Part shown: in pieces, positions 1 to 64,000 of the stretch
How the letters are laid out: each line of letters starts with the position of its first letter
How positions within the stretch are numbered: the stretch's first letter is position 1
Source: a virus
Taxonomy: Duplodnaviria > Heunggongvirae > Uroviricota > Caudoviricetes
Strand: one strand, 5' to 3'
Length of the DNA: 64,000 nt
IMG/VR virus record: IMGVR_UViG_3300028800_000057
Made by a program: the position numbers and the translations under genes
The notes under the pieces: generated by a model
Databases searched by the model: none
The model's input: only the letters and a program-made list of their open reading frames with translations
What the model was told of the DNA's origin: nothing

Positions 1-494
1 AGGGCTACTATACAGTAGTCTACTACCGTGACGCAGATGAAGCTGAGACTATTGCCCTGACTGCCAAGGAAGCTGCTACTAAGGAAACTAAGGAAACCGC
101 TGAGAGAGCCGCCAAAGAAGCGATTGAGTCTGCCGAGAAGACCGCGCGGGCTCCCCTTGAAGGTCTGATCCGAAGTGACTCTCTCGTTACCCCACAAGGA
201 GTCAAGACTCAGGTAGCCCCCACCTACAAGAACAGCTATGGCCAGAGTGTAAACATCAGCAAGATTGAACTGAGTGATGGTCGAGTGGTCTACCACGAGA
301 GCATGTACTTATTCGACGATGGCCGAGAGTATATCTGGGCATCAGAAGAAGTTCTTGCTAGTCTGTACGAGGAACGACTTGCTGAGCACCCCATCAGCCT
401 AGAAGAAGCTCAAGAGTATCTGAGTAAGTACTCGGGTTGCTACGGGGCCGCCATCTACAAGTACGTGGTAGCACGGGCTGCTTCTCAGGTATGA
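1..494 (+). CDS. hypothetical protein, 5' truncated at window edge (frame continues from nt 3; includes track ORF 285..494)
   Basis: open frame from window start to TGA at 492-494; E/K/A-rich N-terminal part. Confidence 0.45.
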   Translation, partial: GYYTVVYYRDADEAETIALTAKEAATKETKETAERAAKEAIESAEKTARAPLEGLIRSDSLVTPQGVKTQVAPTYKNSYGQSVNISKIELSDGRVVYHESMYLFDDGREYIWASEEVLASLYEERLAEHPISLEEAQEYLSKYSGCYGAAIYKYVVARAASQV

Positions 495-1006
495 CCCTCA
501 CGACCCGCTCAGTACTTTACAAGGACGGTAAGCCGTTCGAGCCCTGGACGGGTCAAGTTGATCTGAGTACAACTGGGGGAGAGGTCCACGAGATTGAACT
601 CCCCGAGTGGCTCTCGACTGAGGAGTACTGCAAGACCTACCGCACGTGGAAGTACTTCTGGGGTCTCGGCGCCAATCCTGAGTGGCCCGAGAAGTGGCAA
701 CGTATTTTGGTCAGGAAGGGCTACAGTCCAGCGGATAGGCTCGCGTGCATCCAGCTACTCATGACCAAGAAGTTCAGGAGCAAGTTCCGTAGTGACCTCT
801 GTGCCCAGCTCAAAACCTGGCTGGAAGAGGAGCGTTATCCGCACCCGTTCTCGCCCAAGCAATGGGACAAGCTCGTCAATAAGTATGTGGTCTGGAGGGC
901 CGCCCAACTTGAGACTGCTCTCAATAGGGATCAAAGTTACTACGGGGTGCCCGGGGACAACCTAGAAGTGAAGGTTCTTGTTGAGAATCTGAAGACTCGC
1001 GCGTAA
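491..1006 (+). CDS. hypothetical protein (track ORF 437..1006; likely start at ATG 491 overlapping upstream stop)
   Basis: long ORF, ATGA start/stop overlap. Confidence 0.5.
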   Translation: MTLTTRSVLYKDGKPFEPWTGQVDLSTTGGEVHEIELPEWLSTEEYCKTYRTWKYFWGLGANPEWPEKWQRILVRKGYSPADRLACIQLLMTKKFRSKFRSDLCAQLKTWLEEERYPHPFSPKQWDKLVNKYVVWRAAQLETALNRDQSYYGVPGDNLEVKVLVENLKTRA

Positions 1007-1009
1007 TAG
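978..1009 (+). promoter_or_regulatory. conserved promoter-like motif copy 1 (TTGTTGAG-N15-GCGTAATAG)
   Basis: exact bipartite motif, 6 nt upstream of ATG 1016. Confidence 0.6.
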
Positions 1010-1015
1010 TAGAGT

Positions 1016-1312
1016 ATGGCGACTACCATCTACTTCTACACGAAACTCTGGGAAAACTCTGGCATTCACATAATAAGTACATCCGACAAGCCCGGTAGGG
1101 GAGGTACTCTTCTCATTCGAGGTACTCAGCCGGGTTCATCATACTGCATCCATTTGGGCAAGGACGCCTTCCTGACCATCGAAGAAGCTCGGGCTGATGT
1201 GGCCAAGCGATACGCAAGCGCGGTCAAGTCTGCAGAGAGAAAGCTTGCAAAGCTCCGGGAAATTGATCCGGCTAAGATAGTTCCAATCGAAGACCCTGTT
1301 GAAGAACTCTAG
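1016..1312 (+). CDS. hypothetical small protein
   Basis: ORF directly downstream of motif copy 1; gagtATG leader. Confidence 0.55.
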   Translation: MATTIYFYTKLWENSGIHIISTSDKPGRGGTLLIRGTQPGSSYCIHLGKDAFLTIEEARADVAKRYASAVKSAERKLAKLREIDPAKIVPIEDPVEEL

Positions 1313-1470
1313 GCTGATGAAACCGGCCACCAGGCGCACAAGGAAAGAAACCCATGGTTAAAATACGGTATTGGCCCGACGGAACCCGTCGGTTATATTG
1401 ACCTAGTAGAGGGGAAAATGCAAAACCAGACATGTTGGAGTTTATGGAAAAGCCTACTGCACCTTGATTT

Positions 1471-1502
1471 CAATTGAGATTCGCACTCCTCACGCGTAAT
1501 AC
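1471..1502 (+). promoter_or_regulatory. conserved promoter-like motif copy 2 (cAATTGAG-N15-GCGTAATAc)
   Basis: same spacing; shares 17-mer ACTCCTCACGCGTAATA with copy at 9185-9209. Confidence 0.5.
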
Positions 1503-1524
1503 CTTGTGAAAGGACAACGACCCC

Positions 1525-1728
1525 ATGCAACTAACCCCTTCTTACGGACGCGACTACACCAGCCAGAAAGCTGTTAAAGCTGACTGGGATGCCAACAAGG
1601 ACTTCACAATTGCTGATGTCTTTGGTGGCCAAGCGGGACGTCAGATCAACAAGCAGGATGCCCCAGCGGGTACCTACAACATCCGTTACAAGAAGTTGAC
1701 ACAGGTGTGCGTCATCGTGGTGAAGTGA
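1525..1728 (+). CDS. hypothetical small protein
   Basis: ORF downstream of motif copy 2. Confidence 0.45.
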   Translation: MQLTPSYGRDYTSQKAVKADWDANKDFTIADVFGGQAGRQINKQDAPAGTYNIRYKKLTQVCVIVVK

Positions 1729-2084
1729 TGAGCGCTATAGATCGACTAATCAAGATGGTTCATGGTACTACTCAGACTTCACAGGGTGCGTACGTTCAGC
1801 CTGGAACCTACGCCCCGGGAGAAGTCCCGGGCTATGCATTCTGTGAACCGGTCTATGCCAGTGCCAGTGGGCGCTGGCATATTCGAAAGGTCGAGGGGAG
1901 GCTCTACCTCGGTGGAGGAATCGACACACCTAGCCTATGCGGCAAAGTGAAACCCTTTGGTCCTGAGTATGGTGCGCTCGGAGGTTGGGATCTCAATGTC
2001 AAGATTACGGAACATCACCTTGGGCATTGCTGCCCGGATTGCGTCAAGGCTTACCAGGAGGCCGTCAGTGGAAACTCCAAGTAG
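1707..2084 (+). CDS. hypothetical Cys-containing protein
   Basis: ORF; HCCPDC motif. Confidence 0.45.
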   Translation: MRHRGEVMSAIDRLIKMVHGTTQTSQGAYVQPGTYAPGEVPGYAFCEPVYASASGRWHIRKVEGRLYLGGGIDTPSLCGKVKPFGPEYGALGGWDLNVKITEHHLGHCCPDCVKAYQEAVSGNSK

Positions 2085-2295
2085 TGGTATTCCAGGGAAC
2101 TACAAGTCAAAAGATCCCCGGGGATTCATTAGATTTATTCTGAGTAATCTAGCTCAGAAGTTCAAGGAGTTGGACTCGTCCTTGCAAGCCAATAGTCTAA
2201 ACCCTGGAATTTGTCAGGGTGTCACTGAACTGGCTGCCTTTCTGGAGAAGGAAGCAGCCCGTTTGCGCGGTATCATTCGAGACAACGGAGTGTGA
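2076..2295 (+). CDS. hypothetical protein (track ORF 1957..2295; likely GTG start at 2076 after AGGAGG)
   Basis: AGGAGG 6 nt upstream of GTG; overlaps upstream stop. Confidence 0.35.
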
Positions 2296-2897
2296 CTATG
2301 CCTGACCCAGTTGATAGCCGAGTCTCTAACGTACGAACCATCTTGGTAGGGGTTCTGCATCGAGCCAAGAACATAGAGTCGTTTTTGGCTGGTCAGGAGT
2401 TTGACAAGACCGTGCGTCAGGAGACCCTCCGGACCGCTAACTTCCTAGCTACCGAAGTAGAAAACCTGCGCAAGATAGTTCAGGACTATCACAATACTAA
2501 CAACACCAAGCGGAAGATTGGTGAGTGCTATGACTGTGGGTTTGATCACGATTGGTACATGGTCAAGAACGAGGTTTGGCTTCAAGCGTGGCCAGAGGAC
2601 TACCCCAAGTTGAGGACCAGGCTCATCTTGGAGAATCAGGGGCGACGGGTCTTCGTTAGCCTGTGTTACGAATGCCTTGAGAAACGACTTGGGCGGGTGC
2701 TCACTATCGACGACTTTGACCTCGGGATACCGATAAACAGTGGAGTTAGAATGGGCTTCAAGTTAGGACTACGCGATGAAATGGGATATAGACAAGGCAC
2801 TGGCGACATACGGTCAACCGGGAGTTCTGGTGGAGCACTCAATAGCTCGAATTCTACTAGCCAAGTACCTGTGGAAGCAACACAAGATCAAACCTAA
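2292..2897 (+). CDS. hypothetical zinc-finger protein
   Basis: CYDCG...CYEC Cys pairs. Confidence 0.5.
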   Translation: MTMPDPVDSRVSNVRTILVGVLHRAKNIESFLAGQEFDKTVRQETLRTANFLATEVENLRKIVQDYHNTNNTKRKIGECYDCGFDHDWYMVKNEVWLQAWPEDYPKLRTRLILENQGRRVFVSLCYECLEKRLGRVLTIDDFDLGIPINSGVRMGFKLGLRDEMGYRQGTGDIRSTGSSGGALNSSNSTSQVPVEATQDQT

Positions 2898-3144
2898 ACT
2901 GGATGCTGATTCAAAGGCGGATGCTGTTCTCTGTTGGAGCCTTGGCATCGGTCGTTGGGGGAGTCCCAAGCTGTTTGTTATTGCTCTAACCCTCAGGGAA
3001 GCTCACCTCCGATTGCGCAAAGTTCTCCTAGGTCTTAGTGAGGAGGACCAGCAACGCTATGGGGTTCAGACGCGACCGAGACGCCCCAAGCTTAGTCGGC
3101 GTGAAGCGAAGCGTATTATCAAGAGGCATGCAGTCAAGAAATGA
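2776..3144 (+). CDS. hypothetical basic protein
   Basis: ORF, K/R-rich C-terminus. Confidence 0.4.
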   Translation: MKWDIDKALATYGQPGVLVEHSIARILLAKYLWKQHKIKPKLDADSKADAVLCWSLGIGRWGSPKLFVIALTLREAHLRLRKVLLGLSEEDQQRYGVQTRPRRPKLSRREAKRIIKRHAVKK

Positions 3145-3407
3145 TTGTAGGTTGCTACACCCTCGACTTGTACTGTGACGGGGATCCCGATTGCAAGTAC
3201 TCAGTGAACAGCTCACCTGGTTGTAGCAACATGTCGGCTCAGTTTACTGCTGAGACCGGTGGTGAGTGTCGGCGCCAGGCGCGTGACGAGGGTTGGATTC
3301 TGAATTTAGAAGAGCAAACGACTGTATGTCCGAAATGTGCCAAGAAAGGGTTTCGTCCTGGGCCAGCTCCTGACCCGACAGACCATATTGAAGAAAGTGA
3401 TAAGTAA
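3141..3407 (+). CDS. hypothetical Cys-rich small protein
   Basis: ORF with CPKC. Confidence 0.4.
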   Translation: MIVGCYTLDLYCDGDPDCKYSVNSSPGCSNMSAQFTAETGGECRRQARDEGWILNLEEQTTVCPKCAKKGFRPGPAPDPTDHIEESDK

Positions 3408-3409
3408 TC

Positions 3410-3616
3410 ATGGATCTAGACACGTTCATCAAACAACTTCAGGACCTGAGATCCCAGAAGGGTAATCTGGATGTCTTCTACCTTGTCCACTCCGACACCG
3501 AGCAATATGGGGTTGATTCTGTAGTGGTGGCTACGGCTGATGAGGCCGTCGAGGAAAGGGTAGGTATCAAGGAAGGGACTGAATACATTCTCATTCAGAG
3601 TGAGACAGTCTGGTGA
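3410..3616 (+). CDS. hypothetical small protein
   Basis: ORF. Confidence 0.4.
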   Translation: MDLDTFIKQLQDLRSQKGNLDVFYLVHSDTEQYGVDSVVVATADEAVEERVGIKEGTEYILIQSETVW

Positions 3617-3622
3617 AAATTA

Positions 3623-3654
3623 TTGTTGAGGTTCAACCGGCTCATGCGTAATAG
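3623..3654 (+). promoter_or_regulatory. conserved promoter-like motif copy 3
   Basis: TTGTTGAG-N15-GCGTAATAG exact, 5 nt before ATG 3660. Confidence 0.6.
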
Positions 3655-3659
3655 CTGCC

Positions 3660-4205
3660 ATGGCACTCATTGAGACCCCTATCCATTGGCTTTGGTTGGC
3701 ACGCGGATCCGAGATCAACTTGAATCTCAGTCCAACAGGCCACGCCTTAATGGTACTAGACAACCACGAGAGAAGTATTGGAGAAGGAGGAAGAGTTCCC
3801 CTGAGGGTCCCCCTCATCTGGATTAGCACTAGACCTGAGGCGCATCCTTCGGTCGAAGGGCTCATAATGGGACACTTTCTTCGTCTGCTTGAGCGAGCAC
3901 GTCTGTTTGATCAAGCACGCGTGCTTCAGATGCGCACCCCTCACTTGTACGGGATCTTGAAGTCGAAGGGGCTGCGAGGGGGCGTGAGCAGTGGGGCTGA
4001 TGGATCACCGTTGACCGACTCAGCTGAGCTAGGGTTCGTCTGCTTGAGCCACACCCTATCCAACATCACAGGGTTTACCGTATTGTCACCAGGAAGGGTT
4101 GGTGACCTCTTGCTCCCGCACTATGTACAGGAGAACAACAACGAACCTGACCCCTCAGTGGAAATTACACGAGTGAGTAGGTACGAGAGAAAGTGGGTCA
4201 TCTGA
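3660..4205 (+). CDS. hypothetical protein with C-terminal SRYERKWVI tail
   Basis: ORF after motif copy 3; shared C-terminal motif family. Confidence 0.55.
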   Translation: MALIETPIHWLWLARGSEINLNLSPTGHALMVLDNHERSIGEGGRVPLRVPLIWISTRPEAHPSVEGLIMGHFLRLLERARLFDQARVLQMRTPHLYGILKSKGLRGGVSSGADGSPLTDSAELGFVCLSHTLSNITGFTVLSPGRVGDLLLPHYVQENNNEPDPSVEITRVSRYERKWVI

Positions 4206-4459
4206 TGGCCAAGCGTCGCGCGGGTATGGATAAGAGGCCCGGGATGTCCACATGGGATCATCAGCAAGCTGACAAATGGGTTCAGAAGTTCCTGGTACTC
4301 CTCGCCGAGAAGGGGCATAAGCCCGGGTTTCGATATGGCAAGAGTCTCTACCTGGACATGTTCGAGTTCTTCAGTCTAGTGTCGGCGGCCGTCGGCGGTA
4401 GCCCGATGGAGGTTGCTCTCGGGGTCGCTATCAGTGAACTGACCCGGGTAGAAGACTGA
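4193..4459 (+). CDS. hypothetical protein
   Basis: ORF. Confidence 0.35.
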   Translation: MGHLMAKRRAGMDKRPGMSTWDHQQADKWVQKFLVLLAEKGHKPGFRYGKSLYLDMFEFFSLVSAAVGGSPMEVALGVAISELTRVED

Positions 4460-4676
4460 GGTGGTTGTAGGAGCCGTCGTCGTTGGTGGTCCACCTCTGA
4501 CCCCTTCGACTATGATGAGGCTCCTGATGGTCCTTCTGGAGGCAGCAAGGGTCCATGTAGAAAGTGGCCGAGCACCGAGGATAGTGCTTGAGACAGAGTA
4601 GGCAAAATCCCGTGAAGCCTAATTCTGAGTACTCGTCTCGACACTCATGCTCGGTATGCTCAGGACACTTCATTGA

Positions 4677-4976
4677 CTACCCAGTCTGCTTGCGCTCAAA
4701 CATATTCCAGCTCGGGTCCTGCTCCGAGAGCGCGCGACAGCGCATGGTGGCGGCCAGCATATCAGGGATGGTGCGTGCCATCAAGGAGTCTTTCATTTCC
4801 TCTGGTAGCCCCTGGTACAGGGTGACGATCGATCTTGCCTCAGTTGAATTGACCAAGTAGCCCCTGACATGGGTAGCCTGCCTCAGCGCGACAGCTTCAA
4901 ACTCAACAATGATTTCAGCGTGGTCAGCCTTCGGTGGTAGAATGAATGTCCCTGATATAAAGTCCTTAGCTTCCAT
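4677..4976 (-). CDS. hypothetical protein
   Basis: ORF in minus block. Confidence 0.4.
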   Translation of the reverse strand: MEAKDFISGTFILPPKADHAEIIVEFEAVALRQATHVRGYLVNSTEARSIVTLYQGLPEEMKDSLMARTIPDMLAATMRCRALSEQDPSWNMFERKQTG

Positions 4977-5133
4977 GGTATCCCCTTTTCCCGGATGATA
5001 AGGTAAGTTACGCGCATGGCATAGTCGATCTCAACTACTTTCTTATGAAAAGTACTTCACGAGGCTATAATACTAGGCTCAAGTATCGTCAACCCTAGCA
5101 AGTAACAGGGTTTCTCCTAGGTATATTCAGACA

Positions 5134-5658
5134 CTACCACATGAGAAGATCTGATATCTCTCCAGCTTTCATCATAGCTAAGTTCTTGTTCTTGTAGCGA
5201 TAATCCCCAGTAACCTCCATAGCCCTATCAGCCCAGCGTGGGAGAACGAAGTTCTCGGCTTGCTCGATACTCTGAAACTCTATTTCTAGTAGTATCAGGC
5301 CGTCGAGGGTATCAAGAAAGGTGTCTACCTCGTACTTAGTCACCATCCTATCGGTGGTAAGCACGGTGCGGAGCTTACGCAGTGAGTACTTGCACTTGGG
5401 CCAAAGAGTATCGAATACCCACTGAGGGATCTCGGTCTCCCACTCGGGTCGTTCGAGGTCACCGTCACCCTTGACGGTCATGGTGTGGAGGATTCCGCTG
5501 CTCCGGCGCAACCTAAGTTCAGAGTCTGAGTCTAGGAGGTATCCCTGTTCGATCAGGACTGACTGGCTACCCTGAAGTTCCCCCGGAGCGAACTTCAGTC
5601 GAAACTTCCGCTCTATCTCAGTTCGAATATCTTCAGGTTCTCCGTTGGGCATGCCCAA
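5134..5658 (-). CDS. CYTH-domain protein (triphosphate tunnel metalloenzyme family)
   Basis: N-terminal EIERKF (ExExK) signature and acidic strand pattern typical of CYTH. Confidence 0.55.
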   Translation of the reverse strand: MGMPNGEPEDIRTEIERKFRLKFAPGELQGSQSVLIEQGYLLDSDSELRLRRSSGILHTMTVKGDGDLERPEWETEIPQWVFDTLWPKCKYSLRKLRTVLTTDRMVTKYEVDTFLDTLDGLILLEIEFQSIEQAENFVLPRWADRAMEVTGDYRYKNKNLAMMKAGEISDLLMW

Positions 5659-5679
5659 CGTACACCGAGTTCTCGGGTT

Positions 5680-6459
5680 TCAGATCCCGAGGGCCCGCTT
5701 GTGCTCGGGCCCTAAACCCGCTTCTTGCCCGCACCGATTGCACGAGCCCATTGTAAGTACCGCTTGGGTCAGCTCTTCATTGGTGCTGTCGACGGTCCCA
5801 ATGGGATAGCAGAATCGACTCTCACCGGCGACGACGGTCCCGTCATGGGATACCGAGGGGGTACAGAACCCGGACTTGCCCATCATCCCACGGACCCTCA
5901 AGGTCATGATCGCCGACGCAATCGACCTGGTCGAATGGGTGATGGATCTTAGGTTAAAGCTGCTTGGGGCAATACGTGGGTCAAGACCCTTAGGATCAAA
6001 CTTGGGACTCGCGGCTCGGCCGATGGTAGATAGAATGCAGAGCTTGTCTACGTAGATCACCTTCTTATGCTCGAACCTAGGTGGTTTGCGCGGATAGTAT
6101 CGCTCGTCGTTGGTGACCTGGATGAGGATGTTATCCCTCCACCATACATCGTCACGTAAGATTTGATTGCGGAGTTCCACATTGTCGAGCCAGAGCCCGT
6201 GGGTCAGGATTGTAACAATCCAATTCCGCTTGGCGACCATCTCGACCATCTCTACAATGCGAGGGTGGTCGGTGCACTCTCCGCCGGAGAGCATCATCAT
6301 CACCGGCATCTTCGCTTGAATAACCTGACACTCAACACGCTCTGTGAACTTGAGAGCCTTCTCGAAAAGTTCAATGGACATGTGCTCGCCTGCAGGGGTT
6401 GCATCCTCGAGACAGTGGCTACAGCCCATTGCGCAGTGTGAGGTTACTTTGATTAGCAT
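5680..6459 (-). CDS. radical SAM domain protein
   Basis: CAMGCSHC (Cx3Cx2C) near N-terminus and SGGECT (GGE) motif. Confidence 0.65.
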   Translation of the reverse strand: MLIKVTSHCAMGCSHCLEDATPAGEHMSIELFEKALKFTERVECQVIQAKMPVMMMLSGGECTDHPRIVEMVEMVAKRNWIVTILTHGLWLDNVELRNQILRDDVWWRDNILIQVTNDERYYPRKPPRFEHKKVIYVDKLCILSTIGRAASPKFDPKGLDPRIAPSSFNLRSITHSTRSIASAIMTLRVRGMMGKSGFCTPSVSHDGTVVAGESRFCYPIGTVDSTNEELTQAVLTMGSCNRCGQEAGLGPEHKRALGI

Positions 6460-6555
6460 CTTCGAGGATAATATCGTGGTGATGTGCCTATTGCAAGGGA
6501 TATCTGGCTTGGTTACTGGGTCAGATACTTTTAATCTTGGTGCTATATTGAGGTT

Positions 6556-7104
6556 GTGATAGGTTGTCCACCCATGCCCTCAAAGATAACGATACTCGTG
6601 ATACTTCCGGCGATTGCAACACTGATGCTGATCATTGGCTACGCTGGATCGAAGTCAATAGGAGTGGGGTCCCGTCCCGCCCCTGCTTGTCCGACTTGCC
6701 CGGTATGCCAAGACTACTCGGATGTCATGAAGACCATCAACACCTTGAGTCACCAGTTGGGGGTTGAGTCAGCTGGAAAGAAGGTCGATGAGATGGGCCA
6801 AGCCAAGTTTCAGGTTGGTCAGTATCAAAAGGTGGAGCAAGCTGAGGCTGACAAGGTAGAACTCCAGAAGTATCTGAGGAGTTGCGCCAAGGTCCCTACC
6901 GCGTGGTTCTGCTTTGATGGGCTACTTGATCGAATTGAAGTGGCAAAGGGTGCCTATTCGTATTTCCTAGTGATCAACAAGGTTACCATGCCTCAGTTGT
7001 TCGGTATCTGCAATTTCATGTGGTCAACCACCTCAATGGATCGGTGGGCTCGACACAACAACCATACCTGCAAAGAGTTCGACATTCATTACACAGAGCC
7101 CTAA
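6556..7104 (+). CDS. hypothetical membrane protein
   Basis: N-terminal hydrophobic segment ITILVILPAIATLMLIIGYAG. Confidence 0.45.
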   Translation: MIGCPPMPSKITILVILPAIATLMLIIGYAGSKSIGVGSRPAPACPTCPVCQDYSDVMKTINTLSHQLGVESAGKKVDEMGQAKFQVGQYQKVEQAEADKVELQKYLRSCAKVPTAWFCFDGLLDRIEVAKGAYSYFLVINKVTMPQLFGICNFMWSTTSMDRWARHNNHTCKEFDIHYTEP

Positions 7105-7366
7105 CTTATTGATGCGTACATCTTGGGTATGGCAGAGCTTAAGAGTAGCATACCCCCGCCGGTTGAAGCAGTTCGAGGCTTGTACATCAACCCAAAGATC
7201 TCACCCCCGAAGCCTGTGAGGATCATTCCGCAGGTGGCACCGATTGGAGTCAACAAGGCCCCACCGAAGAAGAGTGGTCGCCCCCGACGCTTCAATGCCA
7301 ACTTCAGTTGACGTCTTAGAGATCCCCCGGTACACTAGCCCCACTTTCAATCTGGATTCATTCTAT

Positions 7367-7395
7367 AAGGCTTTCGGAGATAATCCGAAAGCCTT
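7367..7395 (-). terminator. 12-bp stem hairpin (AAGGCTTTCGGA/TCCGAAAGCCTT) immediately 3' of minus gene 7398..7886
   Basis: perfect inverted repeat; no clear U-tract. Confidence 0.4.
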
Positions 7396-7397
7396 AG

Positions 7398-7886
7398 CTA
7401 TATGACCGGTGGGCGTTCGTATCGAGACAGATAGTTCCTTGGCCCAACGCTAATCTCACGAGGTAGTTTGATTTGTGGGTCTGACGTTATGTTCATGTAC
7501 TGAAAGTTGGCTTGGACATCAATCTGAGAATAGGCTACCCCGAGCTCTATGGTTGTGTATTCCCCGTTGATGAAGCCAACTATGTCGCCAAGCTCGTCAC
7601 GGACTGGAAGGGTAGAGTCGCACCCGAGACTGAAGATGACCCCGTGCAGGGTTCCGTGGAACATGTGTTGAACCCGACGTACTGCTGACTCCAGGTACTG
7701 AGTCACAACCTGCTCTAAGCTATCATCTATGGTCGCTCTGAAGCTCTGACTGGTAGGGTTGAGCCCGTCTCCGCCAGCCCATAGCGTGGTGTGGAAGTAT
7801 TCTGAAAAGGTGATGAACCTCCCATAGGTTGCGAAGGTTGGAACCTCGCCGAGGGGGATCTGGTACCAGTGAACAGGGACAATCAT
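7398..7886 (-). CDS. hypothetical protein with C-terminal SRYERPPVI tail
   Basis: ORF; shared C-terminal motif. Confidence 0.55.
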   Translation of the reverse strand: MIVPVHWYQIPLGEVPTFATYGRFITFSEYFHTTLWAGGDGLNPTSQSFRATIDDSLEQVVTQYLESAVRRVQHMFHGTLHGVIFSLGCDSTLPVRDELGDIVGFINGEYTTIELGVAYSQIDVQANFQYMNITSDPQIKLPREISVGPRNYLSRYERPPVI

Positions 7887-8073
7887 GAGCGCTCAACTGA
7901 CCTGTATTGGTGACATCTCCCTACTATTCTACACCAATTACAATAGCAGATCAATCACCGCTGTTGATACCCGTCAGGCCCAATGGTCTACTATTAGAAT
8001 GTAACTACTAACCCTACATACTTAATTTGCCCTTGGAAACGCGGGTATTCACCACCTCACCCCAGGGTTACCC

Positions 8074-8736
8074 TTGTATATGGCTGCAGAGGGCTATTTA
8101 GTTTCAATAAGCCCTAAGTTTTTGGTTGAGAACCACCATGCCTCGCACGTAATATCAAGTGTAAAGAGGTGGGACGTGACTACCAAGATTTTCTCCAGCC
8201 TGATTAGACTTGACAGCTCCACAGCCAAGAACAACTGCCATGAGGTGATGGCTACCCTGCACATCAACTTCTACCGGCAAGAGGCTCATACTAGAACCCT
8301 GACGGTTGATCTAAGGGCCGTCGAAGCGGAGTCTGAGTTCGTCAAGGTCCGTTTCTCGGGTTCGGTCAATCAGCGAGATCGCTCGGTGACTGGGCAGTGC
8401 ACGGATGAGATTCTGCGTTACTGGGGACACATCCCTGAGGTAGCTGAACTCTGTCGGCTCTGGGAGCGCTGGACTAGTAACGACAATAGGCTTGGAACCC
8501 GAGACCAGAATGCCGCTCTCGAAGGTGTGAGTGAGGTTGGTTTTGATGACTACGAGAAGTGGGTCAAGACCTACCTAATCGATGTGGGTCTCTACTGTGA
8601 CCACGGTTACATCTGGGGTTCTGACACTCTCATCGAAATCATACCTTCAGAGATCCTGTCGAAAATTGAGCAGGTGGTCGAGAGACTCAAGACTCTTATG
8701 CCAACCTTTGAGATGAAGGAATGCGTAAATGCCTGA
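8074..8736 (+). CDS. hypothetical protein, paralog of 10785..11336 (WGHIPEVAELCRLWERW motif)
   Basis: shared 17-aa near-identical motif with minus-strand paralog. Confidence 0.55.
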   Translation: MYMAAEGYLVSISPKFLVENHHASHVISSVKRWDVTTKIFSSLIRLDSSTAKNNCHEVMATLHINFYRQEAHTRTLTVDLRAVEAESEFVKVRFSGSVNQRDRSVTGQCTDEILRYWGHIPEVAELCRLWERWTSNDNRLGTRDQNAALEGVSEVGFDDYEKWVKTYLIDVGLYCDHGYIWGSDTLIEIIPSEILSKIEQVVERLKTLMPTFEMKECVNA

Positions 8737-9184
8737 ACCCCTTAGAAAACCAGCGATGGGGTTGAACAGCAATCTATCCCGAGATGGGGTTGAGTACTAT
8801 GTTCAGACTGAGGATCTCCCCAGTAAGTCCAAGATCACGACCCAAGTGTTCGTCGACGGTGGGGTGGTTGTCTATACTGATCACTACGACTACAGCGGGC
8901 ACCTGGGAAGTACTGACCTGAGCAGTTGCCTCATCAAGGTAATGCGTGCGTGCCACCAAAAGACCGTCGTGGGGGTTCAGAAGGGAACACTCGAGTCCGC
9001 CCCAACCAGACAATCAAAGATTTGCCCTGCCCCTGCTCCCCCTAAAGCTAAACCTAGAAGCCCCTCTGATGTTTGGGACTCCTTGGTGAAGGAAGCGCAC
9101 CGGAGAAACATGAGACTTCGAATGTCGACCAGACCGCCTCCGGCCTGGGACACCATCGTTGAAAACCTGAGAAGATCAGGTTGA
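8729..9184 (+). CDS. hypothetical protein
   Basis: ORF. Confidence 0.45.
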   Translation: MPEPLRKPAMGLNSNLSRDGVEYYVQTEDLPSKSKITTQVFVDGGVVVYTDHYDYSGHLGSTDLSSCLIKVMRACHQKTVVGVQKGTLESAPTRQSKICPAPAPPKAKPRSPSDVWDSLVKEAHRRNMRLRMSTRPPPAWDTIVENLRRSG

Positions 9185-9209
9185 GAAACCTACTCCTCAC
9201 GCGTAATAG
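9178..9209 (+). promoter_or_regulatory. conserved promoter-like motif copy 4
   Basis: aGGTTGAG-N15-GCGTAATAG. Confidence 0.55.
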
Positions 9210-9514
9210 TGAACATGATCTACCCAAAGCAACCGAATCAGGAACCAGAAAACTTCTCAAAATGGATGGGCTTCGAAGTCAAACCATCGGAGTACTACCC
9301 GGGCAAGGTATTCGTAGCAACCAACGAGCGTGGGCTAGCCATACTGGAAGCCTGCTATGATGGAATCTACTGGGCGGCCAAGATTCGAATCGATGACAAG
9401 TTCGTTGGTCAGGCCATGTCCATGGATCGCTCGACGGCAAGACGTGAGGCTGAACGAAGGCTTGCTGATGATATGGCCAAGGATCCGGACGCTCTGACCG
9501 TCATGTCTCACTGA
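9209..9514 (+). CDS. small protein with dsRBD-like C-terminal motif (likely ATG start at 9215)
   Basis: G.AMSMDRSTARREAERRLA resembles GxGxSK..AK..AA..AL. Confidence 0.45.
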   Translation: MNMIYPKQPNQEPENFSKWMGFEVKPSEYYPGKVFVATNERGLAILEACYDGIYWAAKIRIDDKFVGQAMSMDRSTARREAERRLADDMAKDPDALTVMSH

Positions 9515-9559
9515 CATTCTTGCACTACTTAACTCAGCTGTTATCACTGGAGATACGAC

Positions 9560-9898
9560 ATGCCTGAACTGAAAAACCCTGACTTCTCGACTTGGTTCGG
9601 GACTCCCATGGTTCAAGACCAAAAAGACCCCAATGTATCTCACGGTGAACCCCGTGAAGGGGTTTTATTAGTCGAGACCCTGTACGTTCAGAACCCCTTG
9701 GCAAAAGGGAAGCGACGGGGTGAGGATTGGACCGCCACGATAGAGGTCAGCCTACCCTCCGATTGCATACTCGATACGGTGGCCAAAGGTACTGGTTTTG
9801 AGTCAGATCGATCTGAAGCCCGCGCTCGCGCGATAGCCAATCTCAAAGAACAACTTGACCCAATGATCCAAAACCTAGTATTCTTGGGAGTACTATGA
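9560..9898 (+). CDS. small protein, tandem paralog with dsRBD-like C-terminal motif
   Basis: AKGTGFESDRSEARARAIANL. Confidence 0.45.
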   Translation: MPELKNPDFSTWFGTPMVQDQKDPNVSHGEPREGVLLVETLYVQNPLAKGKRRGEDWTATIEVSLPSDCILDTVAKGTGFESDRSEARARAIANLKEQLDPMIQNLVFLGVL

Positions 9899-10203
9899 GC
9901 GGAGAAGCCAGAAAAGCCTACTTTACCCATGACCCCCAGTTCGATACTTGGTTGGAGAAAACCCTAACAGATGAGGGTACTTACGAGGACAGCGAAGGGT
10001 CCCTCACCGAGTGGTATAACGGGGTCCATTGGAATACTAGGATTCGCATCAAGGGGGACGGTCCTCATATCACCGATGACTTGGTGGCCGAGGGTTGTAG
10101 CGAGGACCGCGCGCTTGCGCGCCAGGAAGCGGAACGTCTTCTGAGGGTGAAGCTTCGGTCCCTCTTGGAAAATGCTGAATCTTTTGGGTTCAGTGATTGT
10201 TGA
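9895..10203 (+). CDS. small protein, tandem paralog with dsRBD-like C-terminal motif
   Basis: AEGCSEDRALARQEAERLL. Confidence 0.45.
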   Translation: MSGEARKAYFTHDPQFDTWLEKTLTDEGTYEDSEGSLTEWYNGVHWNTRIRIKGDGPHITDDLVAEGCSEDRALARQEAERLLRVKLRSLLENAESFGFSDC

Positions 10204-10228
10204 GATCCGCGCCCCTCGCGCGTAATAG
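10197..10228 (+). promoter_or_regulatory. conserved promoter-like motif copy 5
   Basis: TTGTTGAG-N15-GCGTAATAG, gagtATG leader. Confidence 0.6.
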
Positions 10229-10233
10229 AGAGT

Positions 10234-10572
10234 ATGACCTACTCAATCGAAGAACAGAAGCAAATAGCCGAGACCATTCTCAATCAATTGGGTGGGCACA
10301 TCAAACCCATGATTGGTGCCTACAATGTGTTCTCACACGCTGAAGGCGCGCTGTCCTTCCGGTTCAGGTGTCATGCACAGAACCAATCCAATTACTGCAA
10401 GATCACCTTGGTTAACGACACCTACAAGATCGAGTTCAAGTCGATTCGTGGGACCAAGATTACGGACAAGGGTACGTTTGAAGACGTCTATGATGACGTT
10501 CTGAGACCGTTGTTCGAGGGTGAGACTGGTCTGTGCTTGGCATTGCCCGTAGTGCACTTTGCTCGGGCGTAA
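10234..10572 (+). CDS. hypothetical protein
   Basis: ORF after motif copy 5. Confidence 0.5.
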   Translation: MTYSIEEQKQIAETILNQLGGHIKPMIGAYNVFSHAEGALSFRFRCHAQNQSNYCKITLVNDTYKIEFKSIRGTKITDKGTFEDVYDDVLRPLFEGETGLCLALPVVHFARA

Positions 10573-10784
10573 GGGGACGGTTGATTCGAGGCCCAGTTGG
10601 ATACCAGCTGGGCCTCGGTCGTTCCATCAATCTTGAATCACCAATCGACCAAGCCGGCGCTCCGCGCGGTGCTTGGTCTTCTTGATGTAGCGCTTGGTCT
10701 GCCGGCTATGACAGACATAAGTGAGCTCCCAATAGTCCAGCTTGGACATCGAGATGCACTTGGTTGTTCGATTGAGTTGGCTGG

Positions 10785-11336
10785 TCATGCTCTGAAGTCA
10801 ATCTTCTTGACCAGGGTCCGGATGCGCGCCACAACCTTAGCAGGCATCGGGTCGAATAGCCATGACTTAGCAAACTCGTAGCCCCGGTCAATGAACAAGC
10901 CCTTGCGCTTCAGAAGTTCGCATGCCCAATCGTAGTAATTTGCATCATCAGGTCTAGCTTCCGTAGCCAAGGCGGCCGTTTGCGGACGCGTTCCGGCGAT
11001 GATATCATTCAGATGCCAGCGCTCCCACAGGTCACAGAGTTCGGACACCTCAGGGATGTGACCCCAGATCTCTCGGATTGTTGAGACGCACTGACACGAG
11101 GCGATGTACCCTTTTCGATTCCATACATCACCCACGATGGACAGGGTCAGGATCTTGTTCCGACCTTCTTTTAGGTCAACAGAGCGGCTACCCTTCGTAG
11201 GCTTGTAGGTGAGCTTGACCTTCAGAGTACCTCGAACATCCTCAGGTACTATCTCACTAGCAAAGTGATCAGGTAGGCTGATGGTGACTTCATAGTCTTC
11301 TGATGATTTTGTAGCCATGCCCTGTATTACGTACAA
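10785..11336 (-). CDS. hypothetical protein, paralog of 8074..8736 (WGHIPEVSELCDLWERW)
   Basis: shared motif. Confidence 0.55.
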   Translation of the reverse strand: MYVIQGMATKSSEDYEVTISLPDHFASEIVPEDVRGTLKVKLTYKPTKGSRSVDLKEGRNKILTLSIVGDVWNRKGYIASCQCVSTIREIWGHIPEVSELCDLWERWHLNDIIAGTRPQTAALATEARPDDANYYDWACELLKRKGLFIDRGYEFAKSWLFDPMPAKVVARIRTLVKKIDFRA

Positions 11337-11359
11337 TGGGCACTGATCTCAACAAGAAT

Positions 11360-11631
11360 CTACCGGAGTTCCATCATTCTAGTGTGATAGGCACTCTCGA
11401 CCCGTGCGCGCCAAGCGTTGATCTTACCACCCACTTCGCGTTTCTGGTCTGCAGGGACGTCGCCCATCATCCGGAGTACCCCTGTGAAGTCGCTCTGCTT
11501 ACCGAGTATGCAAGCTCTTGCGCTACTCAACGCTTCAGGAGTACGAACCGAAGCAAACTGCTGACGATAGTTTGCTTCAATTACTTGGAGTCTGGCTTCA
11601 ATACTCTGGACAGCTTCCTCTGAGGTAGGCA
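11360..11631 (-). CDS. hypothetical helical protein (track ORF 11360..11803 trimmed to internal ATG to avoid overlapping promoter and + gene)
   Basis: ORF; start choice is inference. Confidence 0.35.
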
Positions 11632-11662
11632 TGATACTCAAGTACACCGAAAGATGTACTTC

Positions 11663-11694
11663 TTGTTGAGATTCCTGCCCGTCATGCGTAATAG
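11663..11694 (+). promoter_or_regulatory. conserved promoter-like motif copy 6
   Basis: TTGTTGAG-N15-GCGTAATAG exact. Confidence 0.6.
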
Positions 11695-11699
11695 AAGAC

Positions 11700-12032
11700 A
11701 TGCCCACCGAAACCGCACGGACCCCCGCTGACTTCGACGCTGCTCTTGAGACTTTCGTCCGTTTGGCCGAGACTAATTCCAACAAGGACAAGTCAGAGCT
11801 CAATCAAGTCACCCTGACCGTCATGCGCGGCCCGCGCTACTGTCGCGTTGTCAGCGCATACACAAATGCTTCGGATCAACGTTCGGTTTTCTGCTTCGTT
11901 GACCGAGATGGGACTATCCTCAAGGCTCACAGTTGGAAGGGTCCTGCAAAGGGCGCGCGGGGTAGCATATTCAACACGGACAAGGGTGCAGCCGCTGTCA
12001 CTCCGTACGGGGCTGTCTACTTCAGACGCTAA
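11700..12032 (+). CDS. hypothetical protein
   Basis: ORF after motif copy 6. Confidence 0.5.
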   Translation: MPTETARTPADFDAALETFVRLAETNSNKDKSELNQVTLTVMRGPRYCRVVSAYTNASDQRSVFCFVDRDGTILKAHSWKGPAKGARGSIFNTDKGAAAVTPYGAVYFRR

Positions 12033-12036
12033 GGAG

Positions 12037-12354
12037 CCTATGGCAAAAGTCACAAGTAGGGTGATTGGAAGGATGATTGGGGAGATCAATGCTGAGGCCA
12101 TCGCTAGGATGGATGCTTTGGCTGAACAGTGGAGAACTGATGTACTAATTCCTTGGTGTCAAAAACATAAGCTCACCATCTTGATCGGCAATGGTACATG
12201 GAAATTCTATGACAAGAACGGTGAATACTTTGACGGAACCGAGCAAGATATGATGAAACCTATTAACAACGTCCTTGGTCAACCCGGACTAGGGTACGGT
12301 GACTACTTCGGGTACCATGTGGAATCAGTAGAGGAAAGCGACTTACTAGCCTAA
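12037..12354 (+). CDS. hypothetical protein (internal ATG of track ORF 11848..12354, preceded by AGGAGCC)
   Basis: SD-like sequence, ORF. Confidence 0.4.
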   Translation, partial: PMAKVTSRVIGRMIGEINAEAIARMDALAEQWRTDVLIPWCQKHKLTILIGNGTWKFYDKNGEYFDGTEQDMMKPINNVLGQPGLGYGDYFGYHVESVEESDLLA

Positions 12355-12365
12355 AGGAAAGAACC

Positions 12366-12590
12366 ATGCCACGAAGCGACCATGTTGTAATCGAGGGAAG
12401 AGTGACCTCTGCTCTGGGTGGTGGTCAGTATGAGGTCAAGTCCCAGGATGGGTCTGATGCAATTCGGGCTCAACTCTGCGGAAAGATGAAGAAATTCGGC
12501 ATTCGCTTGATCCCTGGTGATGATGTGAAAGTCGAAGTCGCGCCGTCGGACAAGACCCACGGTCTTGTCACTTGGAGAACTAAAAAATGA
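12366..12590 (+). CDS. infA: translation initiation factor IF-1 homolog
   Basis: S1-like 74-aa protein; strong similarity to IF1 pattern (HVVIEGRV..G.Y.V....G....A.L.GKM+K..IR+..GD.V.VE..PYD...G.+..R.K). Confidence 0.8.
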   Translation: MPRSDHVVIEGRVTSALGGGQYEVKSQDGSDAIRAQLCGKMKKFGIRLIPGDDVKVEVAPSDKTHGLVTWRTKK

Positions 12591-13162
12591 TGAGCCTGAA
12601 GTTTAGACCACCAGGGTACAGTAGTCCAGAGATGAAAGCTCGTGCTAGAAATCTTTGCACAGAGATCCTTCGTGAGCTAACCGAGTCCAATATGCCCGCG
12701 GTGGCCGAGCTAGACTCTGAGGATCACTATCGAATTGCACTCACGGTTAAGAAGGAGACCTATAACGTGGTGGAGGTTCACGAGATATTCGAACGACGCC
12801 ACCCAACGGGAAAGTTCAAGTTCAAGTACCATCGAATCTATGTGGGCAAGATTCGTGAGTGTGTCTGCAGGATGTACGAGCAGACCGAGGTAGCGAAGAA
12901 CCACTCTATGGTCAAGGTGGCGAATGTTTTGAAGGATCGCTTCCGGGCGATTGAGTCTGCAAGCATTGCGAACCGACTCAGCAAGGATATTGAAAAAGCA
13001 AGGGTGACCCTCGTTGCTAACCTGCGCCGGGACTTCCCTGAATTCACGCAGTACATCCAGGATAGCCCGACGACTGACGTTGAGCTGCGGTTCCGAGTAG
13101 ATGACTTGACCGCAAGACATATGCTCGTAGCTATCGCCCTTGGAGGAGGACTACCCAGGTGA
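12587..13162 (+). CDS. hypothetical protein
   Basis: ORF. Confidence 0.5.
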   Translation: MMSLKFRPPGYSSPEMKARARNLCTEILRELTESNMPAVAELDSEDHYRIALTVKKETYNVVEVHEIFERRHPTGKFKFKYHRIYVGKIRECVCRMYEQTEVAKNHSMVKVANVLKDRFRAIESASIANRLSKDIEKARVTLVANLRRDFPEFTQYIQDSPTTDVELRFRVDDLTARHMLVAIALGGGLPR

Positions 13163-13261
13163 AGGGCTACCTTAGTTAGAAAACGTAACTATTACATCTT
13201 GTTAGGTGTCAGGTTACCTTAGGGTTGCAATTTCAGAGATGCTAGCGTAGAAATACTTCAA

Positions 13262-13498
13262 ATGCCCACCACCCTCCAAGTTTCAGTCGAATTCAACCCA
13301 TTAGAACTAAGTTATGGAGACATGAGGGCTCTGCTTCTCGTTGACTTCGAGAAGCAGTTCATAAGGATGTTGTTGGACCGGCACGGTGGTAATCTATCGA
13401 AGGCGGCCAAGGAAGTGCGGATGGACCGGAAGCACTTGCACGACCTGGCCAAGAAACATGGATTGAGACAAACCCGTAAAGTACTGGAAAAGGAGTAA
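13262..13498 (+). CDS. small Fis-type helix-turn-helix DNA-binding protein
   Basis: C-terminal GGNLSKAAKEVRMDRKHLHDLAKKHGL resembles Fis/NtrC HTH. Confidence 0.5.
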   Translation: MPTTLQVSVEFNPLELSYGDMRALLLVDFEKQFIRMLLDRHGGNLSKAAKEVRMDRKHLHDLAKKHGLRQTRKVLEKE

Positions 13499-13505
13499 GT
13501 GAGTT

Positions 13506-13733
13506 ATGTCATGTTCCAACTGTGGTAGTGAGTATTGTGATGGCGAGAAGTGCGATGAGAACGGGGGCCAAGATCCATTTCCCGACCCAACTATTGACGA
13601 CGATGTTGAAGAGGGGGGTGACGATGGTGTAGAGGGTCTTGATGACGATGAAGATCTTGATGATGACGAAGATCTTGATGATGACGAAGATCTTGATGAT
13701 GACGAAGATCTTGATGATGACGACGAGGAGTGA
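13506..13733 (+). CDS. highly acidic repeat protein (DEDLDDD x4) with N-terminal Cys cluster
   Basis: tandem 21-bp coding repeats; about 50% D/E. Confidence 0.5.
   Translation: MSCSNCGSEYCDGEKCDENGGQDPFPDPTIDDDVEEGGDDGVEGLDDDEDLDDDEDLDDDEDLDDDEDLDDDDEE
13641..13722 (+). repeat. tandem 21-bp repeat GATGACGAAGATCTTGATGAT x about 4 (coding, inside acidic protein gene)
   Basis: direct inspection. Confidence 0.7.
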
Positions 13734-14197
13734 TGCCCACTAATACCCTGACCCGCGCCGAAGCTCACAAGATAGCTAGAGAACTCCTGCAAAGAGAGCG
13801 TAAGCTGGGCGACGAAGCCAATGACCACCACATCGTGAACTTGCTGCTGGATGCGCTTGGGGTCCCAGATTATCCCAAGCAGAGCTACAGCCCTCCTGTC
13901 AAGGATGCACCTAAGGATCCGTATGCTTGCTGGTTTGGTCACGAGATGCGGTGTACAGATGACCGGCAAACCAAGTTCTTCTACGCGGGGACAAGCTACG
14001 CCCTCGATGAAGAGTTAGTTGGTGAGCTTTGGATGTGCAACATCGAACTTTGGACTCCTACCGTCAAGACCAAGGGTTTCAATAAGGATAGATCCGTTTC
14101 TAGGTCGCAAGCCGAAGACCTGTTGCGCTTGTTCGTAGCTAAGGTAGCCACTATCGCGCAGGAGCTTGGGATCTCAGGAGAGGTGAAATCATGCTAG
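13730..14197 (+). CDS. hypothetical protein
   Basis: ORF. Confidence 0.5.
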   Translation: MMPTNTLTRAEAHKIARELLQRERKLGDEANDHHIVNLLLDALGVPDYPKQSYSPPVKDAPKDPYACWFGHEMRCTDDRQTKFFYAGTSYALDEELVGELWMCNIELWTPTVKTKGFNKDRSVSRSQAEDLLRLFVAKVATIAQELGISGEVKSC

Positions 14198-14382
14198 TGT
14201 GTGATAGATGTGGCGAGAGTTACCCGCGAGGGAGTAAGTACTCGACAAGTGACTACTGCGGTACTTGTACCTTCATTCACGGGAGCTTGCCGGAACCCAA
14301 AGTGGATCCCCCACCACTCAAGTACATAGACAGAGCCAACCTACGCTCAAAGGATACGATTGATCCCGAGCCTCCGGTGTAG
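14191..14382 (+). CDS. small zinc-ribbon protein
   Basis: CDRCG...CGTC. Confidence 0.4.
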   Translation: MLVCDRCGESYPRGSKYSTSDYCGTCTFIHGSLPEPKVDPPPLKYIDRANLRSKDTIDPEPPV

Positions 14383-14393
14383 GCTACTGGAGT

Positions 14394-14723
14394 ATGGATC
14401 AAGAATCAGCTATCCAGGTCTTCCTAGCTAGGTACAAGAATCCATTCATCCTAAATGTCTTGAAATCACACATAAGGACCCCAGCGGGCCGCAACAAGCT
14501 AGCTGCAAGTATGATTCAGCCAGTCAAACTGGCGGTTAGTTACTTGGAGTCAACAAGGAAATCCTTGAGTGACATCGAGTACCCTATGCAGTCGCGCGTG
14601 GATGAGTACCAGCGGTTCATAGCTGCAGTTCCTGAGGATGAGCAGAAGGCTGACCCTTTCCCAGAACTGGAGACTCTTGTCAATAAGCTTGCAGCCCTCA
14701 TCGAAAAGCGTAAATTGGGTTGA
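14394..14723 (+). CDS. hypothetical protein
   Basis: ORF. Confidence 0.45.
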   Translation: MDQESAIQVFLARYKNPFILNVLKSHIRTPAGRNKLAASMIQPVKLAVSYLESTRKSLSDIEYPMQSRVDEYQRFIAAVPEDEQKADPFPELETLVNKLAALIEKRKLG

Positions 14724-14748
14724 GATCCTGAGTATTCATGCGTAATAG
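14717..14748 (+). promoter_or_regulatory. conserved promoter-like motif copy 7
   Basis: gGGTTGAG-N15-GCGTAATAG. Confidence 0.55.
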
Positions 14749-14753
14749 TAGGT

Positions 14754-14999
14754 ATGGCAATCTCAGTTATCGATGGTCCTCTAGTTCAGGCTGAAGGACC
14801 CCATGACCACGAGGGTCTCGGTCGCGAGAGGTTTTGGGACATGACTCCCAAGCAACGTCGAGACAACCTAAGCCGGATCACAGAGCAAGCCAATGCTGGT
14901 GCCCTCCAAGCTCCGGATAAAGAGTTCGCTCGGGGTTGGCTGAGTGAGCTTGAACGCTACCGTCGTCACCATGGCGACCCGCTAGGAGATCCCCAGTGA
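14754..14999 (+). CDS. hypothetical protein
   Basis: ORF after motif copy 7. Confidence 0.5.
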   Translation: MAISVIDGPLVQAEGPHDHEGLGRERFWDMTPKQRRDNLSRITEQANAGALQAPDKEFARGWLSELERYRRHHGDPLGDPQ

Positions 15000-15601
15000 A
15001 GCACCACTACAAGTCGAATGAGGCAGCCAGGCAAGCCAAGAGCTTAGGTAAGAGTATCGTAGACGGATTTGCTCTTAAGGGGATCACGAATGCGAGTTGC
15101 AAGCTGGATGACAGGGGGCGCTACGGGATCTTCTTCGATTTCAACCCAAACGAAATCCATGTGCTCGTCATTGAGGATCACCGGAAGAGCCAGTTCGATC
15201 CGAAGAAGGAAGACCCTCCTCTGCTTTCTCTCCAGTATCGAACCATCTATGCGTTAGATGGTTCGGGGAGTAGACCCATCTGCAACGGCCTTACTGTAGG
15301 CAAGACGCTCCCCTCATTGCGCACCATACTCAACAACCTTGGTGTCCGCTACATCAGGCTTCAGACATCTCACTTCAGGTACCTTCAAGCTGATTTAGAG
15401 ACACGTGTCTTCAAGTTGGAAACCCAGAGTCTTGAGGAGGAGTTTCCGAGGTTCAAGGCCAATGTTGGAGGGGAGCCGGGTACTGGATCAGACTTGCACT
15501 CGATTCACTTTGACAAGATACCTATCGGGCGCGCACGGCAAATCTTAGAGATCCTCACCAAATACTTACCTGAGGATTATGAGGTAGGTGAAGGTAACTA
15601 G
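14996..15601 (+). CDS. hypothetical protein
   Basis: ORF. Confidence 0.5.
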   Translation: MKHHYKSNEAARQAKSLGKSIVDGFALKGITNASCKLDDRGRYGIFFDFNPNEIHVLVIEDHRKSQFDPKKEDPPLLSLQYRTIYALDGSGSRPICNGLTVGKTLPSLRTILNNLGVRYIRLQTSHFRYLQADLETRVFKLETQSLEEEFPRFKANVGGEPGTGSDLHSIHFDKIPIGRARQILEILTKYLPEDYEVGEGN

Positions 15602-15632
15602 TTGTAATATTGGTTGAATTTTCAGATTCTTG

Positions 15633-15664
15633 TTGAGTTATGGCGGGATCCTGCGTAATACATG
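15633..15664 (+). promoter_or_regulatory. conserved promoter-like motif copy 8 (TTGTTGAG-N15-GCGTAATAc) with no long ORF downstream
   Basis: motif; only a 38-codon ORF then an 11-bp-stem hairpin follow. Confidence 0.5.
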
Positions 15665-15855
15665 GCATGACCCGCTGGAATAGAACAGCGAGCTTCTGGC
15701 GGCAAACCAGAGGAATGATTGGAACCGACCCAATCAAGAGTTCAACCCTAACCACGAAAGGACTGTGTGACAGAAAAACTTAGAAAATCGATGAGCACCC
15801 GTGAGGGTGGCCACTGAGGCGGGTGCTCATAACTTACTAGTGCTATGCTGTAGTT

Positions 15856-16098
15856 ATGAGTGTCGAGGACAGAATCAGTCTGCTGATATGGAACTCGGAA
15901 GCTGAAACAACCGTTGGAGTTCCACCAAGACCTGGTGAGAAGCCGAAACCCAAGGTTGAGCCCGAGCCGCCCAAAGCTGAACCGGAGCCATCTGGGGCTT
16001 CACCAGCTCGCCCCAGACCTGAGACCATTTACTTTGAGCCTGCGTCGGAGCCGCCTAAGTCGATCGGGAAAGATACCGGAAAACCTAGCGGAGAATGA
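15856..16098 (+). CDS. hypothetical Pro/Glu/Lys-rich protein
   Basis: ORF, low complexity. Confidence 0.3.
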   Translation: MSVEDRISLLIWNSEAETTVGVPPRPGEKPKPKVEPEPPKAEPEPSGASPARPRPETIYFEPASEPPKSIGKDTGKPSGE

Positions 16099-16150
16099 GC
16101 CAGGTTGAATTCTTCCGTGGTGTAATAACACTGAACGGAAGGAACTTGCA

Positions 16151-17056
16151 ATGCCAACAGACAGTGTGAAGACAGAGATTGTGAAGATTGGTTCTGATGA
16201 GGTGGATGCTATTAGAGACAAGGCTGGAAATGGGTGGGTAGTTGTCAGAAGGGTGTGCGAAGTCCTTGGTATTGCTAGTAGTAATCAGATCGTCAAGTTG
16301 AAGAAAGCTCCTTGGGCAGTTGGTATGGACATCATATCAACTGGTCCAGATGGTAAGGAATATGAGCATTTCTGTCTTTCTGTTGACTCAACTCCCATGT
16401 GGCTTGCTACTATTCAAACCGCTAGGGTAAATCCGAAGGTAAAAACCAAGCTTATCCAATTTCAGAAGTTGGCGGCCAAGGCCCTTGCTGACTGGGCTTA
16501 TGGGCGTAACGGAGCCGGCTCTAGTCTCAAGTCTGATGCTATTGCTGAGACGCTAGCAGGGCTAACCAAAGTCATCGTTGAGCTGAACAACAATGTCCAG
16601 GCTCTCAGAGCCCCACTCCTCTCCCACGAACCATCAAGGCAGTTGGCCCGTAAGGTGGAGGATGAGTCGGACGCCGGTGAAGAGGTCAACCTTGTCGACC
16701 TAGCTCCGAGTGAGATTCGTAAGCTACTGAACAGGATGGTCCGTAGATCAGTGGACTACGGATTCGAGTCCGAGTATCGAGCGGCTTGGGACAAGCTCTA
16801 CAGACTGTACTCAAGGGCAAGTGGGGTCGATGTTGCCCAGGAGGCTTTCGAAGCTGGGGTACTTCGTGGGAAAGAAGTGGCAACCTTGGATTGGATTGCT
16901 AAGTATGGCCACCTATACCACCTCTACCGATACGCCAAATCAATTCTGAAGCCTGGGAAGCCAAGAGAGTTGCGTAAAGTTCTCAATAAGGCTATAAAAA
17001 CTGAGGAAGTAGAGTTGTCTGGGATTACAGATTTCGAGAGTATCTGGGATAGTTAA
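16151..17056 (+). CDS. putative DNA-binding/anti-repressor-like protein (Bro-N/Ant-like N-terminal region)
   Basis: N-terminal region resembles phage Ant/Bro-N architecture; weak. Confidence 0.4.
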   Translation: MPTDSVKTEIVKIGSDEVDAIRDKAGNGWVVVRRVCEVLGIASSNQIVKLKKAPWAVGMDIISTGPDGKEYEHFCLSVDSTPMWLATIQTARVNPKVKTKLIQFQKLAAKALADWAYGRNGAGSSLKSDAIAETLAGLTKVIVELNNNVQALRAPLLSHEPSRQLARKVEDESDAGEEVNLVDLAPSEIRKLLNRMVRRSVDYGFESEYRAAWDKLYRLYSRASGVDVAQEAFEAGVLRGKEVATLDWIAKYGHLYHLYRYAKSILKPGKPRELRKVLNKAIKTEEVELSGITDFESIWDS

Positions 17057-17306
17057 TGCTTGACATATCAACCATGAGTATCCGGACGAGGGCTTGGTAT
17101 CTTGCCCGCGCCATTGTTGTCAATCCTTCTGAGGGGGCTGTTCGTCTCTTACTGCAGCTATTTGGGGCCGCCCCTTGTGACGGGTGCGGGTACATCAAAA
17201 GTGGTTGCAGGTGCAACCCGAAGCGGAAGATCCCGCGTCGTCACTGGACTGACTTCTGTAGAGCCGACCGCGCGGAACGGTCGGCTAGAATGGAAAGACT
17301 ACGGTA

Positions 17307-18083
17307 GTGGAACTCATCGAAGCCACCAAGTTCTATGTCCGTCACCGGGAAGGATACCCGGAGACGGTCCTGGGGGACTATGCCCAGCGAGGGTTTACTG
17401 AGTGCGGGGTACAGCTCGAATCCTTTGAGTGGATTGACGACATTGACGAGATACCCGACCTGGGTTCTCATGTAGGGGTTGCTGGTTACATCGGGGATGT
17501 CCATCGGGCTCTTACTCGACTGAACCGACCCATACCGGTGAACGTCGACTACCCTGGGCCGCTTCATCATGTCTTGGGGCGCACTGTCCGGCGCGGGATA
17601 CTTGGGGATGTTCGAGCTTCCAACACCCCAGTGTTCATCAAGCCGGTCAAGCACAAGGAGTTCACTGGATTTGTCTGGTACAACCGTCTGGAGGATCGCC
17701 GGAGGATCGTGACTCAGCCAGACGATGTCGAGGTTTGGATCTCAGACTTCGTGTACTTCAGAGCTGAGTTTCGTAGCTACATCTTGAAGAATGTGATCCT
17801 AGATGTCCGAATCTACAAGGGAGATTGGTCCTTAGCTCCAAATCGTAGGGTCGTCGAGGACTCTGTAGCCCTCATGGCTCAGACGAAACAAGCCCCGTGG
17901 GCCTACTGCCTGGATTGGGGTGTCGACGAGAGCGGGCGCACTCTTCTCGTTGAAATGAATGACGGATACGCAATGGGGCACTATGGACTGAACCCGGCGC
18001 TCTATGCTAGGATGCTTTCAGCCCGTTGGTACGAGATGGCCACTGAAGGACTCAAAGTTCATGCGACTACCAGTATCGATTAG
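17307..18083 (+). CDS. putative ATP-grasp-like protein
   Basis: VFIKP...LLVEMNDGYAMGHYGL pattern; weak. Confidence 0.4.
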   Translation: MELIEATKFYVRHREGYPETVLGDYAQRGFTECGVQLESFEWIDDIDEIPDLGSHVGVAGYIGDVHRALTRLNRPIPVNVDYPGPLHHVLGRTVRRGILGDVRASNTPVFIKPVKHKEFTGFVWYNRLEDRRRIVTQPDDVEVWISDFVYFRAEFRSYILKNVILDVRIYKGDWSLAPNRRVVEDSVALMAQTKQAPWAYCLDWGVDESGRTLLVEMNDGYAMGHYGLNPALYARMLSARWYEMATEGLKVHATTSID

Positions 18084-18396
18084 TACTATTGATGCTAAAC
18101 ATTGCTCACTCAACTGCCGGATCATGAATCTAGGTCGTTGTATGGCGCATGAACACCACCCTGAAGAACTAAAGAGAGATGACTCCAACTACCTTCGAAC
18201 TGAGTACTGTAGCCGGCTAGCCTCCGACAAGTGGCAGGTCATCGAGACCTGTCCCAAGTGCGAGGGACGTTGTGAGGGGGAGAAAGATTCATTTCACACA
18301 GTATGCCTCAAGTGTGGGACTCAATTTGTTCGTACTAATGACCAAGATGAACATTATCTTCGGGAGGCCCGCCCTTCTGAGAAACGTACAGGTTAG
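18061..18396 (+). CDS. small Cys-rich protein, YLRTEYC family member 1 (track ORF 18004..18396)
   Basis: CSLNC...GRC...NYLRTEYC shared with 18411.. and 23478.. Confidence 0.45.
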   Translation: MRLPVSISTIDAKHCSLNCRIMNLGRCMAHEHHPEELKRDDSNYLRTEYCSRLASDKWQVIETCPKCEGRCEGEKDSFHTVCLKCGTQFVRTNDQDEHYLREARPSEKRTG

Positions 18397-18410
18397 GAAA
18401 AGGTTAAGTC

Positions 18411-18629
18411 ATGCAAGCTCTAAAAGTTATCATCCCGTTCGATGCTAGGTGCTGCTCGCTCAACTGTGTGTTCAATAGAACCTACAGTGGGACCTGCACC
18501 GTTCAAGGGGAAGAACCAGGCAAAGCCGAGAAGATTGGTCGAGACGGTGATCTGTATCTCAGGACTGACTACTGTGTCAACAACGCCTCGAGCGACGGAA
18601 GGATCACTCACTTACCAGTAGAAGAGTGA
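18411..18629 (+). CDS. small Cys-rich protein, YLRTEYC family member 2
   Basis: CSLNC...GTC...LYLRTDYC. Confidence 0.45.
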   Translation: MQALKVIIPFDARCCSLNCVFNRTYSGTCTVQGEEPGKAEKIGRDGDLYLRTDYCVNNASSDGRITHLPVEE

Positions 18630-18973
18630 CCCTTGGCATTCCGAACGTGGTACTCAAGAATGGTGTTGGGTATCACTTCGGGTCCAAAGCGTTTCTCGAT
18701 AACAGCCTTCTTGATCAGATAGTCTCGCAGGGTATCCTCAACTATCTGAATGGCTTCTTCGATGGTAGCCACACTCTTACTGGTCGAGTACAGAATAGCT
18801 ACCCCACTAACACGCAATTCGTACTTATAGTACTTCTTCGAATCAAAGGCCCATTCGGTGATCGTAGCCTTGTATGGTCCAGCCTCGATTTGCCAACTAG
18901 TTGTGGTTCCGTCAGCAGAGGGTACGCCCTCTACTGGTTCTCCAAGAAGTACACTAATTCCGTTGATGATCAT
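18608..18973 (-). CDS. hypothetical protein
   Basis: ORF. Confidence 0.45.
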   Translation of the reverse strand: MIINGISVLLGEPVEGVPSADGTTTSWQIEAGPYKATITEWAFDSKKYYKYELRVSGVAILYSTSKSVATIEEAIQIVEDTLRDYLIKKAVIEKRFGPEVIPNTILEYHVRNAKGHSSTGK

Positions 18974-19214
18974 TGGCTTTTGATTCCTTTCATAGTCTGC
19001 TCTTCAGATCTGCAGGAGCAGATCCATTGCTCTCCTACCTTCATGATGTGTGAAGGCGAGGGGCAACTTTGGGCTATGTCAACCTTGGTAAGAAGCCTCT
19101 CCGTACAACTCGCTGGCATCAGAAAGTTTGGGATCGCTTTCTGATTGTGGCGAAGGAAGATCCCAGCTGCTATTAGGGCAGACCCTAGGATAAATGCAAA
19201 TGCATACCAAGCTT

Positions 19215-19886
19215 TCATTGCTTATTCTTTCTTCTTGTGTGCCTTGTTGGGCTTACTAGGAGTTGCTTGCGCAAGTAGGCATCACACTCGCTCCTAGCTT
19301 CGTTGAGTTCAACTACTGGGTAGTTCTTGGAGCTGAATGCTGACACTATCAGGTGGGAGAACTCTTCGGGGAGCTTGGTTGGGAAGGCGAGCCAGTACCA
19401 CCCTTGGTACTTACCAAACCCTACCCGAAACGGTTTGATCTCTCCGACTACCACCTTGTCATTGAGAAGGAACTTGCCCCCGCACGGAGGGCTCAAGGTC
19501 GTTGACCGGCTCAGGTCAAGGGTATCCTTGACCCATGATAGCCAACGCCGTGGGCCATGCTTGGGCTTGCCTAGGCACTTCCGAACGTAATCTTCACAGT
19601 CGTCCTTGGCCTTCTTCGGGTCCTCTACAGGATGATTGCTGGTGTCCTTCTTTGGGATGTTCCCTTCTTGCTCGGCGATCCAGTACCATCCGTTGAACTG
19701 AACGAAACCTACTCGGAACGGAACAACCCGCGCAACTCTAACCTTCTGGTAGAATAGCTCGAACCCACGCGGGTTGCTCTTGTTCCATACCTCTAGCGGC
19801 TCTAACCGCCAAGCCATGAGCCTAGCTTTTGGCTGTATTCTCATGGGGCGAGTTACACCGTCATCAGGTAGCTGCAGCTTTGGCAC
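19215..19886 (-). CDS. hypothetical protein with internal duplication (PFRVGF..GWYW.A ... DC.DY.RK.L twice)
   Basis: two repeats within ORF. Confidence 0.5.
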   Translation of the reverse strand: MPKLQLPDDGVTRPMRIQPKARLMAWRLEPLEVWNKSNPRGFELFYQKVRVARVVPFRVGFVQFNGWYWIAEQEGNIPKKDTSNHPVEDPKKAKDDCEDYVRKCLGKPKHGPRRWLSWVKDTLDLSRSTTLSPPCGGKFLLNDKVVVGEIKPFRVGFGKYQGWYWLAFPTKLPEEFSHLIVSAFSSKNYPVVELNEARSECDAYLRKQLLVSPTRHTRRKNKQ

Positions 19887-20556
19887 GCATGGATGCGAGA
19901 AGAGCCTGAGCCTTGCTCTTCTGAAGCAAGGCTTCCGGGCTTGATTGCATCCCGCTGACTGCCTGGTTCAGCTCCTCACGGGCGACTGCTGACTTCTGTT
20001 GGGCCGCTTGAAGCGCTCCCCCGAGGTGAGTTGAGTCAACCCCAGTTGTCAGGTCCTGGACCTTCCGGACAGCGTTGAGGGCTTGAGTATCGGCCGTAGC
20101 TTGACTGACAGCTCGTCGAAGTTGCTGCAACTCCCTGACCATTATGGTGTGGCGCTCTTTCAACTTGTCCATGGTCACGGAAAGGAGCCGATGGTTCTCG
20201 AGTAGGGCTGCTTCTTGGGATTTGACGTCCTCTTGCTCTTCTTTCAGCTCGTTGACGTGAGCCGCCATTGGGATCTGGTCATCATCATTGGTGGGGTCCC
20301 CATCGTCCATATTGGCCTGAATAGCAGCCATGAACTCGTCAATGTGTTGCTGGATGGCCGCTACTTGCAGGTGCATGGCCTTGGCGGCCACATCAGCTCT
20401 GATGCACTCAGTGGATTCAGTCTGCATTGCTGCTTCCAACTCACGAATGAGCTGTTCATGCGCAGGGACTGAGTTAGCGTCAATGACCTTATCAAGTACC
20501 GAGTGAGCGCTCGCCTTGACGATCAAGGTTGCTTTCGAGAAAATGCTTAGTGCCAT
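19864..20556 (-). CDS. PspA/IM30 (phage-shock protein A / Vipp1) family coiled-coil protein
   Basis: N-terminus LSIFSKATLIVKASAHSVLDKVID..EQLIRELEAAM parallels PspA [24 protein letters not shown]..., all-helical about 230 aa. Confidence 0.65.
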   Translation of the reverse strand: MALSIFSKATLIVKASAHSVLDKVIDANSVPAHEQLIRELEAAMQTESTECIRADVAAKAMHLQVAAIQQHIDEFMAAIQANMDDGDPTNDDDQIPMAAHVNELKEEQEDVKSQEAALLENHRLLSVTMDKLKERHTIMVRELQQLRRAVSQATADTQALNAVRKVQDLTTGVDSTHLGGALQAAQQKSAVAREELNQAVSGMQSSPEALLQKSKAQALLASMRAKAAAT

Positions 20557-20588
20557 ACTGTTTTGCCTCTTGTTCTGTTGTTGAAGTT

Positions 20589-22580
20589 CTAGTCGTCGCT
20601 TGAGCTTGAATCATTGCTTGAGAAGTCGCTGTCACTTGAGGATGAGCTCGTGTCGACTGACTCACCACCAAATCCACCTCCGTCATCGTCATTGCTGCTG
20701 GTTTGGACTGACTCACCACCCCAACCACCTCGACGATTGTCATCATCGTCATCTGAGCGGCGGCTCTCACGACCACCACCATACCGACGATCCTCGTCTA
20801 GTTCTCGTCGAAGTTCACGATTCTCGGCATTGACTTCGATGTCGTTGAGGGCAAGGCCAAGCCCCAATCCAAGGCCAAGTCCAGAGTCGTCTCGGCCGTA
20901 GTTGTTGACCACTGTAGTGTGGGACACGTGACTGCTGGAGCGACTCGAGCCGCTGCCACCTGAGTAACCCGATGAGGGGCGATACGAGTTAGACGAAGGA
21001 CGTCGAGCATCCGCTAGCCGACGCATCAGTACTTGAACAGCATTGATTGCGTTGTTGATCTCAGACTCAGCAGCTCTAGCTAGTGTGACTTGTTGTTCAG
21101 CTGAGTCCCAGTTCTGAGTAAGAACTCCACTCTTGGCCAGAGCAATTGCTGACTGTCGTGCTTGGGTCCTTTGGATGACCACCGTACGTTGTTCAAGTGC
21201 TGGGAGTTCAGCGCCATCCCCGAAGGTTGTCCTAATTTGGCTGATGAGTGAGTCGAGGGTGACAAGCTTATCCGCTATCACGTACTGGTCGAGCCTGCTG
21301 ATATCCCCTTCGATCCGTTGCTTCCGAGAGTTTAGGTCATATACCTGCTGGGCGGCTCTCCTGGCTAGTATCGTTCCATCTTTGCAAACGTCGGTTACTG
21401 CTTGATATCTCTTCTCTTCCAGGTTCTTCTGGGCTTGCTCGAAGGAAGAGATCGCCTGCTGTAGGATGGCCCGGGGACCATCTACTTTCATGGATCTCTC
21501 TGCATTGATATTATTGGTTGCAATCTCGATTTCCTTAGCTAGGGCGTCGATGGTTGGTTGGGCTGAGTCACGTAGACGACTTATGCCTCGGATGGAGTTG
21601 GAGAGTTTGATAGCCTCGGCATCCACTCTCTCCAAGTTGGCTTGCACCCTTTCAAAGGTTGCAGTCATTGCATTGTAGGCATCAGCACTTAGGCCCACGC
21701 TTTCTGGGTCATTGGCGGAGCCAGTCATATTGACGTACTGACTCTTGGCCGAGTCCATATTGGACTTCAACGCTTCAAGTTGATCTTGTAGGGCCGAGAA
21801 CTCGGCAGGATTGATAGTCGTCTTGAGAGGGGCCAAGAGAACCCCAATGGTGGTCAGGTGGCTTTCAAACCCAGTGATTAGGTTGTTACAGGCGCCCCGA
21901 GTACCCTGAGCTTGTTGCTGAGCCGCGTCACGCTCCGACTTCGCCATTCGATATCGTATGAACAACCAGATCCCAGCCCCGATAACACCGGCAAGGAGCA
22001 GCCATTTCAGGAAGGAGAATCCTCCACTGAGGTCTGCTGGCTTCTCGTTGTGATTGACGATGGTGACAGGACCACTGGAGACAATGGCGTTCGCCTTCGT
22101 TGTCGACAGAAGGGTGTGGGTTCTGATGAGCCCAGCTTTGGCGGCGCCAGTCAGGTCCCCTTTACCAATAAGTCCGCCCATCTCCTCACCAATATCCACA
22201 ATCTTGTTGTGAGTGAGTACATTCTGGAAAGGGCCCTTCTTGGCGAACTGGACCGCAACCTTACCGTTGGGTTCGAGGATCAGCAGGAAGATGTTGCTCT
22301 TGAGGCGCCCGCCAGCTGACTGCCATGAGGGACACTTACTCAACAGAGCACCGGCGTATTTGTCAAGGTTCCCATATCTGTTCATCTCGTCTGTCGTGAT
22401 GACTCGAACGAGGGCTGGGTCCGCACCATCACCGGCGATCTTCCTGAGAAGAGGTTCGATCTCGGAGGCTTTGACTTTCCCTGTTGTATCAAAGACGGGG
22501 CTATTGCACTCGTCTGCAAGCGCCGGGCGCGCTAGGACTAGCACTAAGAGTGCTAGTATCACAGTGATCGATCTGATCAT
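20589..22580 (-). CDS. TPM-domain (YgcG-like) membrane protein with signal peptide, TM helix, long coiled-coil and Gly/Ser/Asp-rich C-terminal tail
   Basis: signal peptide; IFLLILEPNGKVAVQFAKKGPF resembles TPM core; TM GVIGAGIWLFIRY; GLGLGLGLGL and D/S/G tail. Confidence 0.6.
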   Translation of the reverse strand: MIRSITVILALLVLVLARPALADECNSPVFDTTGKVKASEIEPLLRKIAGDGADPALVRVITTDEMNRYGNLDKYAGALLSKCPSWQSAGGRLKSNIFLLILEPNGKVAVQFAKKGPFQNVLTHNKIVDIGEEMGGLIGKGDLTGAAKAGLIRTHTLLSTTKANAIVSSGPVTIVNHNEKPADLSGGFSFLKWLLLAGVIGAGIWLFIRYRMAKSERDAAQQQAQGTRGACNNLITGFESHLTTIGVLLAPLKTTINPAEFSALQDQLEALKSNMDSAKSQYVNMTGSANDPESVGLSADAYNAMTATFERVQANLERVDAEAIKLSNSIRGISRLRDSAQPTIDALAKEIEIATNNINAERSMKVDGPRAILQQAISSFEQAQKNLEEKRYQAVTDVCKDGTILARRAAQQVYDLNSRKQRIEGDISRLDQYVIADKLVTLDSLISQIRTTFGDGAELPALEQRTVVIQRTQARQSAIALAKSGVLTQNWDSAEQQVTLARAAESEINNAINAVQVLMRRLADARRPSSNSYRPSSGYSGGSGSSRSSSHVSHTTVVNNYGRDDSGLGLGLGLGLALNDIEVNAENRELRRELDEDRRYGGGRESRRSDDDDDNRRGGWGGESVQTSSNDDDGGGFGGESVDTSSSSSDSDFSSNDSSSSDD

Positions 22581-22957
22581 ATCTCAATTATGATTGGATT
22601 TACTCCAATCATTCCTTTCTTTGAGTTAACTTTTTTGGCCTTTGGGTGGGTACAATCCGGGCGATGCCCTTCAATCTTTTTGGCCCAGCACAGGTGACAG
22701 ACCATACCCATCGAACTTATTTGGTGAACCCACTCAGGCGGGTTACGCTTGATGGTAGTTGATTCGAAGTACCTCTCGCTCTTCCACTGAGCGGGGTTAT
22801 CGTTCCAAGATACAAGAGCCTTGCGCTCTTTTAGGTCAACCTCGATTACTCGGATCTTCCAGATCCCAAGCTCGGTCTTAGTGGTATGACCCACTTTGCG
22901 CCGGTGACAGTCGTAAATGGTATCCCCGGCTTTGAGACTAGTGAATGAAACAGCCAT
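22577..22957 (-). CDS. hypothetical protein
   Basis: ORF, ATGA overlap with TPM gene. Confidence 0.45.
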   Translation of the reverse strand: MAVSFTSLKAGDTIYDCHRRKVGHTTKTELGIWKIRVIEVDLKERKALVSWNDNPAQWKSERYFESTTIKRNPPEWVHQISSMGMVCHLCWAKKIEGHRPDCTHPKAKKVNSKKGMIGVNPIIIEI

Positions 22958-22959
22958 GG

Positions 22960-23466
22960 TTACTTCGTAGTGAGGTACTGGTAAACTCGGTATGGGATCT
23001 CGCAGGCTACTTCGCCATGCTGATCACAGATTTGGACCTTGCTGTTTCGTAGGGCCACGGGTTTACCAACGGGGATCATGATGGTCCAGGTATCTTCCAT
23101 GTCATTTAGCAAGTCCTCAAGTATCTGTTGAGGAGTCACATTCTTGGTCACCTTGCGCTTTGATGTCTTCTTGGGCGACTTTTTGGTTTTGGTGGGTGGG
23201 AAGGTCAGTTGTGGGATTGGCAGGTTAGCGTGAAGGCTACCGATTACCCTCTCCACAATGAGTTGGGCCCGACCTCTATCAGCGTACGTATCTGGCATGA
23301 CCGGGTGCTTACTTGAGTCAGAGTTGAGTACTTCCCTAGATCCCTTGAAGTACTCAACAAACCACCCGTGTCGCTTTTCAGTCGGCTCCCAGAGGGAAGC
23401 TTGGTACTCACCGATCAGCATCAAGATCTTGTTGCCTTGCTGGGTTACTGCAATCGCTTTATCCAT
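22960..23466 (-). CDS. hypothetical protein
   Basis: ORF. Confidence 0.45.
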   Translation of the reverse strand: MDKAIAVTQQGNKILMLIGEYQASLWEPTEKRHGWFVEYFKGSREVLNSDSSKHPVMPDTYADRGRAQLIVERVIGSLHANLPIPQLTFPPTKTKKSPKKTSKRKVTKNVTPQQILEDLLNDMEDTWTIMIPVGKPVALRNSKVQICDQHGEVACEIPYRVYQYLTTK

Positions 23467-23477
23467 TCCTCATATCC

Positions 23478-23687
23478 TTATCGGGCGTTCGTTCTACAGT
23501 ATTCGGTTCTGGCGTACATCTCGAAGCTACCGTTCAGGTGCAACGTCTCAGGTTCTAATTGAGCAGTACATACTCGACCTGATGACTTATTTGGGCACTC
23601 TGGGGCGCAAAATTGTCCTTGGGTTACAACTGAAGTGGATAGGGTGAGTCTCTTACGGGGTGGGGCTTGCTTGGGGAGTACTGACAT
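23478..23687 (-). CDS. small Cys-rich protein, YLRTEYC family member 3
   Basis: CAPEC...GRVC...EMYARTEYCRTNA. Confidence 0.4.
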   Translation of the reverse strand: MSVLPKQAPPRKRLTLSTSVVTQGQFCAPECPNKSSGRVCTAQLEPETLHLNGSFEMYARTEYCRTNAR

Positions 23688-23997
23688 TTTCGGCTCGCTG
23701 GATGTAGAGAGGGGTGTGTTCTTGGCCGATCAGAATACCCCACCGGTCACTGACCTCGTTCACGAAGGCAACCCAATCGTTTAGGGTTGGACCACTTTCA
23801 GGGTGGCGCGTGCATGCCTCTGGGTGCTTGACTGTACTATCGTCATTGGCTACCGCTACATACTCTCTGGAGACTGGGCAAAATCGTGCAACACAGACCC
23901 CTAAGTTCACCCAAACAGTTCGGCCATCCGAGGATATCTCGCCACAATCGTCTGGAAGTATTGTCCTAATCAGTTTTCTCCTACTCTTAAAGTCCAT
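23653..23997 (-). CDS. hypothetical protein
   Basis: ORF. Confidence 0.4.
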   Translation of the reverse strand: MDFKSRRKLIRTILPDDCGEISSDGRTVWVNLGVCVARFCPVSREYVAVANDDSTVKHPEACTRHPESGPTLNDWVAFVNEVSDRWGILIGQEHTPLYIQRAENVSTPQASPTP

Positions 23998-24076
23998 CGA
24001 TTATCCTTTACCCTCAACTTCCATCTACTCGAAACACAATAGAGCACAAATTCTGTCCTGATGATAGTGGCTCTCT

Positions 24077-24355
24077 TTATTTTCTTTGACCCACTACCCA
24101 AACCAAGCCAACAGCGAGTCGGTGCTTGCATTTGTGACCACTTTTGCTATCTGGGCAGGTACACGTTGAGGTTCTTGTCGCCGGATCAGCATAGACATAG
24201 TAAGTATCCGTACCTCCAGTGACTTCCCACGTCAGGTCACCTATCGGTTTGACTGTGCCTACTAGGCCAACGGCCCTGGATATCCTGGTCGCCAGGCTTG
24301 GGTGGGTCCGAGCCCAAATGCCAGCTAGTCTTTCAATGGCTTGGGTGCGATCCAT
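24077..24355 (-). CDS. SWIM zinc-finger protein
   Basis: CTCPDSKSGHKCKH = CxCxnCxH. Confidence 0.55.
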   Translation of the reverse strand: MDRTQAIERLAGIWARTHPSLATRISRAVGLVGTVKPIGDLTWEVTGGTDTYYVYADPATRTSTCTCPDSKSGHKCKHRLAVGLVWVVGQRK

Positions 24356-24361
24356 ACTCGC

Positions 24362-24393
24362 TATTACGCGCTGGCGTAATGAATCTCAACAAG
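24362..24393 (-). promoter_or_regulatory. conserved promoter-like motif copy 9 on minus strand (TTGTTGAG-N15-GCGTAATAG, cgagtATG leader)
   Basis: reverse complement exact, drives SWIM gene. Confidence 0.6.
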
Positions 24394-24413
24394 TTTTGGT
24401 GTAGTCAAAACTA

Positions 24414-24794
24414 ATGGACTTGGACCTTGAGCGATTTTGGGCAGTGGTGAGGCCCCATCGGAGAAAGCCAGCCCCAAAGCCAGTACCTGAGCCACGACGG
24501 AAGTCCGTCATTTGGATTCAGGCGGTCGAGTCTGGTAATATAACTTGCACAGATCGGATACGAGTACCACTCAGGGTGGACAAGAACAACAACTTACTTT
24601 GTGAACTAAGTTTTCCTGAACTTGATCGAGATGTTACGATTGTTGGGTTTCGAATGTACATTCGAGACAATACTCATGAGTTTAGGTACATTGAGTGTGC
24701 CCCGCGGGTCGTCATGCTGGGTGGTAGTATGAAGCTGAATCTCAGCATCGTGGATGATCTAAGCCTAATCAACCAGTTGATATCAATTCGATGA
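24414..24794 (+). CDS. hypothetical protein
   Basis: ORF. Confidence 0.45.
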   Translation: MDLDLERFWAVVRPHRRKPAPKPVPEPRRKSVIWIQAVESGNITCTDRIRVPLRVDKNNNLLCELSFPELDRDVTIVGFRMYIRDNTHEFRYIECAPRVVMLGGSMKLNLSIVDDLSLINQLISIR

Positions 24795-25294
24795 CTGAGT
24801 TTGTTGATCCACTTAAGATGGTTCGTAGCGTGTACAGTCACGTTGACTCTGAGAATCACGAGATCAACCTTGCTGATGACTCAAAGCGTCGGTGGTTCGG
24901 TTTCTCGTGCGTCGGCTGCAATGATGAGTACGTTACCTGGCAATGCTCGGGCAAGGCGTTGGGGTGCCTCATGGTCTATGAACATCCCGGTGAAGACCAG
25001 CTGCTGCTCAAGTTGGTGAGTACTCAAGCTGGTAGAATCTCTATTCGAGATGCGCTCAATCGACTTGTACAATTTAGGGTGACAGCAAAGATCTTCTCTC
25101 AGATGAAGTCTAACGCTGTACATGCTTCAAACCCACTTGATGACCCTAGTACTGAAGTTGAGATCCTCGAAGACATGCTTATGGACGATGCTGCTAGACT
25201 AACCACTTCAAGTGATAAGACCCTAATCAATTCATTGAAGACTAGCTTTCGCAATAACATCCCGAGTCGTTACAACCGGAGACCTGTGATATGA
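24791..25294 (+). CDS. hypothetical protein with C-terminal SRYNRRPVI tail
   Basis: ORF; tail family. Confidence 0.5.
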   Translation: MTEFVDPLKMVRSVYSHVDSENHEINLADDSKRRWFGFSCVGCNDEYVTWQCSGKALGCLMVYEHPGEDQLLLKLVSTQAGRISIRDALNRLVQFRVTAKIFSQMKSNAVHASNPLDDPSTEVEILEDMLMDDAARLTTSSDKTLINSLKTSFRNNIPSRYNRRPVI

Positions 25295-25905
25295 GCTACC
25301 CGCTCGCTGGGTACTACTGGGTTCAGTACAACAATAAGGAGAAGACAACCTTCATTGCGCGTCTATCCTGGTCAGAGGGTGCTGGTATCTGGTCTGTCTT
25401 TGGGCATGGTGTCGAAGTACCGCTTGACTCATTTACAATCCTTGAGGGGCCCTTACAGTGCTCGGTGACTAAGCCTCCCGCCAAGGAAGACTTACCTACG
25501 CGCCAGGAGAGGGTACTCAAGAGCTTTGAACCCATCGAGCCCTTGGGCCATGAGCGAGAGCCAGACGACCCAGCTACCTTGGAAGAGATTCTGGCCTGCT
25601 TCACAGGACGTGGTGGGACCGTTACGATCAATGCTGTTGACTTCTGTGCAATTCGTGAGGCTCCAGCCGGTAGGTTTCAACCAATTACCACGAGAGATCT
25701 GTTGATGACTGGGTGGGTTGCTACCCTCGATGAAGTACTTTCGATTTATGTATCTCGCAGAATCCCTGTTGGTTATTACTACTGGGGCTACCACCCAGAG
25801 CTCCATGCTAGGTACGTAGATGGTATGGGGATTCAACCACACTTAGACTCCCAAACCATTCGTCAGGTCCAACGAGGCTTGGAGCCCTTCTTGTCTCAAC
25901 CCTAG
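25291..25905 (+). CDS. hypothetical protein, copy 1 of tandem paralog pair (TINAVDF...GYYYWGYHPELHARY)
   Basis: ORF; homologous to downstream copy. Confidence 0.5.
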   Translation: MSYPLAGYYWVQYNNKEKTTFIARLSWSEGAGIWSVFGHGVEVPLDSFTILEGPLQCSVTKPPAKEDLPTRQERVLKSFEPIEPLGHEREPDDPATLEEILACFTGRGGTVTINAVDFCAIREAPAGRFQPITTRDLLMTGWVATLDEVLSIYVSRRIPVGYYYWGYHPELHARYVDGMGIQPHLDSQTIRQVQRGLEPFLSQP

Positions 25906-25929
25906 AACCTTGATAGCTTTGTCTTAAGT

Positions 25930-26452
25930 GTGAAGCCTGTCGACCCCATTGGAAGACGTGAGAAGAACCTAGAGCGTGTAGCGCTTAGGCACGGTCTTAC
26001 CTTCTACCTGGATGGACATTACATTGTGAAAACCAATGGATGGGAAGGAGAGCTCCGCGAGGCGACCGATGAAGAGATTCAGATGTGGTCGATCTTGTGT
26101 CCTGAAGACCCCGATCACCTAATTGCAAGCGTTGAAGAGGTTCGTGCTTGCTGGACTGAACGAAAAGGACCATTCACCATCAACGCACGTGACTACCACA
26201 GCTTGAAAGGGTGCGGTCGAGAGTTTGAACCAGAGAAAAGAGGACTTGATACAAGGGCTCATCGGGGAGTATATTGGTAAGAAGGTCTATGTTTCTAAAG
26301 CTATACCTATTGGGTTCTTCTATGAAGGGGATCACATCCCTGCCCTACATTGGTATCCAGTCCGAGGGAACTTCGACCCAGAACCAGAGCTCTCTGCTGA
26401 AGTCGAGTTACAGGTGTGGAACACTCTGTACCCGTTCAAGTTGAGTGGGTGA
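25930..26452 (+). CDS. tandem paralog copy 2, split between two frames at an A-run near 26233-26245 (track ORFs 25930..26280 and 26225..26452); same frame as copy 1 across a single TAG
   Basis: homology of both fragments to copy 1; no ATG at start. Confidence 0.35.
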
Positions 26453-26769
26453 TGTCTGATAAATCCGACCCTAGCAGAGAAGTTACCTTGGAGGAGTTGG
26501 ATTCTACCTATCTAATGTACGTAGAGAATCAGCTAAACCACCTTCTTGGGTGTATTACCAGCCCTCAGCACTCTCATCGAGTTGAAGTCATGGTATTGAA
26601 CATGATCAATACGAGAGACAAGATTGAGGAACTCAGGAAGAAAGCGGTAGCCGGTAAGCTAACTCTAGGTGAGGCGATCCAGCACTTCAAGGTTGAAAAG
26701 AAGAAGAGGAAACCTCGCCGACGCAAGGTGCTAACTCGATACGAGAGGGTGATCAAAAACTTCTTGTAA
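26416..26769 (+). CDS. hypothetical protein with C-terminal TRYERVIKNFL tail
   Basis: ORF; tail family. Confidence 0.5.
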   Translation: MEHSVPVQVEWVMSDKSDPSREVTLEELDSTYLMYVENQLNHLLGCITSPQHSHRVEVMVLNMINTRDKIEELRKKAVAGKLTLGEAIQHFKVEKKKRKPRRRKVLTRYERVIKNFL

Positions 26770-26787
26770 CGTTCCCATGACAAGAAC

Positions 26788-27144
26788 GTGGAACCACCTA
26801 GTTGCCCGACTCATCCACCCCCGACCCCCGGTGTTGACTACCTGACTTGTAAGGCAGCCTGGGAGCTCCTTCACGAGTCCTTCCAGTCACTGACCTCTGT
26901 AGGTAGAAAGCCTCTCATCGAACGTCAGTGCTTTCGTCAGCATCCAAAGCGAATGGGTGACTTCTCGGAGACCCTTGAAGTTCGAATTGGTAAGCGCCTC
27001 ATCAAGGTGGACATTGTGTTCATTCTTGAAAAAGGGCTCAACGTTAAGATCTGCGAAGAAGGATCAGATCAGCTTCTTCAAGATGAGTGGTTCACTCAGC
27101 AGTCACAGTACGAGAAGCAATTGACTACCTGCTTCTTGGTGTAA
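26788..27144 (+). CDS. hypothetical protein
   Basis: ORF. Confidence 0.45.
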   Translation: MEPPSCPTHPPPTPGVDYLTCKAAWELLHESFQSLTSVGRKPLIERQCFRQHPKRMGDFSETLEVRIGKRLIKVDIVFILEKGLNVKICEEGSDQLLQDEWFTQQSQYEKQLTTCFLV

Positions 27145-27150
27145 CGCCTA

Positions 27151-27846
27151 TTGATGCATGAGTCTTGGACCCACATCCTAAGCGACGAGATGGCGAAACC
27201 TTACTTCGCTGAGTTGCTCACGTTTGTGGCTGCGGAGCGAGAGTCTCACAAGGTATACCCACCGAAAGGTAAGGTGTTCACTGCCTTCGAGGTCACCCCC
27301 TTTGACAAGGTTCGAGTGGTGATCCTAGGTCAAGACCCATACCCTAGCCCAGGACATGCTCATGGGATGTCTTTCTCAGTCCCTCCTGGAGTCCGCCCGC
27401 CTAAGTCCCTGGTCAACATCTACAAGGAGCTTCAGAGCGACTTGGGGGTAGCCCCGGCGAGTCATGGCAACCTGATGAGTTGGGCTGAGCAAGGTGTCTT
27501 CCTACTCAACACGGTATTGACAGTCCGAGATGGGGAGCCAGGATCACATCGAGGTAAGGGTTGGGAAAAACTCACCAACAAAGTGATCAAGTTACTCTCG
27601 GCGCGAGAGGGCCGTATCGTGTTCCTTTTATGGGGAAGAGATGCTCAGAGCTTCGCCCCAATGATCAATACCTCCGAGCACCGGGTCATTATCTCAGCAC
27701 ACCCCTCTCCGTTTAGTGCCCATCAAGGATTCTTTGATTCAAAGCCTTTTTCGCAGGCCAACAAGGCTCTGATGCAGAAGGGCTTCGACCCCATCGATTG
27801 GGACCTCTCGAAGCAACCTCACGTGGAGTTAGCCAATGCCAAATGA
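27151..27846 (+). CDS. ung: uracil-DNA glycosylase (family 1 UNG)
   Basis: GQDPYPSPGHAHGMSFSV water-activating loop, LLNTVLTV, HPSPFSAHQGFF motifs. Confidence 0.85.
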   Translation: MMHESWTHILSDEMAKPYFAELLTFVAAERESHKVYPPKGKVFTAFEVTPFDKVRVVILGQDPYPSPGHAHGMSFSVPPGVRPPKSLVNIYKELQSDLGVAPASHGNLMSWAEQGVFLLNTVLTVRDGEPGSHRGKGWEKLTNKVIKLLSAREGRIVFLLWGRDAQSFAPMINTSEHRVIISAHPSPFSAHQGFFDSKPFSQANKALMQKGFDPIDWDLSKQPHVELANAK

Positions 27847-28480
27847 TATCGAGGTAGAGATCATACCTGATGTGTCAATTGGTTGCTCCGTAGGACATCC
27901 AATAGTTAGTCTAGATCCTCCAGATCAACGTTCTGATATCGGGTTCCTCCCTTCGTTGACAGAGGATACTTCTAGTTCCACTCCGATGCTTTATTTTGCA
28001 GGCCCACATGAGTTCGTTGGTGCTTTCCCAATGAACCACGAGCTACAGGTTATACCCCCACCACCTGAAAGTAATAGCCTGCGTGTAACACCCTATGACG
28101 AACCATTCTCATTCAACGCGACTGATTTAGATCTAGCATACCTAAGTACCCCTCCAGATCAAGTTCTTATAGCTAGTGAGAGTGGGTCATCCCAATGGGG
28201 TCCAGTCCCAGAGCACCTTACTAGACTAGAGGTTCAAAACGGACTTACTGAGGGTAGCATTATATTTAATGCTCAGGGTGGGTTAGAGGTCATCCGCATT
28301 GATGCTAACGGTGACTTCTACGTGCATGGGAACAAGGTAGACAACGACCACGAGATCTACCAGCACTTTAGGAAGTTCTTAGGGATGTCTTTCAGCCTCC
28401 CGGTCCCAGATCCTCGACCGCGAGATGGCATCGAGACTCGGTATGAGCGCATTCTCAAGAATCTTGAAGTGGATCAGTAA
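27836..28480 (+). CDS. acidic hypothetical protein with C-terminal TRYERILKNL tail
   Basis: ORF; tail family. Confidence 0.5.
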   Translation: MPNDIEVEIIPDVSIGCSVGHPIVSLDPPDQRSDIGFLPSLTEDTSSSTPMLYFAGPHEFVGAFPMNHELQVIPPPPESNSLRVTPYDEPFSFNATDLDLAYLSTPPDQVLIASESGSSQWGPVPEHLTRLEVQNGLTEGSIIFNAQGGLEVIRIDANGDFYVHGNKVDNDHEIYQHFRKFLGMSFSLPVPDPRPRDGIETRYERILKNLEVDQ

Positions 28481-28719
28481 ATTCCGAGATACTTCTCGAA
28501 CTGTCGGATTCTCTTCTTGAGTTGATTCAGGCCTCTCACAATCTCCATACGCAGTTGAGAATCGTACTTGATGGACTCGATGGTACTGATGGTTGTCTCC
28601 AACTCTTCTCGTAGCTCGTACAAGTGAGCTAAAGCATCCGCCGCCTGCACATGCTTGATAGTAGGGGCTTCCTCTGAAGTGAACCTCCTAGAGCTAGGAG
28701 GTTTGGTATCGTTGGTCAT
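28474..28719 (-). CDS. hypothetical small helical protein
   Basis: ORF. Confidence 0.35.
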   Translation of the reverse strand: MTNDTKPPSSRRFTSEEAPTIKHVQAADALAHLYELREELETTISTIESIKYDSQLRMEIVRGLNQLKKRIRQFEKYLGIY

Positions 28720-28765
28720 TGGGGTTGGGACTCTACAGCTAAGGTTCTTTTGCGCTTAACCTATT

Positions 28766-29020
28766 ATGGATTTTGGAGTGGCTTTCGGACTACTACATGA
28801 AGGCAAAGCAATAAAACGAAGTACCTGGGATTGTTGGATCGAGATACGAGATCTACCAGCTCACCGAGAGTCACTACCAGCGGACAGCTTTGAGATTGGT
28901 ACCTTCTTAGTACTAATCCAACCGACTGGTAACTACACACGTTGGACACCATTCGACCAAGACTTGCTAGCTAGGGATTGGGAGGAGACGCCAACTCTAG
29001 CTAAAGACCTCGTGGTGTAA
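28766..29020 (+). CDS. hypothetical protein
   Basis: ORF. Confidence 0.4.
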   Translation: MDFGVAFGLLHEGKAIKRSTWDCWIEIRDLPAHRESLPADSFEIGTFLVLIQPTGNYTRWTPFDQDLLARDWEETPTLAKDLVV

Positions 29021-29030
29021 TAGGAGTACT

Positions 29031-29351
29031 ATGAAGAAGTCACTCATCCCCGCTCTCGCTCTAGTCTACTTGGCGTTTCTTCCTGCTGGGAGATGCAACA
29101 AGCCACCACCAGTTAACCCAATACCACCGGTTGAGGTTGATGCTGGACCAGCACCAACCCCGGACACCTCAAGTTGCAATGGTTACTGTGATCACTTGAA
29201 GAGTCTTCCGTGTTCAGAGGGTACTAACCCAAAGTGTTTAGAGACTTGTCAGAAGGTCCTAATCGCTAACCTCATCAAGCTACCGATTGATTGTGTAATG
29301 GCAGCAACAACAGTCAAGTCCGCAGTCAATTGCGGAGCTGAGTGTAAGTAA
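29031..29351 (+). CDS. secreted Cys-rich small protein (signal peptide, 8 Cys)
   Basis: MKKSLIPALALVYLAFLPAG signal peptide. Confidence 0.5.
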   Translation: MKKSLIPALALVYLAFLPAGRCNKPPPVNPIPPVEVDAGPAPTPDTSSCNGYCDHLKSLPCSEGTNPKCLETCQKVLIANLIKLPIDCVMAATTVKSAVNCGAECK

Positions 29352-29368
29352 CCCCTAAGGAGCGTGTT

Positions 29369-30196
29369 ATGCCTAGAACATTTGGTGGGCCTCATAGTTA
29401 CGGCTACAAGAAAGATCGTCCAGATCACGGAATGCCCGGGATCAGTATTCTATCAGGTAAGTTCAAAGTAACTGCGATACCGAGGTCTATCAGTTACCGA
29501 GACCAGGTACTAGCTGGTCCTGGGATCATGGACCAAGGTAGGGTAGGAAGTTGTGTCGGCCATGCCACTGATGGTTCAATCGAGACTCGACTGACCATTG
29601 CTGGGACTACAATCTCGCATAGATCTCCTGTTTGGATCTATGACGTCGCCCGTTGTACCGAGCGCGCGAGGGACTATGTGGGGGTACCTAACAGCGAACT
29701 CCCCTCATTGGAAGACTCAGGAGCTATGCCCTCAGATGCTTGGACAGGAGTGGCTCAGTGGGGTCTTGCGGCTTACGAGGATAGGCCTACAAGTGACGAT
29801 ACCGCCAACAATGAACCTAGGCTGGGTCTCGTTGAGAGCGCTTCAGACGTCATCCTAACGGGAGCCTACCGTATCGACGACACTGGGGCAGCTCGCATCC
29901 TCGCTATGCAGACAGCCTTGGCGAACGGGTTCCCAATTGCTATAGCCATTCAAGTCGACACTGCCTTCGAGGACTTCGACGGTAAGACTCCCATTGGCGC
30001 CCCGAACCCAAATGATATCCTAGGTGGGCACTACATCTACGTGACTGGGTACGATACCCAATCCAACGGTACTACAATATTCAACGGTCCTAATAGCTGG
30101 ACTGATAAATGGGGTGACGGCGGTTTCTGGATTGGAAACGAGGACTTCATCGCTGGAACAACCGATATCTATGTGGCAGACGTAAAGACTACTTGA
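29369..30196 (+). CDS. papain-like (C1 family) cysteine peptidase
   Basis: QGRVGSCVGHA (Cys), GGHYIYVTGY (His), NSWTDKWGDGGFW (Asn/Trp) triad context. Confidence 0.7.
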   Translation: MPRTFGGPHSYGYKKDRPDHGMPGISILSGKFKVTAIPRSISYRDQVLAGPGIMDQGRVGSCVGHATDGSIETRLTIAGTTISHRSPVWIYDVARCTERARDYVGVPNSELPSLEDSGAMPSDAWTGVAQWGLAAYEDRPTSDDTANNEPRLGLVESASDVILTGAYRIDDTGAARILAMQTALANGFPIAIAIQVDTAFEDFDGKTPIGAPNPNDILGGHYIYVTGYDTQSNGTTIFNGPNSWTDKWGDGGFWIGNEDFIAGTTDIYVADVKTT

Positions 30197-30222
30197 GCTA
30201 GGTCTCAACCTATTCTAGGGTA

Positions 30223-30633
30223 GTGCGCATGCGTATTACCCTAGAACCACATCCTGGATGCGATATTCAAATCACTATCGATCCAACTGAGGACAAGAAG
30301 TTCTTCCTGGAGTTGTTGCTGCCTGCATACAAGAAGAATGTCCTAGGGGAACACGAGAATCCGTATCCAGTACTGATGAGTAAGTTCCGCTCGAGTCCTC
30401 CGAAGGCAGCCAAACTAAAGACCGATCGTGGGTGGCTTTGCACTTACGACGTCACTGATGTAGTATCAGAGGACTACCAGGTTAAGTTTCCGACTTACAG
30501 TATCTTGTGGATCATGATCCACTTCGACGCACTGAAGGTCACCATCAAAGGACCTAACAGTGTAACAGTGTTCAAGATCCCACCACCTCCAGGTGTCACC
30601 GTTGACCCAGAAACCCATCAGGTCCAGGTATGA
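30223..30633 (+). CDS. hypothetical protein
   Basis: ORF. Confidence 0.45.
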   Translation: MRMRITLEPHPGCDIQITIDPTEDKKFFLELLLPAYKKNVLGEHENPYPVLMSKFRSSPPKAAKLKTDRGWLCTYDVTDVVSEDYQVKFPTYSILWIMIHFDALKVTIKGPNSVTVFKIPPPPGVTVDPETHQVQV

Positions 30634-30658
30634 GCGAGTCATTGAGGGCATAGCAGTA

Positions 30659-30715
30659 GCCTCGAAGTACCCTCGAAGGCATAGGTGGCCCTCGAATGGT
30701 GTGGCCCTCGAATGG
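30659..30715 (+). repeat. iteron-like direct repeats: CCTCGAA x4 including perfect tandem 16-mer GTGGCCCTCGAATGGT x2 (30684-30699, 30700-30715)
   Basis: direct inspection in 460-bp non-coding region upstream of methyltransferase. Confidence 0.65.
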
Positions 30716-31093
30716 TAAGGTTACCCGCTGCCTAATCTGTGAGACAATTCGTTGGAAGACCGAGAGCAAGGACAGGGGTAGGCGCGTGGTACTCTTCCAA
30801 CCCCGCCGCTCCACTGAGTGGGATCGGGTAATGCCTCCTTGCCTCAAGACTTAGACCAGAAGTGCTTCTTTGCAGGTCGGACTCCCCTACTTCTAAGGTG
30901 GAAGTCGTTGGTGTCGGTGTCCCAAGGTCTCCTACGTCTACGTCTGAGGCTAATTAGTACGAGGCCAACTGCAACTGCAACTACGGCTAGAATTATCGAT
31001 AGTGCCACGAAACTGTATTACGCTTCAGCACACCTGATCTCAACGATAAATTGACTTTCCTGTGGGCCGACTCTCTCGGTGTAATGGTTTTCA

Positions 31094-32383
31094 ATGGAAA
31101 GCCAGATCGTACTAGGGGATTGCAGAGAGGTCCTCAAGTCCCAACCTGACAACGTCTTCGATTCAGTGGTGACAGACCCCCCCTCAGGGATCAAGTTCCT
31201 TGGGCTCGAGTGGGATACTTTCAAACCGACCGAGGATGAGGAGGGGGTAGAGGGGCGCGCTGAGCTGCTGGCCTTCCAGAACTTCCTAGCTGTATCCTTT
31301 CGAGAGGTCTACCGAGTCCTCAAGCCTGGTGGGTTCGGATTGGTCTGGGCGCTCCCGCGCAGTAGCCATCATACGAAGATGGCCCTAGAGCGCTGCAGGT
31401 TCGAGATTAGGGACACCCTGTACCATATCTTTGGCCAAGGGTACAAGAAAGGGACTGATGTCAGCAAGGAGCTCGAGACTCTAGGGGACATTGAGTTGGC
31501 GGAGAGGTGGTTGGGCTACCACACAGGATTGAAGCCAGCTGTCGAGGAGTGGGTGCTCGTCCGTAAACCACTCGAAGGTACGGTCGTCGACAACATCCGA
31601 AAGTATGGGGCTGGAGCTCTAAATATTGATTCTTCCAGAGTTTTCACTGATTGGGATGAACCTGACCGACCCGATACTTGGAAGAATAGCGGTCACACCT
31701 CGAAACCAGAAGCGGTAAAGGTTGCAGCTCCGCCGGGGAACGGAATCAATTGCCACCCGCTCGGAAGGTGGCCCTCTAATCTTATCCTATCCCACTGTCC
31801 TGATTGCAAGCGTATCGGGACCAAGGTCATCAAAGGAGACCCGCGCGGTAACTGCAAGGGGACCCGTCCAGGGGGTTTCTATGCTCCAGGATCAGACTCA
31901 GGTGATGGGAAGCCAAACGCCTATGTCTACGGAGACCAGGAGCTACCGATCTACGAGTGCGTTGAGGGTTGCCCAGTGGGTATCTTGGATAGAAATGGGA
32001 GCAACTCTCGGTACTTCAAGACATTTGATCCAGACCCAGAAGCCAACTTCATCTACCAAGCGAAGCCGTCACCTTCGGAGAAGAATGCTGACTTGGATGA
32101 GGGCCTCGTCAATGAACACAAGACTGTTAAGTCGTTGAAGTTAATGTCTTATCTGGTCCAACTAGTAACTCCCCAAGGCGGGAGAGTACTTGACCCATTC
32201 GCGGGATCCGGTACTACTTTGGTTGCGGCTGCAGAGCTAGACTTCGGGTTTCTGGGTATCGAGAAGGACCCTAAGACTTGGCCTGTTATTCAAAGTCGGG
32301 TGGCCAATGTCCTCAAGCGTATTGAGCTGGCGCGAGAGAAGCTAGCTGGGTTCAATGCAATGTTCGAACTGGAGAGTGAGTGA
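31094..32383 (+). CDS. DNA methyltransferase (N6A/N4C beta-class) with variant motif IV DPPS, C-terminal FELESE
   Basis: FDSVVTDPPSG ... DPFAGSGTT (motif I). Confidence 0.75.
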   Translation: MESQIVLGDCREVLKSQPDNVFDSVVTDPPSGIKFLGLEWDTFKPTEDEEGVEGRAELLAFQNFLAVSFREVYRVLKPGGFGLVWALPRSSHHTKMALERCRFEIRDTLYHIFGQGYKKGTDVSKELETLGDIELAERWLGYHTGLKPAVEEWVLVRKPLEGTVVDNIRKYGAGALNIDSSRVFTDWDEPDRPDTWKNSGHTSKPEAVKVAAPPGNGINCHPLGRWPSNLILSHCPDCKRIGTKVIKGDPRGNCKGTRPGGFYAPGSDSGDGKPNAYVYGDQELPIYECVEGCPVGILDRNGSNSRYFKTFDPDPEANFIYQAKPSPSEKNADLDEGLVNEHKTVKSLKLMSYLVQLVTPQGGRVLDPFAGSGTTLVAAAELDFGFLGIEKDPKTWPVIQSRVANVLKRIELAREKLAGFNAMFELESE

Positions 32384-32655
32384 TGTCCTCATATTATGAC
32401 GGTGGTTTTGATGAGTGGGTAGAGGACTTATTTTTCACGGTGCCAAGGGAGAAGTTCAAAGAGATCAAACTTCTCCTTGAACCTTACCGGGAGATGATTG
32501 ACAACAAGCTTACTAACGACTTCGAGCCCGAAACCATGTCATGGAGAACCTATCGCAACTCTCTGTGGAGTTGCCTCCCTGAAGAGATCAACCAGAAGAC
32601 TGCCGAGATACTAGCTCGGGACCTTCCACCAAGCGATAGTTTCTCCAGCGCTTGA
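32380..32655 (+). CDS. hypothetical protein
   Basis: ORF, ATGA overlap. Confidence 0.4.
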   Translation: MMSSYYDGGFDEWVEDLFFTVPREKFKEIKLLLEPYREMIDNKLTNDFEPETMSWRTYRNSLWSCLPEEINQKTAEILARDLPPSDSFSSA

Positions 32656-33211
32656 GCGAGATCTTCCCTCCTTTGTCTGTGTAGACGAACTCTGCATCCA
32701 CGTTGATGACCGTGAATGGTGGGCTGCTGAGACGCCTTTGATCCTTGGTCTGCCACCTTTGGCCAGCTACAGGAAGTGACTTTTGTGGGCCTTCCTTGGT
32801 GACCTTGGCTGCATCCTCTCTAACGATCGGATACTCTCCGCTTTTGGAAGTAGACTTCTTGGGGGGCTGACTTTGGACCACCTGAGAGGGTGGGGGCCGT
32901 GGAGGCTCCGAAGGCAATGGATCCGAGGCAAGTTCTTCAACGACCTCAACGACTTCGGGCTCCTGTTTTTGTGGCCCCGGCACGACGGTAATCGGTTGAG
33001 GAGGTTCTGGTTCTCCTATATCTAGGACAAGTGTGTACTTGTCCCCAATCACGTTCTCTCGAACTGTCTCATTGGCAGTTCGCCCTCCGGAGACCCTAAA
33101 GAATCTCCCCCTCACACAGAAAGTTTCGCCTGGGTCAAAAGCCCTAACTATGCGTTGAGCAATGCTTTCTGGTGTTTCCGATTCATCAAAAAGTAACCTA
33201 GATATTCGCAT
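32588..33211 (-). CDS. hypothetical Pro-rich protein
   Basis: ORF. Confidence 0.4.
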   Translation of the reverse strand: MRISRLLFDESETPESIAQRIVRAFDPGETFCVRGRFFRVSGGRTANETVRENVIGDKYTLVLDIGEPEPPQPITVVPGPQKQEPEVVEVVEELASDPLPSEPPRPPPSQVVQSQPPKKSTSKSGEYPIVREDAAKVTKEGPQKSLPVAGQRWQTKDQRRLSSPPFTVINVDAEFVYTDKGGKISLKRWRNYRLVEGPELVSRQSSG

Positions 33212-33377
33212 CCGCGCTGCCCCATATACTCACTGAATCAGTGTTTGTCCAGTTGTGGCCGACAAGTAGTTTGTCTATCACCAAAAGATCCCAATATTAT
33301 TCAAGTGTTAGAAAGTAACCCAGCATTCAAAAGTAGAAGCAATTGCCCGAAGTATACACCGTGGGGTAGAGGATGGG

Positions 33378-33821
33378 ATGAAGTCTCCGTTGGACAAGGT
33401 TCAGGATCTAATCTCCCTGGCTCTGGATGGCAACCCAGATCAAGCAGAAGCGAGGAATGCAGCAATTACCGCTGTGAAACTGATTCGGAAGCATGATCTG
33501 TTGGTAATTGACTTCGAGGTCGGAAAGGTACGACGAAGCCCAGGACAGTTATCATCGAAGAAAACCCAAAGGTTAGCTGAGGAGCGTGTGAGCCGCGCTG
33601 TCTCGGGTCTAGTGAATAAGTCCATCATCGGTGAGTACCCAATGGTCCGAGCTACACAGCTAGCTGAGGAGGCGGTGTCGTCGGGTGAGATCACACAGAG
33701 TCAGTGGGACACCTACTACAAGCAGTTGCGCGTGTGTTTGCTTTCAAAAGTCAGGCATGGAGTCCTAGTCTCGAAAAGTGGGTGGCAAGGGGGCTACCAA
33801 CTAGCTCGAAGTGGGAAGTGA
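33378..33821 (+). CDS. hypothetical protein
   Basis: ORF. Confidence 0.45.
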   Translation: MKSPLDKVQDLISLALDGNPDQAEARNAAITAVKLIRKHDLLVIDFEVGKVRRSPGQLSSKKTQRLAEERVSRAVSGLVNKSIIGEYPMVRATQLAEEAVSSGEITQSQWDTYYKQLRVCLLSKVRHGVLVSKSGWQGGYQLARSGK

Positions 33822-33849
33822 CTAACCTTTCAATATCTCATTTGGGGGC

Positions 33850-34413
33850 ATGAGTACCATAGAGTGTTTCTTTCTGAGGCCAGCTGCTTTTGCTCAAGAA
33901 ACCCTAAGGAGGTTCTCACTCTCGAATGACTCCAGTGCTTGTCCTATCACTGGATATCACACTTGCTCTGTAGACATAAACGTCGTCCCCTTCGAGCTAT
34001 CCGACCTTGACGGTAAGCCAGGTGAAGGCATTGATCATGATGACCCACGCTGGCCTACCTCTTGTGCTTGCGGGTATCAGTTCGAACCTGAGGATCAATG
34101 GCAGCATCAGCTAACTAGATTGTATTGGAGATCTGATCACCTAGCCATGAGGACAACTCTTCAGAAAGCTCCCGTGGGGTCTATGTATTACGCAGATTGG
34201 TACGATTGGAAGGGGCCCGATAACCACTGTCTAGTCGTTATTACTCCTGGTGGGCCATGGGTTGTAGATGGGCCGTCATCTAATGGGAACGGAACTAAGG
34301 GAAATCCTTGGACTCGTACTGGTGAAGTCCCAAGAGTTACTGCTAACCCAAGTATTCACTTTCCCGGTCAATACCACGGGTGGTTGCGCAATGGGGTCCT
34401 AGAAGAGTGCTAA
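33850..34413 (+). CDS. hypothetical protein
   Basis: ORF. Confidence 0.45.
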   Translation: MSTIECFFLRPAAFAQETLRRFSLSNDSSACPITGYHTCSVDINVVPFELSDLDGKPGEGIDHDDPRWPTSCACGYQFEPEDQWQHQLTRLYWRSDHLAMRTTLQKAPVGSMYYADWYDWKGPDNHCLVVITPGGPWVVDGPSSNGNGTKGNPWTRTGEVPRVTANPSIHFPGQYHGWLRNGVLEEC

Positions 34414-34493
34414 AGAGTGTCTAAGGGTGTGGGTGGTTAGTTGAGGGAGAAGTATCTGTCTATGCCGGGACATAGGAAAGGAGAACCGCACCT

Positions 34494-36346
34494 ATGCCCC
34501 ACAGCAACCCAAACTTCTATGATGCCATTGTTACTGGTATCACTAGCAGTCAGGATCACTGGTCCTCAGGATCCTTCCCGAATTCCTACATCACGCACGT
34601 TGCTCAAATTATCTACAATGCTATCTCTCCTAGCACTAGTAGCAACATTGACGCTGAAGCTGAGCTCCTTCAGTCAATCGTCGGCGGGTTGTTCTCAACC
34701 AACCACCTAATACCGTCACTCGACCCAAGCTACAACACCATTGCAGTAGCAATTAACAATCTATTTCAACAAGTAAGAAGTACGCTTGATGGGATATCTT
34801 CCGGGGGTGGGATCGCTACTGGACTTCAAACCTCAGCGCTAATACCGGTCAGTATATCAGGAGCTGCGCCCCCTGCTGCTGGACAAGTGCTGACTGCTAC
34901 CTCTAGTACCACTGCCGATTGGGAGAATTCTGGGGGTGGCGTTACATTAGCTACAACAACTCCTGCATCAGAAGCTGTCGGTGGTGCAGGTGCTGTCGGG
35001 GTTGGGACAACTGCTGCTCGAGACGACCACATCCATCCGATGCCCGCCTTTGGAACGACTACAGGAACGTTCTGCCAAGGTAACGACTCGAGGTTGGTAA
35101 CTATCTCAGGATCAACCCCTGCATCAGAAGTAGTTGGTGGATCTGGGGCTGCAGGGTCAACCGGTCATACATCAGATGCTGGGCACATTCATCCAATGCC
35201 CGCCTTTGGAACAACTGCAGGAACCTTCTGCCAAGGTAACGACACCAGGTTTATCAGTATCTCAGGGTCAACCCCTGCATCGGAAGTAGTTGGTGGATCT
35301 GGTGTTGTAGGGTCAACCGGGCATGCATCAGATGCTGGTCATGTTCATCCAATGCCAGCTTTCGGAACGACTACAGGAACGTTCTGCCAGGGGGTGATGC
35401 TCGACTCTCAGATGATAGGACGGCTTCTGGAATCAGAACCGCAACTACAATAGTCTCAGTAGCCTCTGCGGCTGCTCCTTCAGCTGGTCAAGTTCTTACC
35501 GCTTCCTCTGATACTGTTGCTGCTTGGGTTACACCATCAGGTGGCGGTGGTGGTACTTTCCCAGGAACTTACACCTATGCCACACTACCAAGTGCAGCTA
35601 GTGCTGGGGTTGGGGCTCAACAGATTGTGTCAGATGTCCCAGATTGTACTTTCATATCAGATGGAACAGTTTGGCAGCCATTCTGCAGTGGGGTCCTTGT
35701 AGTTCCACCAGCTATCCCAGTTTCAGCACTTACTGCTTACGGTGCGTCAACTTCAAATACTACCCTTACGCAAGAGGGGCCATTTTGGAGACTTACAACG
35801 TCAGAGCAGTTGAATCAAGTACTTCACGCATGGCTTGTTGGGCCCTTAGCGAAAGATGGCAGCGGTCAGTACACCATCGAAATCGGCATTGACTCTTCAG
35901 ATACTTTACTGATTCAACCCTTTGGTACACTTGGGATATACACTGATGATGCTGTAAGCCAGGGTTGTAGTTGGTTCTGGTACAATCAAGGCACTACCCT
36001 AGCTATTTCAGCACACTATTATTCTACAATACCCAGTTATGCTTCCGCTGCTGGCGCTGTTTCGATGGGCTTAGCACCAAGAGTCAAGTTTCTACGCGTT
36101 GGGTATATAGCATCATCGAATGTAACTACCGTTGATGTATCAACTAATGGTACTGACTGGTTTAGGATTTTCAGCAGCCCCAACAGCTGGTTCTATAACT
36201 TTGGGGCCCCAACGACGTTTACTAGGTTTGGAATTGATATCGATTGTTCCAATAACAACAACCTCGCCGCTGGTTCAAGCAGAATGTCAGCACGTATTTG
36301 TCATTTTGTGCAGACGGCAGGGCCGCCACCTGCCCCTGTACTATAA
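34494..36346 (+). CDS. tail-fibre-like protein with HIHPMPAFGTTxGTFCQGND repeats; reading frame shifts -1 at a G5 run near 35388-35394 (track ORFs 34494..35453 and 35627..36346 are one gene)
   Basis: frame-2 translation upstream of 35627 is stop-free back to about 35330 and carries APSAGQVLTASSDTVAAW, which is also in 36827..37639. Confidence 0.5.
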
Positions 36347-36353
36347 CCACTGA

Positions 36354-36797
36354 CTATCGTGGCCAGGGATCAGCTCGCCGGAGACCGCACTTGTTGTCTC
36401 CGGTTACCTCTGGTTCCTCGAAGTTGTGGTTACGCCCGTTGTACAGAGTCTCACCGGTTAGCTTCTGGTACTGATCAACCCAAGCCCTAGCTTGACGCTC
36501 TTGGTTTGGATTGATTCTACCCGCTTGAAGGAGTGCTGATACCTTCTGAGGGCTGATTCCGTAGAACGGATTACCCCTCTGTGACTCTAGCAACGGATGA
36601 TCATCGTGGTCACCTGGCATCCGTGCAGTAAACAACGGGTTCTGTGGAGGTAGAACATACCGTTCATCTTCAGTAACTCGGTCATTTGCGTGATCTCGAA
36701 GGGTTGGGTTGTTATCTTGACCCCCTGAGAATAAGTCACGGATGTTTTTGGTAACAGGCATAGAGCTAAGTGTACCTTCAACTTCTGAGGACCACAA
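36354..36797 (-). CDS. hypothetical protein
   Basis: ORF. Confidence 0.4.
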   Translation of the reverse strand: MWSSEVEGTLSSMPVTKNIRDLFSGGQDNNPTLRDHANDRVTEDERYVLPPQNPLFTARMPGDHDDHPLLESQRGNPFYGISPQKVSALLQAGRINPNQERQARAWVDQYQKLTGETLYNGRNHNFEEPEVTGDNKCGLRRADPWPR

Positions 36798-36826
36798 CCC
36801 TGGTTGAAGTTCTTATGCCGCGGTAG

Positions 36827-37639
36827 TTGAGTATGACTACCGAAAGGTTTGCCAACAAGGCTATCACGACCCTCAATGGTGGGATTAACGGGGTTGTAAC
36901 CTCTTTGGTGGTTACTGATGCCTCCGAGTTCCCCACCCTACCACAATTTAGAGTGCTAGTTGAGGATGAGCTCATGCTAGTGACTGGGGTCAGCGGAGTT
37001 AGCTTCACTGTTCAAAGAGGATTAGAAGGAACACTGAACGTACCCCACGCCAATGGGGCTGCAGTAACTCATATTTTGACTGCTGGGGCACTATCAGAAA
37101 TTTCAGCCTCTGGACTCAGGACAGCAACGACAGTAGTTGATGTATCAGCGTCCACTGCACCATCACCAGGTCAAGTTCTTACCGCTTCCTCTGATACTGT
37201 TGCTGCTTGGGCAACCCCAACACCAGGTAGTACCCTCGTAACCACTCAGTTTGATATTGACCTCACCACAACAGCGAATACTGCGATAGATACTCGTCCA
37301 TCGACTCCGACAGGACCTGGTCGATGGAAGTTAAAGTCGATTGACCTCCGATTAAAGGTCGCTATTACAGGGGTTGGTACCCCTAGTTCAGTTCTCAGTA
37401 TTGGGGCAGTCTCTGGTGAGCAGCAGATAGTTGTTGATCAGACAGTAACTGACTCATCAACTGTTGGTTCAAGTGTTGGAGGGTTTGCTCTTGGGACCTT
37501 GGGGTTTGATATGAGCCAATCCACTGGCTTTGAAGCCATGTATCCGGCTGGTCAAGCAATTTACGCAAATGTAACTCAATCAGGAAACCCTGCAACTGGT
37601 ACAGTAACCGCTTACTTGCTCTGGCAAGGGCTGCCGTGA
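36827..37639 (+). CDS. tail-fibre-like protein (fibre N-terminal-domain-like start, Thr/Ser/Gly-rich)
   Basis: composition, shared module with 34494..36346. Confidence 0.45.
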   Translation: MSMTTERFANKAITTLNGGINGVVTSLVVTDASEFPTLPQFRVLVEDELMLVTGVSGVSFTVQRGLEGTLNVPHANGAAVTHILTAGALSEISASGLRTATTVVDVSASTAPSPGQVLTASSDTVAAWATPTPGSTLVTTQFDIDLTTTANTAIDTRPSTPTGPGRWKLKSIDLRLKVAITGVGTPSSVLSIGAVSGEQQIVVDQTVTDSSTVGSSVGGFALGTLGFDMSQSTGFEAMYPAGQAIYANVTQSGNPATGTVTAYLLWQGLP

Positions 37640-37825
37640 TGGTGTAGTCCACCTATGAAGTTCATCTGCCACCCCGTCGTCGATGATAAAGGGAACGCCA
37701 TCAAGTGGCGTATCGAGGGTGGCGACCGGAGGTACCGTGGGGTTTTCCTCGAGGCCCTGAAGGACCGAGTTCGCCTGGAGTACCCAGACGCTGAATTCGA
37801 TGAAGGTGACCCAGTCTCTTGGGGC

Positions 37826-38515
37826 TCAAGCTTCTAGGGCTTCGATCGACTTGCGGATGTTGATCTGAGCCAGGTGCTCGTAGGAGCTGAAGCGCATCTC
37901 GGGGGTGGAGTAGAACGGGTCCCGAAGGAACCGCTTGAGTATGCTCGCGCGCCCCTTACGGTAGGCTTCGAGCTCCACAAACTGATACTCCAGACGGATG
38001 TCTCCCTCATACTTAACAAATTGGTCCAGACTCTCACCGAAGATGGCCAGGTCGATGTCATGGAGGATCATCTCCTCGCGCGTCTTGGGCTCTCTCGTGT
38101 ACTGACTGAAAAGTATTAGGTCACGGATCTTAGCACTGACCGGTGATGGGACTTGAAGCATGCGCTCCACACGAGATTGACCAATGTTCGCGCTCTGAAC
38201 CTCGTTGTCCCGTGCAGTCGGGTCATATACAAAGTCATGATACCAGAACGTCAATTCAAGGGTTATGCTCGGCTCCTGGAAGAATCGATCGTAGACTTCG
38301 AACATATGACGGAGGTGATCCCTCACATGGTAGTACCGACCTTTACCACTGTACGCCCCAAGGATCTCCTCAATCAAACTCGGGCTGGCTCCCTGAGCCT
38401 CAGCTCTCTTTAGGGTAGTTTCCCATCGAGATAACAGGTAGGCGGTAGTACTCACTCTACTATTGTGCCACATTTGAAGGGTCCAGACAAATAAAAAGGG
38501 CTTGGTTTGCACCAA
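37826..38515 (-). CDS. HD-domain phosphohydrolase
   Basis: YHVRDH ... WYHDFVYD ... LHDIDL (H..HD..D). Confidence 0.55.
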   Translation of the reverse strand: MVQTKPFLFVWTLQMWHNSRVSTTAYLLSRWETTLKRAEAQGASPSLIEEILGAYSGKGRYYHVRDHLRHMFEVYDRFFQEPSITLELTFWYHDFVYDPTARDNEVQSANIGQSRVERMLQVPSPVSAKIRDLILFSQYTREPKTREEMILHDIDLAIFGESLDQFVKYEGDIRLEYQFVELEAYRKGRASILKRFLRDPFYSTPEMRFSSYEHLAQINIRKSIEALEA

Positions 38516-38523
38516 GCCCTTTT
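38486..38523 (-). terminator. rho-independent terminator after flotillin gene (stem AAAGGGCTTGGT/ACCAAGCCCTTT then T-run on minus strand)
   Basis: 12-bp stem, TTTTTATTT tract. Confidence 0.65.
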
Positions 38524-38543
38524 CAACTAACGATTACCGACTA

Positions 38544-40481
38544 CTAGGTTGTAGCTGGCTTGTCAGTCTTCTTACCTATCATCTTGCCAACTGAGGATGC
38601 GATCTCGTTGACTGCGCCCATGGTCTTCTGAACAGTCTCGACCGTGGAGGCGTCTGCGCCGGCCAAGAACCCACCGAAGGCCTGGGAGAGGCCCATGCCC
38701 GCGTTGAAGTGCTGGGACATCTTGGCGACGTCCTCAGGGGTACCGTAGACGTTGGCTTGGATCTTTCCGTAGAACTGGGCAGTCGCTTTGGCCGACTCGA
38801 TTCTGACCAGGGCTTCTTGGGTGATTTGGAGTTTGGCCAACTCGAAGTTCTGAGCCGCCTCACCGTTGGCTGCACGAGCTTCTAGTTCAGGCTTGAGGAC
38901 CTCTTCAACTCGTTGCTTGTCGATCTGGACCTCGCGAGCCTTGACCTCGACAGGGACCATGGCCAGAGCTTTCTGACCCTCAGCAGCAGCTAGCAGCTTG
39001 GCTTTCTCACCGTCAGCTTGGGCAATGAGGGTTGCCTTGTTACCAGCGGCTTGAAGTTCTGCTGCTTTCGAATCTGCTGTTGCCTTCTTGGTTGTAGCTT
39101 CAGCATCCGCATCAGCCGATGCTTTGCGCGCCTCAGCCTCTTTCATGGTCCGATAGGCGCCGGCATCAGCGGTCCTCTGGGCGGTTACATAGTTCTTCTC
39201 AGCTTCACCTTGAGCCGCAATAACTGCCTTCTGCTTCTCTCGGTCTGCTGCAGCAACTACCTCTACCGTTTGGATATTCTGACGAGCCTTCTGTCGGTCA
39301 GCTTCAGCATCCGCTAAGAGGGCTTCCGCCTTGGCTTTCTCGGCTTCAGATCCAGCAATGGCTTTCTGTTGGTCCCGCTTGGCGACTTCCACCTTCTGTT
39401 CAGCAACCACGATGGCTTGCTGTTGCTGACGCTTGGCAACCTCGACGGCCTGTTCTTGAGAAACCTTGGCAAGGATTGTCTGTTGTGCGTTCTCGGTTGC
39501 AGCCACATCGATTTTCCGTTGAGCTTCGATCTGGCTTTGCTTACCAATGCGTTCCTGCTCAGCTTGAATTGAGAGTACTTGAGCCGACTGATTCGCTTCA
39601 GCCTCAGCTTGCTTCCTCTCCAGCTCTAGGATCTGAGTTCGTGTCTGAACGTCCTGATCCTTTCGAGCTTGCTCACCGGTGCGGACGATGGTGTTCCTCT
39701 CGGTGAGGTTCTTCTGAGTGATTTCCGCAATGGTTCTCAGCCCTTGGGCGTCGAAGATGTTATCATTTTTCAGGTTGGTAATATCGGTCTGATCCAACTT
39801 GGAGATGGTGACTGTTTCAAGGAGGAACCCGTTGTGCTTCAAGTCCGCAGTGACCCCCTCCACAACTTCCTTCAAGAACTCATCTCGGTCGCTGTTTAGT
39901 TGTTCTAGGGTCTTCTTGGCAGCACTCGTGCGCAGAGCTGATACCAGCTTGTCTTCAATGAGGGCCGCTACACTCGACTCATAGGACCGTCCGTCAGACT
40001 TTCTTTGTTGTTGAGAATTCACATTGACTTCGCTCATCTTGTCACCAAGGGAACGGGCTGCTGCTTTGATATCCTCATCCGAGGCTTGTACCCGAACGTA
40101 GAACTCAGCTTGGACGTCGGCGCGCAACTTATCACTGGTGATGAGAGCATCGGCCCCAATACGTTGTACTGGCAACTTGATGGTCTCAAGGGACACTCGA
40201 ACTATCTGGTGGATGACAGGGAGGATAACCTGACCACCATCTCGAATGACCTTCAACCCGCCCATGCCAGTCTTGACAAAGGCCTCACTTGCCTTTGTTT
40301 TGACATACAACTTGGTGATTACGAGAAGTGTTACGCAGATCAGAACCAGCGTGATTCCGCTGATAGTCATGATGACGGAGGACACCCCCGGTACATGGTG
40401 CGTTGTGAATGTGTTTACTGCTATTGGACTGGCAATTAGAGCTATCCCAAAGAGCAACAGAAAAAATAGACCTATACCCAT
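38544..40481 (-). CDS. flotillin-like SPFH/band-7 protein (YqiK-like) with N-terminal TM and long Ala/Glu/Lys/Gln coiled-coil
   Basis: TM helices, SPFH-like VIRDGGQVILPVIHQIVRVSLETI, extended EA-repeat coiled coil. Confidence 0.7.
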   Translation of the reverse strand: MGIGLFFLLLFGIALIASPIAVNTFTTHHVPGVSSVIMTISGITLVLICVTLLVITKLYVKTKASEAFVKTGMGGLKVIRDGGQVILPVIHQIVRVSLETIKLPVQRIGADALITSDKLRADVQAEFYVRVQASDEDIKAAARSLGDKMSEVNVNSQQQRKSDGRSYESSVAALIEDKLVSALRTSAAKKTLEQLNSDRDEFLKEVVEGVTADLKHNGFLLETVTISKLDQTDITNLKNDNIFDAQGLRTIAEITQKNLTERNTIVRTGEQARKDQDVQTRTQILELERKQAEAEANQSAQVLSIQAEQERIGKQSQIEAQRKIDVAATENAQQTILAKVSQEQAVEVAKRQQQQAIVVAEQKVEVAKRDQQKAIAGSEAEKAKAEALLADAEADRQKARQNIQTVEVVAAADREKQKAVIAAQGEAEKNYVTAQRTADAGAYRTMKEAEARKASADADAEATTKKATADSKAAELQAAGNKATLIAQADGEKAKLLAAAEGQKALAMVPVEVKAREVQIDKQRVEEVLKPELEARAANGEAAQNFELAKLQITQEALVRIESAKATAQFYGKIQANVYGTPEDVAKMSQHFNAGMGLSQAFGGFLAGADASTVETVQKTMGAVNEIASSVGKMIGKKTDKPATT

Positions 40482-40525
40482 TTTGATTTACATCTTTCCC
40501 CCTGCGAGAGCAGGGTTTAATAAAC

Positions 40526-41173
40526 TCACCCACCAATGGTGGGATCAACAACTATTGTGTACACATCAAGAGCTTCGTTGTATTCGAAGGTTAGAATTGG
40601 AGTGCCTTTGGCAATAGGCTTGTCCGACCTGCATTGGATTTGGTAGCGGTCCCCACTCCTATTCGTGATTTGAGCTACCCCACCAGTACTGTCACAAGCT
40701 AGGGTGACAGTTCCAATACACCCAATGAGGTCTACCTTCTTCACTGAATCGGTTTCAGTGGTGGGCATGAACTTACCCACGGTTCGACTCACGAAGGCAG
40801 TACCAAAGAACATCGTGATGGAGGCAACGGCTACTGAGATAAGAGCGAACCCACTCCACACCTTGATGAGTGCTCCGAGTATCGTGTTCATGCAGATCCC
40901 AGTACCTGCAAATATCAAGGACAGAGACATGAATGAGATGGCAAGTGGTACCCTCCCAAACCCTAGGAAGCCAAGTAACCAACTCCCCTGTCCCTCCCCA
41001 TCCTGATCCCCTTCAGCGTCATGATCCCCGTCTAGGTGAAAGTCACCGTGGATGTCCCCATGAACCCCTACGTCGTGACCAGCACCTGAAAACCCGACTC
41101 CAAGTACGGATAGTATTCCGATTGCCAGCGGGATGTAGAAGATCAGATTATACCACTTGAAAAAGTCAGACAT
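40526..41173 (-). CDS. NfeD-like membrane protein (YqiJ-like) with His-rich segment and C-terminal OB-fold
   Basis: TM segments, GHDVGVHGDIHGDFH, C-terminal PIAKGTPILTFEYNEALDVYTIV. Confidence 0.6.
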   Translation of the reverse strand: MSDFFKWYNLIFYIPLAIGILSVLGVGFSGAGHDVGVHGDIHGDFHLDGDHDAEGDQDGEGQGSWLLGFLGFGRVPLAISFMSLSLIFAGTGICMNTILGALIKVWSGFALISVAVASITMFFGTAFVSRTVGKFMPTTETDSVKKVDLIGCIGTVTLACDSTGGVAQITNRSGDRYQIQCRSDKPIAKGTPILTFEYNEALDVYTIVVDPTIGG

Positions 41174-41194
41174 TTACGGCTATTACACCGGTCG

Positions 41195-41222
41195 CCAACA
41201 ATCTTCAGAAAAAGATTGTTGG
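41195..41222. promoter_or_regulatory. perfect 11-bp-arm palindrome CCAACAATCTT-N6-AAGATTGTTGG between divergent genes
   Basis: direct inspection. Confidence 0.45.
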
Positions 41223-41240
41223 AAGGCGTAAGTAACCCCT

Positions 41241-41591
41241 ATGACTAAACTTCAGCCAGGTACCATCTTTGAAGACTCAGAGGGGTATCTCTTTTGGGTC
41301 CTCCTTGTTGACTCAGAGAGGAACCTTGTGTATGTGCAAGATGATCCACTACACGTACTCTCCCCATGTACTCGAGTGATTCGGATCTTCACTATCTGTG
41401 ATGCACTTGAGGATGAGTTCACAGTTCGAGACCCAACCTACGACGAGATGGGCCGGTTCCTTGGGGTGAACCGAACGACGTTCGTCGACTCCCATAACCT
41501 GGACACAATCCCGTCGCCCCCTAACCTAGAGAGCCTCAGACCAACCGCAGAGCATCCTTCAATCCTGGAGACATACTCGCAAAAAGCCTAG
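41241..41591 (+). CDS. hypothetical protein
   Basis: ORF. Confidence 0.4.
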   Translation: MTKLQPGTIFEDSEGYLFWVLLVDSERNLVYVQDDPLHVLSPCTRVIRIFTICDALEDEFTVRDPTYDEMGRFLGVNRTTFVDSHNLDTIPSPPNLESLRPTAEHPSILETYSQKA

Positions 41592-41946
41592 TATTGTACT
41601 CGTGGAATGATGTCGATGGATCAGTGATAACCGACTGATCTGCCCACTTCACAACACCAGCTTCTTTGGAACGCGGCTCCCCCTTCCAAGATCGAATTAG
41701 AAATGCCAAACAAGGGCGAGGCTCCCCACATTCTACTCGGTCCTTGTCTTCGAAGATAGGCTCACAGTGGATTACCTCGATCCCAGTCTCCTCCCATACT
41801 TCCCGTATGATAGCCTCCTCAGCTGTCTCGCCCGGGTCGATCTTCCCACCGGGTAGCCCAAAGTCGTCAGGGTTGTCTTTGCGCGATACTACAAGTATCT
41901 GACCCCTTTTGACAAATAATCCGGTTACCGAGAAAAGTTGGCTCAT
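41536..41946 (-). CDS. NUDIX hydrolase
   Basis: Nudix box GLPGGKIDPGETAEEAIIREVWEETGI. Confidence 0.75.
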   Translation of the reverse strand: MSQLFSVTGLFVKRGQILVVSRKDNPDDFGLPGGKIDPGETAEEAIIREVWEETGIEVIHCEPIFEDKDRVECGEPRPCLAFLIRSWKGEPRSKEAGVVKWADQSVITDPSTSFHEYNTRLFASMSPGLKDALRLV

Positions 41947-41947
41947 A

Positions 41948-42424
41948 TTAGTACAGCGGGCTCTTGTTTAGGTTAATTGTCACGTCTTGGAAGAGTATGG
42001 ATCCATTCTTCACAGAGGCAAAGTAGGCAAGAACCAAGATGTTCCTGTCTAGTCTGCGTAACCAGGCAGCTGCATGTTGCATATCTTCGATCTGTTTATT
42101 CTGGAGAGCTACTTTTCCCATACCACCGAAACGATACTGATAGTACCCGCAACCTGCATGGGCAATCAAGTGGATAGTATTGATCTTGTGCCCTTTGACA
42201 AGAAAAGAGGTTCCTGACCGGCAGGCCTCTGACTCAATAATCGAGGCTCCTACCATGTCCAGGAGCGCGGGTCCGCCGGGCATCGCCATCACATCGTACC
42301 GCTGACAACCGCTGTTCCTGAGTAGCTCAAAGATTGGTTTACTGAACCGGCCATCACTGCACTGAATGACTAGTGTATCAGGGTGATCCTCTTTGAACCC
42401 AGGTAGTGTGGTGAATTCGCTCAT
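41948..42424 (-). CDS. beta-carbonic-anhydrase-like protein (Cys-His-Cys zinc site pattern)
   Basis: IQCSDGRF and IAHAGCGYY resemble CSDSR / HxxCG. Confidence 0.35.
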   Translation of the reverse strand: MSEFTTLPGFKEDHPDTLVIQCSDGRFSKPIFELLRNSGCQRYDVMAMPGGPALLDMVGASIIESEACRSGTSFLVKGHKINTIHLIAHAGCGYYQYRFGGMGKVALQNKQIEDMQHAAAWLRRLDRNILVLAYFASVKNGSILFQDVTINLNKSPLY

Positions 42425-42519
42425 TTTAGTTGTCTTTCCTACTGAAGTTGCGGTACTTATCTACACCGGACCAAAATGTCTAGGACTTTCAATCTTTTCC
42501 TTGAAGATGGTGGCAGGAG

Positions 42520-43119
42520 ATGAAGGGTAGAATATTCGGGCTAACTGGTGGAATAGCTTGTGGAAAGAGCGTTATATCCAGACTATACCAGGATAACGGG
42601 GTCCGCATGGTGGATGCCGACGTGGTGGCTCGAGACGTAGTGGCCCCGGGCACCCCAGCGCTATCCCTCTTAGTGAGTAACTTTGGAAGGGACATTCTAC
42701 TCCCCGACGGGTCTCTTGATCGTCCGAGATTGGGGGCTTTGGTATTTACGGATTCAAAGAAGAGGGCCGTTCTTGACAACACCCTCCGTCGATACTTGAA
42801 TGACGAGATACGACTTCGCCTAAAGCAGGCCGTTGACCAATACCCACTGGTTGGGTTTGAGGCTCCCCTACTCATTGAACACGGGCACCACCTGGAGTTC
42901 AGACCCATAGTCGTTGTAGCAGTATCATCCGAGATACAACTACAACGATTGATGGACAGAGATGGGTTCAACGAGCAAGAGGCGCTCGCGCGCATCAGCT
43001 CTCAGCTTCCAATCAGTGACAAAGTCAAACTTGCAGACTATGTACTGTGGAACGAAGGATCTAAGGACGAACTTTACAAGGAAGCACTACACGTGCTCTC
43101 CAAGATCAAGTTCCCCTAA
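42520..43119 (+). CDS. coaE: dephospho-CoA kinase
   Basis: GLTGGIACGKS P-loop, VDADVVARDVVAPG. Confidence 0.8.
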   Translation: MKGRIFGLTGGIACGKSVISRLYQDNGVRMVDADVVARDVVAPGTPALSLLVSNFGRDILLPDGSLDRPRLGALVFTDSKKRAVLDNTLRRYLNDEIRLRLKQAVDQYPLVGFEAPLLIEHGHHLEFRPIVVVAVSSEIQLQRLMDRDGFNEQEALARISSQLPISDKVKLADYVLWNEGSKDELYKEALHVLSKIKFP

Positions 43120-43120
43120 G

Positions 43121-43390
43121 TCAGTACCCGTCATCCTCACGACGTCGGCGCCCACCACCCCCGCTACTCTTCTTCTTGGGTCCGAAGTCATCCTCGGGAA
43201 AAGATGTGACACCACTGGGTGCTGGCGCTGGTAGACCCTCTTTCTGTGCCTTCTTGATATCCCTGCATGGTTTACATCGGCGGGGATCTGTGAAGTTCAT
43301 TCGAGAGAAGAACTCCTGGTCCTTTGACCTAAATACAAAGTCTTTTCCACAATCGCAGCAATTAAGGGTCTTATCTTCGAAGTCTGACAT
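43121..43390 (-). CDS. zinc-ribbon protein with Gly/Arg-rich tail
   Basis: CCDCG...CKPC. Confidence 0.45.
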   Translation of the reverse strand: MSDFEDKTLNCCDCGKDFVFRSKDQEFFSRMNFTDPRRCKPCRDIKKAQKEGLPAPAPSGVTSFPEDDFGPKKKSSGGGGRRRREDDGY

Positions 43391-43584
43391 GTTTGGGGAA
43401 TGGTTTCGTTGATTCAGTTCGGGTTCACAGGTCAGCCAGAATAGCCGCCTTCTAATCCTACACCGGTCAACCTCACTGAAGGATTATTAGGTGAGAGCAT
43501 GTACCATCATGTAAACCATAAATTATCAATAACCCCTAAAGTGGTGTACTGAAAAGCCGTTACTAGTGTAAGAAGGGAGGGAAC

Positions 43585-43995
43585 ATGACAGGGAACATGC
43601 TTATAGTTGAGGACGAGCCAGTACTCAGGAGTACTTTCACCCGTATTCTCAAGTCATTAGGACTGACTGTTACAGCGGTGGGGTCGGTGACAGAAGCCAA
43701 GAAGGCATTCCAGGGTGGAGTATTTTCTTTGGTGATGTCCGACATGATGCTACCTGACGGGACAGGGCGGGACTTTCACTCTTGGGTGACTGAGAACTTT
43801 CCTGACCACCATCACAGGTTTTTCTTCTGTTCAGGGAGCATGAGTGCGGACCTGAGAGAGTATGTCGACTCGAATGACTGCAAGCTACTTGCAAAGCCAC
43901 TGGATCTCTCAGCCCTAATTGCGGCTATCGGAGAGAATTGTGATGCCCCTCAAACCAATAGAAGATCTGCTAATGCAGATGGGGTTCTGTCCTGA
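43585..43995 (+). CDS. stand-alone response-regulator receiver (REC) domain protein
   Basis: MLIVEDEPVLR ... VMSDMMLPDGTG. Confidence 0.6.
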   Translation: MTGNMLIVEDEPVLRSTFTRILKSLGLTVTAVGSVTEAKKAFQGGVFSLVMSDMMLPDGTGRDFHSWVTENFPDHHHRFFFCSGSMSADLREYVDSNDCKLLAKPLDLSALIAAIGENCDAPQTNRRSANADGVLS

Positions 43996-44386
43996 GGACT
44001 TCGATTCGATTCGAAGGGCGCGTACTCGAGAAGAAGCTACTCAGAAACTTGAGTCCCTGAAAGCACGCTTCAAGAAAGAACTCCGGAAGAAGATACCGGA
44101 CCTTCACCCCGACCGGACCCGTGGGGACCCCAAGAAGACCATCCAATTTCGTCTTCTACTCGACTTTGCGCGCGAGTTGGAAGATACTCAAATCCCTCAG
44201 GTGGTGGTACCCCCGCGTGTCATGGTCTACGAGGTAACCTTCCACAACCCAATCCCTAGGACTCGTAGTAAGAATGCATGGGCGGGGCTCCCAGATGAGA
44301 TTAGGACTAAGGTGACTTCGACCGCTCCAGCAACTACAGTGGCCGGAATGAGACCATCCGGTGTCGTTAGTACTCGTGGAAGATAG
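43919..44386 (+). CDS. hypothetical protein
   Basis: ORF. Confidence 0.35.
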   Translation: MRLSERIVMPLKPIEDLLMQMGFCPEDFDSIRRARTREEATQKLESLKARFKKELRKKIPDLHPDRTRGDPKKTIQFRLLLDFARELEDTQIPQVVVPPRVMVYEVTFHNPIPRTRSKNAWAGLPDEIRTKVTSTAPATTVAGMRPSGVVSTRGR

Positions 44387-44756
44387 CCCGCAACGACCGG
44401 TGGCTCCCATACCGCTTCCGGACTTGTCCCATTTGACCCAGGCAGAGCTTTCTGCCCTTCGTGGGTACCTGACTACAAAAAGCAAGGAGGCCCGGAAGGA
44501 AGCCACCAAGGTAATCGGGAAGGATCATAAGGTTCGAGATCTCTGGCTGAAGACCCTCGGCCTCAAGAGCGATGCAACCCCAGAAGAGCGGGCTGCCGTC
44601 GAGACCCCGTTCTACGAAGAAATTCTACGTCAACCCGAGGCTTTCGTGTTATATGCTTGGGCCAACGGGCTCGCTACTCTGGATAGGCATGTATGGGAAA
44701 CAATGCTAGACCGATCAAAGGTGACGACAGAAAAGAAACCACTATCGAAACGTTGA
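44361..44756 (+). CDS. hypothetical protein
   Basis: ORF. Confidence 0.35.
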   Translation: MSLVLVEDSPQRPVAPIPLPDLSHLTQAELSALRGYLTTKSKEARKEATKVIGKDHKVRDLWLKTLGLKSDATPEERAAVETPFYEEILRQPEAFVLYAWANGLATLDRHVWETMLDRSKVTTEKKPLSKR

Positions 44757-45142
44757 AGAGGCTTGGGCCCAGCGCTTCAGACCTTACCTTGCTCCAGATC
44801 TTGGATCAAGAGAGGAATCTTTTCTCCTTGGCTAGCAAGGAGATCATGCATTTCCTTGTCGACGAGCTAATTCGTCGAAAGGTCTACCCGGAGGATACGC
44901 CTGAAGGTAACCCGAACTCCGTGTTCACTATGGTCGAGGGCTGGGGCGCCTACTGGCATGTCTGGAAGGGGACCTTGGAGTGCCCTCACTGCAAAGCTGA
45001 CCTACGAGATCACAAGATGGGTCCTCCTGGTCTCAGGCAAATTGGAGTAGTAGACAGGGGCTTGGACAAGATCACCCACTGGGTTTGCCCTGATTGCAAG
45101 GGGACGTGGGGTCGTGAGTTCACGCTAACGAAACAGGGATAG
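44693..45142 (+). CDS. hypothetical zinc-binding protein
   Basis: CPHCK...CPDCKG. Confidence 0.4.
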   Translation: MGNNARPIKGDDRKETTIETLKRLGPSASDLTLLQILDQERNLFSLASKEIMHFLVDELIRRKVYPEDTPEGNPNSVFTMVEGWGAYWHVWKGTLECPHCKADLRDHKMGPPGLRQIGVVDRGLDKITHWVCPDCKGTWGREFTLTKQG

Positions 45143-45578
45143 TGTACACGGTCTTCCCGGCTTTTCTTGCGTAGGTGATGGCTTGCCCAGTACCTGACTT
45201 GAAGTTGCCGTTGAAGAACGCTACTACAAAGGTCCCTCGGTCCACTAGGTACTCATTCCGCTTCTTGTAGCTCAAGTAGTGATCGTCCTCAGTAATTGGT
45301 TCCTGAAGTTCGATGACCAAGTCTGCGCGTCGAGTCCAGTTCCTAGTCGAGAGGGGTTGTCTATCGACGGTGTCCGGAACCACTACGATGAGTTTAGGCC
45401 TGATACCTTCTCGGTAGTGAAGGGCTGCCTTGAGAAATTCTGTGTCCACCCCACTTGCACCACCAAGGTAGACTTCGTCAATACTTAGGTTCATAAGCAA
45501 GGTAGCGGCTGCAGTCCACACCCGTTTCGTACTCTTGGGGCCAATAGTACGGTGACCCGTGATAGCAGCCGATTTCAT
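45120..45578 (-). CDS. YpsA-like SLOG-family (DUF1273) nucleotide-binding protein
   Basis: ITGHR, GGASGVDTEF, VVVPDTV, YKKRNEYLVDRGT, FFNG..GTGQAITYARKAGKTVY parallel YpsA motifs. Confidence 0.65.
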   Translation of the reverse strand: MKSAAITGHRTIGPKSTKRVWTAAATLLMNLSIDEVYLGGASGVDTEFLKAALHYREGIRPKLIVVVPDTVDRQPLSTRNWTRRADLVIELQEPITEDDHYLSYKKRNEYLVDRGTFVVAFFNGNFKSGTGQAITYARKAGKTVYTIPVSLA

Positions 45579-46075
45579 AGGTCGTAGATGAAGACTGGAA
45601 GATCACCCATTGTCTCTTGGATCAGAGGTTCTACCTGATCCCACTTTCCACCAGCGAGTCCACACCCAATCCTCGGGGCGTGAATAGTGGAGCCCTTCGA
45701 GCGAGCGCTCTCTGCTACCTTGGTCAAGCAAGTTCGAAGTGCATCGTATCGAAGCGGTGATGGACCTGGGTCCTCTTCAACCGCGTGCTGTAGACTTCCA
45801 GCCCTCCCATAACCAACCTGGGCAATCATGTTGGCGACCCAGAGACCAGGACCGACCAAAGCCCAGCCAACATTACCGAGGGCGAAGTCACCAGATCTAG
45901 TGTTGTGCCCTTCCTTGTACCACTTCCGGTACTGCCCTTCCGGTTCGGTCCAGCGCTTGGATAACGCCAACACGAAGCCCTTTCCCCAACCGCCCCTATC
46001 ATTGCAAATATGCATAATGATTCTAGATTCACTCGGTTGTGGACGAGTAGCGTCACCCTGCAAGTAAGTGATCAA
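45575..46075 (-). CDS. macro-domain protein (ADP-ribose binding/hydrolase fold)
   Basis: GDAT...IIMHICNDRGGWGKG resembles macro GD..D..AIVNAAN..L..GGGV. Confidence 0.55.
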   Translation of the reverse strand: MITYLQGDATRPQPSESRIIMHICNDRGGWGKGFVLALSKRWTEPEGQYRKWYKEGHNTRSGDFALGNVGWALVGPGLWVANMIAQVGYGRAGSLQHAVEEDPGPSPLRYDALRTCLTKVAESARSKGSTIHAPRIGCGLAGGKWDQVEPLIQETMGDLPVFIYDL

Positions 46076-46159
46076 TGCGCCTCCGATCTCTTGGTACTCT
46101 ACGTTTCTATTCCGCGCAAGCTATCAACGTCAAGCCGAGTAACTTTCTATAACCTATGA

Positions 46160-46591
46160 CTATTTTTTCTCTGGGTGGCATAAGTTACGAATGACTCTCT
46201 CGTGTCGGGTGGGGACGCACTCGCGAGGGGACCCAGTCTTACTCTTCAGGTGTGGCATCTCTCGGAGCAGCTGGTCAAGTACTTCTTGGTGGCCTGCCTC
46301 GGCCTTCTCCCATGTCGAATAACGCCACTGGGCCTGATCCATAGTTCCTCCGAATACCATGGTCTCAAATAGGAGTGGCTCGGCTCCGTCCATCCAGCGG
46401 TGATTGATGCCCATGAGGAAAGTAGTTGATACAAGGATCTCCTCGGTCCCAGAAAGATACTCATCCTTTCGTACTCTTCGAACTCCATGATCAGGATCTT
46501 GTACAATCCACTCAAGGCATTCGATAGAGCTGACGGGGACCGCCGTCTTTCCCTCGAGTTTGAAGAAACGACACATCGAGGGAAGATACAC
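46160..46591 (-). CDS. hypothetical protein with C-terminal TRHERVIRNL tail
   Basis: ORF; tail family. Confidence 0.45.
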   Translation of the reverse strand: MYLPSMCRFFKLEGKTAVPVSSIECLEWIVQDPDHGVRRVRKDEYLSGTEEILVSTTFLMGINHRWMDGAEPLLFETMVFGGTMDQAQWRYSTWEKAEAGHQEVLDQLLREMPHLKSKTGSPRECVPTRHERVIRNLCHPEKK

Positions 46592-46721
46592 CGTTGACAG
46601 AACTAGGACAACTGATTATCCTGGGTGGCATGTCGAAGTATACGTAGATTTCTTCAGCTCGCGGCCCGCCGCCTCATGTTCGTTTTTCAAATAACTTTGA
46701 AACGACTAGGAGGTTAGTGCG

Positions 46722-47189
46722 ATGCATACCGTGATAAAGAAACTACGAACAGATTTAGTCAAGAGTATCCAAGACACTTTGGAGATCAGTAGAAAGATCC
46801 AAAGCCTCAAGTGGAAAGATGGATCGTTACCCGAGGTGCAGCGTCTTCGCTCCGCCAAGAACGAGCAGGGGCAGAGGGTCAACGGAAGTCGATCCCTAAA
46901 GCCTTACCTTCGCCCCGAGACCGGCGATGAGCGAAACCGTCTCTGGACGAAGAAAAGGAGCCTTGGCTTCACGACTCGTGATTACTTGCTCCTTTGGGCT
47001 ATGCTTCGAGGGCGCGCGTACAAGAGTGTTGAAGCTAAATGCAAAGAGGATAACTATCCGAGTACCTACGGGATGGCCTGTATCCTCGAAGGGTACTTTT
47101 CGGACACCAGGTGTCCGATTGGAGCTGACGAGATCAACGAGTGGGTCAAGGGTGGTGCTGCTCCCCAACTCATTGAGGTGGCTGCCTAG
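46722..47189 (+). CDS. hypothetical protein
   Basis: ORF. Confidence 0.4.
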   Translation: MHTVIKKLRTDLVKSIQDTLEISRKIQSLKWKDGSLPEVQRLRSAKNEQGQRVNGSRSLKPYLRPETGDERNRLWTKKRSLGFTTRDYLLLWAMLRGRAYKSVEAKCKEDNYPSTYGMACILEGYFSDTRCPIGADEINEWVKGGAAPQLIEVAA

Positions 47190-47659
47190 TGTCCAGCATC
47201 CAAGTAGAGCTAGACAAGCTCAACAAGGAAGCCGTCGAGAAGACGGCTGAGGCAGAGAGGCTAGTACGGCTATCTGCTATGTTTCCAGATCTACAAAAGC
47301 ATGTGGGTCGATGGAACAAGGTGGCCTACTACTCAGTATCAGTGAACTCGAAAGTTGAAAGGTTTGACCTTCGACATAACTGCGGGTGTTGCTCTGACAG
47401 TCCTTTGGAGGTTTGGCCTTACTTGGAAACTCCGGAGGGTAATGTATACTCTGACCCACCGAGCTTTCAAGTTGGGGAAAAGCATTACCTAGGGGGTGAC
47501 AGGCCCTACCCTAAGTGGAGGGAGAAGCTCCAAGCGGCTGGGATCCCTGAGGTGGTTATCGGGGCAATCTCGATGCACTTCCAAGTGGACAAAGATGCTC
47601 GGGTTCAGGCTGCCTACGAGGATGATGAGGTTCCTGAAGACCCTGATCCACTCGTCTGA
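47189..47659 (+). CDS. hypothetical protein
   Basis: ORF. Confidence 0.4.
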   Translation: MSSIQVELDKLNKEAVEKTAEAERLVRLSAMFPDLQKHVGRWNKVAYYSVSVNSKVERFDLRHNCGCCSDSPLEVWPYLETPEGNVYSDPPSFQVGEKHYLGGDRPYPKWREKLQAAGIPEVVIGAISMHFQVDKDARVQAAYEDDEVPEDPDPLV

Positions 47660-47815
47660 TCTTCGTGCTTGGCTGTGATCTCAGGCTTACCCAAGCACGA
47701 ATCACACACGTGTACTCCGGTTCGACTCGCTTCAATCACGCTCGGATGAAGTGGGTCGAACCAGGAGGCCCAATGACACTTCGAGCATTCAAGTTCAACG
47801 GTCCCTCTCGGACGG

Positions 47816-48160
47816 ATGTTGTCTTCCATGGAAACTACTACCCCGCAGAAACTTTACCTTGTAACTCGTGAGGATCTATCACCTGCTCAACAAGCTGTCC
47901 AGGCTGCACATGCCCTGACTGAGTACCTAATGCAGCATAAAGAAGGTGCTTTGAGTTGGCACTCAAGCTCAAATACCCTGGCTTTACTGTCAGTTCCGAC
48001 TGAGGAGAGTTTGAGCGCCTTGGCCCACAAAGCTAGACGTAAAGGGTTTATGATCTCGGAGTTTAGAGAGCCAGACAGACTTGACGAATTGACTGCGGTG
48101 GCCTTCGAACCGAAAGCCAAACCACTTTTGCGTAACATTCAATTGGCTCTTAGGCTATAG
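47816..48160 (+). CDS. PTH2-like (peptidyl-tRNA hydrolase type 2 fold) protein
   Basis: KLYLVTREDLSPAQQAVQAAHA resembles Pth2 K.v.VVR.DL.M.KGK.AAQ..HA. Confidence 0.4.
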   Translation: MLSSMETTTPQKLYLVTREDLSPAQQAVQAAHALTEYLMQHKEGALSWHSSSNTLALLSVPTEESLSALAHKARRKGFMISEFREPDRLDELTAVAFEPKAKPLLRNIQLALRL

Positions 48161-48358
48161 TTGAGTATGACGGTGACCAATTGCAAACAGAGTCTCTACT
48201 TCCCTGTGGATATGTACCACGAGGTTCGTGAGGAGGCTGTACGCCTTGATCGATCCGTCTCGTGGGTTGTCGTTCAAGCCTGGAGGATAGCGAGATCAAA
48301 GATCAAGAATCTTCCCGGTGTAACTGATCCACCTGATAGTGATACCAAGCTTCCGTAG
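48161..48358 (+). CDS. hypothetical small protein; its stop codon lies inside the tRNA 5' arm
   Basis: ORF. Confidence 0.3.
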   Translation: MSMTVTNCKQSLYFPVDMYHEVREEAVRLDRSVSWVVVQAWRIARSKIKNLPGVTDPPDSDTKLP

Positions 48359-48420
48359 CTCAGCGGTAGAGCAGTGAATTCTAACCTCATTGGTCGTGGG
48401 TTCGAACCCCTCCGGAAGCG
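48349..48420 (+). tRNA. tRNA-like cloverleaf with anticodon CUA (amber-suppressor type); 7-bp acceptor, D-arm GCTC/GAGC, T-loop TTCGAAC; one mismatch each in anticodon and T stems
   Basis: manual fold: loop TT-CTA-AC with U33 and A37. Confidence 0.55.
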
Positions 48421-48421
48421 C

Positions 48422-49342
48422 TCAGAGTTTCCACATGACCGTTGTATTTGGGCCTACCCCAATATGGTTATCTAAGTTGTGCAGGTGATCCATTCTCTCC
48501 AGTGAGAGCTTGAACTTCTTAGGGATAGCTTCGAACCCATAGTAGGAGCCGGCCATTGCTCCGGCGATAGCAGCTGTCGTGTCTGTGTCCCCACCCGCTC
48601 TGATGGCGGCCATGACAGCATCCTCGTATGAATCAGTGAGCATGAAGGCGGCTGCCGCTGAGGGTACCGTTTGGGTTACATGAGACTTGGTTCCAAAGAC
48701 ACTGAATGCCTCCGGTAGGGAAAGTCGGTCTTTGGTCTTTCCGAGTATGATGAGCTTGTCTTTGATCTTGGAGTTGCTCAGAAAATCCAAGGTAGCTTCA
48801 ATAAGATCAAACTTTGGTACCCCCTGCCAGATGAAAGCAACCATCAAGGCAACTGCTGCTGAACCCTCTCGAGCTTCCACTGACTTATGGGTGATCCTAG
48901 ACTCCATCCTTGCAAACTCGGATACCGTCAGCGGATCATCATGGTAAAATGCTCCCATGGGGGCCGCCCGCATTGCGGTACCATTGCCTTCGGCGCCATC
49001 AATCCCACTATCTGTCCAGCGAAAACCCTCCTTCAAGCGTTGAAGTGAGGCTTTGGTGGTCTTACCCATCCCCCGAGTATCCCCGGCGATGTACCAGTGG
49101 AGATACCGGTTGGCGACATCGCGCGGGTAAAAACCCCCACAGATGTACAGGGATTCTGTAAGCATCTTCGCCATCATAGTATCATCAGTCCATTGGCCAG
49201 GGGTGAGCTGATGATACTCACTTGGCAAGTAGTCTCCCCTCCAACTTAGGAGCATAGGATCGCTCGCAAGCCGTGTTTCGAAGGGCATTCCAAGAGCATC
49301 TGCCACAGCCTCACCTACTAGAGGTGCCGGATCACTAACCAT
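48422..49342 (-). CDS. ADP-ribosylglycohydrolase (ARH/DraG family)
   Basis: VADALGMPFE ... QWTDDTMM ... GGDTDTTAAIAGA. Confidence 0.8.
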   Translation of the reverse strand: MVSDPAPLVGEAVADALGMPFETRLASDPMLLSWRGDYLPSEYHQLTPGQWTDDTMMAKMLTESLYICGGFYPRDVANRYLHWYIAGDTRGMGKTTKASLQRLKEGFRWTDSGIDGAEGNGTAMRAAPMGAFYHDDPLTVSEFARMESRITHKSVEAREGSAAVALMVAFIWQGVPKFDLIEATLDFLSNSKIKDKLIILGKTKDRLSLPEAFSVFGTKSHVTQTVPSAAAAFMLTDSYEDAVMAAIRAGGDTDTTAAIAGAMAGSYYGFEAIPKKFKLSLERMDHLHNLDNHIGVGPNTTVMWKL

Positions 49343-49348
49343 GTATTG

Positions 49349-49425
49349 TCACTACACCAAGGGGACATGAAGTCCCCTCAGAGACTTCATGTCGATTTCA
49401 CTTGAAGATTAAAACTAGCTGGTGT
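49349..49425. ncRNA. candidate structured RNA between divergent ARH and Ro60 genes: 11-bp hairpin GACATGAAGTC/GACTTCATGTC enclosed by outer pairing CTACACCA/TGGTGTAG
   Basis: direct inspection of nested complementarity; function inferred from Ro60 adjacency. Confidence 0.3.
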
Positions 49426-49480
49426 AGATAGGTGAGTTCCTCATATCGAGGGGCAACTTGTCCAGTCCGTTAGGACTGGA

Positions 49481-51118
49481 ATGCTAGAAATGGAGGCCAC
49501 CGTGGCCAAGAATAATATCGTCGGTTTGAACCCGAATGCGAGCAATTATGCTGGTGGGGATGCGTATGCTATGGCGCCGGAGAATGCCCTGGCACAACTA
49601 GCTGTAACTGGTTGTTTTAACAGTACCTTCTATACAACTGCTGAGTCACAGGCAGAGCAGGTTCTCGACCTAGTCGGGAAGTCTGATCCTGAGTTCGTGG
49701 CTAAGCTAGCGGTTTATGCCCATACGACTGGGTACATGAAGGACATGCCGGCGGCCCTCCTGGCCAACTTAGCTGTTCGTAACCCTGAGCTCTGCGTGAA
49801 GGTCTTCCCGCGCGTAGTCAGCAACGGTAAGATGTTGCGCAACTTTGCTCAGATCATTCGGTCTGGGAAGTTTGGTAAGAGGAACGCTTCCTCGCACCGG
49901 CTGCGAAAGGTCATTGCCCAGTGGTTCGACTCTAGGACTGACGACCAAATATTCTTCAACTCGGTCGGTAACAACCCGACCTTGGGTGACGTGGTGAAGG
50001 TGGCTCGGGTGCGCCCGACGTCTAGGACCAGGTCTGCTCTCTATGCTCACCTGGCGGGCAAGGATAAGGGTTTCTTCGACGGTGAGGACTTCGTTACGGC
50101 TGAGTCTCTCCCGGCGCTAGTAGCGGCTTATGAAGCCTTCCGGGTGTCCCCGGTGGGTGAGGTTCCTAATGCACCCTTCGAGATGCTATTGGGACTTAAG
50201 TTGAGTCTTGATGATTGGAAGGCGGTAGCCGCCAAGGCAACTTGGCCTCAGACCTTCAAGAATCTCAATACGTTCGCTCGTCACGGAGTTCTTGCGGACC
50301 CTGAGATGGTCAACTTGATTGCAGCCAAACTACATAACAAGGATCTGATCGAAAAGGCTCACGTCTTTCCATACCAGATCATGATGACCTACAAGGCGGT
50401 TACGGATCGGAGCATCACCTTCCGTGGTTCAAAGCCCAATGATGACGACTTTGAACAGATGCCGAACAAGATCATTGTAGCTCTTGAGGAAGCTCTTGAA
50501 CTAGCTACAATGAACGTTCCTGCCTTCGATGGGCAGAACGTAGTCATCTGTGTCGACGTGTCTGGGTCGATGTCCACAAGCCCTGTAACTGGTTCTCGAA
50601 AGGGTTCCACTACAAAGGTCATGAGCATCGATGTGGGTTCGTTGATTGGTTCGTCCATCCTCAGAAGGAACCCGCGGGCTAGACTCATCGCCTTCGAGGG
50701 TCGAGTAGTCCCGGTCAAGGTGCATGCTGGCAACAGTGTCATGCAGAATACCAAGATCTTAGCCTCCGTTGGTGGTGGTTCAACTGATTGTGCTAAACCT
50801 TTGGCTTTGCTCAATGCAGAGGCCGCCAAGGTTGACGTGGTCATCTTCGTCTCGGATTACGAGTCTTGGACTGGTAATCATGGGATCACAGGGGCGACTC
50901 AAATGCAAGGGCAATGGGACTTACTGAAGTGTAGGAACCCCAATGCCAAGTTGGTCTGCTTGGATCTCGCACCTCACAACACGAATCAGGTTGTAAGCCG
51001 ATCTGATACTTTTGGTATCGGTGGGTTCTCTGATCAGGTTTTCAGCATGATCAGTGATTTTGTCACTGGTTCCGGCAAGAACCAGTGGGTAGACATCATC
51101 AATCAAGTTGAACTCTGA
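49481..51118 (+). CDS. Ro60/Rsr-like TROVE-domain protein with C-terminal vWA (MIDAS DVSGSM)
   Basis: NYAGGDAYAM..LAQLAVTGCFNSTFYT ... KVFPRVVSNGKMLRNF TROVE-like; VVICVDVSGSMS vWA. Confidence 0.7.
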   Translation: MLEMEATVAKNNIVGLNPNASNYAGGDAYAMAPENALAQLAVTGCFNSTFYTTAESQAEQVLDLVGKSDPEFVAKLAVYAHTTGYMKDMPAALLANLAVRNPELCVKVFPRVVSNGKMLRNFAQIIRSGKFGKRNASSHRLRKVIAQWFDSRTDDQIFFNSVGNNPTLGDVVKVARVRPTSRTRSALYAHLAGKDKGFFDGEDFVTAESLPALVAAYEAFRVSPVGEVPNAPFEMLLGLKLSLDDWKAVAAKATWPQTFKNLNTFARHGVLADPEMVNLIAAKLHNKDLIEKAHVFPYQIMMTYKAVTDRSITFRGSKPNDDDFEQMPNKIIVALEEALELATMNVPAFDGQNVVICVDVSGSMSTSPVTGSRKGSTTKVMSIDVGSLIGSSILRRNPRARLIAFEGRVVPVKVHAGNSVMQNTKILASVGGGSTDCAKPLALLNAEAAKVDVVIFVSDYESWTGNHGITGATQMQGQWDLLKCRNPNAKLVCLDLAPHNTNQVVSRSDTFGIGGFSDQVFSMISDFVTGSGKNQWVDIINQVEL

Positions 51119-51140
51119 GTAACCAAGTATAGTTAGTTGA

Positions 51141-51707
51141 TTGCAAAGGGCACTGCGGATTTACTTCTGCGGTGTCCTTTGTGTAATGTCCTTCACCCCA
51201 GAGACCTTGATCGGCAGTTTGATTACTGCCGTCTTATCCGGTGGCGGTACCGCGTTCACTACTGTCTTCGCTCTTTTCAAGGACATTCGAAAGAAGGTCG
51301 AGGAACTTGAGAAGAAGGTTGGTTCTTTTGAATCTAAAACCGGACTTGCTTACGCAATAGTCAGGCTAGAGGAGACCATCAAGGATGTCAAACGAGACAC
51401 TGAGGAGACAACCGACGCTCGTAGGCGTCGCCCGTCCTTCCTCAGCTTTGATGATATGCTTGAGGCTGATACGACAGCCCTACCTTCCCTAATCCATCGT
51501 ATTAAGAACTTTGAAGTCAAGGTGAGGGAGATTGAAGAGAGCCTTCAACGACTTGACATGAGGGTCAAGCGCATGGTTATGGAGGAGGAATTCGAAGCTG
51601 CTGATCGTAAGCGTGCCGAGGAAATAGCGGGAGTTAGAACTACTGTGTTTGAGGTCAAAGGGCTCCTCCAAGGCTTGCACATGGCATTAGGCCTCACTAA
51701 GAGATAA
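51141..51707 (+). CDS. membrane-anchored coiled-coil protein
   Basis: N-terminal TM, helical remainder. Confidence 0.45.
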   Translation: MQRALRIYFCGVLCVMSFTPETLIGSLITAVLSGGGTAFTTVFALFKDIRKKVEELEKKVGSFESKTGLAYAIVRLEETIKDVKRDTEETTDARRRRPSFLSFDDMLEADTTALPSLIHRIKNFEVKVREIEESLQRLDMRVKRMVMEEEFEAADRKRAEEIAGVRTTVFEVKGLLQGLHMALGLTKR

Positions 51708-51709
51708 CC

Positions 51710-51955
51710 ATGGATCGGCCCCACCCAAAGATCTTCAGGCACCAGTCTGGGCTCATGCAATCAGTCAAGGCTGAGTTGGATGGGGTTCTTGAGGCTACGA
51801 TAGCCGTGGTGGAAAAGGTTAAGAGTGACCCACCTCCAAAGGAGTCACTGCATCCCGTTGATCCTGGTCTCTACAAGTTGACTTCAGCGGATAGTGGAGA
51901 GCACCCAGGATTGATTGAGACAGTTGTAATCCCGAACAAGAGGAAGAAGACCTAA
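51710..51955 (+). CDS. hypothetical small protein
   Basis: ORF. Confidence 0.35.
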   Translation: MDRPHPKIFRHQSGLMQSVKAELDGVLEATIAVVEKVKSDPPPKESLHPVDPGLYKLTSADSGEHPGLIETVVIPNKRKKT

Positions 51956-51958
51956 GTA

Positions 51959-53797
51959 CTATCGAAGTGGGCCATCCCCTGCAAGACCGCTCGGGATACC
52001 TGCCACACTAATGGTAGCATCCACTGTCCCTGAGGAGATCAGGATGCGCGAGATATTGTTGCTACCCTTGTTGTTCACATACATGTGGTCCGCACCGTCC
52101 CAGGCAACCTCGTCTGGAGTTGTCCCGACACTGATAGTTGAGTCAACTGTCCCTGAAGAGATCTCTATGAGTGATACAGTTCCGTCACCGGAATTAGTGA
52201 CATACATGTGGTCCGCCCCATCCCACGCTATTTTATTCGGGCTACTCCCTACGAAGATCATAGCATCGACATTGTTACTCGTCAGACTGATTCGGATTAC
52301 TTGATTGGATAACGAGCTAACCACATACATGTGGTCCGCACCGTCCCAAGCAACTCCCTTAAAGTCGTTTAATAGAGGGATAGTCAGGTTGACTGTTGCG
52401 GTTGTAGTGTCCACGCTAGACACTGTTCCATCGCTACTATTGACCGCAAACATGTGGGACACACCGTCCCAAGCGATAGCACGAGGGGAGTTCCCAAGTG
52501 TAATTGCGGATCCAAGTAGAGCGCCTGTTGCGATCTGGATCCTATGAGCAGTGTTCCCACCACGACCAACAACATACATGTATGAGCCACCATCCCATTC
52601 AATTCCGAATGGGTTAGTTTCAGCACTGCTTATGGTAGTAGTACTCAGATCTGCTATTGCTATCCTGGTAACTGTGTTGTCGTTCTGACTAGCGACATAC
52701 ATGTAGAGTCCACCGTCCCATGCAATATCAACCGGTTCACTACCAACACTAATGAGATCACTTACTACTCCAGAAGAGATTAGAATCCTCCTAGCTACGT
52801 TTGTACTATCCATGGATACGTACATGTAGAGGCCGCCATCCCAAGCAACCCCAGTTGGAAATCCTGACCCCAGGGAGATGGTCGCATCGACAGCTCCGCT
52901 CGAGATCAGGATTCTAGATACAGTGTTGGTGCCATTGTTAGTGACATACATGTGGGCCCCTCCGTCCCACGCAACCCTATATGGATTAGAACCAACAGGG
53001 ATGATCAGATCAACAACTCCTGTTGAGATCAGGATCCTGTAGACTGAACCATCCTGGTCCACTGTGTACATGTGGGCCCCACCATCCCACGCGATATCAA
53101 TTGGAGATATCCCAACAGGGATGACTAAGTCAATAACTCCAGTAGAAGCAATGATTCTAGAGACCGTCCCTTGCCCAAAGTTTGCTGTGTAGATGTGACC
53201 AGACCCGTCTCGTGCAACGCCCCATGAATTAGGGGCATTCATCAGATGTACTGACGAATAACTAGGCCAAGTATCTACTGATACTTCCAGAATCTTGTTC
53301 GTGTTTGGGTTAGTATTGTTGGCAGTTACCCACATATTGAAGCTGCCATCCCAAGCCACCTTGTTGGGAACACCGTCACTACTACTGAAGTTGATGTTAG
53401 AGTCTACAACCCCCGAGACAATTGCAATTCGAGTAATCGTGTTTTCATTGTCAACCACGTACACGAAGCTAGTATCCCTAGCTAGCGCAATCGGTTGAGA
53501 TCCAATGTTAGTAGTACTATCTAGTGCAAGACTGGATATCCTAACTCTTTGAACTGAATCCCCATCAACCTCAGCCAAGTACATATAGGATCCACCATCC
53601 CATACTATCGCTTGGGGGTTGTCACCAGCGGTAACGGTGCTGTCAATAGCCCCGGTAGCTATGTTGACGCGCGGTACTAGATTTGCTGAGCCAAGAGGGA
53701 CCCACATGTGCCCCCCAATAAGTGGGCGCTTGCCTAAGGCCCACTCGGGGGCTCGTGCAATGGTTCTCATTAGAGTGCCCTCACGTACTCGAACCAA
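51959..53797 (-). CDS. YVTN/NHL-type beta-propeller repeat protein (about 14 x AWDG..HMYV repeats), likely receptor-binding/tail-associated
   Basis: regular about 40-aa repeats. Confidence 0.6.
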   Translation of the reverse strand: MVRVREGTLMRTIARAPEWALGKRPLIGGHMWVPLGSANLVPRVNIATGAIDSTVTAGDNPQAIVWDGGSYMYLAEVDGDSVQRVRISSLALDSTTNIGSQPIALARDTSFVYVVDNENTITRIAIVSGVVDSNINFSSSDGVPNKVAWDGSFNMWVTANNTNPNTNKILEVSVDTWPSYSSVHLMNAPNSWGVARDGSGHIYTANFGQGTVSRIIASTGVIDLVIPVGISPIDIAWDGGAHMYTVDQDGSVYRILISTGVVDLIIPVGSNPYRVAWDGGAHMYVTNNGTNTVSRILISSGAVDATISLGSGFPTGVAWDGGLYMYVSMDSTNVARRILISSGVVSDLISVGSEPVDIAWDGGLYMYVASQNDNTVTRIAIADLSTTTISSAETNPFGIEWDGGSYMYVVGRGGNTAHRIQIATGALLGSAITLGNSPRAIAWDGVSHMFAVNSSDGTVSSVDTTTATVNLTIPLLNDFKGVAWDGADHMYVVSSLSNQVIRISLTSNNVDAMIFVGSSPNKIAWDGADHMYVTNSGDGTVSLIEISSGTVDSTISVGTTPDEVAWDGADHMYVNNKGSNNISRILISSGTVDATISVAGIPSGLAGDGPLR

Positions 53798-55176
53798 GCT
53801 CGAACCCTAAAGCTGTAGTGATTACCGGATGCTTGCTGACCCACCTGGAGTTGCACCGAGTTCCCATTAATCACCTGTCTGAAGTAGGTGGCTGAGGTAA
53901 GAGATCGACTATCATCAGACAGAGATAGGGTTCCTCCGGCGCGGTGATAGGTGACCACCCCACGCTCCCTCTGGAGGTTATCCCCAGTACCTGTATTAGT
54001 AGCAATGTTGTCAGTTACTACAAGCAAGTCGTATCCATCTGCTGGTGGACCTACAATAGTGTCGATAATATGCCAGGTTACCCCGCCGCCAGTACCATTA
54101 TAGGTGGTGAGTGGTGGCGCGATATCAGGACCAAGTTCACACTTCCAAACCTGGTTATGGAAAGAAGCTACGGGTGCTGGATCCGCTACAGCTGTCTGCC
54201 TAAACGTTTTTCCAGCATAAACGCTACCTTCTCTAACATAAACCTGAAACCCTGTAGTCATCCAGGGAATAAATGGGTAAGGTACTAAACTACCACCAAT
54301 ATACCAGTAAATAGTGTTTGACCCTAACGACCCTCTAGATAGTAACACTAGATCAGCGTTACTAAGAGTTACCCCATCAAAGTGTGATGGATTACCTGGA
54401 TCAGGGGAGGCAACTAAGGAGACTGCTTTGACCGTCATCCTATCGGTCATTATCCCAAGTGGGTTACCTGAACCAAGTGAAGCGTCAAAGAAAAGCCCAA
54501 AGTTTTGGTATGGAAAGATCTCACTGGGTTGTAGTTCATCAGTCCCCGTGTTACCAACTGCAGACCAAGTCCCTGCCGGGCTTATAGGTAGGTTGAGCTC
54601 ACTTGAAGTCAGGGTTGGGGTGTTGAAGGTAGTAGTACCAGTAATATTGAGCTTTGTGAAATTTCCAATCGAACCCCCATCAATAAACGCCTCTACACTC
54701 GAGCCGCCACCACCCCCGCCACGCTTGATGAATTGATTGAGGGTCCTAGCCCAACCAAAGACCGGATCATTCTCGAAGCGTTCTCCTAGGGCGCCTACAC
54801 GAAATGAGCTAGCTGTCAGGGTATAGATCCCAAACGTCGTCGTGTATGCCGGACCCCCGTTGTTGGCTATGGACTGGAAGATGTAGGCTCGACCAGCTAC
54901 CCCTGCAGGAACCGTGAAGGTTACCGTGCTACCGGGGGTCGAGACGATACCTGTTATGGGGTCTACGTTAGCGAGGACTGGGACAACAGTATCCTCATCA
55001 GTACCTACTACCCTGAGAGTCCACTGCCCAACGCTATCAGCACTTACTAGCGTGATGGATATCGTGTTGCCTGGAGTGACGTTTACTCCAGCTGGGTAGT
55101 TCGGATCTCCTGTGTGATCAGGGTTGATTAGCGGACCAGTGCCATCTTGAACTAGAACGTGCGGAGACGCAGCCAT
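53770..55176 (-). CDS. hypothetical large structural (fibre/baseplate-like) protein
   Basis: ORF, Gly/Thr-rich. Confidence 0.45.
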   Translation of the reverse strand: MAASPHVLVQDGTGPLINPDHTGDPNYPAGVNVTPGNTISITLVSADSVGQWTLRVVGTDEDTVVPVLANVDPITGIVSTPGSTVTFTVPAGVAGRAYIFQSIANNGGPAYTTTFGIYTLTASSFRVGALGERFENDPVFGWARTLNQFIKRGGGGGGSSVEAFIDGGSIGNFTKLNITGTTTFNTPTLTSSELNLPISPAGTWSAVGNTGTDELQPSEIFPYQNFGLFFDASLGSGNPLGIMTDRMTVKAVSLVASPDPGNPSHFDGVTLSNADLVLLSRGSLGSNTIYWYIGGSLVPYPFIPWMTTGFQVYVREGSVYAGKTFRQTAVADPAPVASFHNQVWKCELGPDIAPPLTTYNGTGGGVTWHIIDTIVGPPADGYDLLVVTDNIATNTGTGDNLQRERGVVTYHRAGGTLSLSDDSRSLTSATYFRQVINGNSVQLQVGQQASGNHYSFRVRAWFEYVRAL

Positions 55177-55483
55177 ACCATGACTGCCGTATGAGTGCTC
55201 TATCAGCGCCCATACCTCAGGACTCCCAATAAAGTTTTGACGTACTAGCTATGGTAGTAACCAATGAAGCTCAGTGCGTACTTCAACCTTGGAGATGTTA
55301 TTCTCTATGGCCGATGGAAAAACCACCGTGGTCGCGTTGTCTCATTCGGGCAAGACAAGCACGGAAACCCAACCATTGAGATTGAACCGATCCCCAAGGG
55401 ACGGAAGCAAAACAAGGTGATGGGGCTCTACAAGATCTGGCATGAGCACAAGGACCCTGTGGTAGCTGCAGAGCACCAACTAG

Positions 55484-56134
55484 TTAGAAATGTTTGCGCC
55501 CGTTTTTCTGGTGATGATGAGGTTTAGCCTCTCGCTTGTGTTGTCTAGACTTGGCCAGAATGTTCTTCCGAACCGTCATCATGTCGAGGGTTGATATCGC
55601 CCCCTGAATGGTCTTACCGTCCAAGTGATCCATCTCGTGTTGAATCGCTTTGGCAAAGAAGTCCTCAGCCTCGATTTCAGTGGGGAATCCCTCACCATCT
55701 AAGTACTTCACCTTGATGGTCTCGTAGCGAGGCATCTTTGCGCTACCACCGGGGAAGGACAGACAGCCCTCCCGGCTCATGACCGGTTCTTTTCCTTCGG
55801 GTAGGACCAACTCTGGGTTGATGAAGATATGAGGGTCAGAACGTTCCAAGTCCTCTGGCCACCGGACGTCGACCACGAACATTCGGATGCTCTTCCCAAC
55901 CTGGGGGGCCGCTAGACCTACCCCACCCTCTAACATCATGGTCAAGAGCATGTCTCGCGCCAGCTGCTTGATCTCCTCAGTGACCTCTTCTACGGGAACA
56001 CAGACCTGATTGAGGATATCGCTAGGGTAGTAGACCATCTTCAGCGGGCTAATTCCGGTGATCTCCTCAGATCCTTTAGCAGATTCCTGTTCTAGAGCAT
56101 TTGAGTAGGCAATGGCTATGTGATCTCGTATCAT
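55484..56134 (-). CDS. def: peptide deformylase
   Basis: GVGLAAPQVG, EGCLSFPG, QHEMDHLDG. Confidence 0.85.
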   Translation of the reverse strand: MIRDHIAIAYSNALEQESAKGSEEITGISPLKMVYYPSDILNQVCVPVEEVTEEIKQLARDMLLTMMLEGGVGLAAPQVGKSIRMFVVDVRWPEDLERSDPHIFINPELVLPEGKEPVMSREGCLSFPGGSAKMPRYETIKVKYLDGEGFPTEIEAEDFFAKAIQHEMDHLDGKTIQGAISTLDMMTVRKNILAKSRQHKREAKPHHHQKNGRKHF

Positions 56135-56727
56135 TTGTCACCAAACTGTTCGTAAGCACGTGACGCTACCGCGCCTTTGGCATTATCACCTTGATAATGC
56201 CCCTTGTAAAGATCAACTTCACCACGAATGGTGAAAAATCGTATTTGACAGATTCTCATCCCTGGGTATAACCTGATAGGATAGGTGGCTAGTACTTCGA
56301 GTGTGTACTGACCATAGAAACCAGGGTCCCCGAGACCGGCGGTTACATGAACCAGCACAAATAGCCGTCCTATGCTTGACTTACCGTCAATTGCTGGGAC
56401 ATACTTGTTGGTTCCGACACTCTCTCTAGTGTGCATCAGGTATCCGATGCCAGGTTTGAGTATGAACCCCTCAGGACCCATCTTGAAGGAGTTCGTTGGG
56501 TTGTCCACCTTGGGGTCCAAGTAACTACCGCTCTTCCAGACCTTATTGTACACTGTGATTCCATCGCCAAGTGTGAGGTCATAGGAGGCTGGGTTTAATT
56601 GAGAAACCTCGAACGGACTTATGTCGATCTCACCGAGATGAGTCTCCATTTCAATCTCTTTCCCCGACAGAATACCTTGTTGCATAGGATTCAAGTACAC
56701 CGATTTAATGGGGTGTGTAACCGGCAT
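56131..56727 (-). CDS. dcd: dCTP deaminase
   Basis: IDGKSSIGRLFVLVHVTAGLGDPGF..TLEV...P..L.PGMRICQI. Confidence 0.8.
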   Translation of the reverse strand: MPVTHPIKSVYLNPMQQGILSGKEIEMETHLGEIDISPFEVSQLNPASYDLTLGDGITVYNKVWKSGSYLDPKVDNPTNSFKMGPEGFILKPGIGYLMHTRESVGTNKYVPAIDGKSSIGRLFVLVHVTAGLGDPGFYGQYTLEVLATYPIRLYPGMRICQIRFFTIRGEVDLYKGHYQGDNAKGAVASRAYEQFGDK

Positions 56728-56761
56728 TTAAGAGACCCAGTTACAAACATCTGGTTGATTG

Positions 56762-57079
56762 TTAGGACAGTGGGGTTGGTTCGACGATGCCAGCCTCGAG
56801 CAAGACCTTGATGAAGAGGTTGCAGAGGATCTCGTCAGTGGCTTGCCAGGGTAGCTCTATGGTGAAGTTGCGCGTCGCGGCTATATGCCTCACGAGGTAC
56901 TCCAAAGACTCTCGTACGGTCAACGGGGGGTCTCTGGATACCATTTCCAAGACCATCTCGGATGGCGTACCTCGGCAAATGAGAAGGCTGTGATTCCTGA
57001 AGTAGACTGAACGTGGCAGCTTCTCGGTACCGGTGGCGAAGCTAGGGGTGTCGCTCATAGCACCTTGGTGGGTCCGCAA
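56762..57079 (-). CDS. hypothetical protein
   Basis: ORF. Confidence 0.4.
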   Translation of the reverse strand: MRTHQGAMSDTPSFATGTEKLPRSVYFRNHSLLICRGTPSEMVLEMVSRDPPLTVRESLEYLVRHIAATRNFTIELPWQATDEILCNLFIKVLLEAGIVEPTPLS

Positions 57080-57372
57080 TGGGTTGGAGCTAGCTTCTTA
57101 GGGGTAGACTTGACTGCCACCCATGCTGGGGCAAGTCCAATTGAGGAAACTGTTACTACCTGCTTGGTAGTTCCACGTGTAAGATCAGAAACTACTGAGG
57201 TGACTTGGAACTCACCGTTCACTTTTAGCTCTTCGGTGCGCCCCCGGTTCACTCGACTCAGTGTGAATGCGATCTTAATCTTACTGCCGATTGGTATTGG
57301 CTCAGGAAGATCCATGCGCACCTCAGGTGACTGCTTCATATCGCTGAATTTAACGATGCTTGCTCGGTTCAT
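57055..57372 (-). CDS. hypothetical protein
   Basis: ORF. Confidence 0.4.
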   Translation of the reverse strand: MNRASIVKFSDMKQSPEVRMDLPEPIPIGSKIKIAFTLSRVNRGRTEELKVNGEFQVTSVVSDLTRGTTKQVVTVSSIGLAPAWVAVKSTPKKLAPTHCGPTKVL

Positions 57373-57828
57373 GTTCGACTTACCTCAGAAGTAACACTAA
57401 GATCGATACACCAGAAAAATGATCTAGACACTGGGATCTTGGAGGGTGTATAAGACGAGACCCTCACATGGCCGTAGAGGAAGGTTCCCTGATCCTTGAC
57501 CCTTACCAAAGGGTACGCGGAACTCTGTGCAGCTCTACAGAGACCTCCACGAAAATCAATAAATGCCTCAGTACGGAATTGGCCATCACTTCTCATCGAA
57601 GTGTCTCCGTATCTGGTTTCATTGGGCTCTGTTCTTCGAGAGAGCTATTTGGACTCGAAGAATAATCCCTCTGTAAGAGCGGCTGCGAGATGTTCTCCCT
57701 CAGTCCGCTTTGATTAGTACCCCGAATAGAGATTAGAACGAATGACCGATCTAACACTGTTGAAGTCGCTCCGCGGATCATCTGATCCAAGGTCTACTTC
57801 TTCATTGGGATCGATCATTATCTCTATG

Positions 57829-57857
57829 ATTACTTCTCTCTCTACGAGAGAAGTAAT
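57829..57857. other. perfect 12-bp-stem hairpin ATTACTTCTCTC-TCTAC-GAGAGAAGTAAT in about 620-bp gene-poor AT-rich region
   Basis: direct inspection. Confidence 0.5.
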
Positions 57858-57994
57858 TAGTGGTGAAGCTGAGGACTCAAATTCCACATTCAATTCGAAT
57901 ACTGATAGCAACTTCAACCACAATAACCGTAACTTCAAATACTCTCAGTGAGAACAAGATAACCGATACCTCAACCCATATAGAAGCAACCCCA

Positions 57995-58735
57995 CTACCT
58001 CGTACCCCTCAACATGTAGAAGCTCGTAGCGTAAGTCCAACAGATGGACGGATTGATACTGGTTCCAATTTGAGCTCCAACTTCATTCGCCCTATCGAAG
58101 AACTTCTTGGCCTCAGTGGGCCGATTCAGTACCAATAGTTCAATAGCTTTAGACCAGAAGTTCAAAATTAGTGTGTCAAAAGACTTGTCTTCGTCTCTTG
58201 GCTCATCGTTGTGCATGTTAGATATGTAGAACAGAACTCCATCATCGCTTCGATCCGTCATCCACCTCATCCAGCCTATGGATAGGGCCTCAAAGGTCTT
58301 CCGAGACCAACGTCTCCCCTTTGTTTTCGTAGGGATTAGATCGCTGCGCACGACATCTAAGCAGTAGTTCAAGCAGAATATCAACAGCCTTGTTTCGAAC
58401 TTGTCGGGGCTGACAGGAAGTAACCTCAAAGTCTTTTCAGAATAAGTCGTAACCCTCTCTCTATTCGGTGTATCAGAAAAAGCCGCGTCAAAAACAGCCT
58501 TCTGTGCAGCCATCTCTGAGATGATAGTACTAGTATCCTCAGAGTCATCAGGCAGATCAGGATCGTTGCTTAGACTTAGTGGCTCAGATGGTGAGAGATG
58601 TTTGCGTACCCCTCCTCTAGAGGTAGACCTCTTGCGACTACTATTAACCATTGATTCGTTCACAGCCTTATTTGAAGTTGACAACAACAAGTCCACTGAG
58701 ATAATACACCGAGTCCGACATAGGTAGAGAATCAC
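57995..58735 (-). CDS. hypothetical protein
   Basis: ORF. Confidence 0.45.
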   Translation of the reverse strand: MILYLCRTRCIISVDLLLSTSNKAVNESMVNSSRKRSTSRGGVRKHLSPSEPLSLSNDPDLPDDSEDTSTIISEMAAQKAVFDAAFSDTPNRERVTTYSEKTLRLLPVSPDKFETRLLIFCLNYCLDVVRSDLIPTKTKGRRWSRKTFEALSIGWMRWMTDRSDDGVLFYISNMHNDEPRDEDKSFDTLILNFWSKAIELLVLNRPTEAKKFFDRANEVGAQIGTSINPSICWTYATSFYMLRGTR

Positions 58736-58758
58736 ACTAGTAGGTAGAGTTTGGTGCT

Positions 58759-59889
58759 TTGACCTTAAAAAGGGAAACTGTGGCTAATTTAGTAGGAAAT
58801 TTACCTGATGATTTCATACCCTCAAACTTTACTGTGTTATATGACACCTACTCACCATTTGTTACGAGGTTAGTCACACGGTACAATCGTGTTCAAGCTA
58901 ATTTCGAGGACCTTCTCCAGCACGTATGGATGAAGTTGGTCGAAGTTGACGTCATTCAGAAGTACAATGACTCAAGCTCCCTCCCTAAGAAGATGACCGC
59001 GCTCGAAGCGTGTGCTTATCTAGATATAGAGTGGGGATCACTGAAGCGCGCCGTTCACCGTCACCTTATTGGTGAGGATCGCCATCTCGACCGCATTCGA
59101 AGTGTGTCAAAAGACACTAAGGGCAAACTCCTTCGACGGGATCACGGCACCTGCCACTGTTGCGGTAGGAACATGGTTGAGTTTGGCAAGGCTTTCAACC
59201 GGTACAAGAGTGATCCGTTGAGGACTAACTGGTTCAAGAGAATGCTGGCATCGCTTGGCCTGACCTCGAAGCAGAAGACCTTCTGGTACGCCGTGAAGGA
59301 CCCTAGCGTTGCCTTCCGAAGGGGTATGGATGAAGCCGACCGGTACAAGACCACTTGCTTCATCTGCTTGCGCCAGATCAGTCCTCCAGTGGTACGTTCC
59401 AAGTCTGAGTGGGCCCCAGTACCCATTGAGGGTACGTGGGCTTCAAAGAAGGCGCTTTACTCTCGAGAGGATATTGAACGGTTCCGGTTGGAGCGGGAAG
59501 CTAGAGGCAAGCGTAATAACAAGGCCATCTGTCCTAGGAAGATCAAGTCAAAACCGTTCTTCAAACTGTATCTTGCTCGCGCGGTTCACAACATCTACGC
59601 CAACTGGTGTCGGACTCGGTCTCGACGGTACAAGGAGCACTTCCCAGGGACAGACCCTGAGACGGGTCGGTCATGGGAAGACACCCTCGTGTCAAACACC
59701 TCGACTCAAGACACACTGTCCGAGTTGCATGAGGCTGTAAAGATCCTTGTGGATAACAACTCGGATGTGATGACGAAAACCCACGAAGACGTCATCATCT
59801 TGCTAGCGAAGGGGTGCTCCCCTGAAGAGATTGTTGTGCGTCTTGGGCTGCCCAAACGTGGACTCAAGACCCTCTCACTCGGGACTTGA
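58759..59889 (+). CDS. sigma-factor-like protein (region 2- and region 4-like segments with inserted Cys-rich segment)
   Basis: FEDLLQHVWMKLVE (region 2-like); DVIILLAKGCSPEEIVVRLGL (region 4 HTH-like). Confidence 0.5.
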   Translation: MTLKRETVANLVGNLPDDFIPSNFTVLYDTYSPFVTRLVTRYNRVQANFEDLLQHVWMKLVEVDVIQKYNDSSSLPKKMTALEACAYLDIEWGSLKRAVHRHLIGEDRHLDRIRSVSKDTKGKLLRRDHGTCHCCGRNMVEFGKAFNRYKSDPLRTNWFKRMLASLGLTSKQKTFWYAVKDPSVAFRRGMDEADRYKTTCFICLRQISPPVVRSKSEWAPVPIEGTWASKKALYSREDIERFRLEREARGKRNNKAICPRKIKSKPFFKLYLARAVHNIYANWCRTRSRRYKEHFPGTDPETGRSWEDTLVSNTSTQDTLSELHEAVKILVDNNSDVMTKTHEDVIILLAKGCSPEEIVVRLGLPKRGLKTLSLGT

Positions 59890-60680
59890 GAATCCTCTTG
59901 TTCAGGGGGTCTGATGTGACAGCTCGAACTCGTCTCATCAAAGCCTCCCTAGAACTCAAGCGCCTAGTATTCAGCTCGTTGCCTTGGGGCCTTCGAGTTG
60001 CGCACTTGCTCCACCAGATCCGGTTCGCGTCCGACGCCTCCGTCTTTGGTCAATCCATCTACGGGTTATTTCTCCTCTACGGAGTTGAGGGGATGCCCAC
60101 CCCACCTATGGTACCTAAAAGTATCAAGGATATCAACAGATTGCACGGGTATGGTCGAGATTTCGGCCAAAAGGCGTTAGGCCTTGCCCTTCGATTGTTC
60201 AAATCCGACTCGATGAAGGTCGAGCGGTCTCAAGAGACTCTATCTCTTGTATTCATGAAGCTTTTCTCTGACTCAACCCTAGAGAGTAAATTCAAGGGGA
60301 AGCCACTCGCCTACGCTGAGAATTATGCATACTTAGCTGTAAGGAGTGAGGCAGTCAGTTTGATGCGTAAAGAAAGGCTACGCGCCCACAGTGACATTGA
60401 AGATCTCGTCACCGAGCCAGCTTCATGGGATAGCCTAGGCGACATGATCCCGAGGGCTGAGCAAGAAGCTCTACTGAAGGAGCTAGAGCGCGCTGTCAAC
60501 CCGGAGACGTTCCCTGATATCGTGGAGTACTTCCAGCTCCTGCTAGAAGGTCACAATACAGAGGAGATTGCGCGGGAGAGGTTACTTCCTAGCCTACAAG
60601 ACAAGGCAATGACCCAGCAAGGGTTGAGGCGGTATGAAGGGGTGATCAAGAGGGTTCTTGAGCGCCACTTTGGTGTATAG
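59886..60680 (+). CDS. second sigma-factor-like protein
   Basis: ETLSLVFMKLF...ENYAYLAVRSEAVSLMRKER; FPDIVEYFQLLLEGHNTEEIARE. Confidence 0.45.
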   Translation: MRILLFRGSDVTARTRLIKASLELKRLVFSSLPWGLRVAHLLHQIRFASDASVFGQSIYGLFLLYGVEGMPTPPMVPKSIKDINRLHGYGRDFGQKALGLALRLFKSDSMKVERSQETLSLVFMKLFSDSTLESKFKGKPLAYAENYAYLAVRSEAVSLMRKERLRAHSDIEDLVTEPASWDSLGDMIPRAEQEALLKELERAVNPETFPDIVEYFQLLLEGHNTEEIARERLLPSLQDKAMTQQGLRRYEGVIKRVLERHFGV

Positions 60681-60686
60681 CCGGAC

Positions 60687-62024
60687 GTGACTCAACCTGT
60701 AGACGTCATCCTCCACGGTCAGTGTTTGGATGTTCTCCGTACTTACCCAGACAACTTCTTTGATAGTGTCGTAACAGATCCGCCTTACGGGCTCGGTGGG
60801 CGTGACCCAACGCCGGAAGAGATCTTAGCTTACCTGAATGGGGCGGTCCTTGTAACAGGGGAGTTCATGAACAAGGATTGGGACTTACCCTCAGTCCTGG
60901 TCTGGAAGGAATGCCTTAGGGTCGTCAAGCCCGGTGGGTTCTTGTTCTCGTTCGCCGGGACTCGGACGATTGACATCCTCTCAATTGGAATCCGGATCGC
61001 TGGGTTCACGAATCGTGACACTATCCCGGTTGAGATGGGGCCGCCAATCCTTCGGTGGCTTCGTGCTCAAGGGATGCCCAAGAATGTTGATGTCGGTAAG
61101 GAGTTCAAGAAGGCGGGCCTCCTCGACCTAGCGGTTCTATGGAAAGAGTTCGGAACGGCTCTTAAACCTTACTGGGAACCAATACTCGTCTTCCGCAAAC
61201 CTATTGCTGAACAGACCCTGCTCAAGCAGCTTGAAGTCACTGGGACTGGGGTCATCAACATCGAGGCTTCTAGGGTCAAGCACTCATCCCTAGCAGACTT
61301 CGCCAAGCACAAGGCGGGGGTAGACGCCATCAAGGCGCGCGGGGGCAAGATGGGTAACTCGTGGAAGAACTCTTCTGACCTGTCTGGAGCCAATGATGTC
61401 TCGACTTCGGGTCGACTCCCTCCGAACGTCATCTTCGTTCATTCGGACTTATGCCGGAAGGTTGGTAGTCAGGTAGTGGCTATGCCGCCCATCAATCGCT
61501 TTGATGATGGAGCTAAGCCATTTGGTGGCGGTGCCGGTCACAAGTACACAACAGTCCATCGAGAGGATGAGACCATTGATACTTGGGAGTGTCACCCCTC
61601 GTGTCCGATCTACCATCTCAATCAACAGCACAAGGTTGAGGCTGGTGGGGCTTCGAAGTACTTCCTGAATGTTGACCCTGATTCCCTATTCTTCTACGTC
61701 CCCAAACCCAATCTCCGAGAGAAGAGTGCCGGGCTTGAGGAGGGGGAAGAGAACGAGCACAATACGGTCAAACCTGTACGGCTCATGGAGTACTTGGTAA
61801 CTATGGCGACCCCTACCAACGGGACTGTCCTAGACCTTTATTGTGGATCAGGTACGACTTGCGTAGCTGCTATTAATAAGGGATTCCACTTCGTAGGCAT
61901 CGAGAAGGAAGAGCCATCGGTCAAGACCGCTCGGTTGAGAGTCCTGGCTGCTCAAGCGGATCGTCGGGAGTTTGAGGACCGAGAGGTAATGGCTGGGGCA
62001 ATGTATGAGCTTGAATCAGAGTGA
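60687..62024 (+). CDS. DNA methyltransferase (N6A/N4C beta-class, canonical DPPY), C-terminal YELESE
   Basis: FDSVVTDPPYGLGG ... DLYCGSGTT. Confidence 0.85.
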   Translation: MTQPVDVILHGQCLDVLRTYPDNFFDSVVTDPPYGLGGRDPTPEEILAYLNGAVLVTGEFMNKDWDLPSVLVWKECLRVVKPGGFLFSFAGTRTIDILSIGIRIAGFTNRDTIPVEMGPPILRWLRAQGMPKNVDVGKEFKKAGLLDLAVLWKEFGTALKPYWEPILVFRKPIAEQTLLKQLEVTGTGVINIEASRVKHSSLADFAKHKAGVDAIKARGGKMGNSWKNSSDLSGANDVSTSGRLPPNVIFVHSDLCRKVGSQVVAMPPINRFDDGAKPFGGGAGHKYTTVHREDETIDTWECHPSCPIYHLNQQHKVEAGGASKYFLNVDPDSLFFYVPKPNLREKSAGLEEGEENEHNTVKPVRLMEYLVTMATPTNGTVLDLYCGSGTTCVAAINKGFHFVGIEKEEPSVKTARLRVLAAQADRREFEDREVMAGAMYELESE

Positions 62025-62262
62025 GTTTCTGGGCTCGAGTTAGATTCTTGATCTTCAGCTCTCGCTTTAGAGCTGAGCTCTTATCCTCCACTGGCTCTCG
62101 GTAGGTTAGCTTCCATGGTCTTCCCGCTCGAGTAAACTTGGCTCCGGTTCCATTGTTGTGGGCCGTCAGTCGCTTCTCAAGGTCGTTCGTGATCCCGGTG
62201 TAAAGCTTCCCAGTCACCTGACTCCTGATAATGTATACAACCCAGATGGAACCGTTAGACAT
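61921..62262 (-). CDS. GIY-YIG domain protein (YhbQ/UPF0213-like)
   Basis: VYIIRSQVTGKLYTGITNDLEKRLTAHNNGTGAKFTRAGRPWKLTY. Confidence 0.7.
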   Translation of the reverse strand: MSNGSIWVVYIIRSQVTGKLYTGITNDLEKRLTAHNNGTGAKFTRAGRPWKLTYREPVEDKSSALKRELKIKNLTRAQKLTLIQAHTLPQPLPLGPQTPDDPLEQPGLSTERS

Positions 62263-62773
62263 ACTTCATAAATTCCTACTATCAGGGAAGTTTCAATGGA
62301 TGAGCAGTGTGTTTCTACACCAGGAAGGGTGGTCTGTAGTAGCTAACCACCACTGCGTCATAGCTTTCAAAGGGGAAGTAGGTGAGAAGGTTGAGGACGC
62401 ACCATTACTTCCTGTTCTGCAGCTACCTCGTCCTAAGGAGGCTGTGAGGGTAGAGCTGAGTTCCCTGTTGAGGTGGGTCACCAAGATTAAGCCCTTACTT
62501 GATGTGATTGATGTGGACTTGAAGTTTCAAGGAGTCCTTGCAGGGATCAATATCGACTTGAGGAAGTTGTCCTTCATCCTCAAATTATTACCCCCAGGAG
62601 AAGTGTTCGTGTGGGACTCCACTTTGGCTCAGGGGATCAAGTCCTTGGGTTTTGAACGGGGGCCGTGGAGGGGTTGCTTGGCGGGCGTAGGGATCGAAGC
62701 TTCGGAGTGTACCAATGTCTTCGTGGTGGAAGAGTCGGCTATTGACTTGATGTTGGAGTTGGAGAGCGAGTAG
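62231..62773 (+). CDS. hypothetical protein with C-terminal LELESE tail
   Basis: ORF; shares ELESE terminus with both methyltransferases. Confidence 0.45.
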   Translation: MYTTQMEPLDILHKFLLSGKFQWMSSVFLHQEGWSVVANHHCVIAFKGEVGEKVEDAPLLPVLQLPRPKEAVRVELSSLLRWVTKIKPLLDVIDVDLKFQGVLAGINIDLRKLSFILKLLPPGEVFVWDSTLAQGIKSLGFERGPWRGCLAGVGIEASECTNVFVVEESAIDLMLELESE

Positions 62774-62774
62774 C

Positions 62775-63470
62775 TCACCAGGTGAAGTCGCCTTCTGCCT
62801 TCTTCATTTTCATGTGGTGCAGGATCATAGGACCGTAGAACATACTTGCAAAGGTCCCACCAGCCCACCTCTTGCGGTCATAGTCCGAGAGGTTCCTCAT
62901 GGCTCGCTCACGTCTCATTTGGATGTTGTAGGCGGCCGCGTCGATGATCTGTTGACGATACTCTCCATAAGTTGGGGAGTGGGCAAGGACCCACGTTGAG
63001 AAGTCAACATACCCCTCATCATAGAAGCAATCATCTATAGGGAACTTGGCATAGCTCCCATGCGTGAACTCGTGGGTTAGCTTTTCCAGGGTCTGCCCAG
63101 GGTTGCCTTCTACGCTCGGGCTCAGTTGCACCTGACCAGTCATCATGTTGAAGGAGGCGGTGGCGCCGGACATGTGCATGCCATCTGCCATAGGGAGGAT
63201 GGTGGGTAGGGGCTCCTTGCCGAATGGTCCAAGGGCTTCAATTAGATAGGTGTGGATCTTGGGCAGCCAGGATTCAACGAAGCGGTCCCATTCTGAATTG
63301 AAGACCTTGCAGACGAACTTCGGGGGCTCGGAGGCGAAAAGGCTTTTCACAACCAAGGGTCCTGATAAGTAAAAGTTTCTCTTGACGTACCCCAGCCCCT
63401 CGGTGTACTGCTGGTGCTCAAGGTTTGACCTCCCCAGGTAGGGGAATGTCGGGCCAAGAAAAAAGATCAC
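62775..63470 (-). CDS. putative zinc metallopeptidase (HEFTH motif)
   Basis: LTHEFTHGSY HExxH with downstream acidic residues. Confidence 0.45.
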   Translation of the reverse strand: MIFFLGPTFPYLGRSNLEHQQYTEGLGYVKRNFYLSGPLVVKSLFASEPPKFVCKVFNSEWDRFVESWLPKIHTYLIEALGPFGKEPLPTILPMADGMHMSGATASFNMMTGQVQLSPSVEGNPGQTLEKLTHEFTHGSYAKFPIDDCFYDEGYVDFSTWVLAHSPTYGEYRQQIIDAAAYNIQMRRERAMRNLSDYDRKRWAGGTFASMFYGPMILHHMKMKKAEGDFTW

Positions 63471-64000
63471 ACAGGCGAAAAAAGACCTTGACGGTCTACC
63501 GCCCCCTGAGCTAGGCTACAGTCTCAAGGCTCAAGAAGCCAATCAATCGGAGTAACGTGTCCTCTCTACTCAAAACCGCAACATTAGAATCCAGGCCGGC
63601 GAGAATATCGCTGTCGGGTTCGTTGTGCGTCCATAGTCTAGGGCATTTTACAAGCGATATGGCCCAACTTAAGTCTTGGTATCCCACCTCAGCACGTATT
63701 GCCAATCCAGAGGTGGGTACATAGGGCGGCTAGTCTGAATAACGGAGTACCCGTAAACAGAAGGCCGCCCTGGGAAACCACGGTGGCCTTAGTCGTTTTA
63801 GGGCCATTCCCCCGATAAAACCAACACACAGGGAACTGTGTGAAAACTAGAGCTTCGTCTGTCACACACAGTGGCATCAGGATAGGTTTGTCAGTTCGTT
63901 AGGAAAGCAAAGGACAATGGGAATTACAGATCGCTATCGACTCGTAACCGCAGCTAGACCCCACACTATGGTGGTTGATTAGCAATCAGGCGAGTTGCGG

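What the first reader, a model, noticed from the sequence alone, without database searches (positions are those of the whole stretch)
41536..51118. ADP-ribose-centred gene neighbourhood: NUDIX, macro domain, YpsA-like SLOG, ADP-ribosylglycohydrolase, next to a Ro60-like gene and tRNA
NUDIX (41536..41946), a macro domain and YpsA/SLOG forming an overlapping minus operon (45120..46075), and ARH (48422..49342) all act on ADP-ribose, NAD-derived signals or ADP-ribosylated substrates. In a phage this is a plausible counter-defence kit. It could reverse DarT-like DNA ADP-ribosylation, sequester or hydrolyse cADPR-type immune signals as Thoeris sponges do, or degrade NAD-derived nucleotides. The SLOG-macro fusion operon in particular resembles a ligand sponge plus eraser.
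Basis: inference. Interest (0 to 1): 0.75.

Follow-up and report, generated by a model that had tools for sequence, protein, structure and literature searches.

The report
Megaphage ADP-ribose eraser and tRNA island
A giant soil phage carries, side by side, enzymes that strip ADP-ribose marks from DNA, RNA or proteins and a small tRNA-care module; this kind of island is already known from jumbo phages, but one of its genes turns out to be a near-constant partner of phage suppressor tRNAs, which appears not to have been described.

Summary
The genes are real and sit at the stated coordinates, in an accessory region of an uncultured phage of about 443 kb. The macro gene (45575-46075) belongs to the SCO6735/Bt_1257 subclass, and the residues needed for removing ADP-ribose from thymidine and uracil are conserved. 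Its stop codon overlaps the start (ATGA) of a YpsA/DprA-like SLOG gene. The ARH is a DraG/Tri1-like enzyme with its metal-site motifs present. The NUDIX looks like MutT, not like an ADP-ribose pyrophosphatase, so it is not shown to belong. Macro, SLOG and ARH stay together in related megaphages. Macro also pairs with ARH, and separately with a YpsA SLOG, in unrelated phages. Macro/SLOG/Nudix neighbourhoods in jumbo phages were already described and interpreted as counter-defence (Iyer et al. 2021, 2022). This is therefore a new member of a known kind. No function was tested.

The unexpected result concerns the PTH2-fold gene (47816-48160) next to the tRNA(CUA). In 57 of 65 non-redundant phage loci that carry this family, a suppressor tRNA lies nearby, usually just downstream. 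Control loci held 136 tRNAs and no suppressor. The same family also recurs beside SCO6735-type macro and NadM genes.

The parts
45575..46075 (-). Stand-alone macrodomain of the SCO6735/Bt_1257 (ALC1-like) subclass. It starts at TTG 46075 behind a GGAGG Shine-Dalgarno. The automated 146-aa gene call cuts off the N-terminus, including N25.
   Evidence: phmmer against PDB: 5e3b 4.7e-43, 2fg1 5.6e-41. Residue mapping gives N25, Q86, G139. phrog_335 1.7e-30. Start context. 146-aa gene call.
45120..45578 (-). YpsA/DprA-like SLOG (Rossmannoid) protein, translationally coupled to the macro gene through an ATGA overlap.
   Evidence: AF2 pLDDT 94. Foldseek: YpsA 1.1e-7, DprA 2.7e-7, ShosA, MCP, LOG. G43-x-D45 and the S128/G129/T130/G131 motif are invariant or nearly invariant. 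Overlap read directly.
46160..46576 (-). Small conserved protein (orf143) upstream of the macro gene on the same strand. Function unknown; probably not specific to ADP-ribose.
48422..49342 (-). ADP-ribosylglycohydrolase (ARH/ARG), DraG/Tri1-like, with the metal-site motifs present.
   Evidence: Pfam 1.6e-66. NCBIfam: Tri1 8e-31, DraG 5e-27, both below the equivalog cut-offs. PDB: MJ1187 1e-33. Motifs DALGMPFE 15-22, WTDDT 51-55, GGDTDT 250-255.
47816..48160 (+). PTH2-fold protein (phrog_1866) in which the catalytic Lys of Pth2 is replaced by Gln. A recurrent partner of suppressor tRNAs, and of SCO6735-type macro and NadM genes.
   Evidence: Pfam PTH2 3.6e-8. phrog_1866 1.2e-18. Alignments to 1rzw and 1q7s. 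Family alignment. Linkage statistics.
48161..48358 (+). Small TIGR04563-family protein lying between the PTH2-fold gene and the tRNA. I read its sequence as ribbon-helix-helix-like; no tool tested this. Its 3' end overlaps the tRNA gene by 10 nt.
   Evidence: NCBIfam TIGR04563 3.1e-24, above the cut-off. Coordinates.
48349..48421 (+). tRNA with anticodon CUA (amber suppressor), abutting the 3' end of the ARH gene.
   Evidence: ARAGORN. Rfam tRNA 60.6 bits. tRNA(CUA) is kept at this position in relatives, with diverged sequences.
49481..51118 (+). Ro60/Rsr-like TROVE + vWA protein. The likely true start is GTG 49502, behind GGAGG.
   Evidence: Pfam vWA_Ro60 6.6e-16, TROVE 1.7e-6. phrog_850 4e-36. 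Upstream alignment.
49343..49501 (+). Divergent ARH/Ro60 intergenic region. It holds a sigma70-like promoter (TTGAAG-N17-TAGATA) followed by two hairpins whose stems differ between relatives while remaining paired. No Y RNA was recognised.
   Evidence: Fold z-score -5.2. Alignment with relatives. No Rfam Y RNA.
41536..41946 (-). Minimal MutT-like NUDIX hydrolase lying directly (1 nt) downstream of a Pro_CA_2 gene. Peripheral; not shown to act on ADP-ribose.
   Evidence: Pfam 2.6e-17. NCBIfam ranks MutT far above ADPR diphosphatase. PDB matches.
28766..29020 (+). Tad2-like (Thoeris anti-defence 2-like) gene, outside the finding but in the same window.
   Evidence: Pfam PF11195 9.9e-11, above the cut-off.

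Best explanation
This is an accessory island of an uncultured soil megaphage of about 443 kb. It combines two kinds of function. (A) Enzymes that remove ADP-ribose from macromolecules. One is a SCO6735-type macrodomain, predicted to hydrolyse ADP-ribose from thymidine in ssDNA (the DarT2 product), from uracil in ssRNA, and possibly from acidic protein residues. It is co-translated with a YpsA/DprA-like SLOG protein that binds a nucleotide ligand or ssDNA. The other is a DraG/Tri1-like metal-dependent ARH, predicted to take ADP-ribose off proteins, arginine being the best-supported target. (B) A tRNA-care module: a PTH2-fold protein, a small TIGR04563-family protein, an amber-suppressor tRNA and Ro60. 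The most likely role of (A) is counter-defence, that is, erasing ADP-ribose marks that host ADP-ribosyltransferase toxins place on phage DNA, RNA or proteins. Shown here: gene identities, folds, conserved catalytic residues, genetic linkage. Inferred: substrates, the counter-defence role, any cooperation between the genes. The NUDIX is probably a MutT-like nucleotide pyrophosphatase and not part of the module.
For: Macro: 4.7e-43 to SCO6735, catalytic equivalents conserved. SCO6735 removes T-ADPr from DNA and rescues cells from DarT (PMC9411070), and it removes U-ADPr from ssRNA (PMC13036486). A jumbo-phage macrodomain, AdfM, counters DarTG2 (PMC13309987). SLOG: fold and GxD motif (PMC6459960); ATGA coupling to macro. 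A YpsA SLOG gene overlaps the 5' end of a macro gene in unrelated phages L032/33. ARH: strong HMM match and the conserved motifs DALGMPFE, WTDDT and GGDTDT, which I read as the binuclear metal site. ARH is followed 29 nt later by a SCO6735-type macro gene in the distant 371-kb phage L014. The block is kept in relatives of 407-512 kb. A Tad2-like gene lies in the same window. The phage nature of the contig rests on P22 Ant-N, two DNA methyltransferases, many ORFans, and IMG/VR relatives of 370-530 kb. Published surveys report that Macro, SLOG and Nudix co-occur and neighbour each other in jumbo phages (PMC9503650, PMC7824862).
Against: No DarT, other ART, Thoeris or similar gene is known for the unidentified host. 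The block is dispensable in parts: L007 lacks the macro gene and L009 lacks Ro60. Among 68 non-redundant macro-seeded loci, ARH lies within 8 kb in only 4, which look like relatives of the window phage, so ARH-macro linkage is not general. The SLOG could serve recombination as a DprA-like ssDNA binder (PMC7824862). Iyer et al. argue that phage Macro and SLOG domains mainly process soluble ADPr derivatives rather than macromolecular adducts (PMC9503650).
Confidence: 0.5

Rival explanations
1. The module acts on soluble signals or metabolites. Macro, SLOG and ARH would degrade or sequester low-molecular-weight NAD-derived molecules made by host immunity (cADPR isomers of Thoeris, ADPr-1''P, ADPr>P, OAADPr) rather than macromolecular adducts. 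The SLOG would be the ligand-binding or N-glycosidase component and the macro would process the ribose-linked moiety.
For: This is the published prediction for phage Macro/SLOG/Nudix neighbourhoods (PMC9503650). Among the weaker PDB matches of the macro are an 'ADP-ribose 1''-phosphate phosphatase' entry (6lfu, 1e-9) and O-acetyl-ADP-ribose deacetylase 1 entries (4j5q, E 0.011). The family is labelled 'phosphatase' in PHROGs. A Tad2-like gene in the window shows pressure from cADPR-type signalling. In other phages SCO6735-type macro genes neighbour NAMPT, NadM and Sir2.
Against: By a wide margin the closest characterised homolog (SCO6735) is a nucleic-acid and protein de-ADP-ribosylase (PMC9411070, PMC13036486). 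The SLOG fold is nearest to YpsA and DprA, and no ThsA SLOG sensor is among the 50 listed hits. Iyer et al. argue that ARG domains prefer macromolecular conjugates (PMC9503650).
Confidence: 0.2
2. The whole stretch 45.1-51.1 kb is a protection island for RNA and the translation apparatus, serving tRNA and RNA integrity. The macro would remove ADP-ribose from RNA bases. The ARH would act on RNA phosphate ends or ribosomal and translation proteins. The PTH2-fold protein would act on the acyl or peptidyl ester of the co-encoded suppressor tRNA. Ro60 would handle misfolded or damaged RNAs.
For: SCO6735 is highly active on U-ADPr ssRNA (PMC13036486). [quoted passage not shown] The PTH2-fold family is tightly linked to suppressor tRNAs, to tRNA_bind proteins, to SCO6735-type macro (24 of 80 loci) and to Ro60 (8 of 80). 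Phage Ro60 genes sit in or beside tRNA arrays. In the Streptomyces phage Annadreamy a Sir2-macro pair lies among tRNAs, a polynucleotide kinase and a phosphoesterase.
Against: No RNA ligase, RtcB, KptA or Y RNA was found in the window. ARH is linked to the PTH2-fold gene only in the window's own clade (5 of 80 loci). No host RNA ADP-ribosyltransferase is known for this system.
Confidence: 0.15
3. The erasers regulate the phage's own enzymes. They would reverse or limit ADP-ribosylation carried out by the phage's own ADP-ribosyltransferases or sirtuins (as in T4 Alt/ModA/ModB, or Sir2-macro pairs), acting as timing or self-protection devices.
For: More than 40% of jumbo phages encode ARTs (PMC9503650). 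A Sir2 gene directly precedes a SCO6735-type macro gene in Annadreamy, and SIR2 is a recurrent neighbour.
Against: No ART or Sir2 was detected in about 58 kb of the window with precomputed or direct Pfam hits. Many ORFans remain, and the rest of the 443-kb genome was not seen.
Confidence: 0.08
4. There is no functional unit. The genes would be independent accessory genes that happen to collect in a variable region of a giant genome, and synteny in relatives would reflect shared ancestry only.
For: About 12 unrelated genes are interspersed and the strands are mixed. The scans give no clear operon signals beyond chance. Individual members are lost in relatives. Macro-ARH linkage is mostly confined to one clade.
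Against: There is ATGA translational coupling of macro and SLOG. Separate adjacencies occur in other phages: ARH-macro in L014 and YpsA-macro in L032/33. Macro, SLOG and Nudix are reported to co-occur more often than expected by chance in DNA viruses (PMC9503650).
Confidence: 0.07

Closest known systems
SCO6735 (Streptomyces coelicolor) / Bt_1257 subclass of ALC1-like macrodomains
   Same: 50-52% identity over the whole domain, E 4.7e-43. Gln occupies the position of the catalytic Lys of DarG and TARG1. The Asn and PB-loop Gly are conserved. The 'mobile loop' is extended.
   Different: Phage-encoded. The mobile loop carries an insertion about 9-10 residues longer. The gene is coupled to a SLOG gene. 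Activity is untested.
AdfM (PhiKZ gp104), the chimallivirus anti-DarT2 macrodomain (PMC13309987)
   Same: A stand-alone macrodomain of a very large phage, with no adjacent toxin. Predicted here, and shown for AdfM, to remove DarT2 ADP-ribose from DNA.
   Different: AdfM is DarG2-like, with a catalytic Lys (K78). The window protein is SCO6735-like, with Gln. No phage-nucleus context is known here.
DarG antitoxin of DarTG2
   Same: ALC1-like macro fold. Weak HMM hits to DarG models (NCBIfam 1.8e-5, PADLOC 4.8e-6).
   Different: No catalytic Lys, no C-terminal DarT-binding domain (166 aa in total), and no Pfam or PHROG annotation pointing to a DarT among the neighbouring genes.
ADPr-processing neighbourhoods of jumbo phages: Macro, SLOG, NADAR, Nudix (Iyer, Burroughs, Anantharaman, Aravind 2021 and 2022; PMC7824862, PMC9503650)
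   Same: A large phage, a YpsA-clade SLOG next to a macro gene, a Nudix nearby, and RNA-repair or tRNA genes in the same region. The counter-defence interpretation is already proposed there.
   Different: An ARG/ARH is included (reported in only about 5% of jumbo phages). No NADAR was found. The macro is specifically SCO6735-type. A PTH2-fold gene, a suppressor tRNA and Ro60 are interleaved; neither survey links these to the ADPr genes.
YpsA/YoqJ (DUF1273) and DprA, SLOG superfamily
   Same: Same fold (TM 0.72-0.78). GxD signature and glycine-rich phosphate-binding loop.
   Different: Only 17-25% identity to the structures. Homologs closer than about 44% identity are confined to this megaphage clade. 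It lacks the extra domains of DprA.
DraG / Tri1 / MJ1187-type ADP-ribosylhydrolases
   Same: Full-length PF03747 match, with the conserved DraG-type motifs (DALGMPFE, WTDDT, GGDTDT) present.
   Different: Scores far below the equivalog cut-offs (107 against 490 for Tri1, 95 against 337 for DraG). No partner transferase (DraT or Tre1) lies nearby.
Archaeal/eukaryotic peptidyl-tRNA hydrolase Pth2, and the 'peptidyl-tRNA hydrolase' of Bixzunavirus mycobacteriophages
   Same: The Pfam PTH2 model matches above its cut-off. 43% identical to Dandelion gp164, which is likewise followed by tRNA-Sup(cta).
   Different: The position aligned to the Lys that I recall as catalytic in Pth2 is an invariant Gln, and the DAGRT segment is replaced by (R/K/L)EPD. 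Canonical Pth2 chemistry is therefore doubtful.
Bacterial Rsr (Ro60) with Y RNA
   Same: TROVE + vWA architecture with a DVSGSMS MIDAS-like motif. tRNA genes lie nearby.
   Different: No Y RNA was detected. No rtcB or rtcA lies adjacent.

Membership tests
SCO6735/Bt_1257 subclass of ALC1-like macrodomains | Full-length sequence similarity to SCO6735 and Bt_1257, well above that to other macro classes | tested here: met
   5e3b 4.7e-43, 2fg1 5.6e-41, 2afc 7e-41. By contrast ALC1 7e-10, TARG1 0.011, DarG (5m3i) 0.008.
SCO6735/Bt_1257 subclass of ALC1-like macrodomains | Gln in place of the catalytic Lys (Q85), plus N27 and G128 (PMC9411070) | tested here: met
   Q86, N25 and G139 align to these positions. 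They are invariant in the phage and bacterial alignment.
SCO6735/Bt_1257 subclass of ALC1-like macrodomains | Extended mobile loop with basic residues | tested here: met
   A longer loop with R91 at the K89 position, plus an extra insertion of about 9-10 residues.
SCO6735/Bt_1257 subclass of ALC1-like macrodomains | Hydrolysis of T-ADPr DNA and U-ADPr RNA | not testable with these tools
   Needs an enzyme assay.
DarG antitoxin (DarTG2) | Catalytic Lys80, a C-terminal DarT-binding domain, an adjacent darT gene | tested here: not met
   Gln at the Lys position. The protein is only 166 aa. None of the annotated neighbours resembles DarT; several neighbours have no annotation at all. NCBIfam DarG scores 24 bits against a cut-off of 250.
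YpsA-clade SLOG | SLOG Rossmannoid fold | tested here: met
   AF2 pLDDT 94. Foldseek: YpsA 2nx2 1.1e-7, DprA, MCP, LOG.
YpsA-clade SLOG | GxD/E substrate-binding signature (PMC6459960) | tested here: met
   G43-V-D45 is invariant in 18 homologs.
YpsA-clade SLOG | Match to the Pfam YpsA model (PF06908) | tested here: not met
   Only DNA_processg_A at 24 bits, below its cut-off. The macro-linked SLOG of L032 does match YpsA at 6e-11.
Thoeris-type cADPR sponge or sensor (ThsA SLOG, Tad1/Tad2-like) | Structural or sequence similarity to a known cADPR-binding SLOG or sponge; ligand binding | tested here: inconclusive
   No ThsA structure among the 50 Foldseek hits listed. No PADLOC hit. Binding cannot be tested here.
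ADP-ribosylglycohydrolase (PF03747; DraG/ARH) | Full-length HMM match above the curated cut-off | tested here: met
   225 bits against a cut-off of 26.2.
ADP-ribosylglycohydrolase (PF03747; DraG/ARH) | Binuclear metal-site motifs (N-terminal D/E, the DD(T) pair, C-terminal DxDT) | tested here: met
   DALGMPFE 15-22, WTDDT 51-55, GGDTDT 250-255. Their assignment to the metal site rests on established knowledge of DraG and ARH3.
ADP-ribose pyrophosphatase type of NUDIX | Nudix box plus best similarity to ADPRase families (NudF, YffH/AdpP, NadM) | tested here: not met
   The Nudix box is present. The best matches are MutT-type (1.7e-14 to 1.6e-13), against ADPR diphosphatase at 9e-4 and YffH at 3e-3. 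The PDB top hits are MutT, 8-oxo-dGTPase and RppH.
Ro60/Rsr RNP | TROVE + vWA protein | tested here: met
   vWA_Ro60 6.6e-16, TROVE 1.7e-6, phrog_850 4e-36.
Ro60/Rsr RNP | Adjacent Y RNA partner | tested here: inconclusive
   No Rfam Y RNA at the gathering threshold or at E<=5, nor in 20 related phage loci. The structured upstream region looks like a promoter plus 5'UTR.
Pth2 peptidyl-tRNA hydrolase | PTH2 HMM match | tested here: met
   34 bits against a cut-off of 23.
Pth2 peptidyl-tRNA hydrolase | Catalytic Lys (K18 in S. solfataricus numbering, from my own knowledge) and the DAGRT Asp/Thr segment | tested here: not met
   The Lys position holds an invariant Gln (Q26). The DAGRT segment is replaced by (R/K/L)EPD.

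The most novel reading that the evidence does not exclude
The PTH2-fold protein (phrog_1866) and a suppressor tRNA form a two-gene module that I could not find described. The module is widespread in large phages, including cultured Bixzunavirus mycobacteriophages. Its repeated placement beside SCO6735-type macrodomains, NadM/NAMPT genes, tRNA-binding proteins and Ro60 suggests a tRNA-centred counter-defence or translation-control system. In that system the protein would control the acylation or peptidyl state of the suppressor tRNA, for example as a dedicated deacylase or editing factor, or as a switch that times read-through. ADP-ribose erasers would protect the same RNA pool.
Probability: 0.2. 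Interest if true: 0.8.

Novelty: new member of a known kind. Interest (0 to 1): 0.5.

Why it matters
For the finding as given: it adds an uncultured-megaphage example of ADP-ribose erasers to a class of counter-defence islands that is already predicted. It also makes one sharp, cheap and testable prediction: a SCO6735-type, Gln-based phage macrodomain should neutralise DarT2-type DNA ADP-ribosylation or uracil RNA ADP-ribosylation. For the side result: suppressor tRNAs in phages that use the standard code have no known purpose (noted for XacN1, PMC5852040). A protein partner that accompanies them in nearly 9 of 10 loci, and that also exists in genetically tractable mycobacteriophages, gives that open question an experimental handle.

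Tried and rejected
1. TAG recoding of the window. TAG ends 22 of 67 long ORFs, and removing it as a stop does not lengthen ORFs more than removing TGA or TAA does. The region uses the standard code.

2. Close cultured relatives. Megablast against 50,697 phage records found nothing.

3. A Y RNA next to Ro60. There is no Rfam hit at the gathering threshold or at E<=5. The strongly folding intergenic region 49343-49480 (z -5.2) aligns with relatives as a promoter-like TTGAAG-N17-TAGATA followed by two 5'UTR hairpins, so I do not call it a Y RNA.

4. The tRNA(CUA) as the tRNA-like partner of Ro60. Rejected. It persists where Ro60 is absent (L009), and it follows the PTH2-fold gene rather than Ro60.

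6. The NUDIX as an ADP-ribose pyrophosphatase. Not supported.

7. The macro as a DarG antitoxin. It fails the defining features.

8. Promoter and terminator scans to define operons. The counts do not exceed those of shuffled sequence.

9. PADLOC. Only weak DarG and PDC-S07 hits.

10. The PTH2-tRNA link in two uncultured phages of about 630-640 kb that carry 33%-identical homologs. No tRNA lies within 4 kb, so the link does not extend to remote homologs.

Full report
**Context.** The window belongs to a very large uncultured phage. Its exact proteins recur on metagenome contigs of up to 443 kb. Homologous loci lie on IMG/VR contigs of 370-530 kb. The window carries a P22 Ant-N antirepressor domain, two DNA methyltransferases, translation-related genes (eIF-1A-like, peptide deformylase) and many ORFans. 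Megablast finds no cultured relative. The region uses the standard genetic code: TAG ends 22 of 67 long ORFs.

**Checking the observation.**
- The NUDIX (41536-41946) has a canonical Nudix box.
- The ARH (48422-49342) matches PF03747 at 1.6e-66 and keeps the motifs DALGMPFE, WTDDT and GGDTDT.
- Ro60 (49481-51118) has TROVE and Ro60-type vWA domains.
- The tRNA (48349-48421) is a good tRNA (60.6 bits) with anticodon CUA.
- The 'macro' call is weak against Pfam (E 0.004). It is nevertheless unambiguous against solved structures: 4.7e-43 to SCO6735 (5e3b) and about 1e-41 to Bt_1257.
- The 'SLOG' call is weak by sequence (DprA model, 24 bits). An AlphaFold model with pLDDT 94 has YpsA, DprA, ShosA, Moco-carrier and LOG proteins as its best Foldseek matches. 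The YpsA-clade GxD signature is invariant (PMC6459960).
- Macro and SLOG are separate genes whose stop and start overlap in ATGA.
- The macro gene starts at TTG 46075 behind GGAGG. The automated 146-aa gene call removes the N-terminus and residue N25.

**What does not hold.** The NUDIX resembles MutT-type nucleoside-triphosphate pyrophosphatases. It scores 2.7e-14 against MutT and 9e-4 against ADP-ribose diphosphatase, and its best PDB matches are MutT, 8-oxo-dGTPase and RppH. It lies directly (1 nt) downstream of a Pro_CA_2 gene, close to a CoaE gene on the opposite strand. Nothing ties it to ADP-ribose. About a dozen unrelated genes on both strands lie between the named genes, so this is an island and not an operon.

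**What the macrodomain is.** SCO6735 removes ADP-ribose from DarT-modified thymidine in ssDNA and rescues cells from DarT. It uses Gln85, Asn27 and Gly128 instead of the Lys of DarG and TARG1 (PMC9411070). It is also highly active on uracil-ADP-ribosylated ssRNA (PMC13036486). The window protein keeps Q86, N25 and G139 at these positions and has an even longer mobile loop. It fails the tests for DarG itself: no Lys, no DarT-binding domain, no neighbouring darT. A jumbo-phage macrodomain of the DarG2 type, AdfM, was recently shown to counter DarTG2 (PMC13309987).

**Is the cluster a unit?**
- In three related megaphages (45-63% protein identity) the block CoaE ... SLOG, macro, orf143 ... PTH2, small ORF, tRNA(CUA), ARH, Ro60 is largely kept. 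One relative lacks the macro gene, one lacks Ro60, and one has a 2.2-kb insertion between ARH and Ro60. Synteny at this distance may only reflect ancestry.
- Stronger evidence comes from rearranged cases. In a distant 371-kb phage (L014) the ARH is followed 29 nt later by a SCO6735-type macro gene. In L032/33 a bona fide YpsA-family SLOG (PF06908, 6e-11) overlaps the 5' end of the macro gene, the reverse of the order in the window.
- The linkage is not general. Of 68 non-redundant macro-seeded viral loci, only four have an ARH within 8 kb.
- The annotated direct neighbours of SCO6735-type macro genes are most often PTH2, NAMPT, DSPc, HATPase_c_3 and SIR2.
- Iyer et al. already reported that Macro, SLOG, NADAR and Nudix co-occur and form neighbourhoods in jumbo phages, and interpreted them as counter-defence against NAD-derived molecules. 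They found ARG domains in only about 5% of jumbo phages (PMC9503650, PMC7824862).
- The finding is therefore a new member of a known kind. A Tad2-like gene at 28766-29020 (9.9e-11) fits a phage under pressure from NAD-based immunity.

**Most likely mechanism.** I favour erasure of macromolecular ADP-ribosylation (confidence 0.5).
- The macro would act on T-ADPr DNA or U-ADPr RNA.
- The co-translated SLOG would serve as a nucleotide- or ssDNA-binding partner.
- The ARH would act on protein adducts.
- The rivals are degradation or sponging of soluble signals, an RNA and translation protection island, regulation of the phage's own transferases, and coincidence. They are set out with their tests in the rivals section.
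- Only identities, folds, catalytic residues and linkage are shown. Substrates and roles are inferred.

**The tRNA side of the island.**
- No Y RNA was found near Ro60. The strongly folding region upstream of Ro60 aligns with relatives as a promoter-like element plus two hairpins whose stems differ between relatives while remaining paired. The Ro60 start is probably GTG 49502.
- Across 52 phage loci, Ro60 genes often sit inside or beside tRNA arrays, with up to 34 tRNAs in 6 kb.

**The unexpected result: the PTH2-fold gene (47816-48160).**
- It matches the Pfam PTH2 model (3.6e-8). The position aligned to the Lys that I recall as catalytic in Pth2 is an invariant Gln, and the DAGRT segment reads (R/K/L)EPD.
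- I seeded on this family in IMG/VR. Of 65 non-redundant loci, 57 hold a suppressor-type tRNA: 38 CUA, 5 UUA and 14 UCA-type, several of the last with 6- or 8-nt anticodon loops.
- In 51 of these loci the tRNA lies within 2 kb downstream (median distance 525 nt). It is often the only tRNA in 12 kb.
- Control loci seeded on the macro gene and lacking the PTH2-fold gene hold 136 tRNAs and no suppressor.
- Other collections give the same picture. Six of eight genome-collection loci have a tRNA(CUA) within 1 kb. In the cultured Mycobacterium phage Dandelion, gp164 'peptidyl-tRNA hydrolase' is followed by tRNA-Sup(cta).
- The annotated neighbours of the family are led by tRNA_bind and HD_4 proteins.
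- The same family lies within 6 kb of a SCO6735-type macro gene in 24 of 80 loci, of NadM in 18, and of Ro60 in 8.
- Two remote homologs (33% identity) in phages of about 630-640 kb have no tRNA nearby.
- I found no paper in the searchable library that links Pth2 with suppressor tRNAs. Jumbo-phage genome papers list both features separately, and the XacN1 paper notes that its suppressor tRNAs have no identified targets (PMC5852040).

**Verdict.**
The genes are real and macro, SLOG and ARH are linked, but the NUDIX is not an ADP-ribose enzyme on present evidence.
Reversal of DarT-type marks is plausible and now has specific support; the 'kit' and 'sponge' ideas are unproven.
- Novelty: a new member of a known kind.
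- The link between the PTH2-fold gene and suppressor tRNAs is the item that deserves follow-up.

Noticed in passing
window 47816-48421; loci L159-L238, L239, L241-L248: The PTH2-fold protein family (phrog_1866, with Gln at the position of the Pth2 catalytic Lys) is linked almost without exception to suppressor tRNAs. 57 of 65 non-redundant viral loci carry one (CUA, UUA or UCA), mostly directly downstream. Control loci held 136 tRNAs and no suppressor. The same arrangement occurs in Mycobacterium phage Dandelion (gp164 followed by tRNA-Sup(cta)). I found no description of this in the searchable literature.
   Followed up: yes
L177, L187, L190, L195, L196, L203, L205, L209, L211, L216, L223 and others (downstream of the PTH2-fold gene): In phages with the gene order NadM ... 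macro, PTH2-fold gene, the downstream tRNAs have 8-nt (AUUUCAAC) or 6-nt anticodon loops that contain UCA. ARAGORN labels them '?(Glu|SeC)'. They could be opal or +1 frameshift suppressors, or non-decoding tRNA-like molecules.
   Followed up: partly
L103-L154 (52 phage Ro60 loci): Phage Ro60/TROVE genes often lie inside or directly beside tRNA arrays on the same strand (up to 34 tRNAs in 6 kb, and tmRNA in two loci). Often a tRNA or tRNA-like gene lies 40-250 nt downstream of Ro60, including Rfam tRNA hits of 124-129 nt with long inserts (L114, L111) that might be YrlA-like RNAs.
   Followed up: partly
window 49343-49501: The ARH/Ro60 intergenic region folds very stably (z -5.2). It holds a promoter-like TTGAAG-N17-TAGATA followed by two hairpins conserved with compensating changes in relatives. 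The Ro60 start is probably GTG 49502 behind GGAGG, not ATG 49481.
   Followed up: partly
window 28766-29020 (+): A Tad2-like (Thoeris anti-defence 2-like, PF11195, 9.9e-11) gene lies next to a UDG gene and a papain-like peptidase gene.
   Followed up: partly
window 45575-46075 (-): Automated gene calls on the public contigs start the macro gene at an internal ATG (146 aa). This drops 20 N-terminal residues that align to SCO6735, and the predicted catalytic N25 becomes residue 5.
   Followed up: yes
L008 6133-7458; L014 6220-7659; macro-neighbour survey: HATPase_c_3 (MORC/Hsp90-like ATPase) and dual-specificity phosphatase genes recur next to ARH or macro genes in other megaphages. In L008 a 441-aa gene, with a GHKL-ATPase-like motif by eye (not scanned), is inserted between Ro60 and ARH.
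   Followed up: no
window 42520-43119 (+); L191, L193, L211, L212 and others: A dephospho-CoA kinase (CoaE, 2e-50) lies in the island. CoaE genes also recur within 6 kb of the PTH2-fold gene in 7 of 80 loci, sometimes directly adjacent.
   Followed up: partly
window 38544-41173 (-): A flotillin/Band-7-like 645-aa protein with a long Ala/Glu/Lys-rich coiled region lies next to a YqiJ/NfeD-like membrane protein. This is a host-like membrane-microdomain pair inside a phage.
   Followed up: no
window 5134-6459 (-); 12.4-12.7 kb; 55.5-56.7 kb: Other accessory genes: CYTH domain plus radical SAM; eIF-1A-like and Phe-tRNA-synthetase N-terminal-like small proteins; peptide deformylase and dCTP deaminase.
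   Followed up: no
window 51959-55176 (-): A 612-aa protein made of about 12 highly regular beta-propeller-like repeats ('AWDGxxxMYV') is followed by a 468-aa ORFan. Both are conserved at 57-75% identity in relatives and may be structural or adhesin proteins.
   Followed up: no
L240 (Streptomyces phage Annadreamy 81881-83025): In a cultured phage, a Sir2 gene meets a SCO6735-type macro gene (annotated 'hypothetical') with a 1-nt overlap. They lie among tRNAs, a polynucleotide kinase and a phosphoesterase. This is a tractable system for testing the macro subclass.
   Followed up: no

Follow-up and report, generated by a model that had tools for sequence, protein, structure and literature searches.

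Ro60 (Rsr) proteins of bacteria and phages, built from a TROVE ring and a vWA domain with a MIDAS, are described together with the Y RNAs YrlA and YrlB, of which bacterial YrlA is a tRNA mimic (Chen et al. 2014, PMC4201824; RF02553). In Thermus phage phiLo, small hairpin Y-like RNAs (Yrl1 and Yrl2, with one or two hairpins) encoded upstream of the Ro60 gene bind that protein in vitro, and minimal stem-bulge-stem RNAs suffice for binding; Ro60 is reported to contact mainly the CGAA strand, and single CGAA changes cut binding 3-4 fold (PMC12135203). A different line of comparison is offered by the suppressor tRNAs of stop-codon-recoded phages, which standard-code relatives of such phages can carry as well (Borges et al., bioRxiv 10.1101/2021.08.26.457843). 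Here, we compare these systems with a Ro60 locus in the window, i.e. the whole 64,000-nucleotide stretch of phage DNA that was analysed, which is part of a very large phage genome.

The domain matches identify the product as a divergent Ro60/Rsr protein. The ORF at 49481-51118(+) matches Pfam vWA_Ro60 (6.6e-16) and TROVE and aligns with Rsr of D. radiodurans (PDB 2NVO) at E 1.3e-14 over residues 14-469, nearly the whole length, bearing out the original prediction of an ortholog with TROVE and vWA domains; further PDB matches are Ro60 1YVP and phage Ro60 9KOP. With phiLo Ro60 the alignment extends across only ~80 N-terminal residues. The start codon is most likely GTG 49502 rather than the ATG 49481 of the mechanical ORF; a Shine-Dalgarno sequence (GGAGG) lies at 49492-49496, and the ATG is in frame in only some relatives. 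An identical protein is encoded on a 443-kb contig and close homologues on contigs of 200-512 kb. Members of the clade (at least 49% identity) were found on phage-like contigs only and not among 185,579 species genomes, where the best cellular relative is 47% identical.

Table 1. Annotated features of the Ro60 locus, with positions in the window.
Feature	Position	Strand	Basis
PTH2-type peptidyl-tRNA hydrolase gene	47816..48160	+	Pfam PF01981, 3.6e-08; also in related loci
Small ORF, 65 aa, TIGR04563 family	48161..48358	+	NCBIfam 84.6 bits (cut-off 65)
GGTGTA promoter-like motif, 27 nt before the tRNA	48317..48322	+	Motif search
Amber-suppressor tRNA gene, anticodon CUA, class I	48349..48420	+	ARAGORN; Rfam tRNA 60.6 bits
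ADP-ribosylglycohydrolase (ARH; DraG/Tri1-like) gene	48422..49342	-	Pfam PF03747, E 1.6e-66
CACTACACC (minus strand GGTGTAGTG), ARH promoter-like motif	49350..49358	-	Conserved block in alignment
Variable spacer with window-specific inner hairpins	49361..49388	.	Alignment and folds of relatives
Block CATGTCGATTT-N-CTTGAA, 14 variable nt, TGGTGTAGAT	49388..49429	+	Conserved in relatives
Leader hairpin H2 (GUUCCUC-AUAUC-GAGGGGC)	49436..49454	+	Fold and relatives
H3 and flanks: AACUUG, UCCAGUCC-GUUA-GGACUGGA, AUGC	49455..49484	+	16-locus comparison, covariance model
Ro60/Rsr-like gene (TROVE ring and vWA with MIDAS DVSGSMS)	49502..51118	+	Pfam and PDB matches; start from relatives
16-bp hairpin after Ro60, ahead of the following gene	51144..51181	+	Covarying stems in 12 relatives
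Conserved gene, 173 aa, function unassigned	51186..51707	+	3' of Ro60

On the upstream side, the PTH2 gene, the small ORF and the tRNA gene read as a conserved translation-related block (Table 1). Most relatives keep the synteny of PTH2 and the tRNA, and an ORF of 60-65 aa occupies the position equivalent to the TIGR04563 ORF, whose product looks ribbon-helix-helix-like when read by eye. The 3' end of this ORF shares 10 nt with the tRNA and holds its promoter-like motif. Of 13 tRNAs, 7 (in the window and five relatives) are preceded by an exact GGTGTA copy at a distance of 26-45 nt, and 2-3 others by near variants. The tRNA gene appears to have its own promoter. The ARH gene upstream of Ro60 was predicted correctly, and its product has partial NCBIfam matches to Tri1 and DraG. 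Downstream of Ro60, the 16-bp hairpin is terminator-like, with a clear U-rich tail in distant relatives only; the 173-aa gene behind it has no family match in Pfam or NCBIfam, and most but not all relatives have a gene of 166-174 aa in the same position.

The original prediction described a tRNA-like cloverleaf and offered it as a possible RNA partner of Ro60. The cloverleaf exists but is more than tRNA-like: it is a complete tRNA with a stop-codon anticodon, encoded by a working-type amber-suppressor tRNA gene, and not a Y RNA. It is 72 nt long with discriminator G73, CCA is not encoded, and the anticodon arm is normal (U33, CUA, A37, standard 7-nt loop). In each of the 12 relatives whose upstream sequence reaches far enough, the syntenic site is occupied by a stop-decoding tRNA (CUA or UUA). 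The tRNAs at this site belong to class I or class II (89-92 nt) and differ in the discriminator base, their acceptor stems covary with compensatory changes, and some encode the 3' CCA. Since the anticodon class is kept and the tRNA body is not, selection acts on decoding rather than on a Ro60-binding shape. That the cloverleaf is a Y RNA effector module partnering Ro60 instead of a decoding tRNA is hence very unlikely, despite the tRNA mimicry of YrlA, its location at most 1.1 kb from Ro60 on the same strand and the presence of a stop-decoding tRNA at every locus of this clade with sufficient upstream sequence. The molecule lacks a Ro60-binding stem and a permuted arm order, whereas Y RNAs of the YrlA type have a circularly permuted architecture, and covariance models for YrlA and Y_RNA matched nowhere in the window at E≤5. 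Insertions of other genes leave the tRNA beside PTH2 and ARH and not beside Ro60. Phage Ro60 genes are often located in tRNA regions anyway, and in other phages the tRNAs neighbouring Ro60 are of the ordinary sense type. In having a CUA/UUA tRNA among translation-related genes, the locus is similar to recoded phages, but unlike in those, no stop-codon recoding was seen in the window (coding density 0.84 with the standard code, TAG ending 24 of 90 ORFs, G+C ~51% and so not low), and the relatives alternate in anticodon (CUA or UUA) as well as in tRNA class (I or II) (compare Borges et al.).

The second proposed partner, a nested-hairpin region at 49349-49425, does fold well (z -3.6; -5.2 for 49343-49480), but the inner hairpins are specific to the window and the outer or closing stem is made of two inverted GGTGTA copies, with CACTACACC as its left arm and GGTGTAG at 49421-49427 as its right arm. 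GGTGTA ranks among the 6-mers with the strongest intergenic enrichment (4.2-fold), lies upstream of many genes and occurs nine times as GGTGTA-N10-ATG against 0.44 expected (at least nine in 0 of 100 shuffles). It appears to be a promoter motif of the phage and is unlike a sigma-70 promoter; a sigma-70 consensus scan of 49388..49429 gave no match. At 49340-49358(-) exactly 10 nt separate the motif from the ARH ATG, so that the ARH mRNA is probably leaderless, and a second copy lies ~75 nt before the Ro60 start codon, in what is presumably the Ro60 promoter region (49388..49429). The outer stem would then represent a divergent promoter of ARH and Ro60, and the region as a whole would lie upstream of the Ro60 transcription start. 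Another divergent GGTGTA pair is found at 57407/57445.

A stable Y-like small RNA with nested hairpins and a CACUACACC/GGUGUAG terminal stem is very unlikely for 49349-49425. The outer inverted repeat is kept in most relatives, at times with 2-3 additional pairs, but this apparent extension is due to a pyrimidine preference just before GGTGTA, and both arms belong to a motif with a fixed distance of 10 nt to start codons. The good fold of the window sequence, which includes an 11-bp stem at 49364-49393 and a spacer flagged as terminator-like in a scan, is not matched in the homologous stretches of six relatives, which share no inner structure and range from z -0.1 to -3.3. One relative (L013) lacks the left arm yet retains the right-hand block, and in another (L015) the interior is only 5 nt. 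An internal GUCGAU element resembles GNCGAA and some other phages have Y RNAs directly upstream of Ro60; on the plus strand, however, no promoter-like motif precedes the region.

The conserved structured RNA of this locus is located at 49436-49484, almost wholly outside the region discussed above. Judged from the motif spacing, Ro60 transcription would start near 49437, giving a ~65-nt leader with H2 at the 5' end of the mRNA. The stretch 49436-49520 folds with z -3.5, and its MFE and centroid structures both contain H2 and H3. H2 is conserved in near relatives, mainly via G-U/A-U changes, and distant ones have other G+C-rich hairpins instead. H3 ends 11 nt before the Shine-Dalgarno sequence. 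Across 16 loci, 113 of 113 pairs are canonical in 12 distinct stems with 9 distinct loops (several UUCG), between flanks that are invariant in all 16 (UUG 5', AUG 3'), the stems of distant relatives being delimited partly by the flanks themselves. The G-U pairs and UUCG loops indicate that the plus strand is the RNA strand. A covariance model of H3 (R1) matches Ro60 leaders of clade loci only, with a single match in the window; searches of 50 other phage loci, 80 loci from bacteria and Mx1 gave no significant match. In distant members of the clade, two closed modules follow each other in tandem, each flanked by YUUG…AUGC.

With its CUUG-UC…GA-AUGC borders, H3 resembles bacterial Y RNAs at the junction of their basal helix, which binds Ro60 (Rfam YrlA consensus 5' …CgaAUGCu and 3' …AcUuGucGccg), a likeness that spans short flanks of ~10-13 nt and was noticed post hoc. 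Among 630 real Y modules, CUUG is the commonest flank, and the helix ends in CGA in 57%, UGA in 9% and GGA in 1.7%. The published Y-RNA motif (GNCGAAN0-1G / CGAA) is absent here, the window having CUGGAAUG and distant relatives GAC-AUG or GGC-AUG. To expect a partner RNA beside the gene, as the original prediction did, was reasonable given that canonical Y RNAs are present within ~3.5 kb at 86% of other Ro60 loci. The canonical Y 5' signature occurs 693 times in forward and 6 times in reverse orientation in 207 non-clade Ro60 loci, with at least one in 177 of them. It has no occurrence within the window and one match, probably by chance, in 15 clade loci. The clade is thus without canonical Y RNAs near Ro60, although Y genes could sit in the ~380 kb of genome beyond the window. 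Neither RNA put forward originally has held up as the partner, and H3 (49455-49484) is the better candidate for a Ro60-binding RNA.

Similar to the YrlA/YrlB systems, the RNA element lies at most 100 nt from a gene for a TROVE ring and vWA/MIDAS protein, on the same strand, and H3 is bordered by …CUUG / AUGC with U-A and C-G as closing pairs. Unlike in Y RNAs, whose helix is formed by free 5' and 3' ends, the H3 helix is closed by a tetraloop, and it has no second helix, UACA box, tRNA-like T/D module or CGAA; the element is moreover part of the Ro60 mRNA leader. PhiLo shares the hairpin RNA directly upstream of a phage Ro60 gene, but its Yrls have CGAA in an internal bulge where H3 has GGAAUG or weaker, and they are treated as separate small RNAs.

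H2 and H3 might also be ordinary mRNA elements, with a terminal stem-loop that protects from 5'-end-dependent decay and a structured spacer that sets ribosome access, with no Ro60 binding and a coincidental Y likeness, which we regard as a real possibility if clearly short of an even chance. The position of H2 exactly at the predicted 5' end would suit a terminal hairpin pair that just stabilises the mRNA, and the lack of CGAA points the same way. The 3' flank reads AUGG at 10 of the 16 loci, where it merges into the Shine-Dalgarno sequence, so that conservation of AUG could partly serve translation. A TTG-hairpin-ATG pattern alone is not rare (two in the window against 1.3 expected). In one relative (L017), and probably also in the P0010 locus, an inserted HNH-like ORF separates H3 from Ro60, which speaks against the idea that H3 must always adjoin the ribosome-binding site of Ro60. 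On the other hand, UUG and AUG remain invariant while the enclosed stem changes fully, which is unexpected for a mere stabiliser; the element occurs in the Ro60 leader and nowhere else in the window or the searched loci, its module is duplicated with the same flanks in distant relatives, and these flanks are the modal junction of real Y RNAs in a clade that lacks canonical ones near Ro60.

The leader could instead be cut off, or accumulate, as a free mini Y RNA of ~50 nt (49436-~49485) whose work with Ro60 would be done in trans, such as the tethering of a host exonuclease, and would not consist in control of Ro60 synthesis. Salmonella Y RNAs are processed from the rsr-rtcBA operon transcript. 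Within this operon they are encoded together with protein-coding genes (PMC4201824, PMC7790460), host PNPase as well as a phage Ro60 is bound by small hairpin Y-like RNAs (PMC12135203), and in L017 the leader is intact upstream of the inserted ORF. We consider both the free RNA and such a role unlikely, as H3 is followed by no terminator or recognisable processing site and the leader has no conserved effector-like loop or second domain.

The reading that we prefer is a regulatory one. Divergent GGTGTA copies would drive Ro60 and a leaderless ARH, the Ro60 mRNA beginning near 49437 with H2 at its 5' terminus and H3 following before the Shine-Dalgarno sequence. H3 and its flanks would constitute a tetraloop-closed Y-RNA basal-helix junction embedded in the message, to which Ro60 might bind beside its own ribosome-binding site, and bound protein might reduce Ro60 translation or direct the message to decay. 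The leader would in effect be a cis-acting Y RNA of Ro60. Autogenous translational operators are known from phage T4 RegA and gp32 and from ribosomal-protein operons that mimic rRNA sites. The proposed logic is alike, an RNA-binding protein recognising a mimic of its ligand in its own leader near the ribosome-binding site; a literature search found autogenous leader binding demonstrated for no Ro60, and we propose it here from sequence alone. Binding of Ro60 to its leader is a tentative suggestion that falls a little short of an even chance, and autoregulation through the leader is likewise conditional, while the account as a whole (Ro60, suppressor tRNA, divergent promoters, Y-like leader and autoregulation) seems slightly on the probable side. 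The leader hairpin hints that this phage Ro60 may bind the mRNA that encodes it.

The Ro60-like protein of the window joins an N-terminal HEAT-repeat TROVE ring domain (partial match, Pfam TROVE, 1.7e-06) to a vWA domain (PF25045, vWA_Ro60, residues 354-528, 6.6e-16). Its residues 14-469 align with Rsr of D. radiodurans (2NVO, E 1.3e-14), including the MIDAS (DxSxS), where DVSGSMS of the phage protein is aligned with DVSGSMT of Rsr. The Pfam domains and this alignment bear out the original prediction of a TROVE and vWA protein, and a strong PF03747 match does the same for the ADP-ribosylglycohydrolase gene (ARH) that it had placed immediately upstream. Vertebrate Ro60 and the Ro60 of a Thermus phage are matched as well, and 6614 homologues were found at E<=1e-10, the majority with PF05731 and PF25045. 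At 75.9 bits against a cut-off of 900, the protein stays below an equivalog-level match to bacterial Rsr (NCBIfam NF041674) and is therefore a divergent family member and not an Rsr equivalog. An identical protein is carried by a 443-kb contig and proteins 49-90% identical by contigs of 100-512 kb; phage Ro60 proteins at least 49% identical to that of the window are called the clade here, sampled by 15 distinct retrieved loci. No clade members were found among 185,579 species-representative genomes, and the best cellular relatives are 43-47% identical.

Gene order is kept in the clade: PTH2 (peptidyl-tRNA hydrolase), a small ORF, a tRNA, ARH on the opposite strand, Ro60, a hairpin and an ORF of about 173 aa. 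The upstream neighbours of Ro60 comprise PTH2, a 65-aa ORF of the TIGR04563 family and a macro-domain ORF, and the window holds phage-typical genes for a sigma-like protein, DNA methylases, a P22-type antirepressor domain and UDG. The 65-aa ORF (84.6 bits to TIGR04563) looks like a ribbon-helix-helix DNA-binding protein, is kept beside the tRNA in relatives and might be a regulator of the PTH2/tRNA block. Genes for ADP-ribosylation reversal and tRNA recycling cluster beside Ro60 (a macro domain with a weak DarG-like match, a DprA-like ORF, PTH2 and the DraG/Tri1-like ARH), which may constitute a counter-defence or RNA-repair neighbourhood. The hairpin 3' of Ro60 has a 16-bp covarying stem and a loop shared by near relatives (GAUUUACUUC); a U-rich tail after it is clear in distant relatives only, and it may have a role beyond that of a terminator. 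The 612-aa protein encoded at 51959-53797 has many near-identical repeats of about 40 aa (…AWDG…YV…) and matches beta-propeller/virginiamycin-B-lyase-like families, and proteins of 600-930 aa occupy its position in relatives.

Coordinates of features in the window and in related Ro60-homologue loci (locus handle before the colon)
Feature	Position	Strand	Remarks
Ro60-like ORF	49481-51118	+	Pfam vWA domain (6.6e-16) and part of TROVE
Shine-Dalgarno GGAGG of Ro60	49492-49496	+
Start codon GTG of Ro60	49502	+
Hairpin H2	49436-49454	+	fold of putative leader RNA, z -3.5
Hairpin H3	49461-49480	+	same leader fold, z -3.5
ARH, ADP-ribosylglycohydrolase	48422-49342	-	PF03747, 1.6e-66
PTH2	47816-48160	+
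65-aa ORF	48161-48358		TIGR04563
ADP-ribosylation reversal/tRNA recycling cluster, further gene	45120-46075	-
tRNAs with CUA anticodon	48349-48420 (window); L002:3851-3941; L003; L009; L013:1467-1540 and 1799-1875; L019		two copies in L013
tRNAs with UUA anticodon	L006:3235-3307; L007; L015; L099:2346-2434; L131:569-660
GGTGTA examples	24398(+); 27138(+); 31078(+); 41171-41189(-); 46574-46592(-); 49340-49358(-); 56683-56701(-)
Hairpin 3' of Ro60	51144-51181
Repeat protein	51959-53797	-	612 aa
Sigma-like protein	58759-59889
Simple Y-RNA arrays	L120; L133:3110-3300; L144; L151; L095:3270-3450; L021; L022; L026

Two partner RNAs had been proposed for Ro60, a nested hairpin in the intergenic region before the gene (49349-49425) and a cloverleaf beyond ARH. 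The fold of the intergenic region does beat its shuffles (z -5.2), and with the gene calls this makes the underlying observation largely correct; the finding is real and its interpretation is in need of correction. The outer stem of the nested hairpin consists of two copies of the hexamer GGTGTA, with CACTACACC (49350-49358, the ARH copy of the motif on the other strand) paired to GGTGTAG (49421-49427, facing Ro60), and the sequence between them is not conserved among relatives. Homologous stretches give z from -0.1 to -3.3 without a common inner structure; the interior between the copies is only 5 nt in L015, and the left copy is absent in L013. GGTGTA itself is among the top enriched intergenic 6-mers of the window (4.2-fold) and stands, correctly oriented, upstream of many genes. 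The form GGTGTA-N10-ATG has nine matches against 0.44 expected, a number that 0 of 100 shuffles reached; ARH is one of the nine, and a second divergent gene pair (57407/57445) has the same arrangement. The exact 10-nt spacing matches the expectation for a -10-like element of leaderless mRNAs and would imply many leaderless genes in the phage. The motif has no fixed -35 partner. A consensus scan of 49343-49501 found no sigma-70 promoter (TTGACA-N16-18-TATAAT), and a conserved CTTGAA-N17-TAGATA was rejected as such a promoter given this empty scan and the inconsistent spacing of TTGA-like sequences at other GGTGTA sites. A conserved block, CATGTCGATTT-N-CTTGAA, lies upstream of the Ro60-facing copy and may be a regulatory site. 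From these patterns we infer that GGTGTA is a previously undescribed promoter element, different from the sigma-70 signal and perhaps read by the sigma-like protein, and that the nested hairpin represents the divergent ARH/Ro60 promoter region.

The 72-nt cloverleaf is likewise real, but it is a full stop-decoding tRNA and lacks the shape of a Ro60 partner. ARAGORN finds only one tRNA in the 64-kb window (48349-48421, + strand), and the Rfam tRNA model scores 60.6 bits over its full length against a gathering score of 29. Non-canonical pairs number two (A31-C39 and U50-U64), and the 7-nt anticodon loop, UUCUAAC, has U33 and a purine at position 37. YrlA-type Y RNAs have a permuted arrangement without an anticodon arm (PMC4201824). 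All clade loci with sufficient upstream DNA have a tRNA at the same site, with a stop-decoding anticodon in every case; for L011 ARAGORN gives UCU in another register and the alignment gives the same UUCUAAC loop. Near relatives swap amber (CUA) and ochre-type (UUA) anticodons as well as class I and class II bodies, with long variable arms (tRNAs of 89-92 nt) in L002, L099 and L131. The syntenic tRNA bodies also differ in discriminator base, show compensatory acceptor-stem changes and in several cases encode CCA, and an exact GGTGTA lies 26-45 nt upstream of 7 of 13 tRNAs, with near variants in two to three others. Where genes have been inserted in relatives, the tRNA keeps with PTH2 and ARH and is parted from Ro60; the Ro60-adjacent tRNAs of other phages are ordinary sense tRNAs. 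Relatives keep stop-codon decoding and no Ro60-binding shape, and the cloverleaf is best described as a suppressor tRNA for which charging and UAG read-through are predicted. The gene identities, the tRNA nature of the cloverleaf and the lack of conservation of the nested hairpin can be considered firmly established.

No recoding signal was found in the window, either in coding density under four codes or among pairs of long ORFs with a single stop between them. ORF coverage is 84% with the standard code, TAG ends 24 of the 90 ORFs, and read-through of any stop adds little. The ORFs 59886-60680 and 60687-62024 share a frame with a single TAG between them (long in-frame junction at 60678), which at first sight resembles programmed read-through by the suppressor tRNA; the TAG is accounted for by the GGTGTA motif and a separately started methylase gene. 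It lies within GGTGTATAG, which is followed at leaderless spacing by a GTG start, so that a reading as two separate genes is simpler. Recoding is sometimes partial, and suppressor tRNAs are possible in standard-code relatives (10.1101/2021.08.26.457843); recoding could be confined to late genes elsewhere in the genome, in the about 380 kb beyond the 64-kb window. Two of these observations have practical value for the annotation of these giant phages: the phage-wide promoter-like GGTGTA motif with leaderless genes, and the suppressor tRNA at a syntenic site, which alternates between CUA and UUA in an apparently standard-coded genome.

Covariance models gave the idea of a Y RNA in the window no footing: YrlA (RF02553) and Y_RNA had no match at E<=10 in 47800-51800, at E<=5 in the whole window or at gathering score in the clade loci, with L028 as positive control for YrlA (69.1 and 68.8 bits). 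This negative was not taken as decisive because Rfam misses the simple Y RNAs of L120, L133, L144 and L151, and a sequence signature for the 5' part of Y RNAs, [GA]AUGC-N4-9-G[GA]-N0-2-UACA, was therefore built instead from non-clade loci. In 207 non-clade Ro60 loci it occurs 693 times on the Ro60 strand versus 6 times on the other, with at least one occurrence in 177 of them. It is absent from both strands of the window and has one isolated match, probably by chance, across the 15 clade loci (L019). Many non-clade Ro60 loci contain 2-7 simple Y RNAs in a row that have no tRNA-like domain. Each consists of a basal helix followed by AUGC and a second helix followed by UACA; Rfam YrlA does not detect them at gathering score, and a dedicated model would be useful. 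Further candidates were discarded. A T-loop pattern search for hidden permuted tRNA-like modules returned the tRNA itself as sole convincing match. Open modules, the two strands of a Y-RNA helix with separate ends (5' strand-ATG, TTG-3' strand), number five forward and five reverse in the window, which is chance level, with none near Ro60. Closed modules, hairpins with YUUG…AUG-type flanks, in L084, L095, L104 and L115 proved on inspection to be junctions between tandem Y RNAs. The absence of canonical Y RNAs near Ro60 in the clade is a firm result.

Equally firm is the strong conservation and specificity of a hairpin in the Ro60 leader. If the leaderless genes are a guide, Ro60 transcription would start near 49437 and the leader would begin at H2, the first of its two hairpins; the predicted starts for the leaderless ARH and the tRNA precursor are 49342 (- strand) and near 48333 (+ strand). 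The second hairpin, H3, lies on the Ro60 strand with its end 21 nt ahead of the start codon; an upstream ATG at 49481 is in frame in some relatives only. H3 is present in all 16 loci with 113 of 113 positions paired; its stem comes in 12 versions and its loop in 9, of which several are UUCG, and its flanks are invariant in 16 of 16 clade loci (UUG before and AUG after, extended to AUGC in five). The presence of G-U pairs and UUCG loops indicates that the RNA corresponds to the + strand. R1, a covariance model built from eight H3-type hairpins, has one site in the window and in the loci matches clade Ro60 leaders only, save one 25-bit match in L153; nothing significant was found in 50 other phage Ro60 loci, 80 bacterial loci or phage Mx1. 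In distant clade members the H3-like hairpin is doubled in tandem, each copy with YUUG and AUGC flanks; their stems were tabulated by hand and with the covariance model, as a MAFFT alignment of the leaders misplaced the hairpins.

The L153 match (8516-8549) is on the + strand, across from a gene called on the minus strand, and outside the Ro60 leader. Likewise outside the leader, a closed module of L133 (2301-2325, caacuug-UCCCU-agg-AGGGA-aug), from a phage that also has canonical Y RNAs, stands directly before a small ORF and reaches 18 bits with R1 (E 0.11). In the cultured Myxococcus phage Mx1 (L155, OR576727.2), tRNAs and a peptidyl-tRNA hydrolase gene surround a TROVE gene that is 41% identical to the one in the window and is preceded by cuuugUCUCuucgGAGAauacc. 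Upstream of it lies a 4-bp hairpin with similar flanks (4760-4792, cuuug-UCUC-uucg-GAGA-auacc-AUG), which could be due to chance; Mx1 is a possible experimental handle for the leader hairpin.

The flanks of H3 recall those of Y RNAs. The Rfam YrlA consensus runs from …CgaAUGCu to …AcUuGucGccg, so its basal Ro60-binding helix is bordered by CUUG and AUGC and its last pairs are U-A and C-G. H3 has the same junction with the same closing pairs (AACUUG/UC…GA/AUGC, 49455-49484) and, as is usual for bacterial Y RNAs, shares the strand of Ro60 and lies no more than about 4 kb from it. In 630 real Y modules the flank most often seen ahead of the 3' strand is CUUG. Binding by a phage Ro60 has been shown for small hairpin RNAs whose genes lie upstream of its own (PMC12135203). 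The far end of H3 differs, being closed by a tetraloop where the two termini of the RNA stand in YrlA; no free-end basal helix was found, H3 having GUUA, UUCG or similar loops and no up- or downstream partner strands. The end of the 5' strand differs too: it is CGA in 57% of the 630 modules and GGA in 1.7%, and as it is GGA here, the published motif GNCGAAN0-1G with its CGAA is absent (window, CUGGAAUG; relatives, GGAAUG, GGACAUG, GGGCAUG or CCGCAUG). In the phage Ro60 system, single CGAA changes cut binding 3-4 fold (PMC12135203).

Judged from these sequence patterns, Ro60 could bind H3, at a likelihood we place a little short of even. Seated on H3, 11 nt from the ribosome-binding site, the protein would hold down its own production, or the leader would serve it as a Y RNA in cis. 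The chief rival explanation is that the hairpins merely stabilise the Ro60 mRNA. In L017 (1084-1545), and probably also in the P0010 locus, an HNH-like ORF stands between H3 and Ro60, so that H3 need not abut the Ro60 start; this is as compatible with a leader that has its own function as with a generic stabiliser. The inserted ORF (153-170 aa, cysteine-rich, HNH-like as judged by eye) starts a few nt after GGAAUGC and looks like a mobile endonuclease insertion, after which the L017 Ro60 has a new start and N-terminus. Our tentative and somewhat doubtful proposal of Ro60 binding to its own message is that a clade of giant phages without free Y RNAs keeps a hairpin-closed Ro60-binding junction in the Ro60 leader, in two tandem copies in some members. 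A literature search found no description of Ro60 autoregulation.

Phage Ro60 in a tRNA neighbourhood and phage suppressor tRNAs are of already known kinds; what is new is that a clade lacking canonical Y RNAs has, in its Ro60 leader, a closed hairpin resembling a Y junction. If Ro60 binding fails, the remainder is ordinary, namely a phage Ro60, its tRNA neighbourhood and a structured leader; interest would be high to Ro60 specialists if binding is shown. Conservation of Ro60 and its Y RNAs extends from bacteria to humans, and in lupus and Sjögren disease Ro60 is a major autoantigen. If true, the proposal would make the leader the first autoregulatory operator described for a Ro60 or the first cis-acting Y RNA embedded in an mRNA, and could reveal the minimal RNA determinant that Ro60 recognises. 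A lineage without canonical Y RNAs and with a Y-flanked covarying hairpin at the Ro60 ribosome-binding site would then offer a compact model for both recognition and autogenous control.

What the first reader, a model, noticed from the sequence alone, without database searches (positions are those of the whole stretch)
48349..48420. tRNA with anticodon CUA: phage-encoded amber suppressor candidate
The manual fold gives anticodon loop UU-CUA-AC with U33 and A37, which reads UAG. Yet many confident genes here terminate with TAG (17307.., 14996.., 25291.., flotillin). A suppressor would cause programmed read-through of selected genes or serve a host- or code-specific purpose. The stem mismatches (A31-C39 and one U-U in the T stem) could modulate efficiency.
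Basis: seen in the sequence. Interest (0 to 1): 0.65.

Follow-up and report, generated by a model that had tools for sequence, protein, structure and literature searches.

The report
Phage amber-suppressor tRNA paired with PTH2
A huge soil phage carries a genuine tRNA that reads the UAG stop codon, and it belongs to a widespread, apparently undescribed phage gene pair (a peptidyl-tRNA hydrolase plus a stop-codon-reading tRNA) found even in phages that still use UAG as a stop.

Summary
Window 48349-48420(+) is a canonical tRNA (Rfam 60.6 bits) with anticodon CUA, U33, A37, an A31·C39 mismatch and a U50·U64 mismatch. It is not tRNA-Pyl.

The window comes from a metagenomic huge phage. TAG ends 24 of 91 ORFs here, and no conserved gene has an in-frame TAG. 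This region is therefore not recoded.

The main result is the context. The tRNA lies 189 nt downstream of a PTH2-type peptidyl-tRNA hydrolase gene (47816-48160). That pairing recurs widely:
- Of 43 non-redundant PTH2 loci with enough flank, 34 have a CUA (26) or UUA (8) tRNA within 2.5 kb.
- The nearest tRNA is a canonical stop-codon reader in 56 of 69 loci.
- The pair also occurs in mycobacteriophage Alice, Lak megaphages and a complete standard-code 485-kb phage.

The tRNA bodies differ widely, but the stop-reading anticodon persists.

In 17 non-redundant loci the PTH2 gene carries one in-frame stop. For TAG this is usually at one conserved site, with a CUA tRNA nearby and third-position-biased substitutions downstream. 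That points to real read-through.

Best reading: a functional suppressor coupled to PTH2. Its targets in this genome are unknown, and the late genes could not be reached.

The parts
48349..48420 (+). tRNA with anticodon CUA (amber-suppressor type). Class I, G73 discriminator, no encoded CCA, A31·C39 and U50·U64 mismatches.
   Evidence: ARAGORN; Rfam RF00005 60.6 bits with full-length alignment; identical in 5 metagenome samples; cloverleaf supported by compensatory changes in 17 of 19 pairs across 16 cassette tRNAs.
47816..48160 (+). PTH2-type peptidyl-tRNA hydrolase homologue (114 aa as the longest ORF; called as 110 aa in the metagenome records). It ends in TAG and is the upstream partner of the cassette.
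   Evidence: Pfam PF01981 34 bits against a cut-off of 23; profile hits to solved Pth2/Bit1 structures at E 2e-7 to 1e-6; orthologues at 41-65% identity in 15 IMG/VR loci, each followed by a tRNA with a stop-codon or 4-base stop-like anticodon as called by ARAGORN.
48167..48358 (+). 63-aa ORF between PTH2 and the tRNA (RHH-like by eye, no family hit). Its last 10 nt overlap the tRNA, and its TAG stop is tRNA positions U8-A9-G10.
   Evidence: Called as a 63-aa gene in metagenome records; conserved in L011 (62% identity) and L012 (49%) between PTH2 and the tRNA; no Pfam hit. Found only in the closest relatives, so it is not core to the cassette.
48422..49342 (-). ADP-ribosylglycohydrolase gene, convergent with the tRNA; its stop codon starts one base after the tRNA's discriminator base. 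It is a neighbour, and its membership in the cassette is doubtful.
   Evidence: Pfam PF03747 225 bits. Adjacent to the tRNA/PTH2 pair in L011 and L012, about 1.7 kb from it in L013, and 8.5 kb from PTH2 in L021.

Best explanation
The element is a functional, phage-encoded amber (UAG) suppressor tRNA. It is the downstream half of a conserved phage cassette: a PTH2-type peptidyl-tRNA hydrolase gene followed on the same strand by a tRNA that reads a stop codon. In this phage the two (with a small 63-aa ORF between them) are probably transcribed together, and the tRNA is probably cut out of the 3' end of that transcript, given a CCA end and charged by a host or phage synthetase. Gln or Glu are the likeliest amino acids, but this is not established. 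All of these steps are inferred. The tRNA then competes with release factor 1 at UAG. Because TAG is an ordinary terminator in this genome region, the expected effect is partial read-through. That would add short C-terminal extensions to TAG-terminated proteins (median 14 codons to the next in-frame stop) and decode any in-frame TAGs that lie outside the window. I infer that PTH2 deals with the by-products of suppression, namely peptidyl-tRNAs released from ribosomes that run past stop codons. In many related phages, full-length PTH2 can only be made if the adjacent suppressor reads an in-frame TAG inside the PTH2 gene, so PTH2 output would be tied to suppressor activity. Shown here: the tRNA, its anticodon, the linkage, the in-frame stops in relatives, and the standard-code context. 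Inferred: expression, charging, actual read-through, the role of PTH2, and the benefit to the phage.
For: - tRNA quality and anticodon. The sequence is identical in 5 samples.
- Positional orthologues keep CUA while the tRNA body diverges. L011 and L012 have the same PTH2-RHH-tRNA-ARH order with 61-65% protein identity, and the tRNAs are about 66-69% identical. The closest PTH2 relative, L266 (80% aa), has a quite different CUA tRNA.
- All 15 IMG/VR PTH2 loci have a downstream tRNA that ARAGORN calls with a stop-codon or 4-base stop-like anticodon, usually the only tRNA in 20 kb. Rfam confirms most of them at 45-66 bits, but the L255 call does not reach Rfam's threshold.
- In the combined non-redundant set, 34 of 43 loci with adequate flanks have a CUA (26) or UUA (8) tRNA within 2.5 kb, and 2 more have odd-loop versions. 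The nearest tRNA is a canonical suppressor in 56 of 69 loci. A binomial test against a generous 10% null gives p about 1e-43, but the loci share ancestry, so this is not a true probability.
- The same pair occurs in distant lineages: mycobacteriophage Alice gp150 plus the annotated 'tRNA-suppressor (cta)', LR756500, LR756503, Lak-B7, Tenacibaculum pT24 and LR745208.
- The cassette tRNAs derive from different tRNA types (class I and class II; G73, A73 or U73 discriminators), yet all read stop codons. Compensatory changes occur in 17 of 19 pairs.
- 17 non-redundant PTH2 genes contain exactly one in-frame stop. TAG lies at one homologous site just before the invariant Trp in at least 6 lineages, each with a CUA tRNA within 1 kb where flanking sequence is held. 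Substitutions downstream of the TAG are biased to third positions, for example 15/13/30 at positions 1/2/3 (chi-square p = 0.011). Neighbouring genes in L333 and L328 are intact standard-code ORFs, some ending in TAG.
- The context is standard code. In the window TAG ends 24 of 91 ORFs, including the three longest, and there is no in-frame TAG in best-frame conserved alignments. The complete 485-kb LR745208 has the cassette with a UUA tRNA, 91% ORF coverage, and 175 TAG and 106 TAA terminators.
- The PTH2 subfamily appears phage-specific by this pattern-based scan: only 2 hits, both metagenome-assembled contigs, among genomes of 185,579 species.
Against: - There is no direct evidence of transcription, processing, aminoacylation or decoding.
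- The tRNA has two non-Watson-Crick pairs and no encoded CCA. Its single-sequence MFE fold is not a clean cloverleaf (z = -1.6).
- No read-through target was found in the 64-kb window or the 10-kb right flank. The window's own PTH2 has no internal stop.
- The late and structural genes of this phage could not be reached, so block recoding elsewhere in the genome is not excluded.
- The PTH2 link is a genomic association. 7 of 43 well-flanked loci lack a suppressor within 2.5 kb, and weaker PTH2 homologues in Xoo-sp13 and Aeromonas AsFcp_1 have none within 4 kb.
- The phage PTH2 has Glu where Pth2 enzymes have the Asp of the DAG motif, plus a 4-residue deletion. Hydrolase activity is therefore assumed, not shown.
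- The TAA-interrupted PTH2 genes (L284, L286, L288) have no UUA tRNA within 4 kb.
Confidence: 0.7

Rival explanations
1. Code-change tRNA for block recoding. The phage reassigns TAG to an amino acid (code 15, usually Gln) in late structural and lysis genes that lie outside this window. The tRNA exists to translate those genes, as proposed for crAss-like, Lak and other recoded phages.
For: Suppressor tRNAs go with recoding in phages, and the recoded genes are late genes while replication genes stay in standard code. The window holds only accessory or early-type genes. Some cassette carriers have an in-frame TAG within or just upstream of the PTH2 gene's first codons: LR756500 (GC 23% in the locus), LR756503 (GC 31%) and L255. 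Lak phages, reported as alternatively coded, carry the cassette.
Against: TAG is not depleted: it is 26% of terminators in the window at GC 51%, and 17-35% in the loci of CUA-bearing relatives L011, L012, L013 and L021. The published route to recoding starts from low GC and rare TAG. Making TAG sense raises ORF coverage no more than making TGA sense. No in-frame TAG lies within best-frame alignments covering about 13,000 aligned residues for the window. The complete cassette-bearing genome LR745208 is standard code throughout. Cassette tRNAs include ochre (UUA) readers and bodies of several identity types, which fits poorly with a fixed reassignment.
Confidence: 0.15
2. Decaying or non-decoding tRNA-like element: a pseudo-tRNA, an integration (att) site remnant, or an RNA partner of the neighbouring Ro60 protein (a Y-RNA-like tRNA mimic). 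It would have no role in reading UAG.
For: The tRNA has two mismatched pairs and no encoded CCA. A Ro60/TROVE-vWA gene lies 1 kb away. From my own recollection, not checked here, bacterial Y RNAs carry tRNA-like domains.
Against: The match to the tRNA model is full length at 60.6 bits with a standard 7-nt loop, U33 and A37. The stop-reading anticodon is kept across dozens of divergent loci while the rest of the tRNA changes, and compensatory pair changes are seen. No Y RNA or other RNA family appears at E <= 5 in 46.5-56 kb. Ro60 is absent from most cassette loci. No integrase domain appears among the Pfam hits listed for the called genes of the neighbourhood. In-frame TAGs in PTH2 of relatives require real decoding.
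Confidence: 0.05
3. Host-directed weapon or anti-defence tool. The suppressor is made to force read-through of host UAG-terminated genes, disturbing the host proteome and saturating ribosome rescue. Alternatively it keeps ribosomes moving when stop-codon recognition or A-site mRNA is attacked by host toxins. PTH2 would protect phage translation from the resulting peptidyl-tRNA load.
For: The cassette is present in standard-code phages with abundant cognate stops. The identity of the inserted amino acid seems unimportant, since tRNA bodies vary. The cassette sits among anti-defence and translation-support genes: Tad2-like, peptide deformylase, IF1-like, ARH and Ro60. Alice also carries a tmRNA close by. 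A host-takeover role has been suggested for the phiKp24 suppressor.
Against: This is purely inferential. The phage's own TAG-terminated genes would suffer equally, and back-up stops are no closer after TAG than after other stops (median 42 nt against 42-45 nt). No defence-system link was tested.
Confidence: 0.1

Closest known systems
Suppressor tRNAs of stop-codon-recoded phages (crAss-like, Lak, Agate and Jade phages; bioRxiv 10.1101/2021.08.26.457843). This includes the Jade 'code change module' of suppressor tRNA + tRNA synthetase + release factor.
   Same: A phage-encoded tRNA with a stop-codon anticodon, placed in a standard-code part of the genome next to another translation gene. Lak phages carry the same PTH2-suppressor pair.
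   Different: This genome region is not recoded: GC is 51%, TAG is 26% of terminators and there is no in-frame TAG. The partner gene is a peptidyl-tRNA hydrolase, not a synthetase or release factor. Cassette relatives include ochre readers, and the complete standard-code genome LR745208 carries the cassette.
Suppressor tRNAs of cultured standard-code jumbo phages: Xanthomonas XacN1 (two CUA), Agrobacterium Atu_ph07 (UCA), Klebsiella phiKp24 (UUA).
   Same: Stop-reading tRNAs in large phages whose genes still end with the cognate stop. The authors could not identify targets.
   Different: In those papers the peptidyl-tRNA hydrolases are listed separately and no linkage is reported. In XacN1 the suppressors sit in the terminal-repeat tRNA arrays. 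Here the suppressor stands apart from the main tRNA array, about 15 kb away, and is tied to PTH2.
Mycobacteriophage Alice (Bixzunavirus, cluster C) gp150 'peptidyl-tRNA hydrolase' + 'tRNA-suppressor (cta)'.
   Same: A homologous PTH2 (43% identity) is followed 250 nt downstream on the same strand by a CUA tRNA, in a cultured standard-code phage. A Ro-like protein is also encoded in related phages of the same size class.
   Different: In Alice the pair is embedded in a tRNA array next to a tmRNA. In the window phage it is isolated and flanked by ARH and Ro60. Only Alice was inspected directly. The other 200 or so mycobacteriophage records were seen only as PTH2 hits.
tRNA-Pyl (ARAGORN's label).
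   Same: The CUA anticodon.
   Different: The D loop has GG, the T loop is GTTCGAA, the variable loop has 5 nt and the anticodon stem has 5 bp. By my knowledge of tRNA-Pyl, none of its compact features is present, and no Pyl genes were seen in the window.

Membership tests
Canonical elongator tRNA (Rfam RF00005) | Full cloverleaf scoring above the family's gathering score | tested here: met
   60.6 bits against 29, model positions 1-71 of 71, two non-standard pairs only; ARAGORN concurs.
Canonical elongator tRNA (Rfam RF00005) | 7-nt anticodon loop with U33 and a purine at 37; conserved D-loop GG and T-loop TTCGAA | tested here: met
   Loop UUCUAAC, D loop AGCGGUA, T loop UUCGAAC.
Nonsense (amber) suppressor tRNA | Anticodon complementary to UAG (CUA) | tested here: met
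   Conserved in positional orthologues.
Nonsense (amber) suppressor tRNA | Is aminoacylated and inserts an amino acid at UAG in vivo | not testable with these tools
   Only indirect support: conserved in-frame TAG in the adjacent PTH2 of relatives, with third-position-biased substitutions downstream.
tRNA-Pyl | Compact D loop without GG, 3-nt variable loop, 6-bp anticodon stem, atypical T loop; pyl genes present | tested here: not met
   Standard D and T loops, 5-nt variable loop, 5-bp stem. No pyl genes among the Pfam-annotated genes of the window.
TAG-recoded (code 15) phage genome | In-frame TAG codons inside conserved genes | tested here: not met
   None in best-frame alignments of the window against 14 related loci. 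This covers only the window and its neighbourhood.
TAG-recoded (code 15) phage genome | TAG rare or absent as a terminator; coding density rises specifically when TAG is read as sense | tested here: not met
   TAG ends 24 of 91 ORFs. Coverage is 0.878 in code 11, 0.906 with TAG as sense and 0.899 with TGA as sense.
PTH2-suppressor tRNA cassette (defined here) | PTH2-subfamily gene with a stop-codon-reading tRNA within about 2.5 kb, usually downstream on the same strand | tested here: met
   The PTH2 stop is at 48160 and the tRNA starts at 48349, same strand, a gap of 188 nt; it is the only tRNA found in the 64-kb window.
PTH2-suppressor tRNA cassette (defined here) | A single in-frame cognate stop codon inside PTH2 (seen in a subset of members) | tested here: not met
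   The window PTH2 is uninterrupted. 17 other non-redundant loci have the in-frame stop.
PTH2 peptidyl-tRNA hydrolase (Pfam PF01981) | Sequence match above the curated cut-off and to solved Pth2 structures | tested here: met
   34 bits against 23. Bit1 1q7s and archaeal Pth2 2zv3, 1rzw and 1wn2 match at E 2e-7 to 1e-6.
PTH2 peptidyl-tRNA hydrolase (Pfam PF01981) | Conserved DAG...T active-site loop and hydrolase activity | tested here: inconclusive
   An invariant Glu aligns with the Asp of the DAG motif, and there is a 4-residue deletion in the loop. Activity was not testable.
Y RNA / YrlA partner of Ro60 | Match to a Y-RNA family; Ro60-binding stem joined to a tRNA-like domain | tested here: not met
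   No such hit at E <= 5 in 46500-56000. The element is an ordinary, unpermuted tRNA.

The most novel reading that the evidence does not exclude
The suppressor tRNA and PTH2 together act as a phage-borne termination device that does not need a release factor. The tRNA takes the finished chain at a stop codon. The resulting peptidyl-tRNA leaves the ribosome, perhaps helped by the recurrently weak 31-39 pair of these tRNAs. PTH2 then frees the protein. Phage translation could then finish when host release factors are limiting, inhibited by the phage or attacked by a defence system. The in-frame stop inside many PTH2 genes would make PTH2 synthesis conditional on the tRNA half being active.
Probability: 0.1. 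Interest if true: 0.9.

Novelty: new variant of a known kind. Interest (0 to 1): 0.68.

Why it matters
Stop-codon-reading tRNAs in large phages that still use the standard code have been reported repeatedly (XacN1, Atu_ph07, phiKp24), with no identified target or purpose.

This work adds three things:
- A constant partner, a PTH2 hydrolase, across very distant phage lineages.
- A conserved natural target, an in-frame TAG inside that partner gene.
- A cultured, genetically tractable carrier (mycobacteriophage Alice, and probably its cluster-C relatives) in which the pair can be deleted and tested.

If the coupling is functional, phages handle stop codons through a dedicated two-part module rather than only through whole-genome recoding. 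It could also be the standing precursor from which recoding evolves.

The cassette tRNAs are also a natural, diverse pool of amber and ochre suppressors for genetic-code engineering.

Tried and rejected
1. Genome-wide recoding in the window. ORF coverage with each stop read as sense gave no specific gain for TAG. A codon-usage model showed no coding potential after TAG stops of long ORFs.

2. Programmed read-through fusions.
- PTH2-TAG-RHH63 is in frame in the window but not in L011 or L012 (frames worked out from the coordinates).
- 59886-60680-TAG-methyltransferase: the upstream ORF has no domain hit.
- In-frame continuation is equally common after TGA and TAA.

3. Back-up stops closer after TAG: no difference. 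T at position +4 is enriched after TAG (15 of 24 against 19 of 67, p = 0.006). This is weaker with relatives included (p = 0.03) and is left as a side note.

4. In-frame TAG in L018 and L021. Both are alignment overhangs past the true C-terminus.

5. Amino-acid identity from similarity to the phage's own 18 tRNAs. The best sense match is Lys-CUU at 67%, no better than to other CUA tRNAs, so this is inconclusive.

6. Y RNA near Ro60: none.

7. Reaching the structural genes of CUA-bearing relatives.
- I took the portal gene from LR745208.
- None of the target contigs was reached.
- A stop-codon scan of those portal loci was dominated by wrong-frame ORFs and was abandoned. The 83 portal genes themselves have no in-frame stops.

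8. Exact-pattern search for the tRNA body with a free anticodon in IMG/VR: no hit. Megablast of 10 kb against GenBank phages: no hit.

9. The low-coverage block at 30-40 kb of LR745208. Coverage rises equally with TGA as sense, so it is not TAG recoding.
Full report
**1. The observation**

ARAGORN reports a single tRNA in the 64-kb window, at 48349-48421(+), with anticodon cta. Rfam's tRNA model matches 48349-48420(+) over its whole length at 60.6 bits (gathering score 29).

The alignment gives:
- acceptor stem GCUUCCG/CGGAAGC
- discriminator G73
- D arm GCUC-AGCGGUA-GAGC
- anticodon arm GUGAA-UUCUAAC-CUCAU
- a 5-nt variable loop
- T arm GUGGG-UUCGAAC-CCCUC

No CCA is encoded. ARAGORN's 'Pyl' label follows from the anticodon alone, because the D loop, T loop, variable loop and stem lengths are those of an ordinary tRNA. 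Folded on its own, the sequence does not give a clean cloverleaf (z = -1.6). The comparative evidence in section 4 supports the cloverleaf.

**2. What the window is**

- There is no near-identical record among GenBank phages.
- Exact-protein look-ups place the window in soil or rhizosphere-type metagenome assemblies. These include two ENA contigs of 146.6 and 156.2 kb that overlap the window. From their coordinates they extend about 91 kb to its left and about 140 kb to its right. One contig falls in the 0.2-1 Mb class.
- Relatives of the neighbouring genes in IMG/VR are viral contigs of up to 529 kb, most of them 268-529 kb.
- The window encodes about 90 mostly small genes. Those with family hits include PTH2, ADP-ribosylglycohydrolase, Ro60/TROVE-vWA, peptide deformylase, an IF1-like protein, dCTP deaminase, CoaE, NUDIX, UDG, a Tad2-like protein, two N6/N4 DNA methylases, a sigma-like protein and a flotillin. 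There are no clear virion genes.
- Immediately right of the window lies an array of 18 sense tRNAs interspersed with apparent HNH-type endonuclease genes (judged by eye from their translations). One of these, tRNA-Tyr, is cut by the window's end.

This is an accessory or early-type region of a huge phage. The CUA tRNA stands apart from the main tRNA array.

**3. Is TAG a stop here?**

Yes, in everything I could see.
- In a greedy ORF set, 24 of 91 ORFs end in TAG, 25 in TAA and 42 in TGA. The three longest ORFs all end in TAG.
- Reading TAG as sense raises ORF coverage from 0.878 to 0.906, no more than reading TGA as sense (0.899).
- A codon-usage model sees no coding signal after the TAG stops of long ORFs.
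- Long in-frame continuations occur equally after TGA and TAA.
- When window ORFs translated with TAG as X were compared with 14 related loci and only best-frame alignments were kept, no TAG lay inside a conserved alignment in the window, L011, L012 or L013. The two cases in L018 and L021 are overhangs past the true C-terminus.
- Relatives that also carry CUA tRNAs use TAG for 17-35% of terminators in the fetched loci.

**4. The anticodon is conserved although the tRNA is not**

- L011 and L012 have neighbour proteins 58-75% identical to the window's. They keep the order PTH2 - 63-aa ORF - tRNA(CUA) - ARH (convergent). L012 has a second CUA tRNA between PTH2 and the small ORF. L013 and L021 keep PTH2 next to CUA tRNA(s).
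- Those of these tRNAs that appear in the Rfam table score 52-66 bits.
- They are only about 65-70% identical to the window tRNA, no closer than the phage's own tRNA-Lys.
- The closest PTH2 relative found (L266, 80% aa identity) has a quite different CUA tRNA.
- Within the window phage's own population the tRNA is invariant in five samples.
- An RNAalifold consensus of 16 class-I cassette tRNAs recovers the cloverleaf, with compensatory double changes in 17 of 19 pairs. The loop is invariant as Y-U-[C/U]-U-A-A.

**5. The PTH2 linkage**

The constant neighbour is not ARH or Ro60 but the gene at 47816-48160. It matches Pfam PTH2 (34 bits, cut-off 23). As a 5-sequence profile it matches the solved Pth2/Bit1 structures 1q7s, 2zv3, 1rzw and 1wn2 at E 2e-7 to 1e-6. 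An invariant Glu sits where those enzymes have the Asp of the DAG motif, and the loop is 4 residues shorter.

IMG/VR scan with that profile:
- It returned 15 loci with PTH2 at 41-65% identity, locus GC 35-64% and contigs up to 512 kb.
- Every locus has a tRNA that ARAGORN calls with a stop-codon or 4-base stop-like anticodon after PTH2. In most it is the only tRNA in 20 kb.
- The anticodon is CUA in nine loci and UUA in five. One has an 8-nt loop containing UCA.
- Rfam confirms the UUA and UCA tRNAs at 45-63 bits, including class-II tRNAs with long variable arms. The CUA call in L255 does not reach Rfam's threshold.

Other collections:
- A JGI/ENA metagenome scan added 80 loci.
- A scan of one genome for each of 185,579 bacterial and archaeal species found only two hits, both metagenome-assembled contigs that also carry CUA tRNAs. 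By this pattern-based scan the subfamily looks phage-specific.

After removing near-duplicates there are 92 loci:
- Of the 43 with at least 1.5 kb downstream and 1 kb upstream, 34 have a canonical suppressor within 2.5 kb (26 CUA, 8 UUA).
- Two more have odd-loop CUA- or UCA-like tRNAs, and seven have none.
- Among the 69 loci with any tRNA in the fetched stretch, the nearest one is a canonical suppressor in 56.

**6. The pair in GenBank phages**

PTH2 homologues occur in 246 records. Of these, 203 are mycobacteriophages of about 153-160 kb where listed.
- In Mycobacterium phage Alice, gp150 'peptidyl-tRNA hydrolase' is followed 250 nt later by the annotated 'tRNA-suppressor (cta)'. The pair sits inside a tRNA array next to a tmRNA.
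- The pair is also present in uncultured huge phages LR756500 (CUA about 1 kb downstream of PTH2) and LR756503, 735 kb (two CUA, +2.3 kb).
- In Lak-B7 a UUA tRNA lies 567 nt upstream. In Tenacibaculum pT24 a CUA tRNA lies 2.5 kb upstream.
- It was absent within 4 kb of the weaker homologues in Xoo-sp13 and Aeromonas AsFcp_1.

I downloaded the complete 485-kb genome LR745208.
- It has PTH2 at 7201-7596, and 33 nt later its only suppressor-type tRNA (UUA) among 36 tRNAs.
- It is plainly standard code. ORF coverage is 91%, ORFs reach 3642 aa, and terminators are TGA 236, TAG 175 and TAA 106.
- No 10-kb block shows a coverage gain specific to TAG or TAA as sense.
- 83 portal genes of its clade have no in-frame stop.

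**7. In-frame stops inside PTH2**

In 17 non-redundant loci the PTH2 alignment runs through exactly one stop codon.
- In at least six lineages it is a TAG at the same place, in the motif P-TAG-[L/V/I]-x-x-W just before the invariant Trp. These are LR756503, L285, L315/L317/L326, L327/L328/L330/L335/L339, L332/L333 and L343. L295 has it a few residues later.
- In LR756503 and L285 the TAG aligns with Glu43 of the window protein.
- Each of these lineages has a CUA tRNA within about 1 kb, often 14-82 nt after the gene, except where the contig ends just after the gene (L339) or the tRNAs lie 2.3 kb away (LR756503).
- Locus GC is 39-65% in all but LR756503 (31%).
- Where flanks are long enough (L333, L328), the neighbouring genes are long intact standard-code ORFs, some themselves ending in TAG.
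- Within the best-sampled lineage the TAG column is conserved. Substitutions downstream of it fall mainly on third positions, for example 15/13/30 at positions 1/2/3 (chi-square p = 0.011). The downstream half is therefore under selection as protein.
- Three related loci (L284, L286, L288) instead have a TAA at another site. No UUA tRNA lies within 4 kb, and the nearest tRNA has a UUU anticodon. This remains unexplained.
- The window's own PTH2 has no internal stop. It ends in TAG, as do its orthologues in L011 and L021, but those in L012 and L013 end in TGA.

**8. Interpretation**

The evidence fits a working amber suppressor that belongs to a two-gene unit with PTH2. The tRNA bodies come from several tRNA types: class I and class II, G73, A73 and U73 discriminators, and Glu-like or Ser-like features judged by eye. 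They change even between close relatives. What is selected appears to be the reading of a stop codon, not the insertion of a particular amino acid. That fits poorly with a fixed codon reassignment. It fits better with read-through as such, with PTH2 coupled to it. The in-frame TAG in many PTH2 genes would make PTH2 output depend on suppressor activity.

From my own knowledge, not checked here: suppressor tRNAs in E. coli increase tmRNA tagging, because ribosomes read past stops and run to mRNA ends. Peptidyl-tRNA hydrolase recycles peptidyl-tRNAs that fall off ribosomes. That gives a rationale for the pairing, and it also fits the tmRNA beside the pair in Alice.

The benefit of read-through to the phage is not established. 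Candidates are decoding of in-frame TAGs elsewhere, timing of late genes, host disturbance, and protection against attacks on termination.

I could not reach the late genes of this phage or of its CUA-bearing relatives. Block recoding outside the window therefore remains possible, at about 15%.

**9. Literature**

- Suppressor tRNAs accompanying recoding are well described. The proposed path to recoding starts from low GC and rare TAG or TGA. One standard-code relative with a TGA suppressor is noted as a possible precursor, and a suppressor + synthetase + release-factor module is described in Jade phages.
- Standard-code jumbo phages with suppressors are reported as unexplained: XacN1 (two CUA; in-silico read-through of its 18 amber stops found nothing), Atu_ph07 (UCA) and phiKp24 (UUA).
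- A broad comparative study of jumbo phages notes PTH2 in two of its groups and proposes ribosome rescue after tRNA cleavage. It never mentions suppressors.
- Searches combining peptidyl-tRNA hydrolase or Pth2 with suppressor tRNA and phage found no paper describing the linkage or the in-frame stop.
- The searchable library is incomplete, so prior description elsewhere cannot be excluded.

**10. Verdict**

The tRNA by itself is a new member of a known kind. Its setting, a widely conserved PTH2-suppressor cassette in standard-code phages with a conserved in-frame stop in the partner gene, is to my knowledge a new variant. It makes a long-noted puzzle experimentally approachable.

Noticed in passing
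window 49481-51118 (+): Ro60/TROVE-vWA orthologue (PHROG 'RNA-binding protein' 4e-36; Pfam vWA_Ro60). The best GenBank phage match is Myxococcus phage Mx1 (40.6% identity), then hundreds of actinophages. No Y RNA or other Rfam family was found nearby at E <= 5.
   Followed up: partly
window ~63973-64000 and beyond (L025 1-10000): An array of 18 sense tRNAs (Arg, Ser, Pro x2, Phe, Leu x3, Ile, Glu, Met, Thr, Asn x2, Gln, Lys x2, Tyr), interspersed with apparent HNH-type endonuclease genes (judged by eye from translations), starts at the window's right edge. tRNA-Tyr is cut by the window end, so it was not reported for the window.
   Followed up: partly
window 48356-48358: The 63-aa ORF between PTH2 and the tRNA ends in a TAG that is tRNA positions U8-A9-G10, so the gene and the tRNA overlap by 10 nt.
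   Followed up: no
window, all TAG-terminated ORFs: T follows TAG in 15 of 24 cases, against 19 of 67 for TAA and TGA (Fisher p = 0.006). The signal is weaker when relatives are pooled (p = 0.03). It could reflect selection for strong termination in the presence of a suppressor, or composition only.
   Followed up: partly
window 38544-40481 (-): The Band_7/flotillin-like gene (645 aa) ends in two consecutive TAG codons.
   Followed up: no
window ~12400-12625 (+), 55484-56134 (-), ~28770-29020 (+): Other translation or anti-defence genes in the window: an IF1-like protein (Pfam eIF-1a), peptide deformylase, and a Tad2-like protein (Tad2 is, from my recollection, an anti-Thoeris family).
   Followed up: no
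L284, L286, L288 (PTH2 match regions): PTH2 genes with a single in-frame TAA aligned to Arg74 of the window protein. No UUA tRNA lies within 4 kb. The nearest tRNA has the loop AUUUUAA (anticodon UUU) and a GCUCUCA acceptor stem.
   Followed up: partly
L287 980-1052; L310/L311 (~4313-4386 in L310); L253 10740-10813; L307 801-874: tRNAs next to PTH2 with irregular anticodon loops that still contain CUA or UCA: 8-nt loops read by ARAGORN as 'tcta' or 'ttca', and one 6-nt loop. They may be suppressors with expanded loops or quadruplet decoders.
   Followed up: no
L255 10833-10976: A tRNA (Rfam 52 bits) interrupted by a 72-nt insertion in the anticodon loop, about 0.5 kb downstream of PTH2. The CUA tRNA that ARAGORN calls at 10394-10463 in the same locus did not reach Rfam's threshold.
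   Followed up: no
16 cassette tRNAs (alignment A3, columns 32/40): The 31-39 pair at the base of the anticodon stem is non-standard in 5 of 16 cassette suppressors (A·C three times), including the window tRNA. This may be a recurrent feature rather than decay.
   Followed up: no
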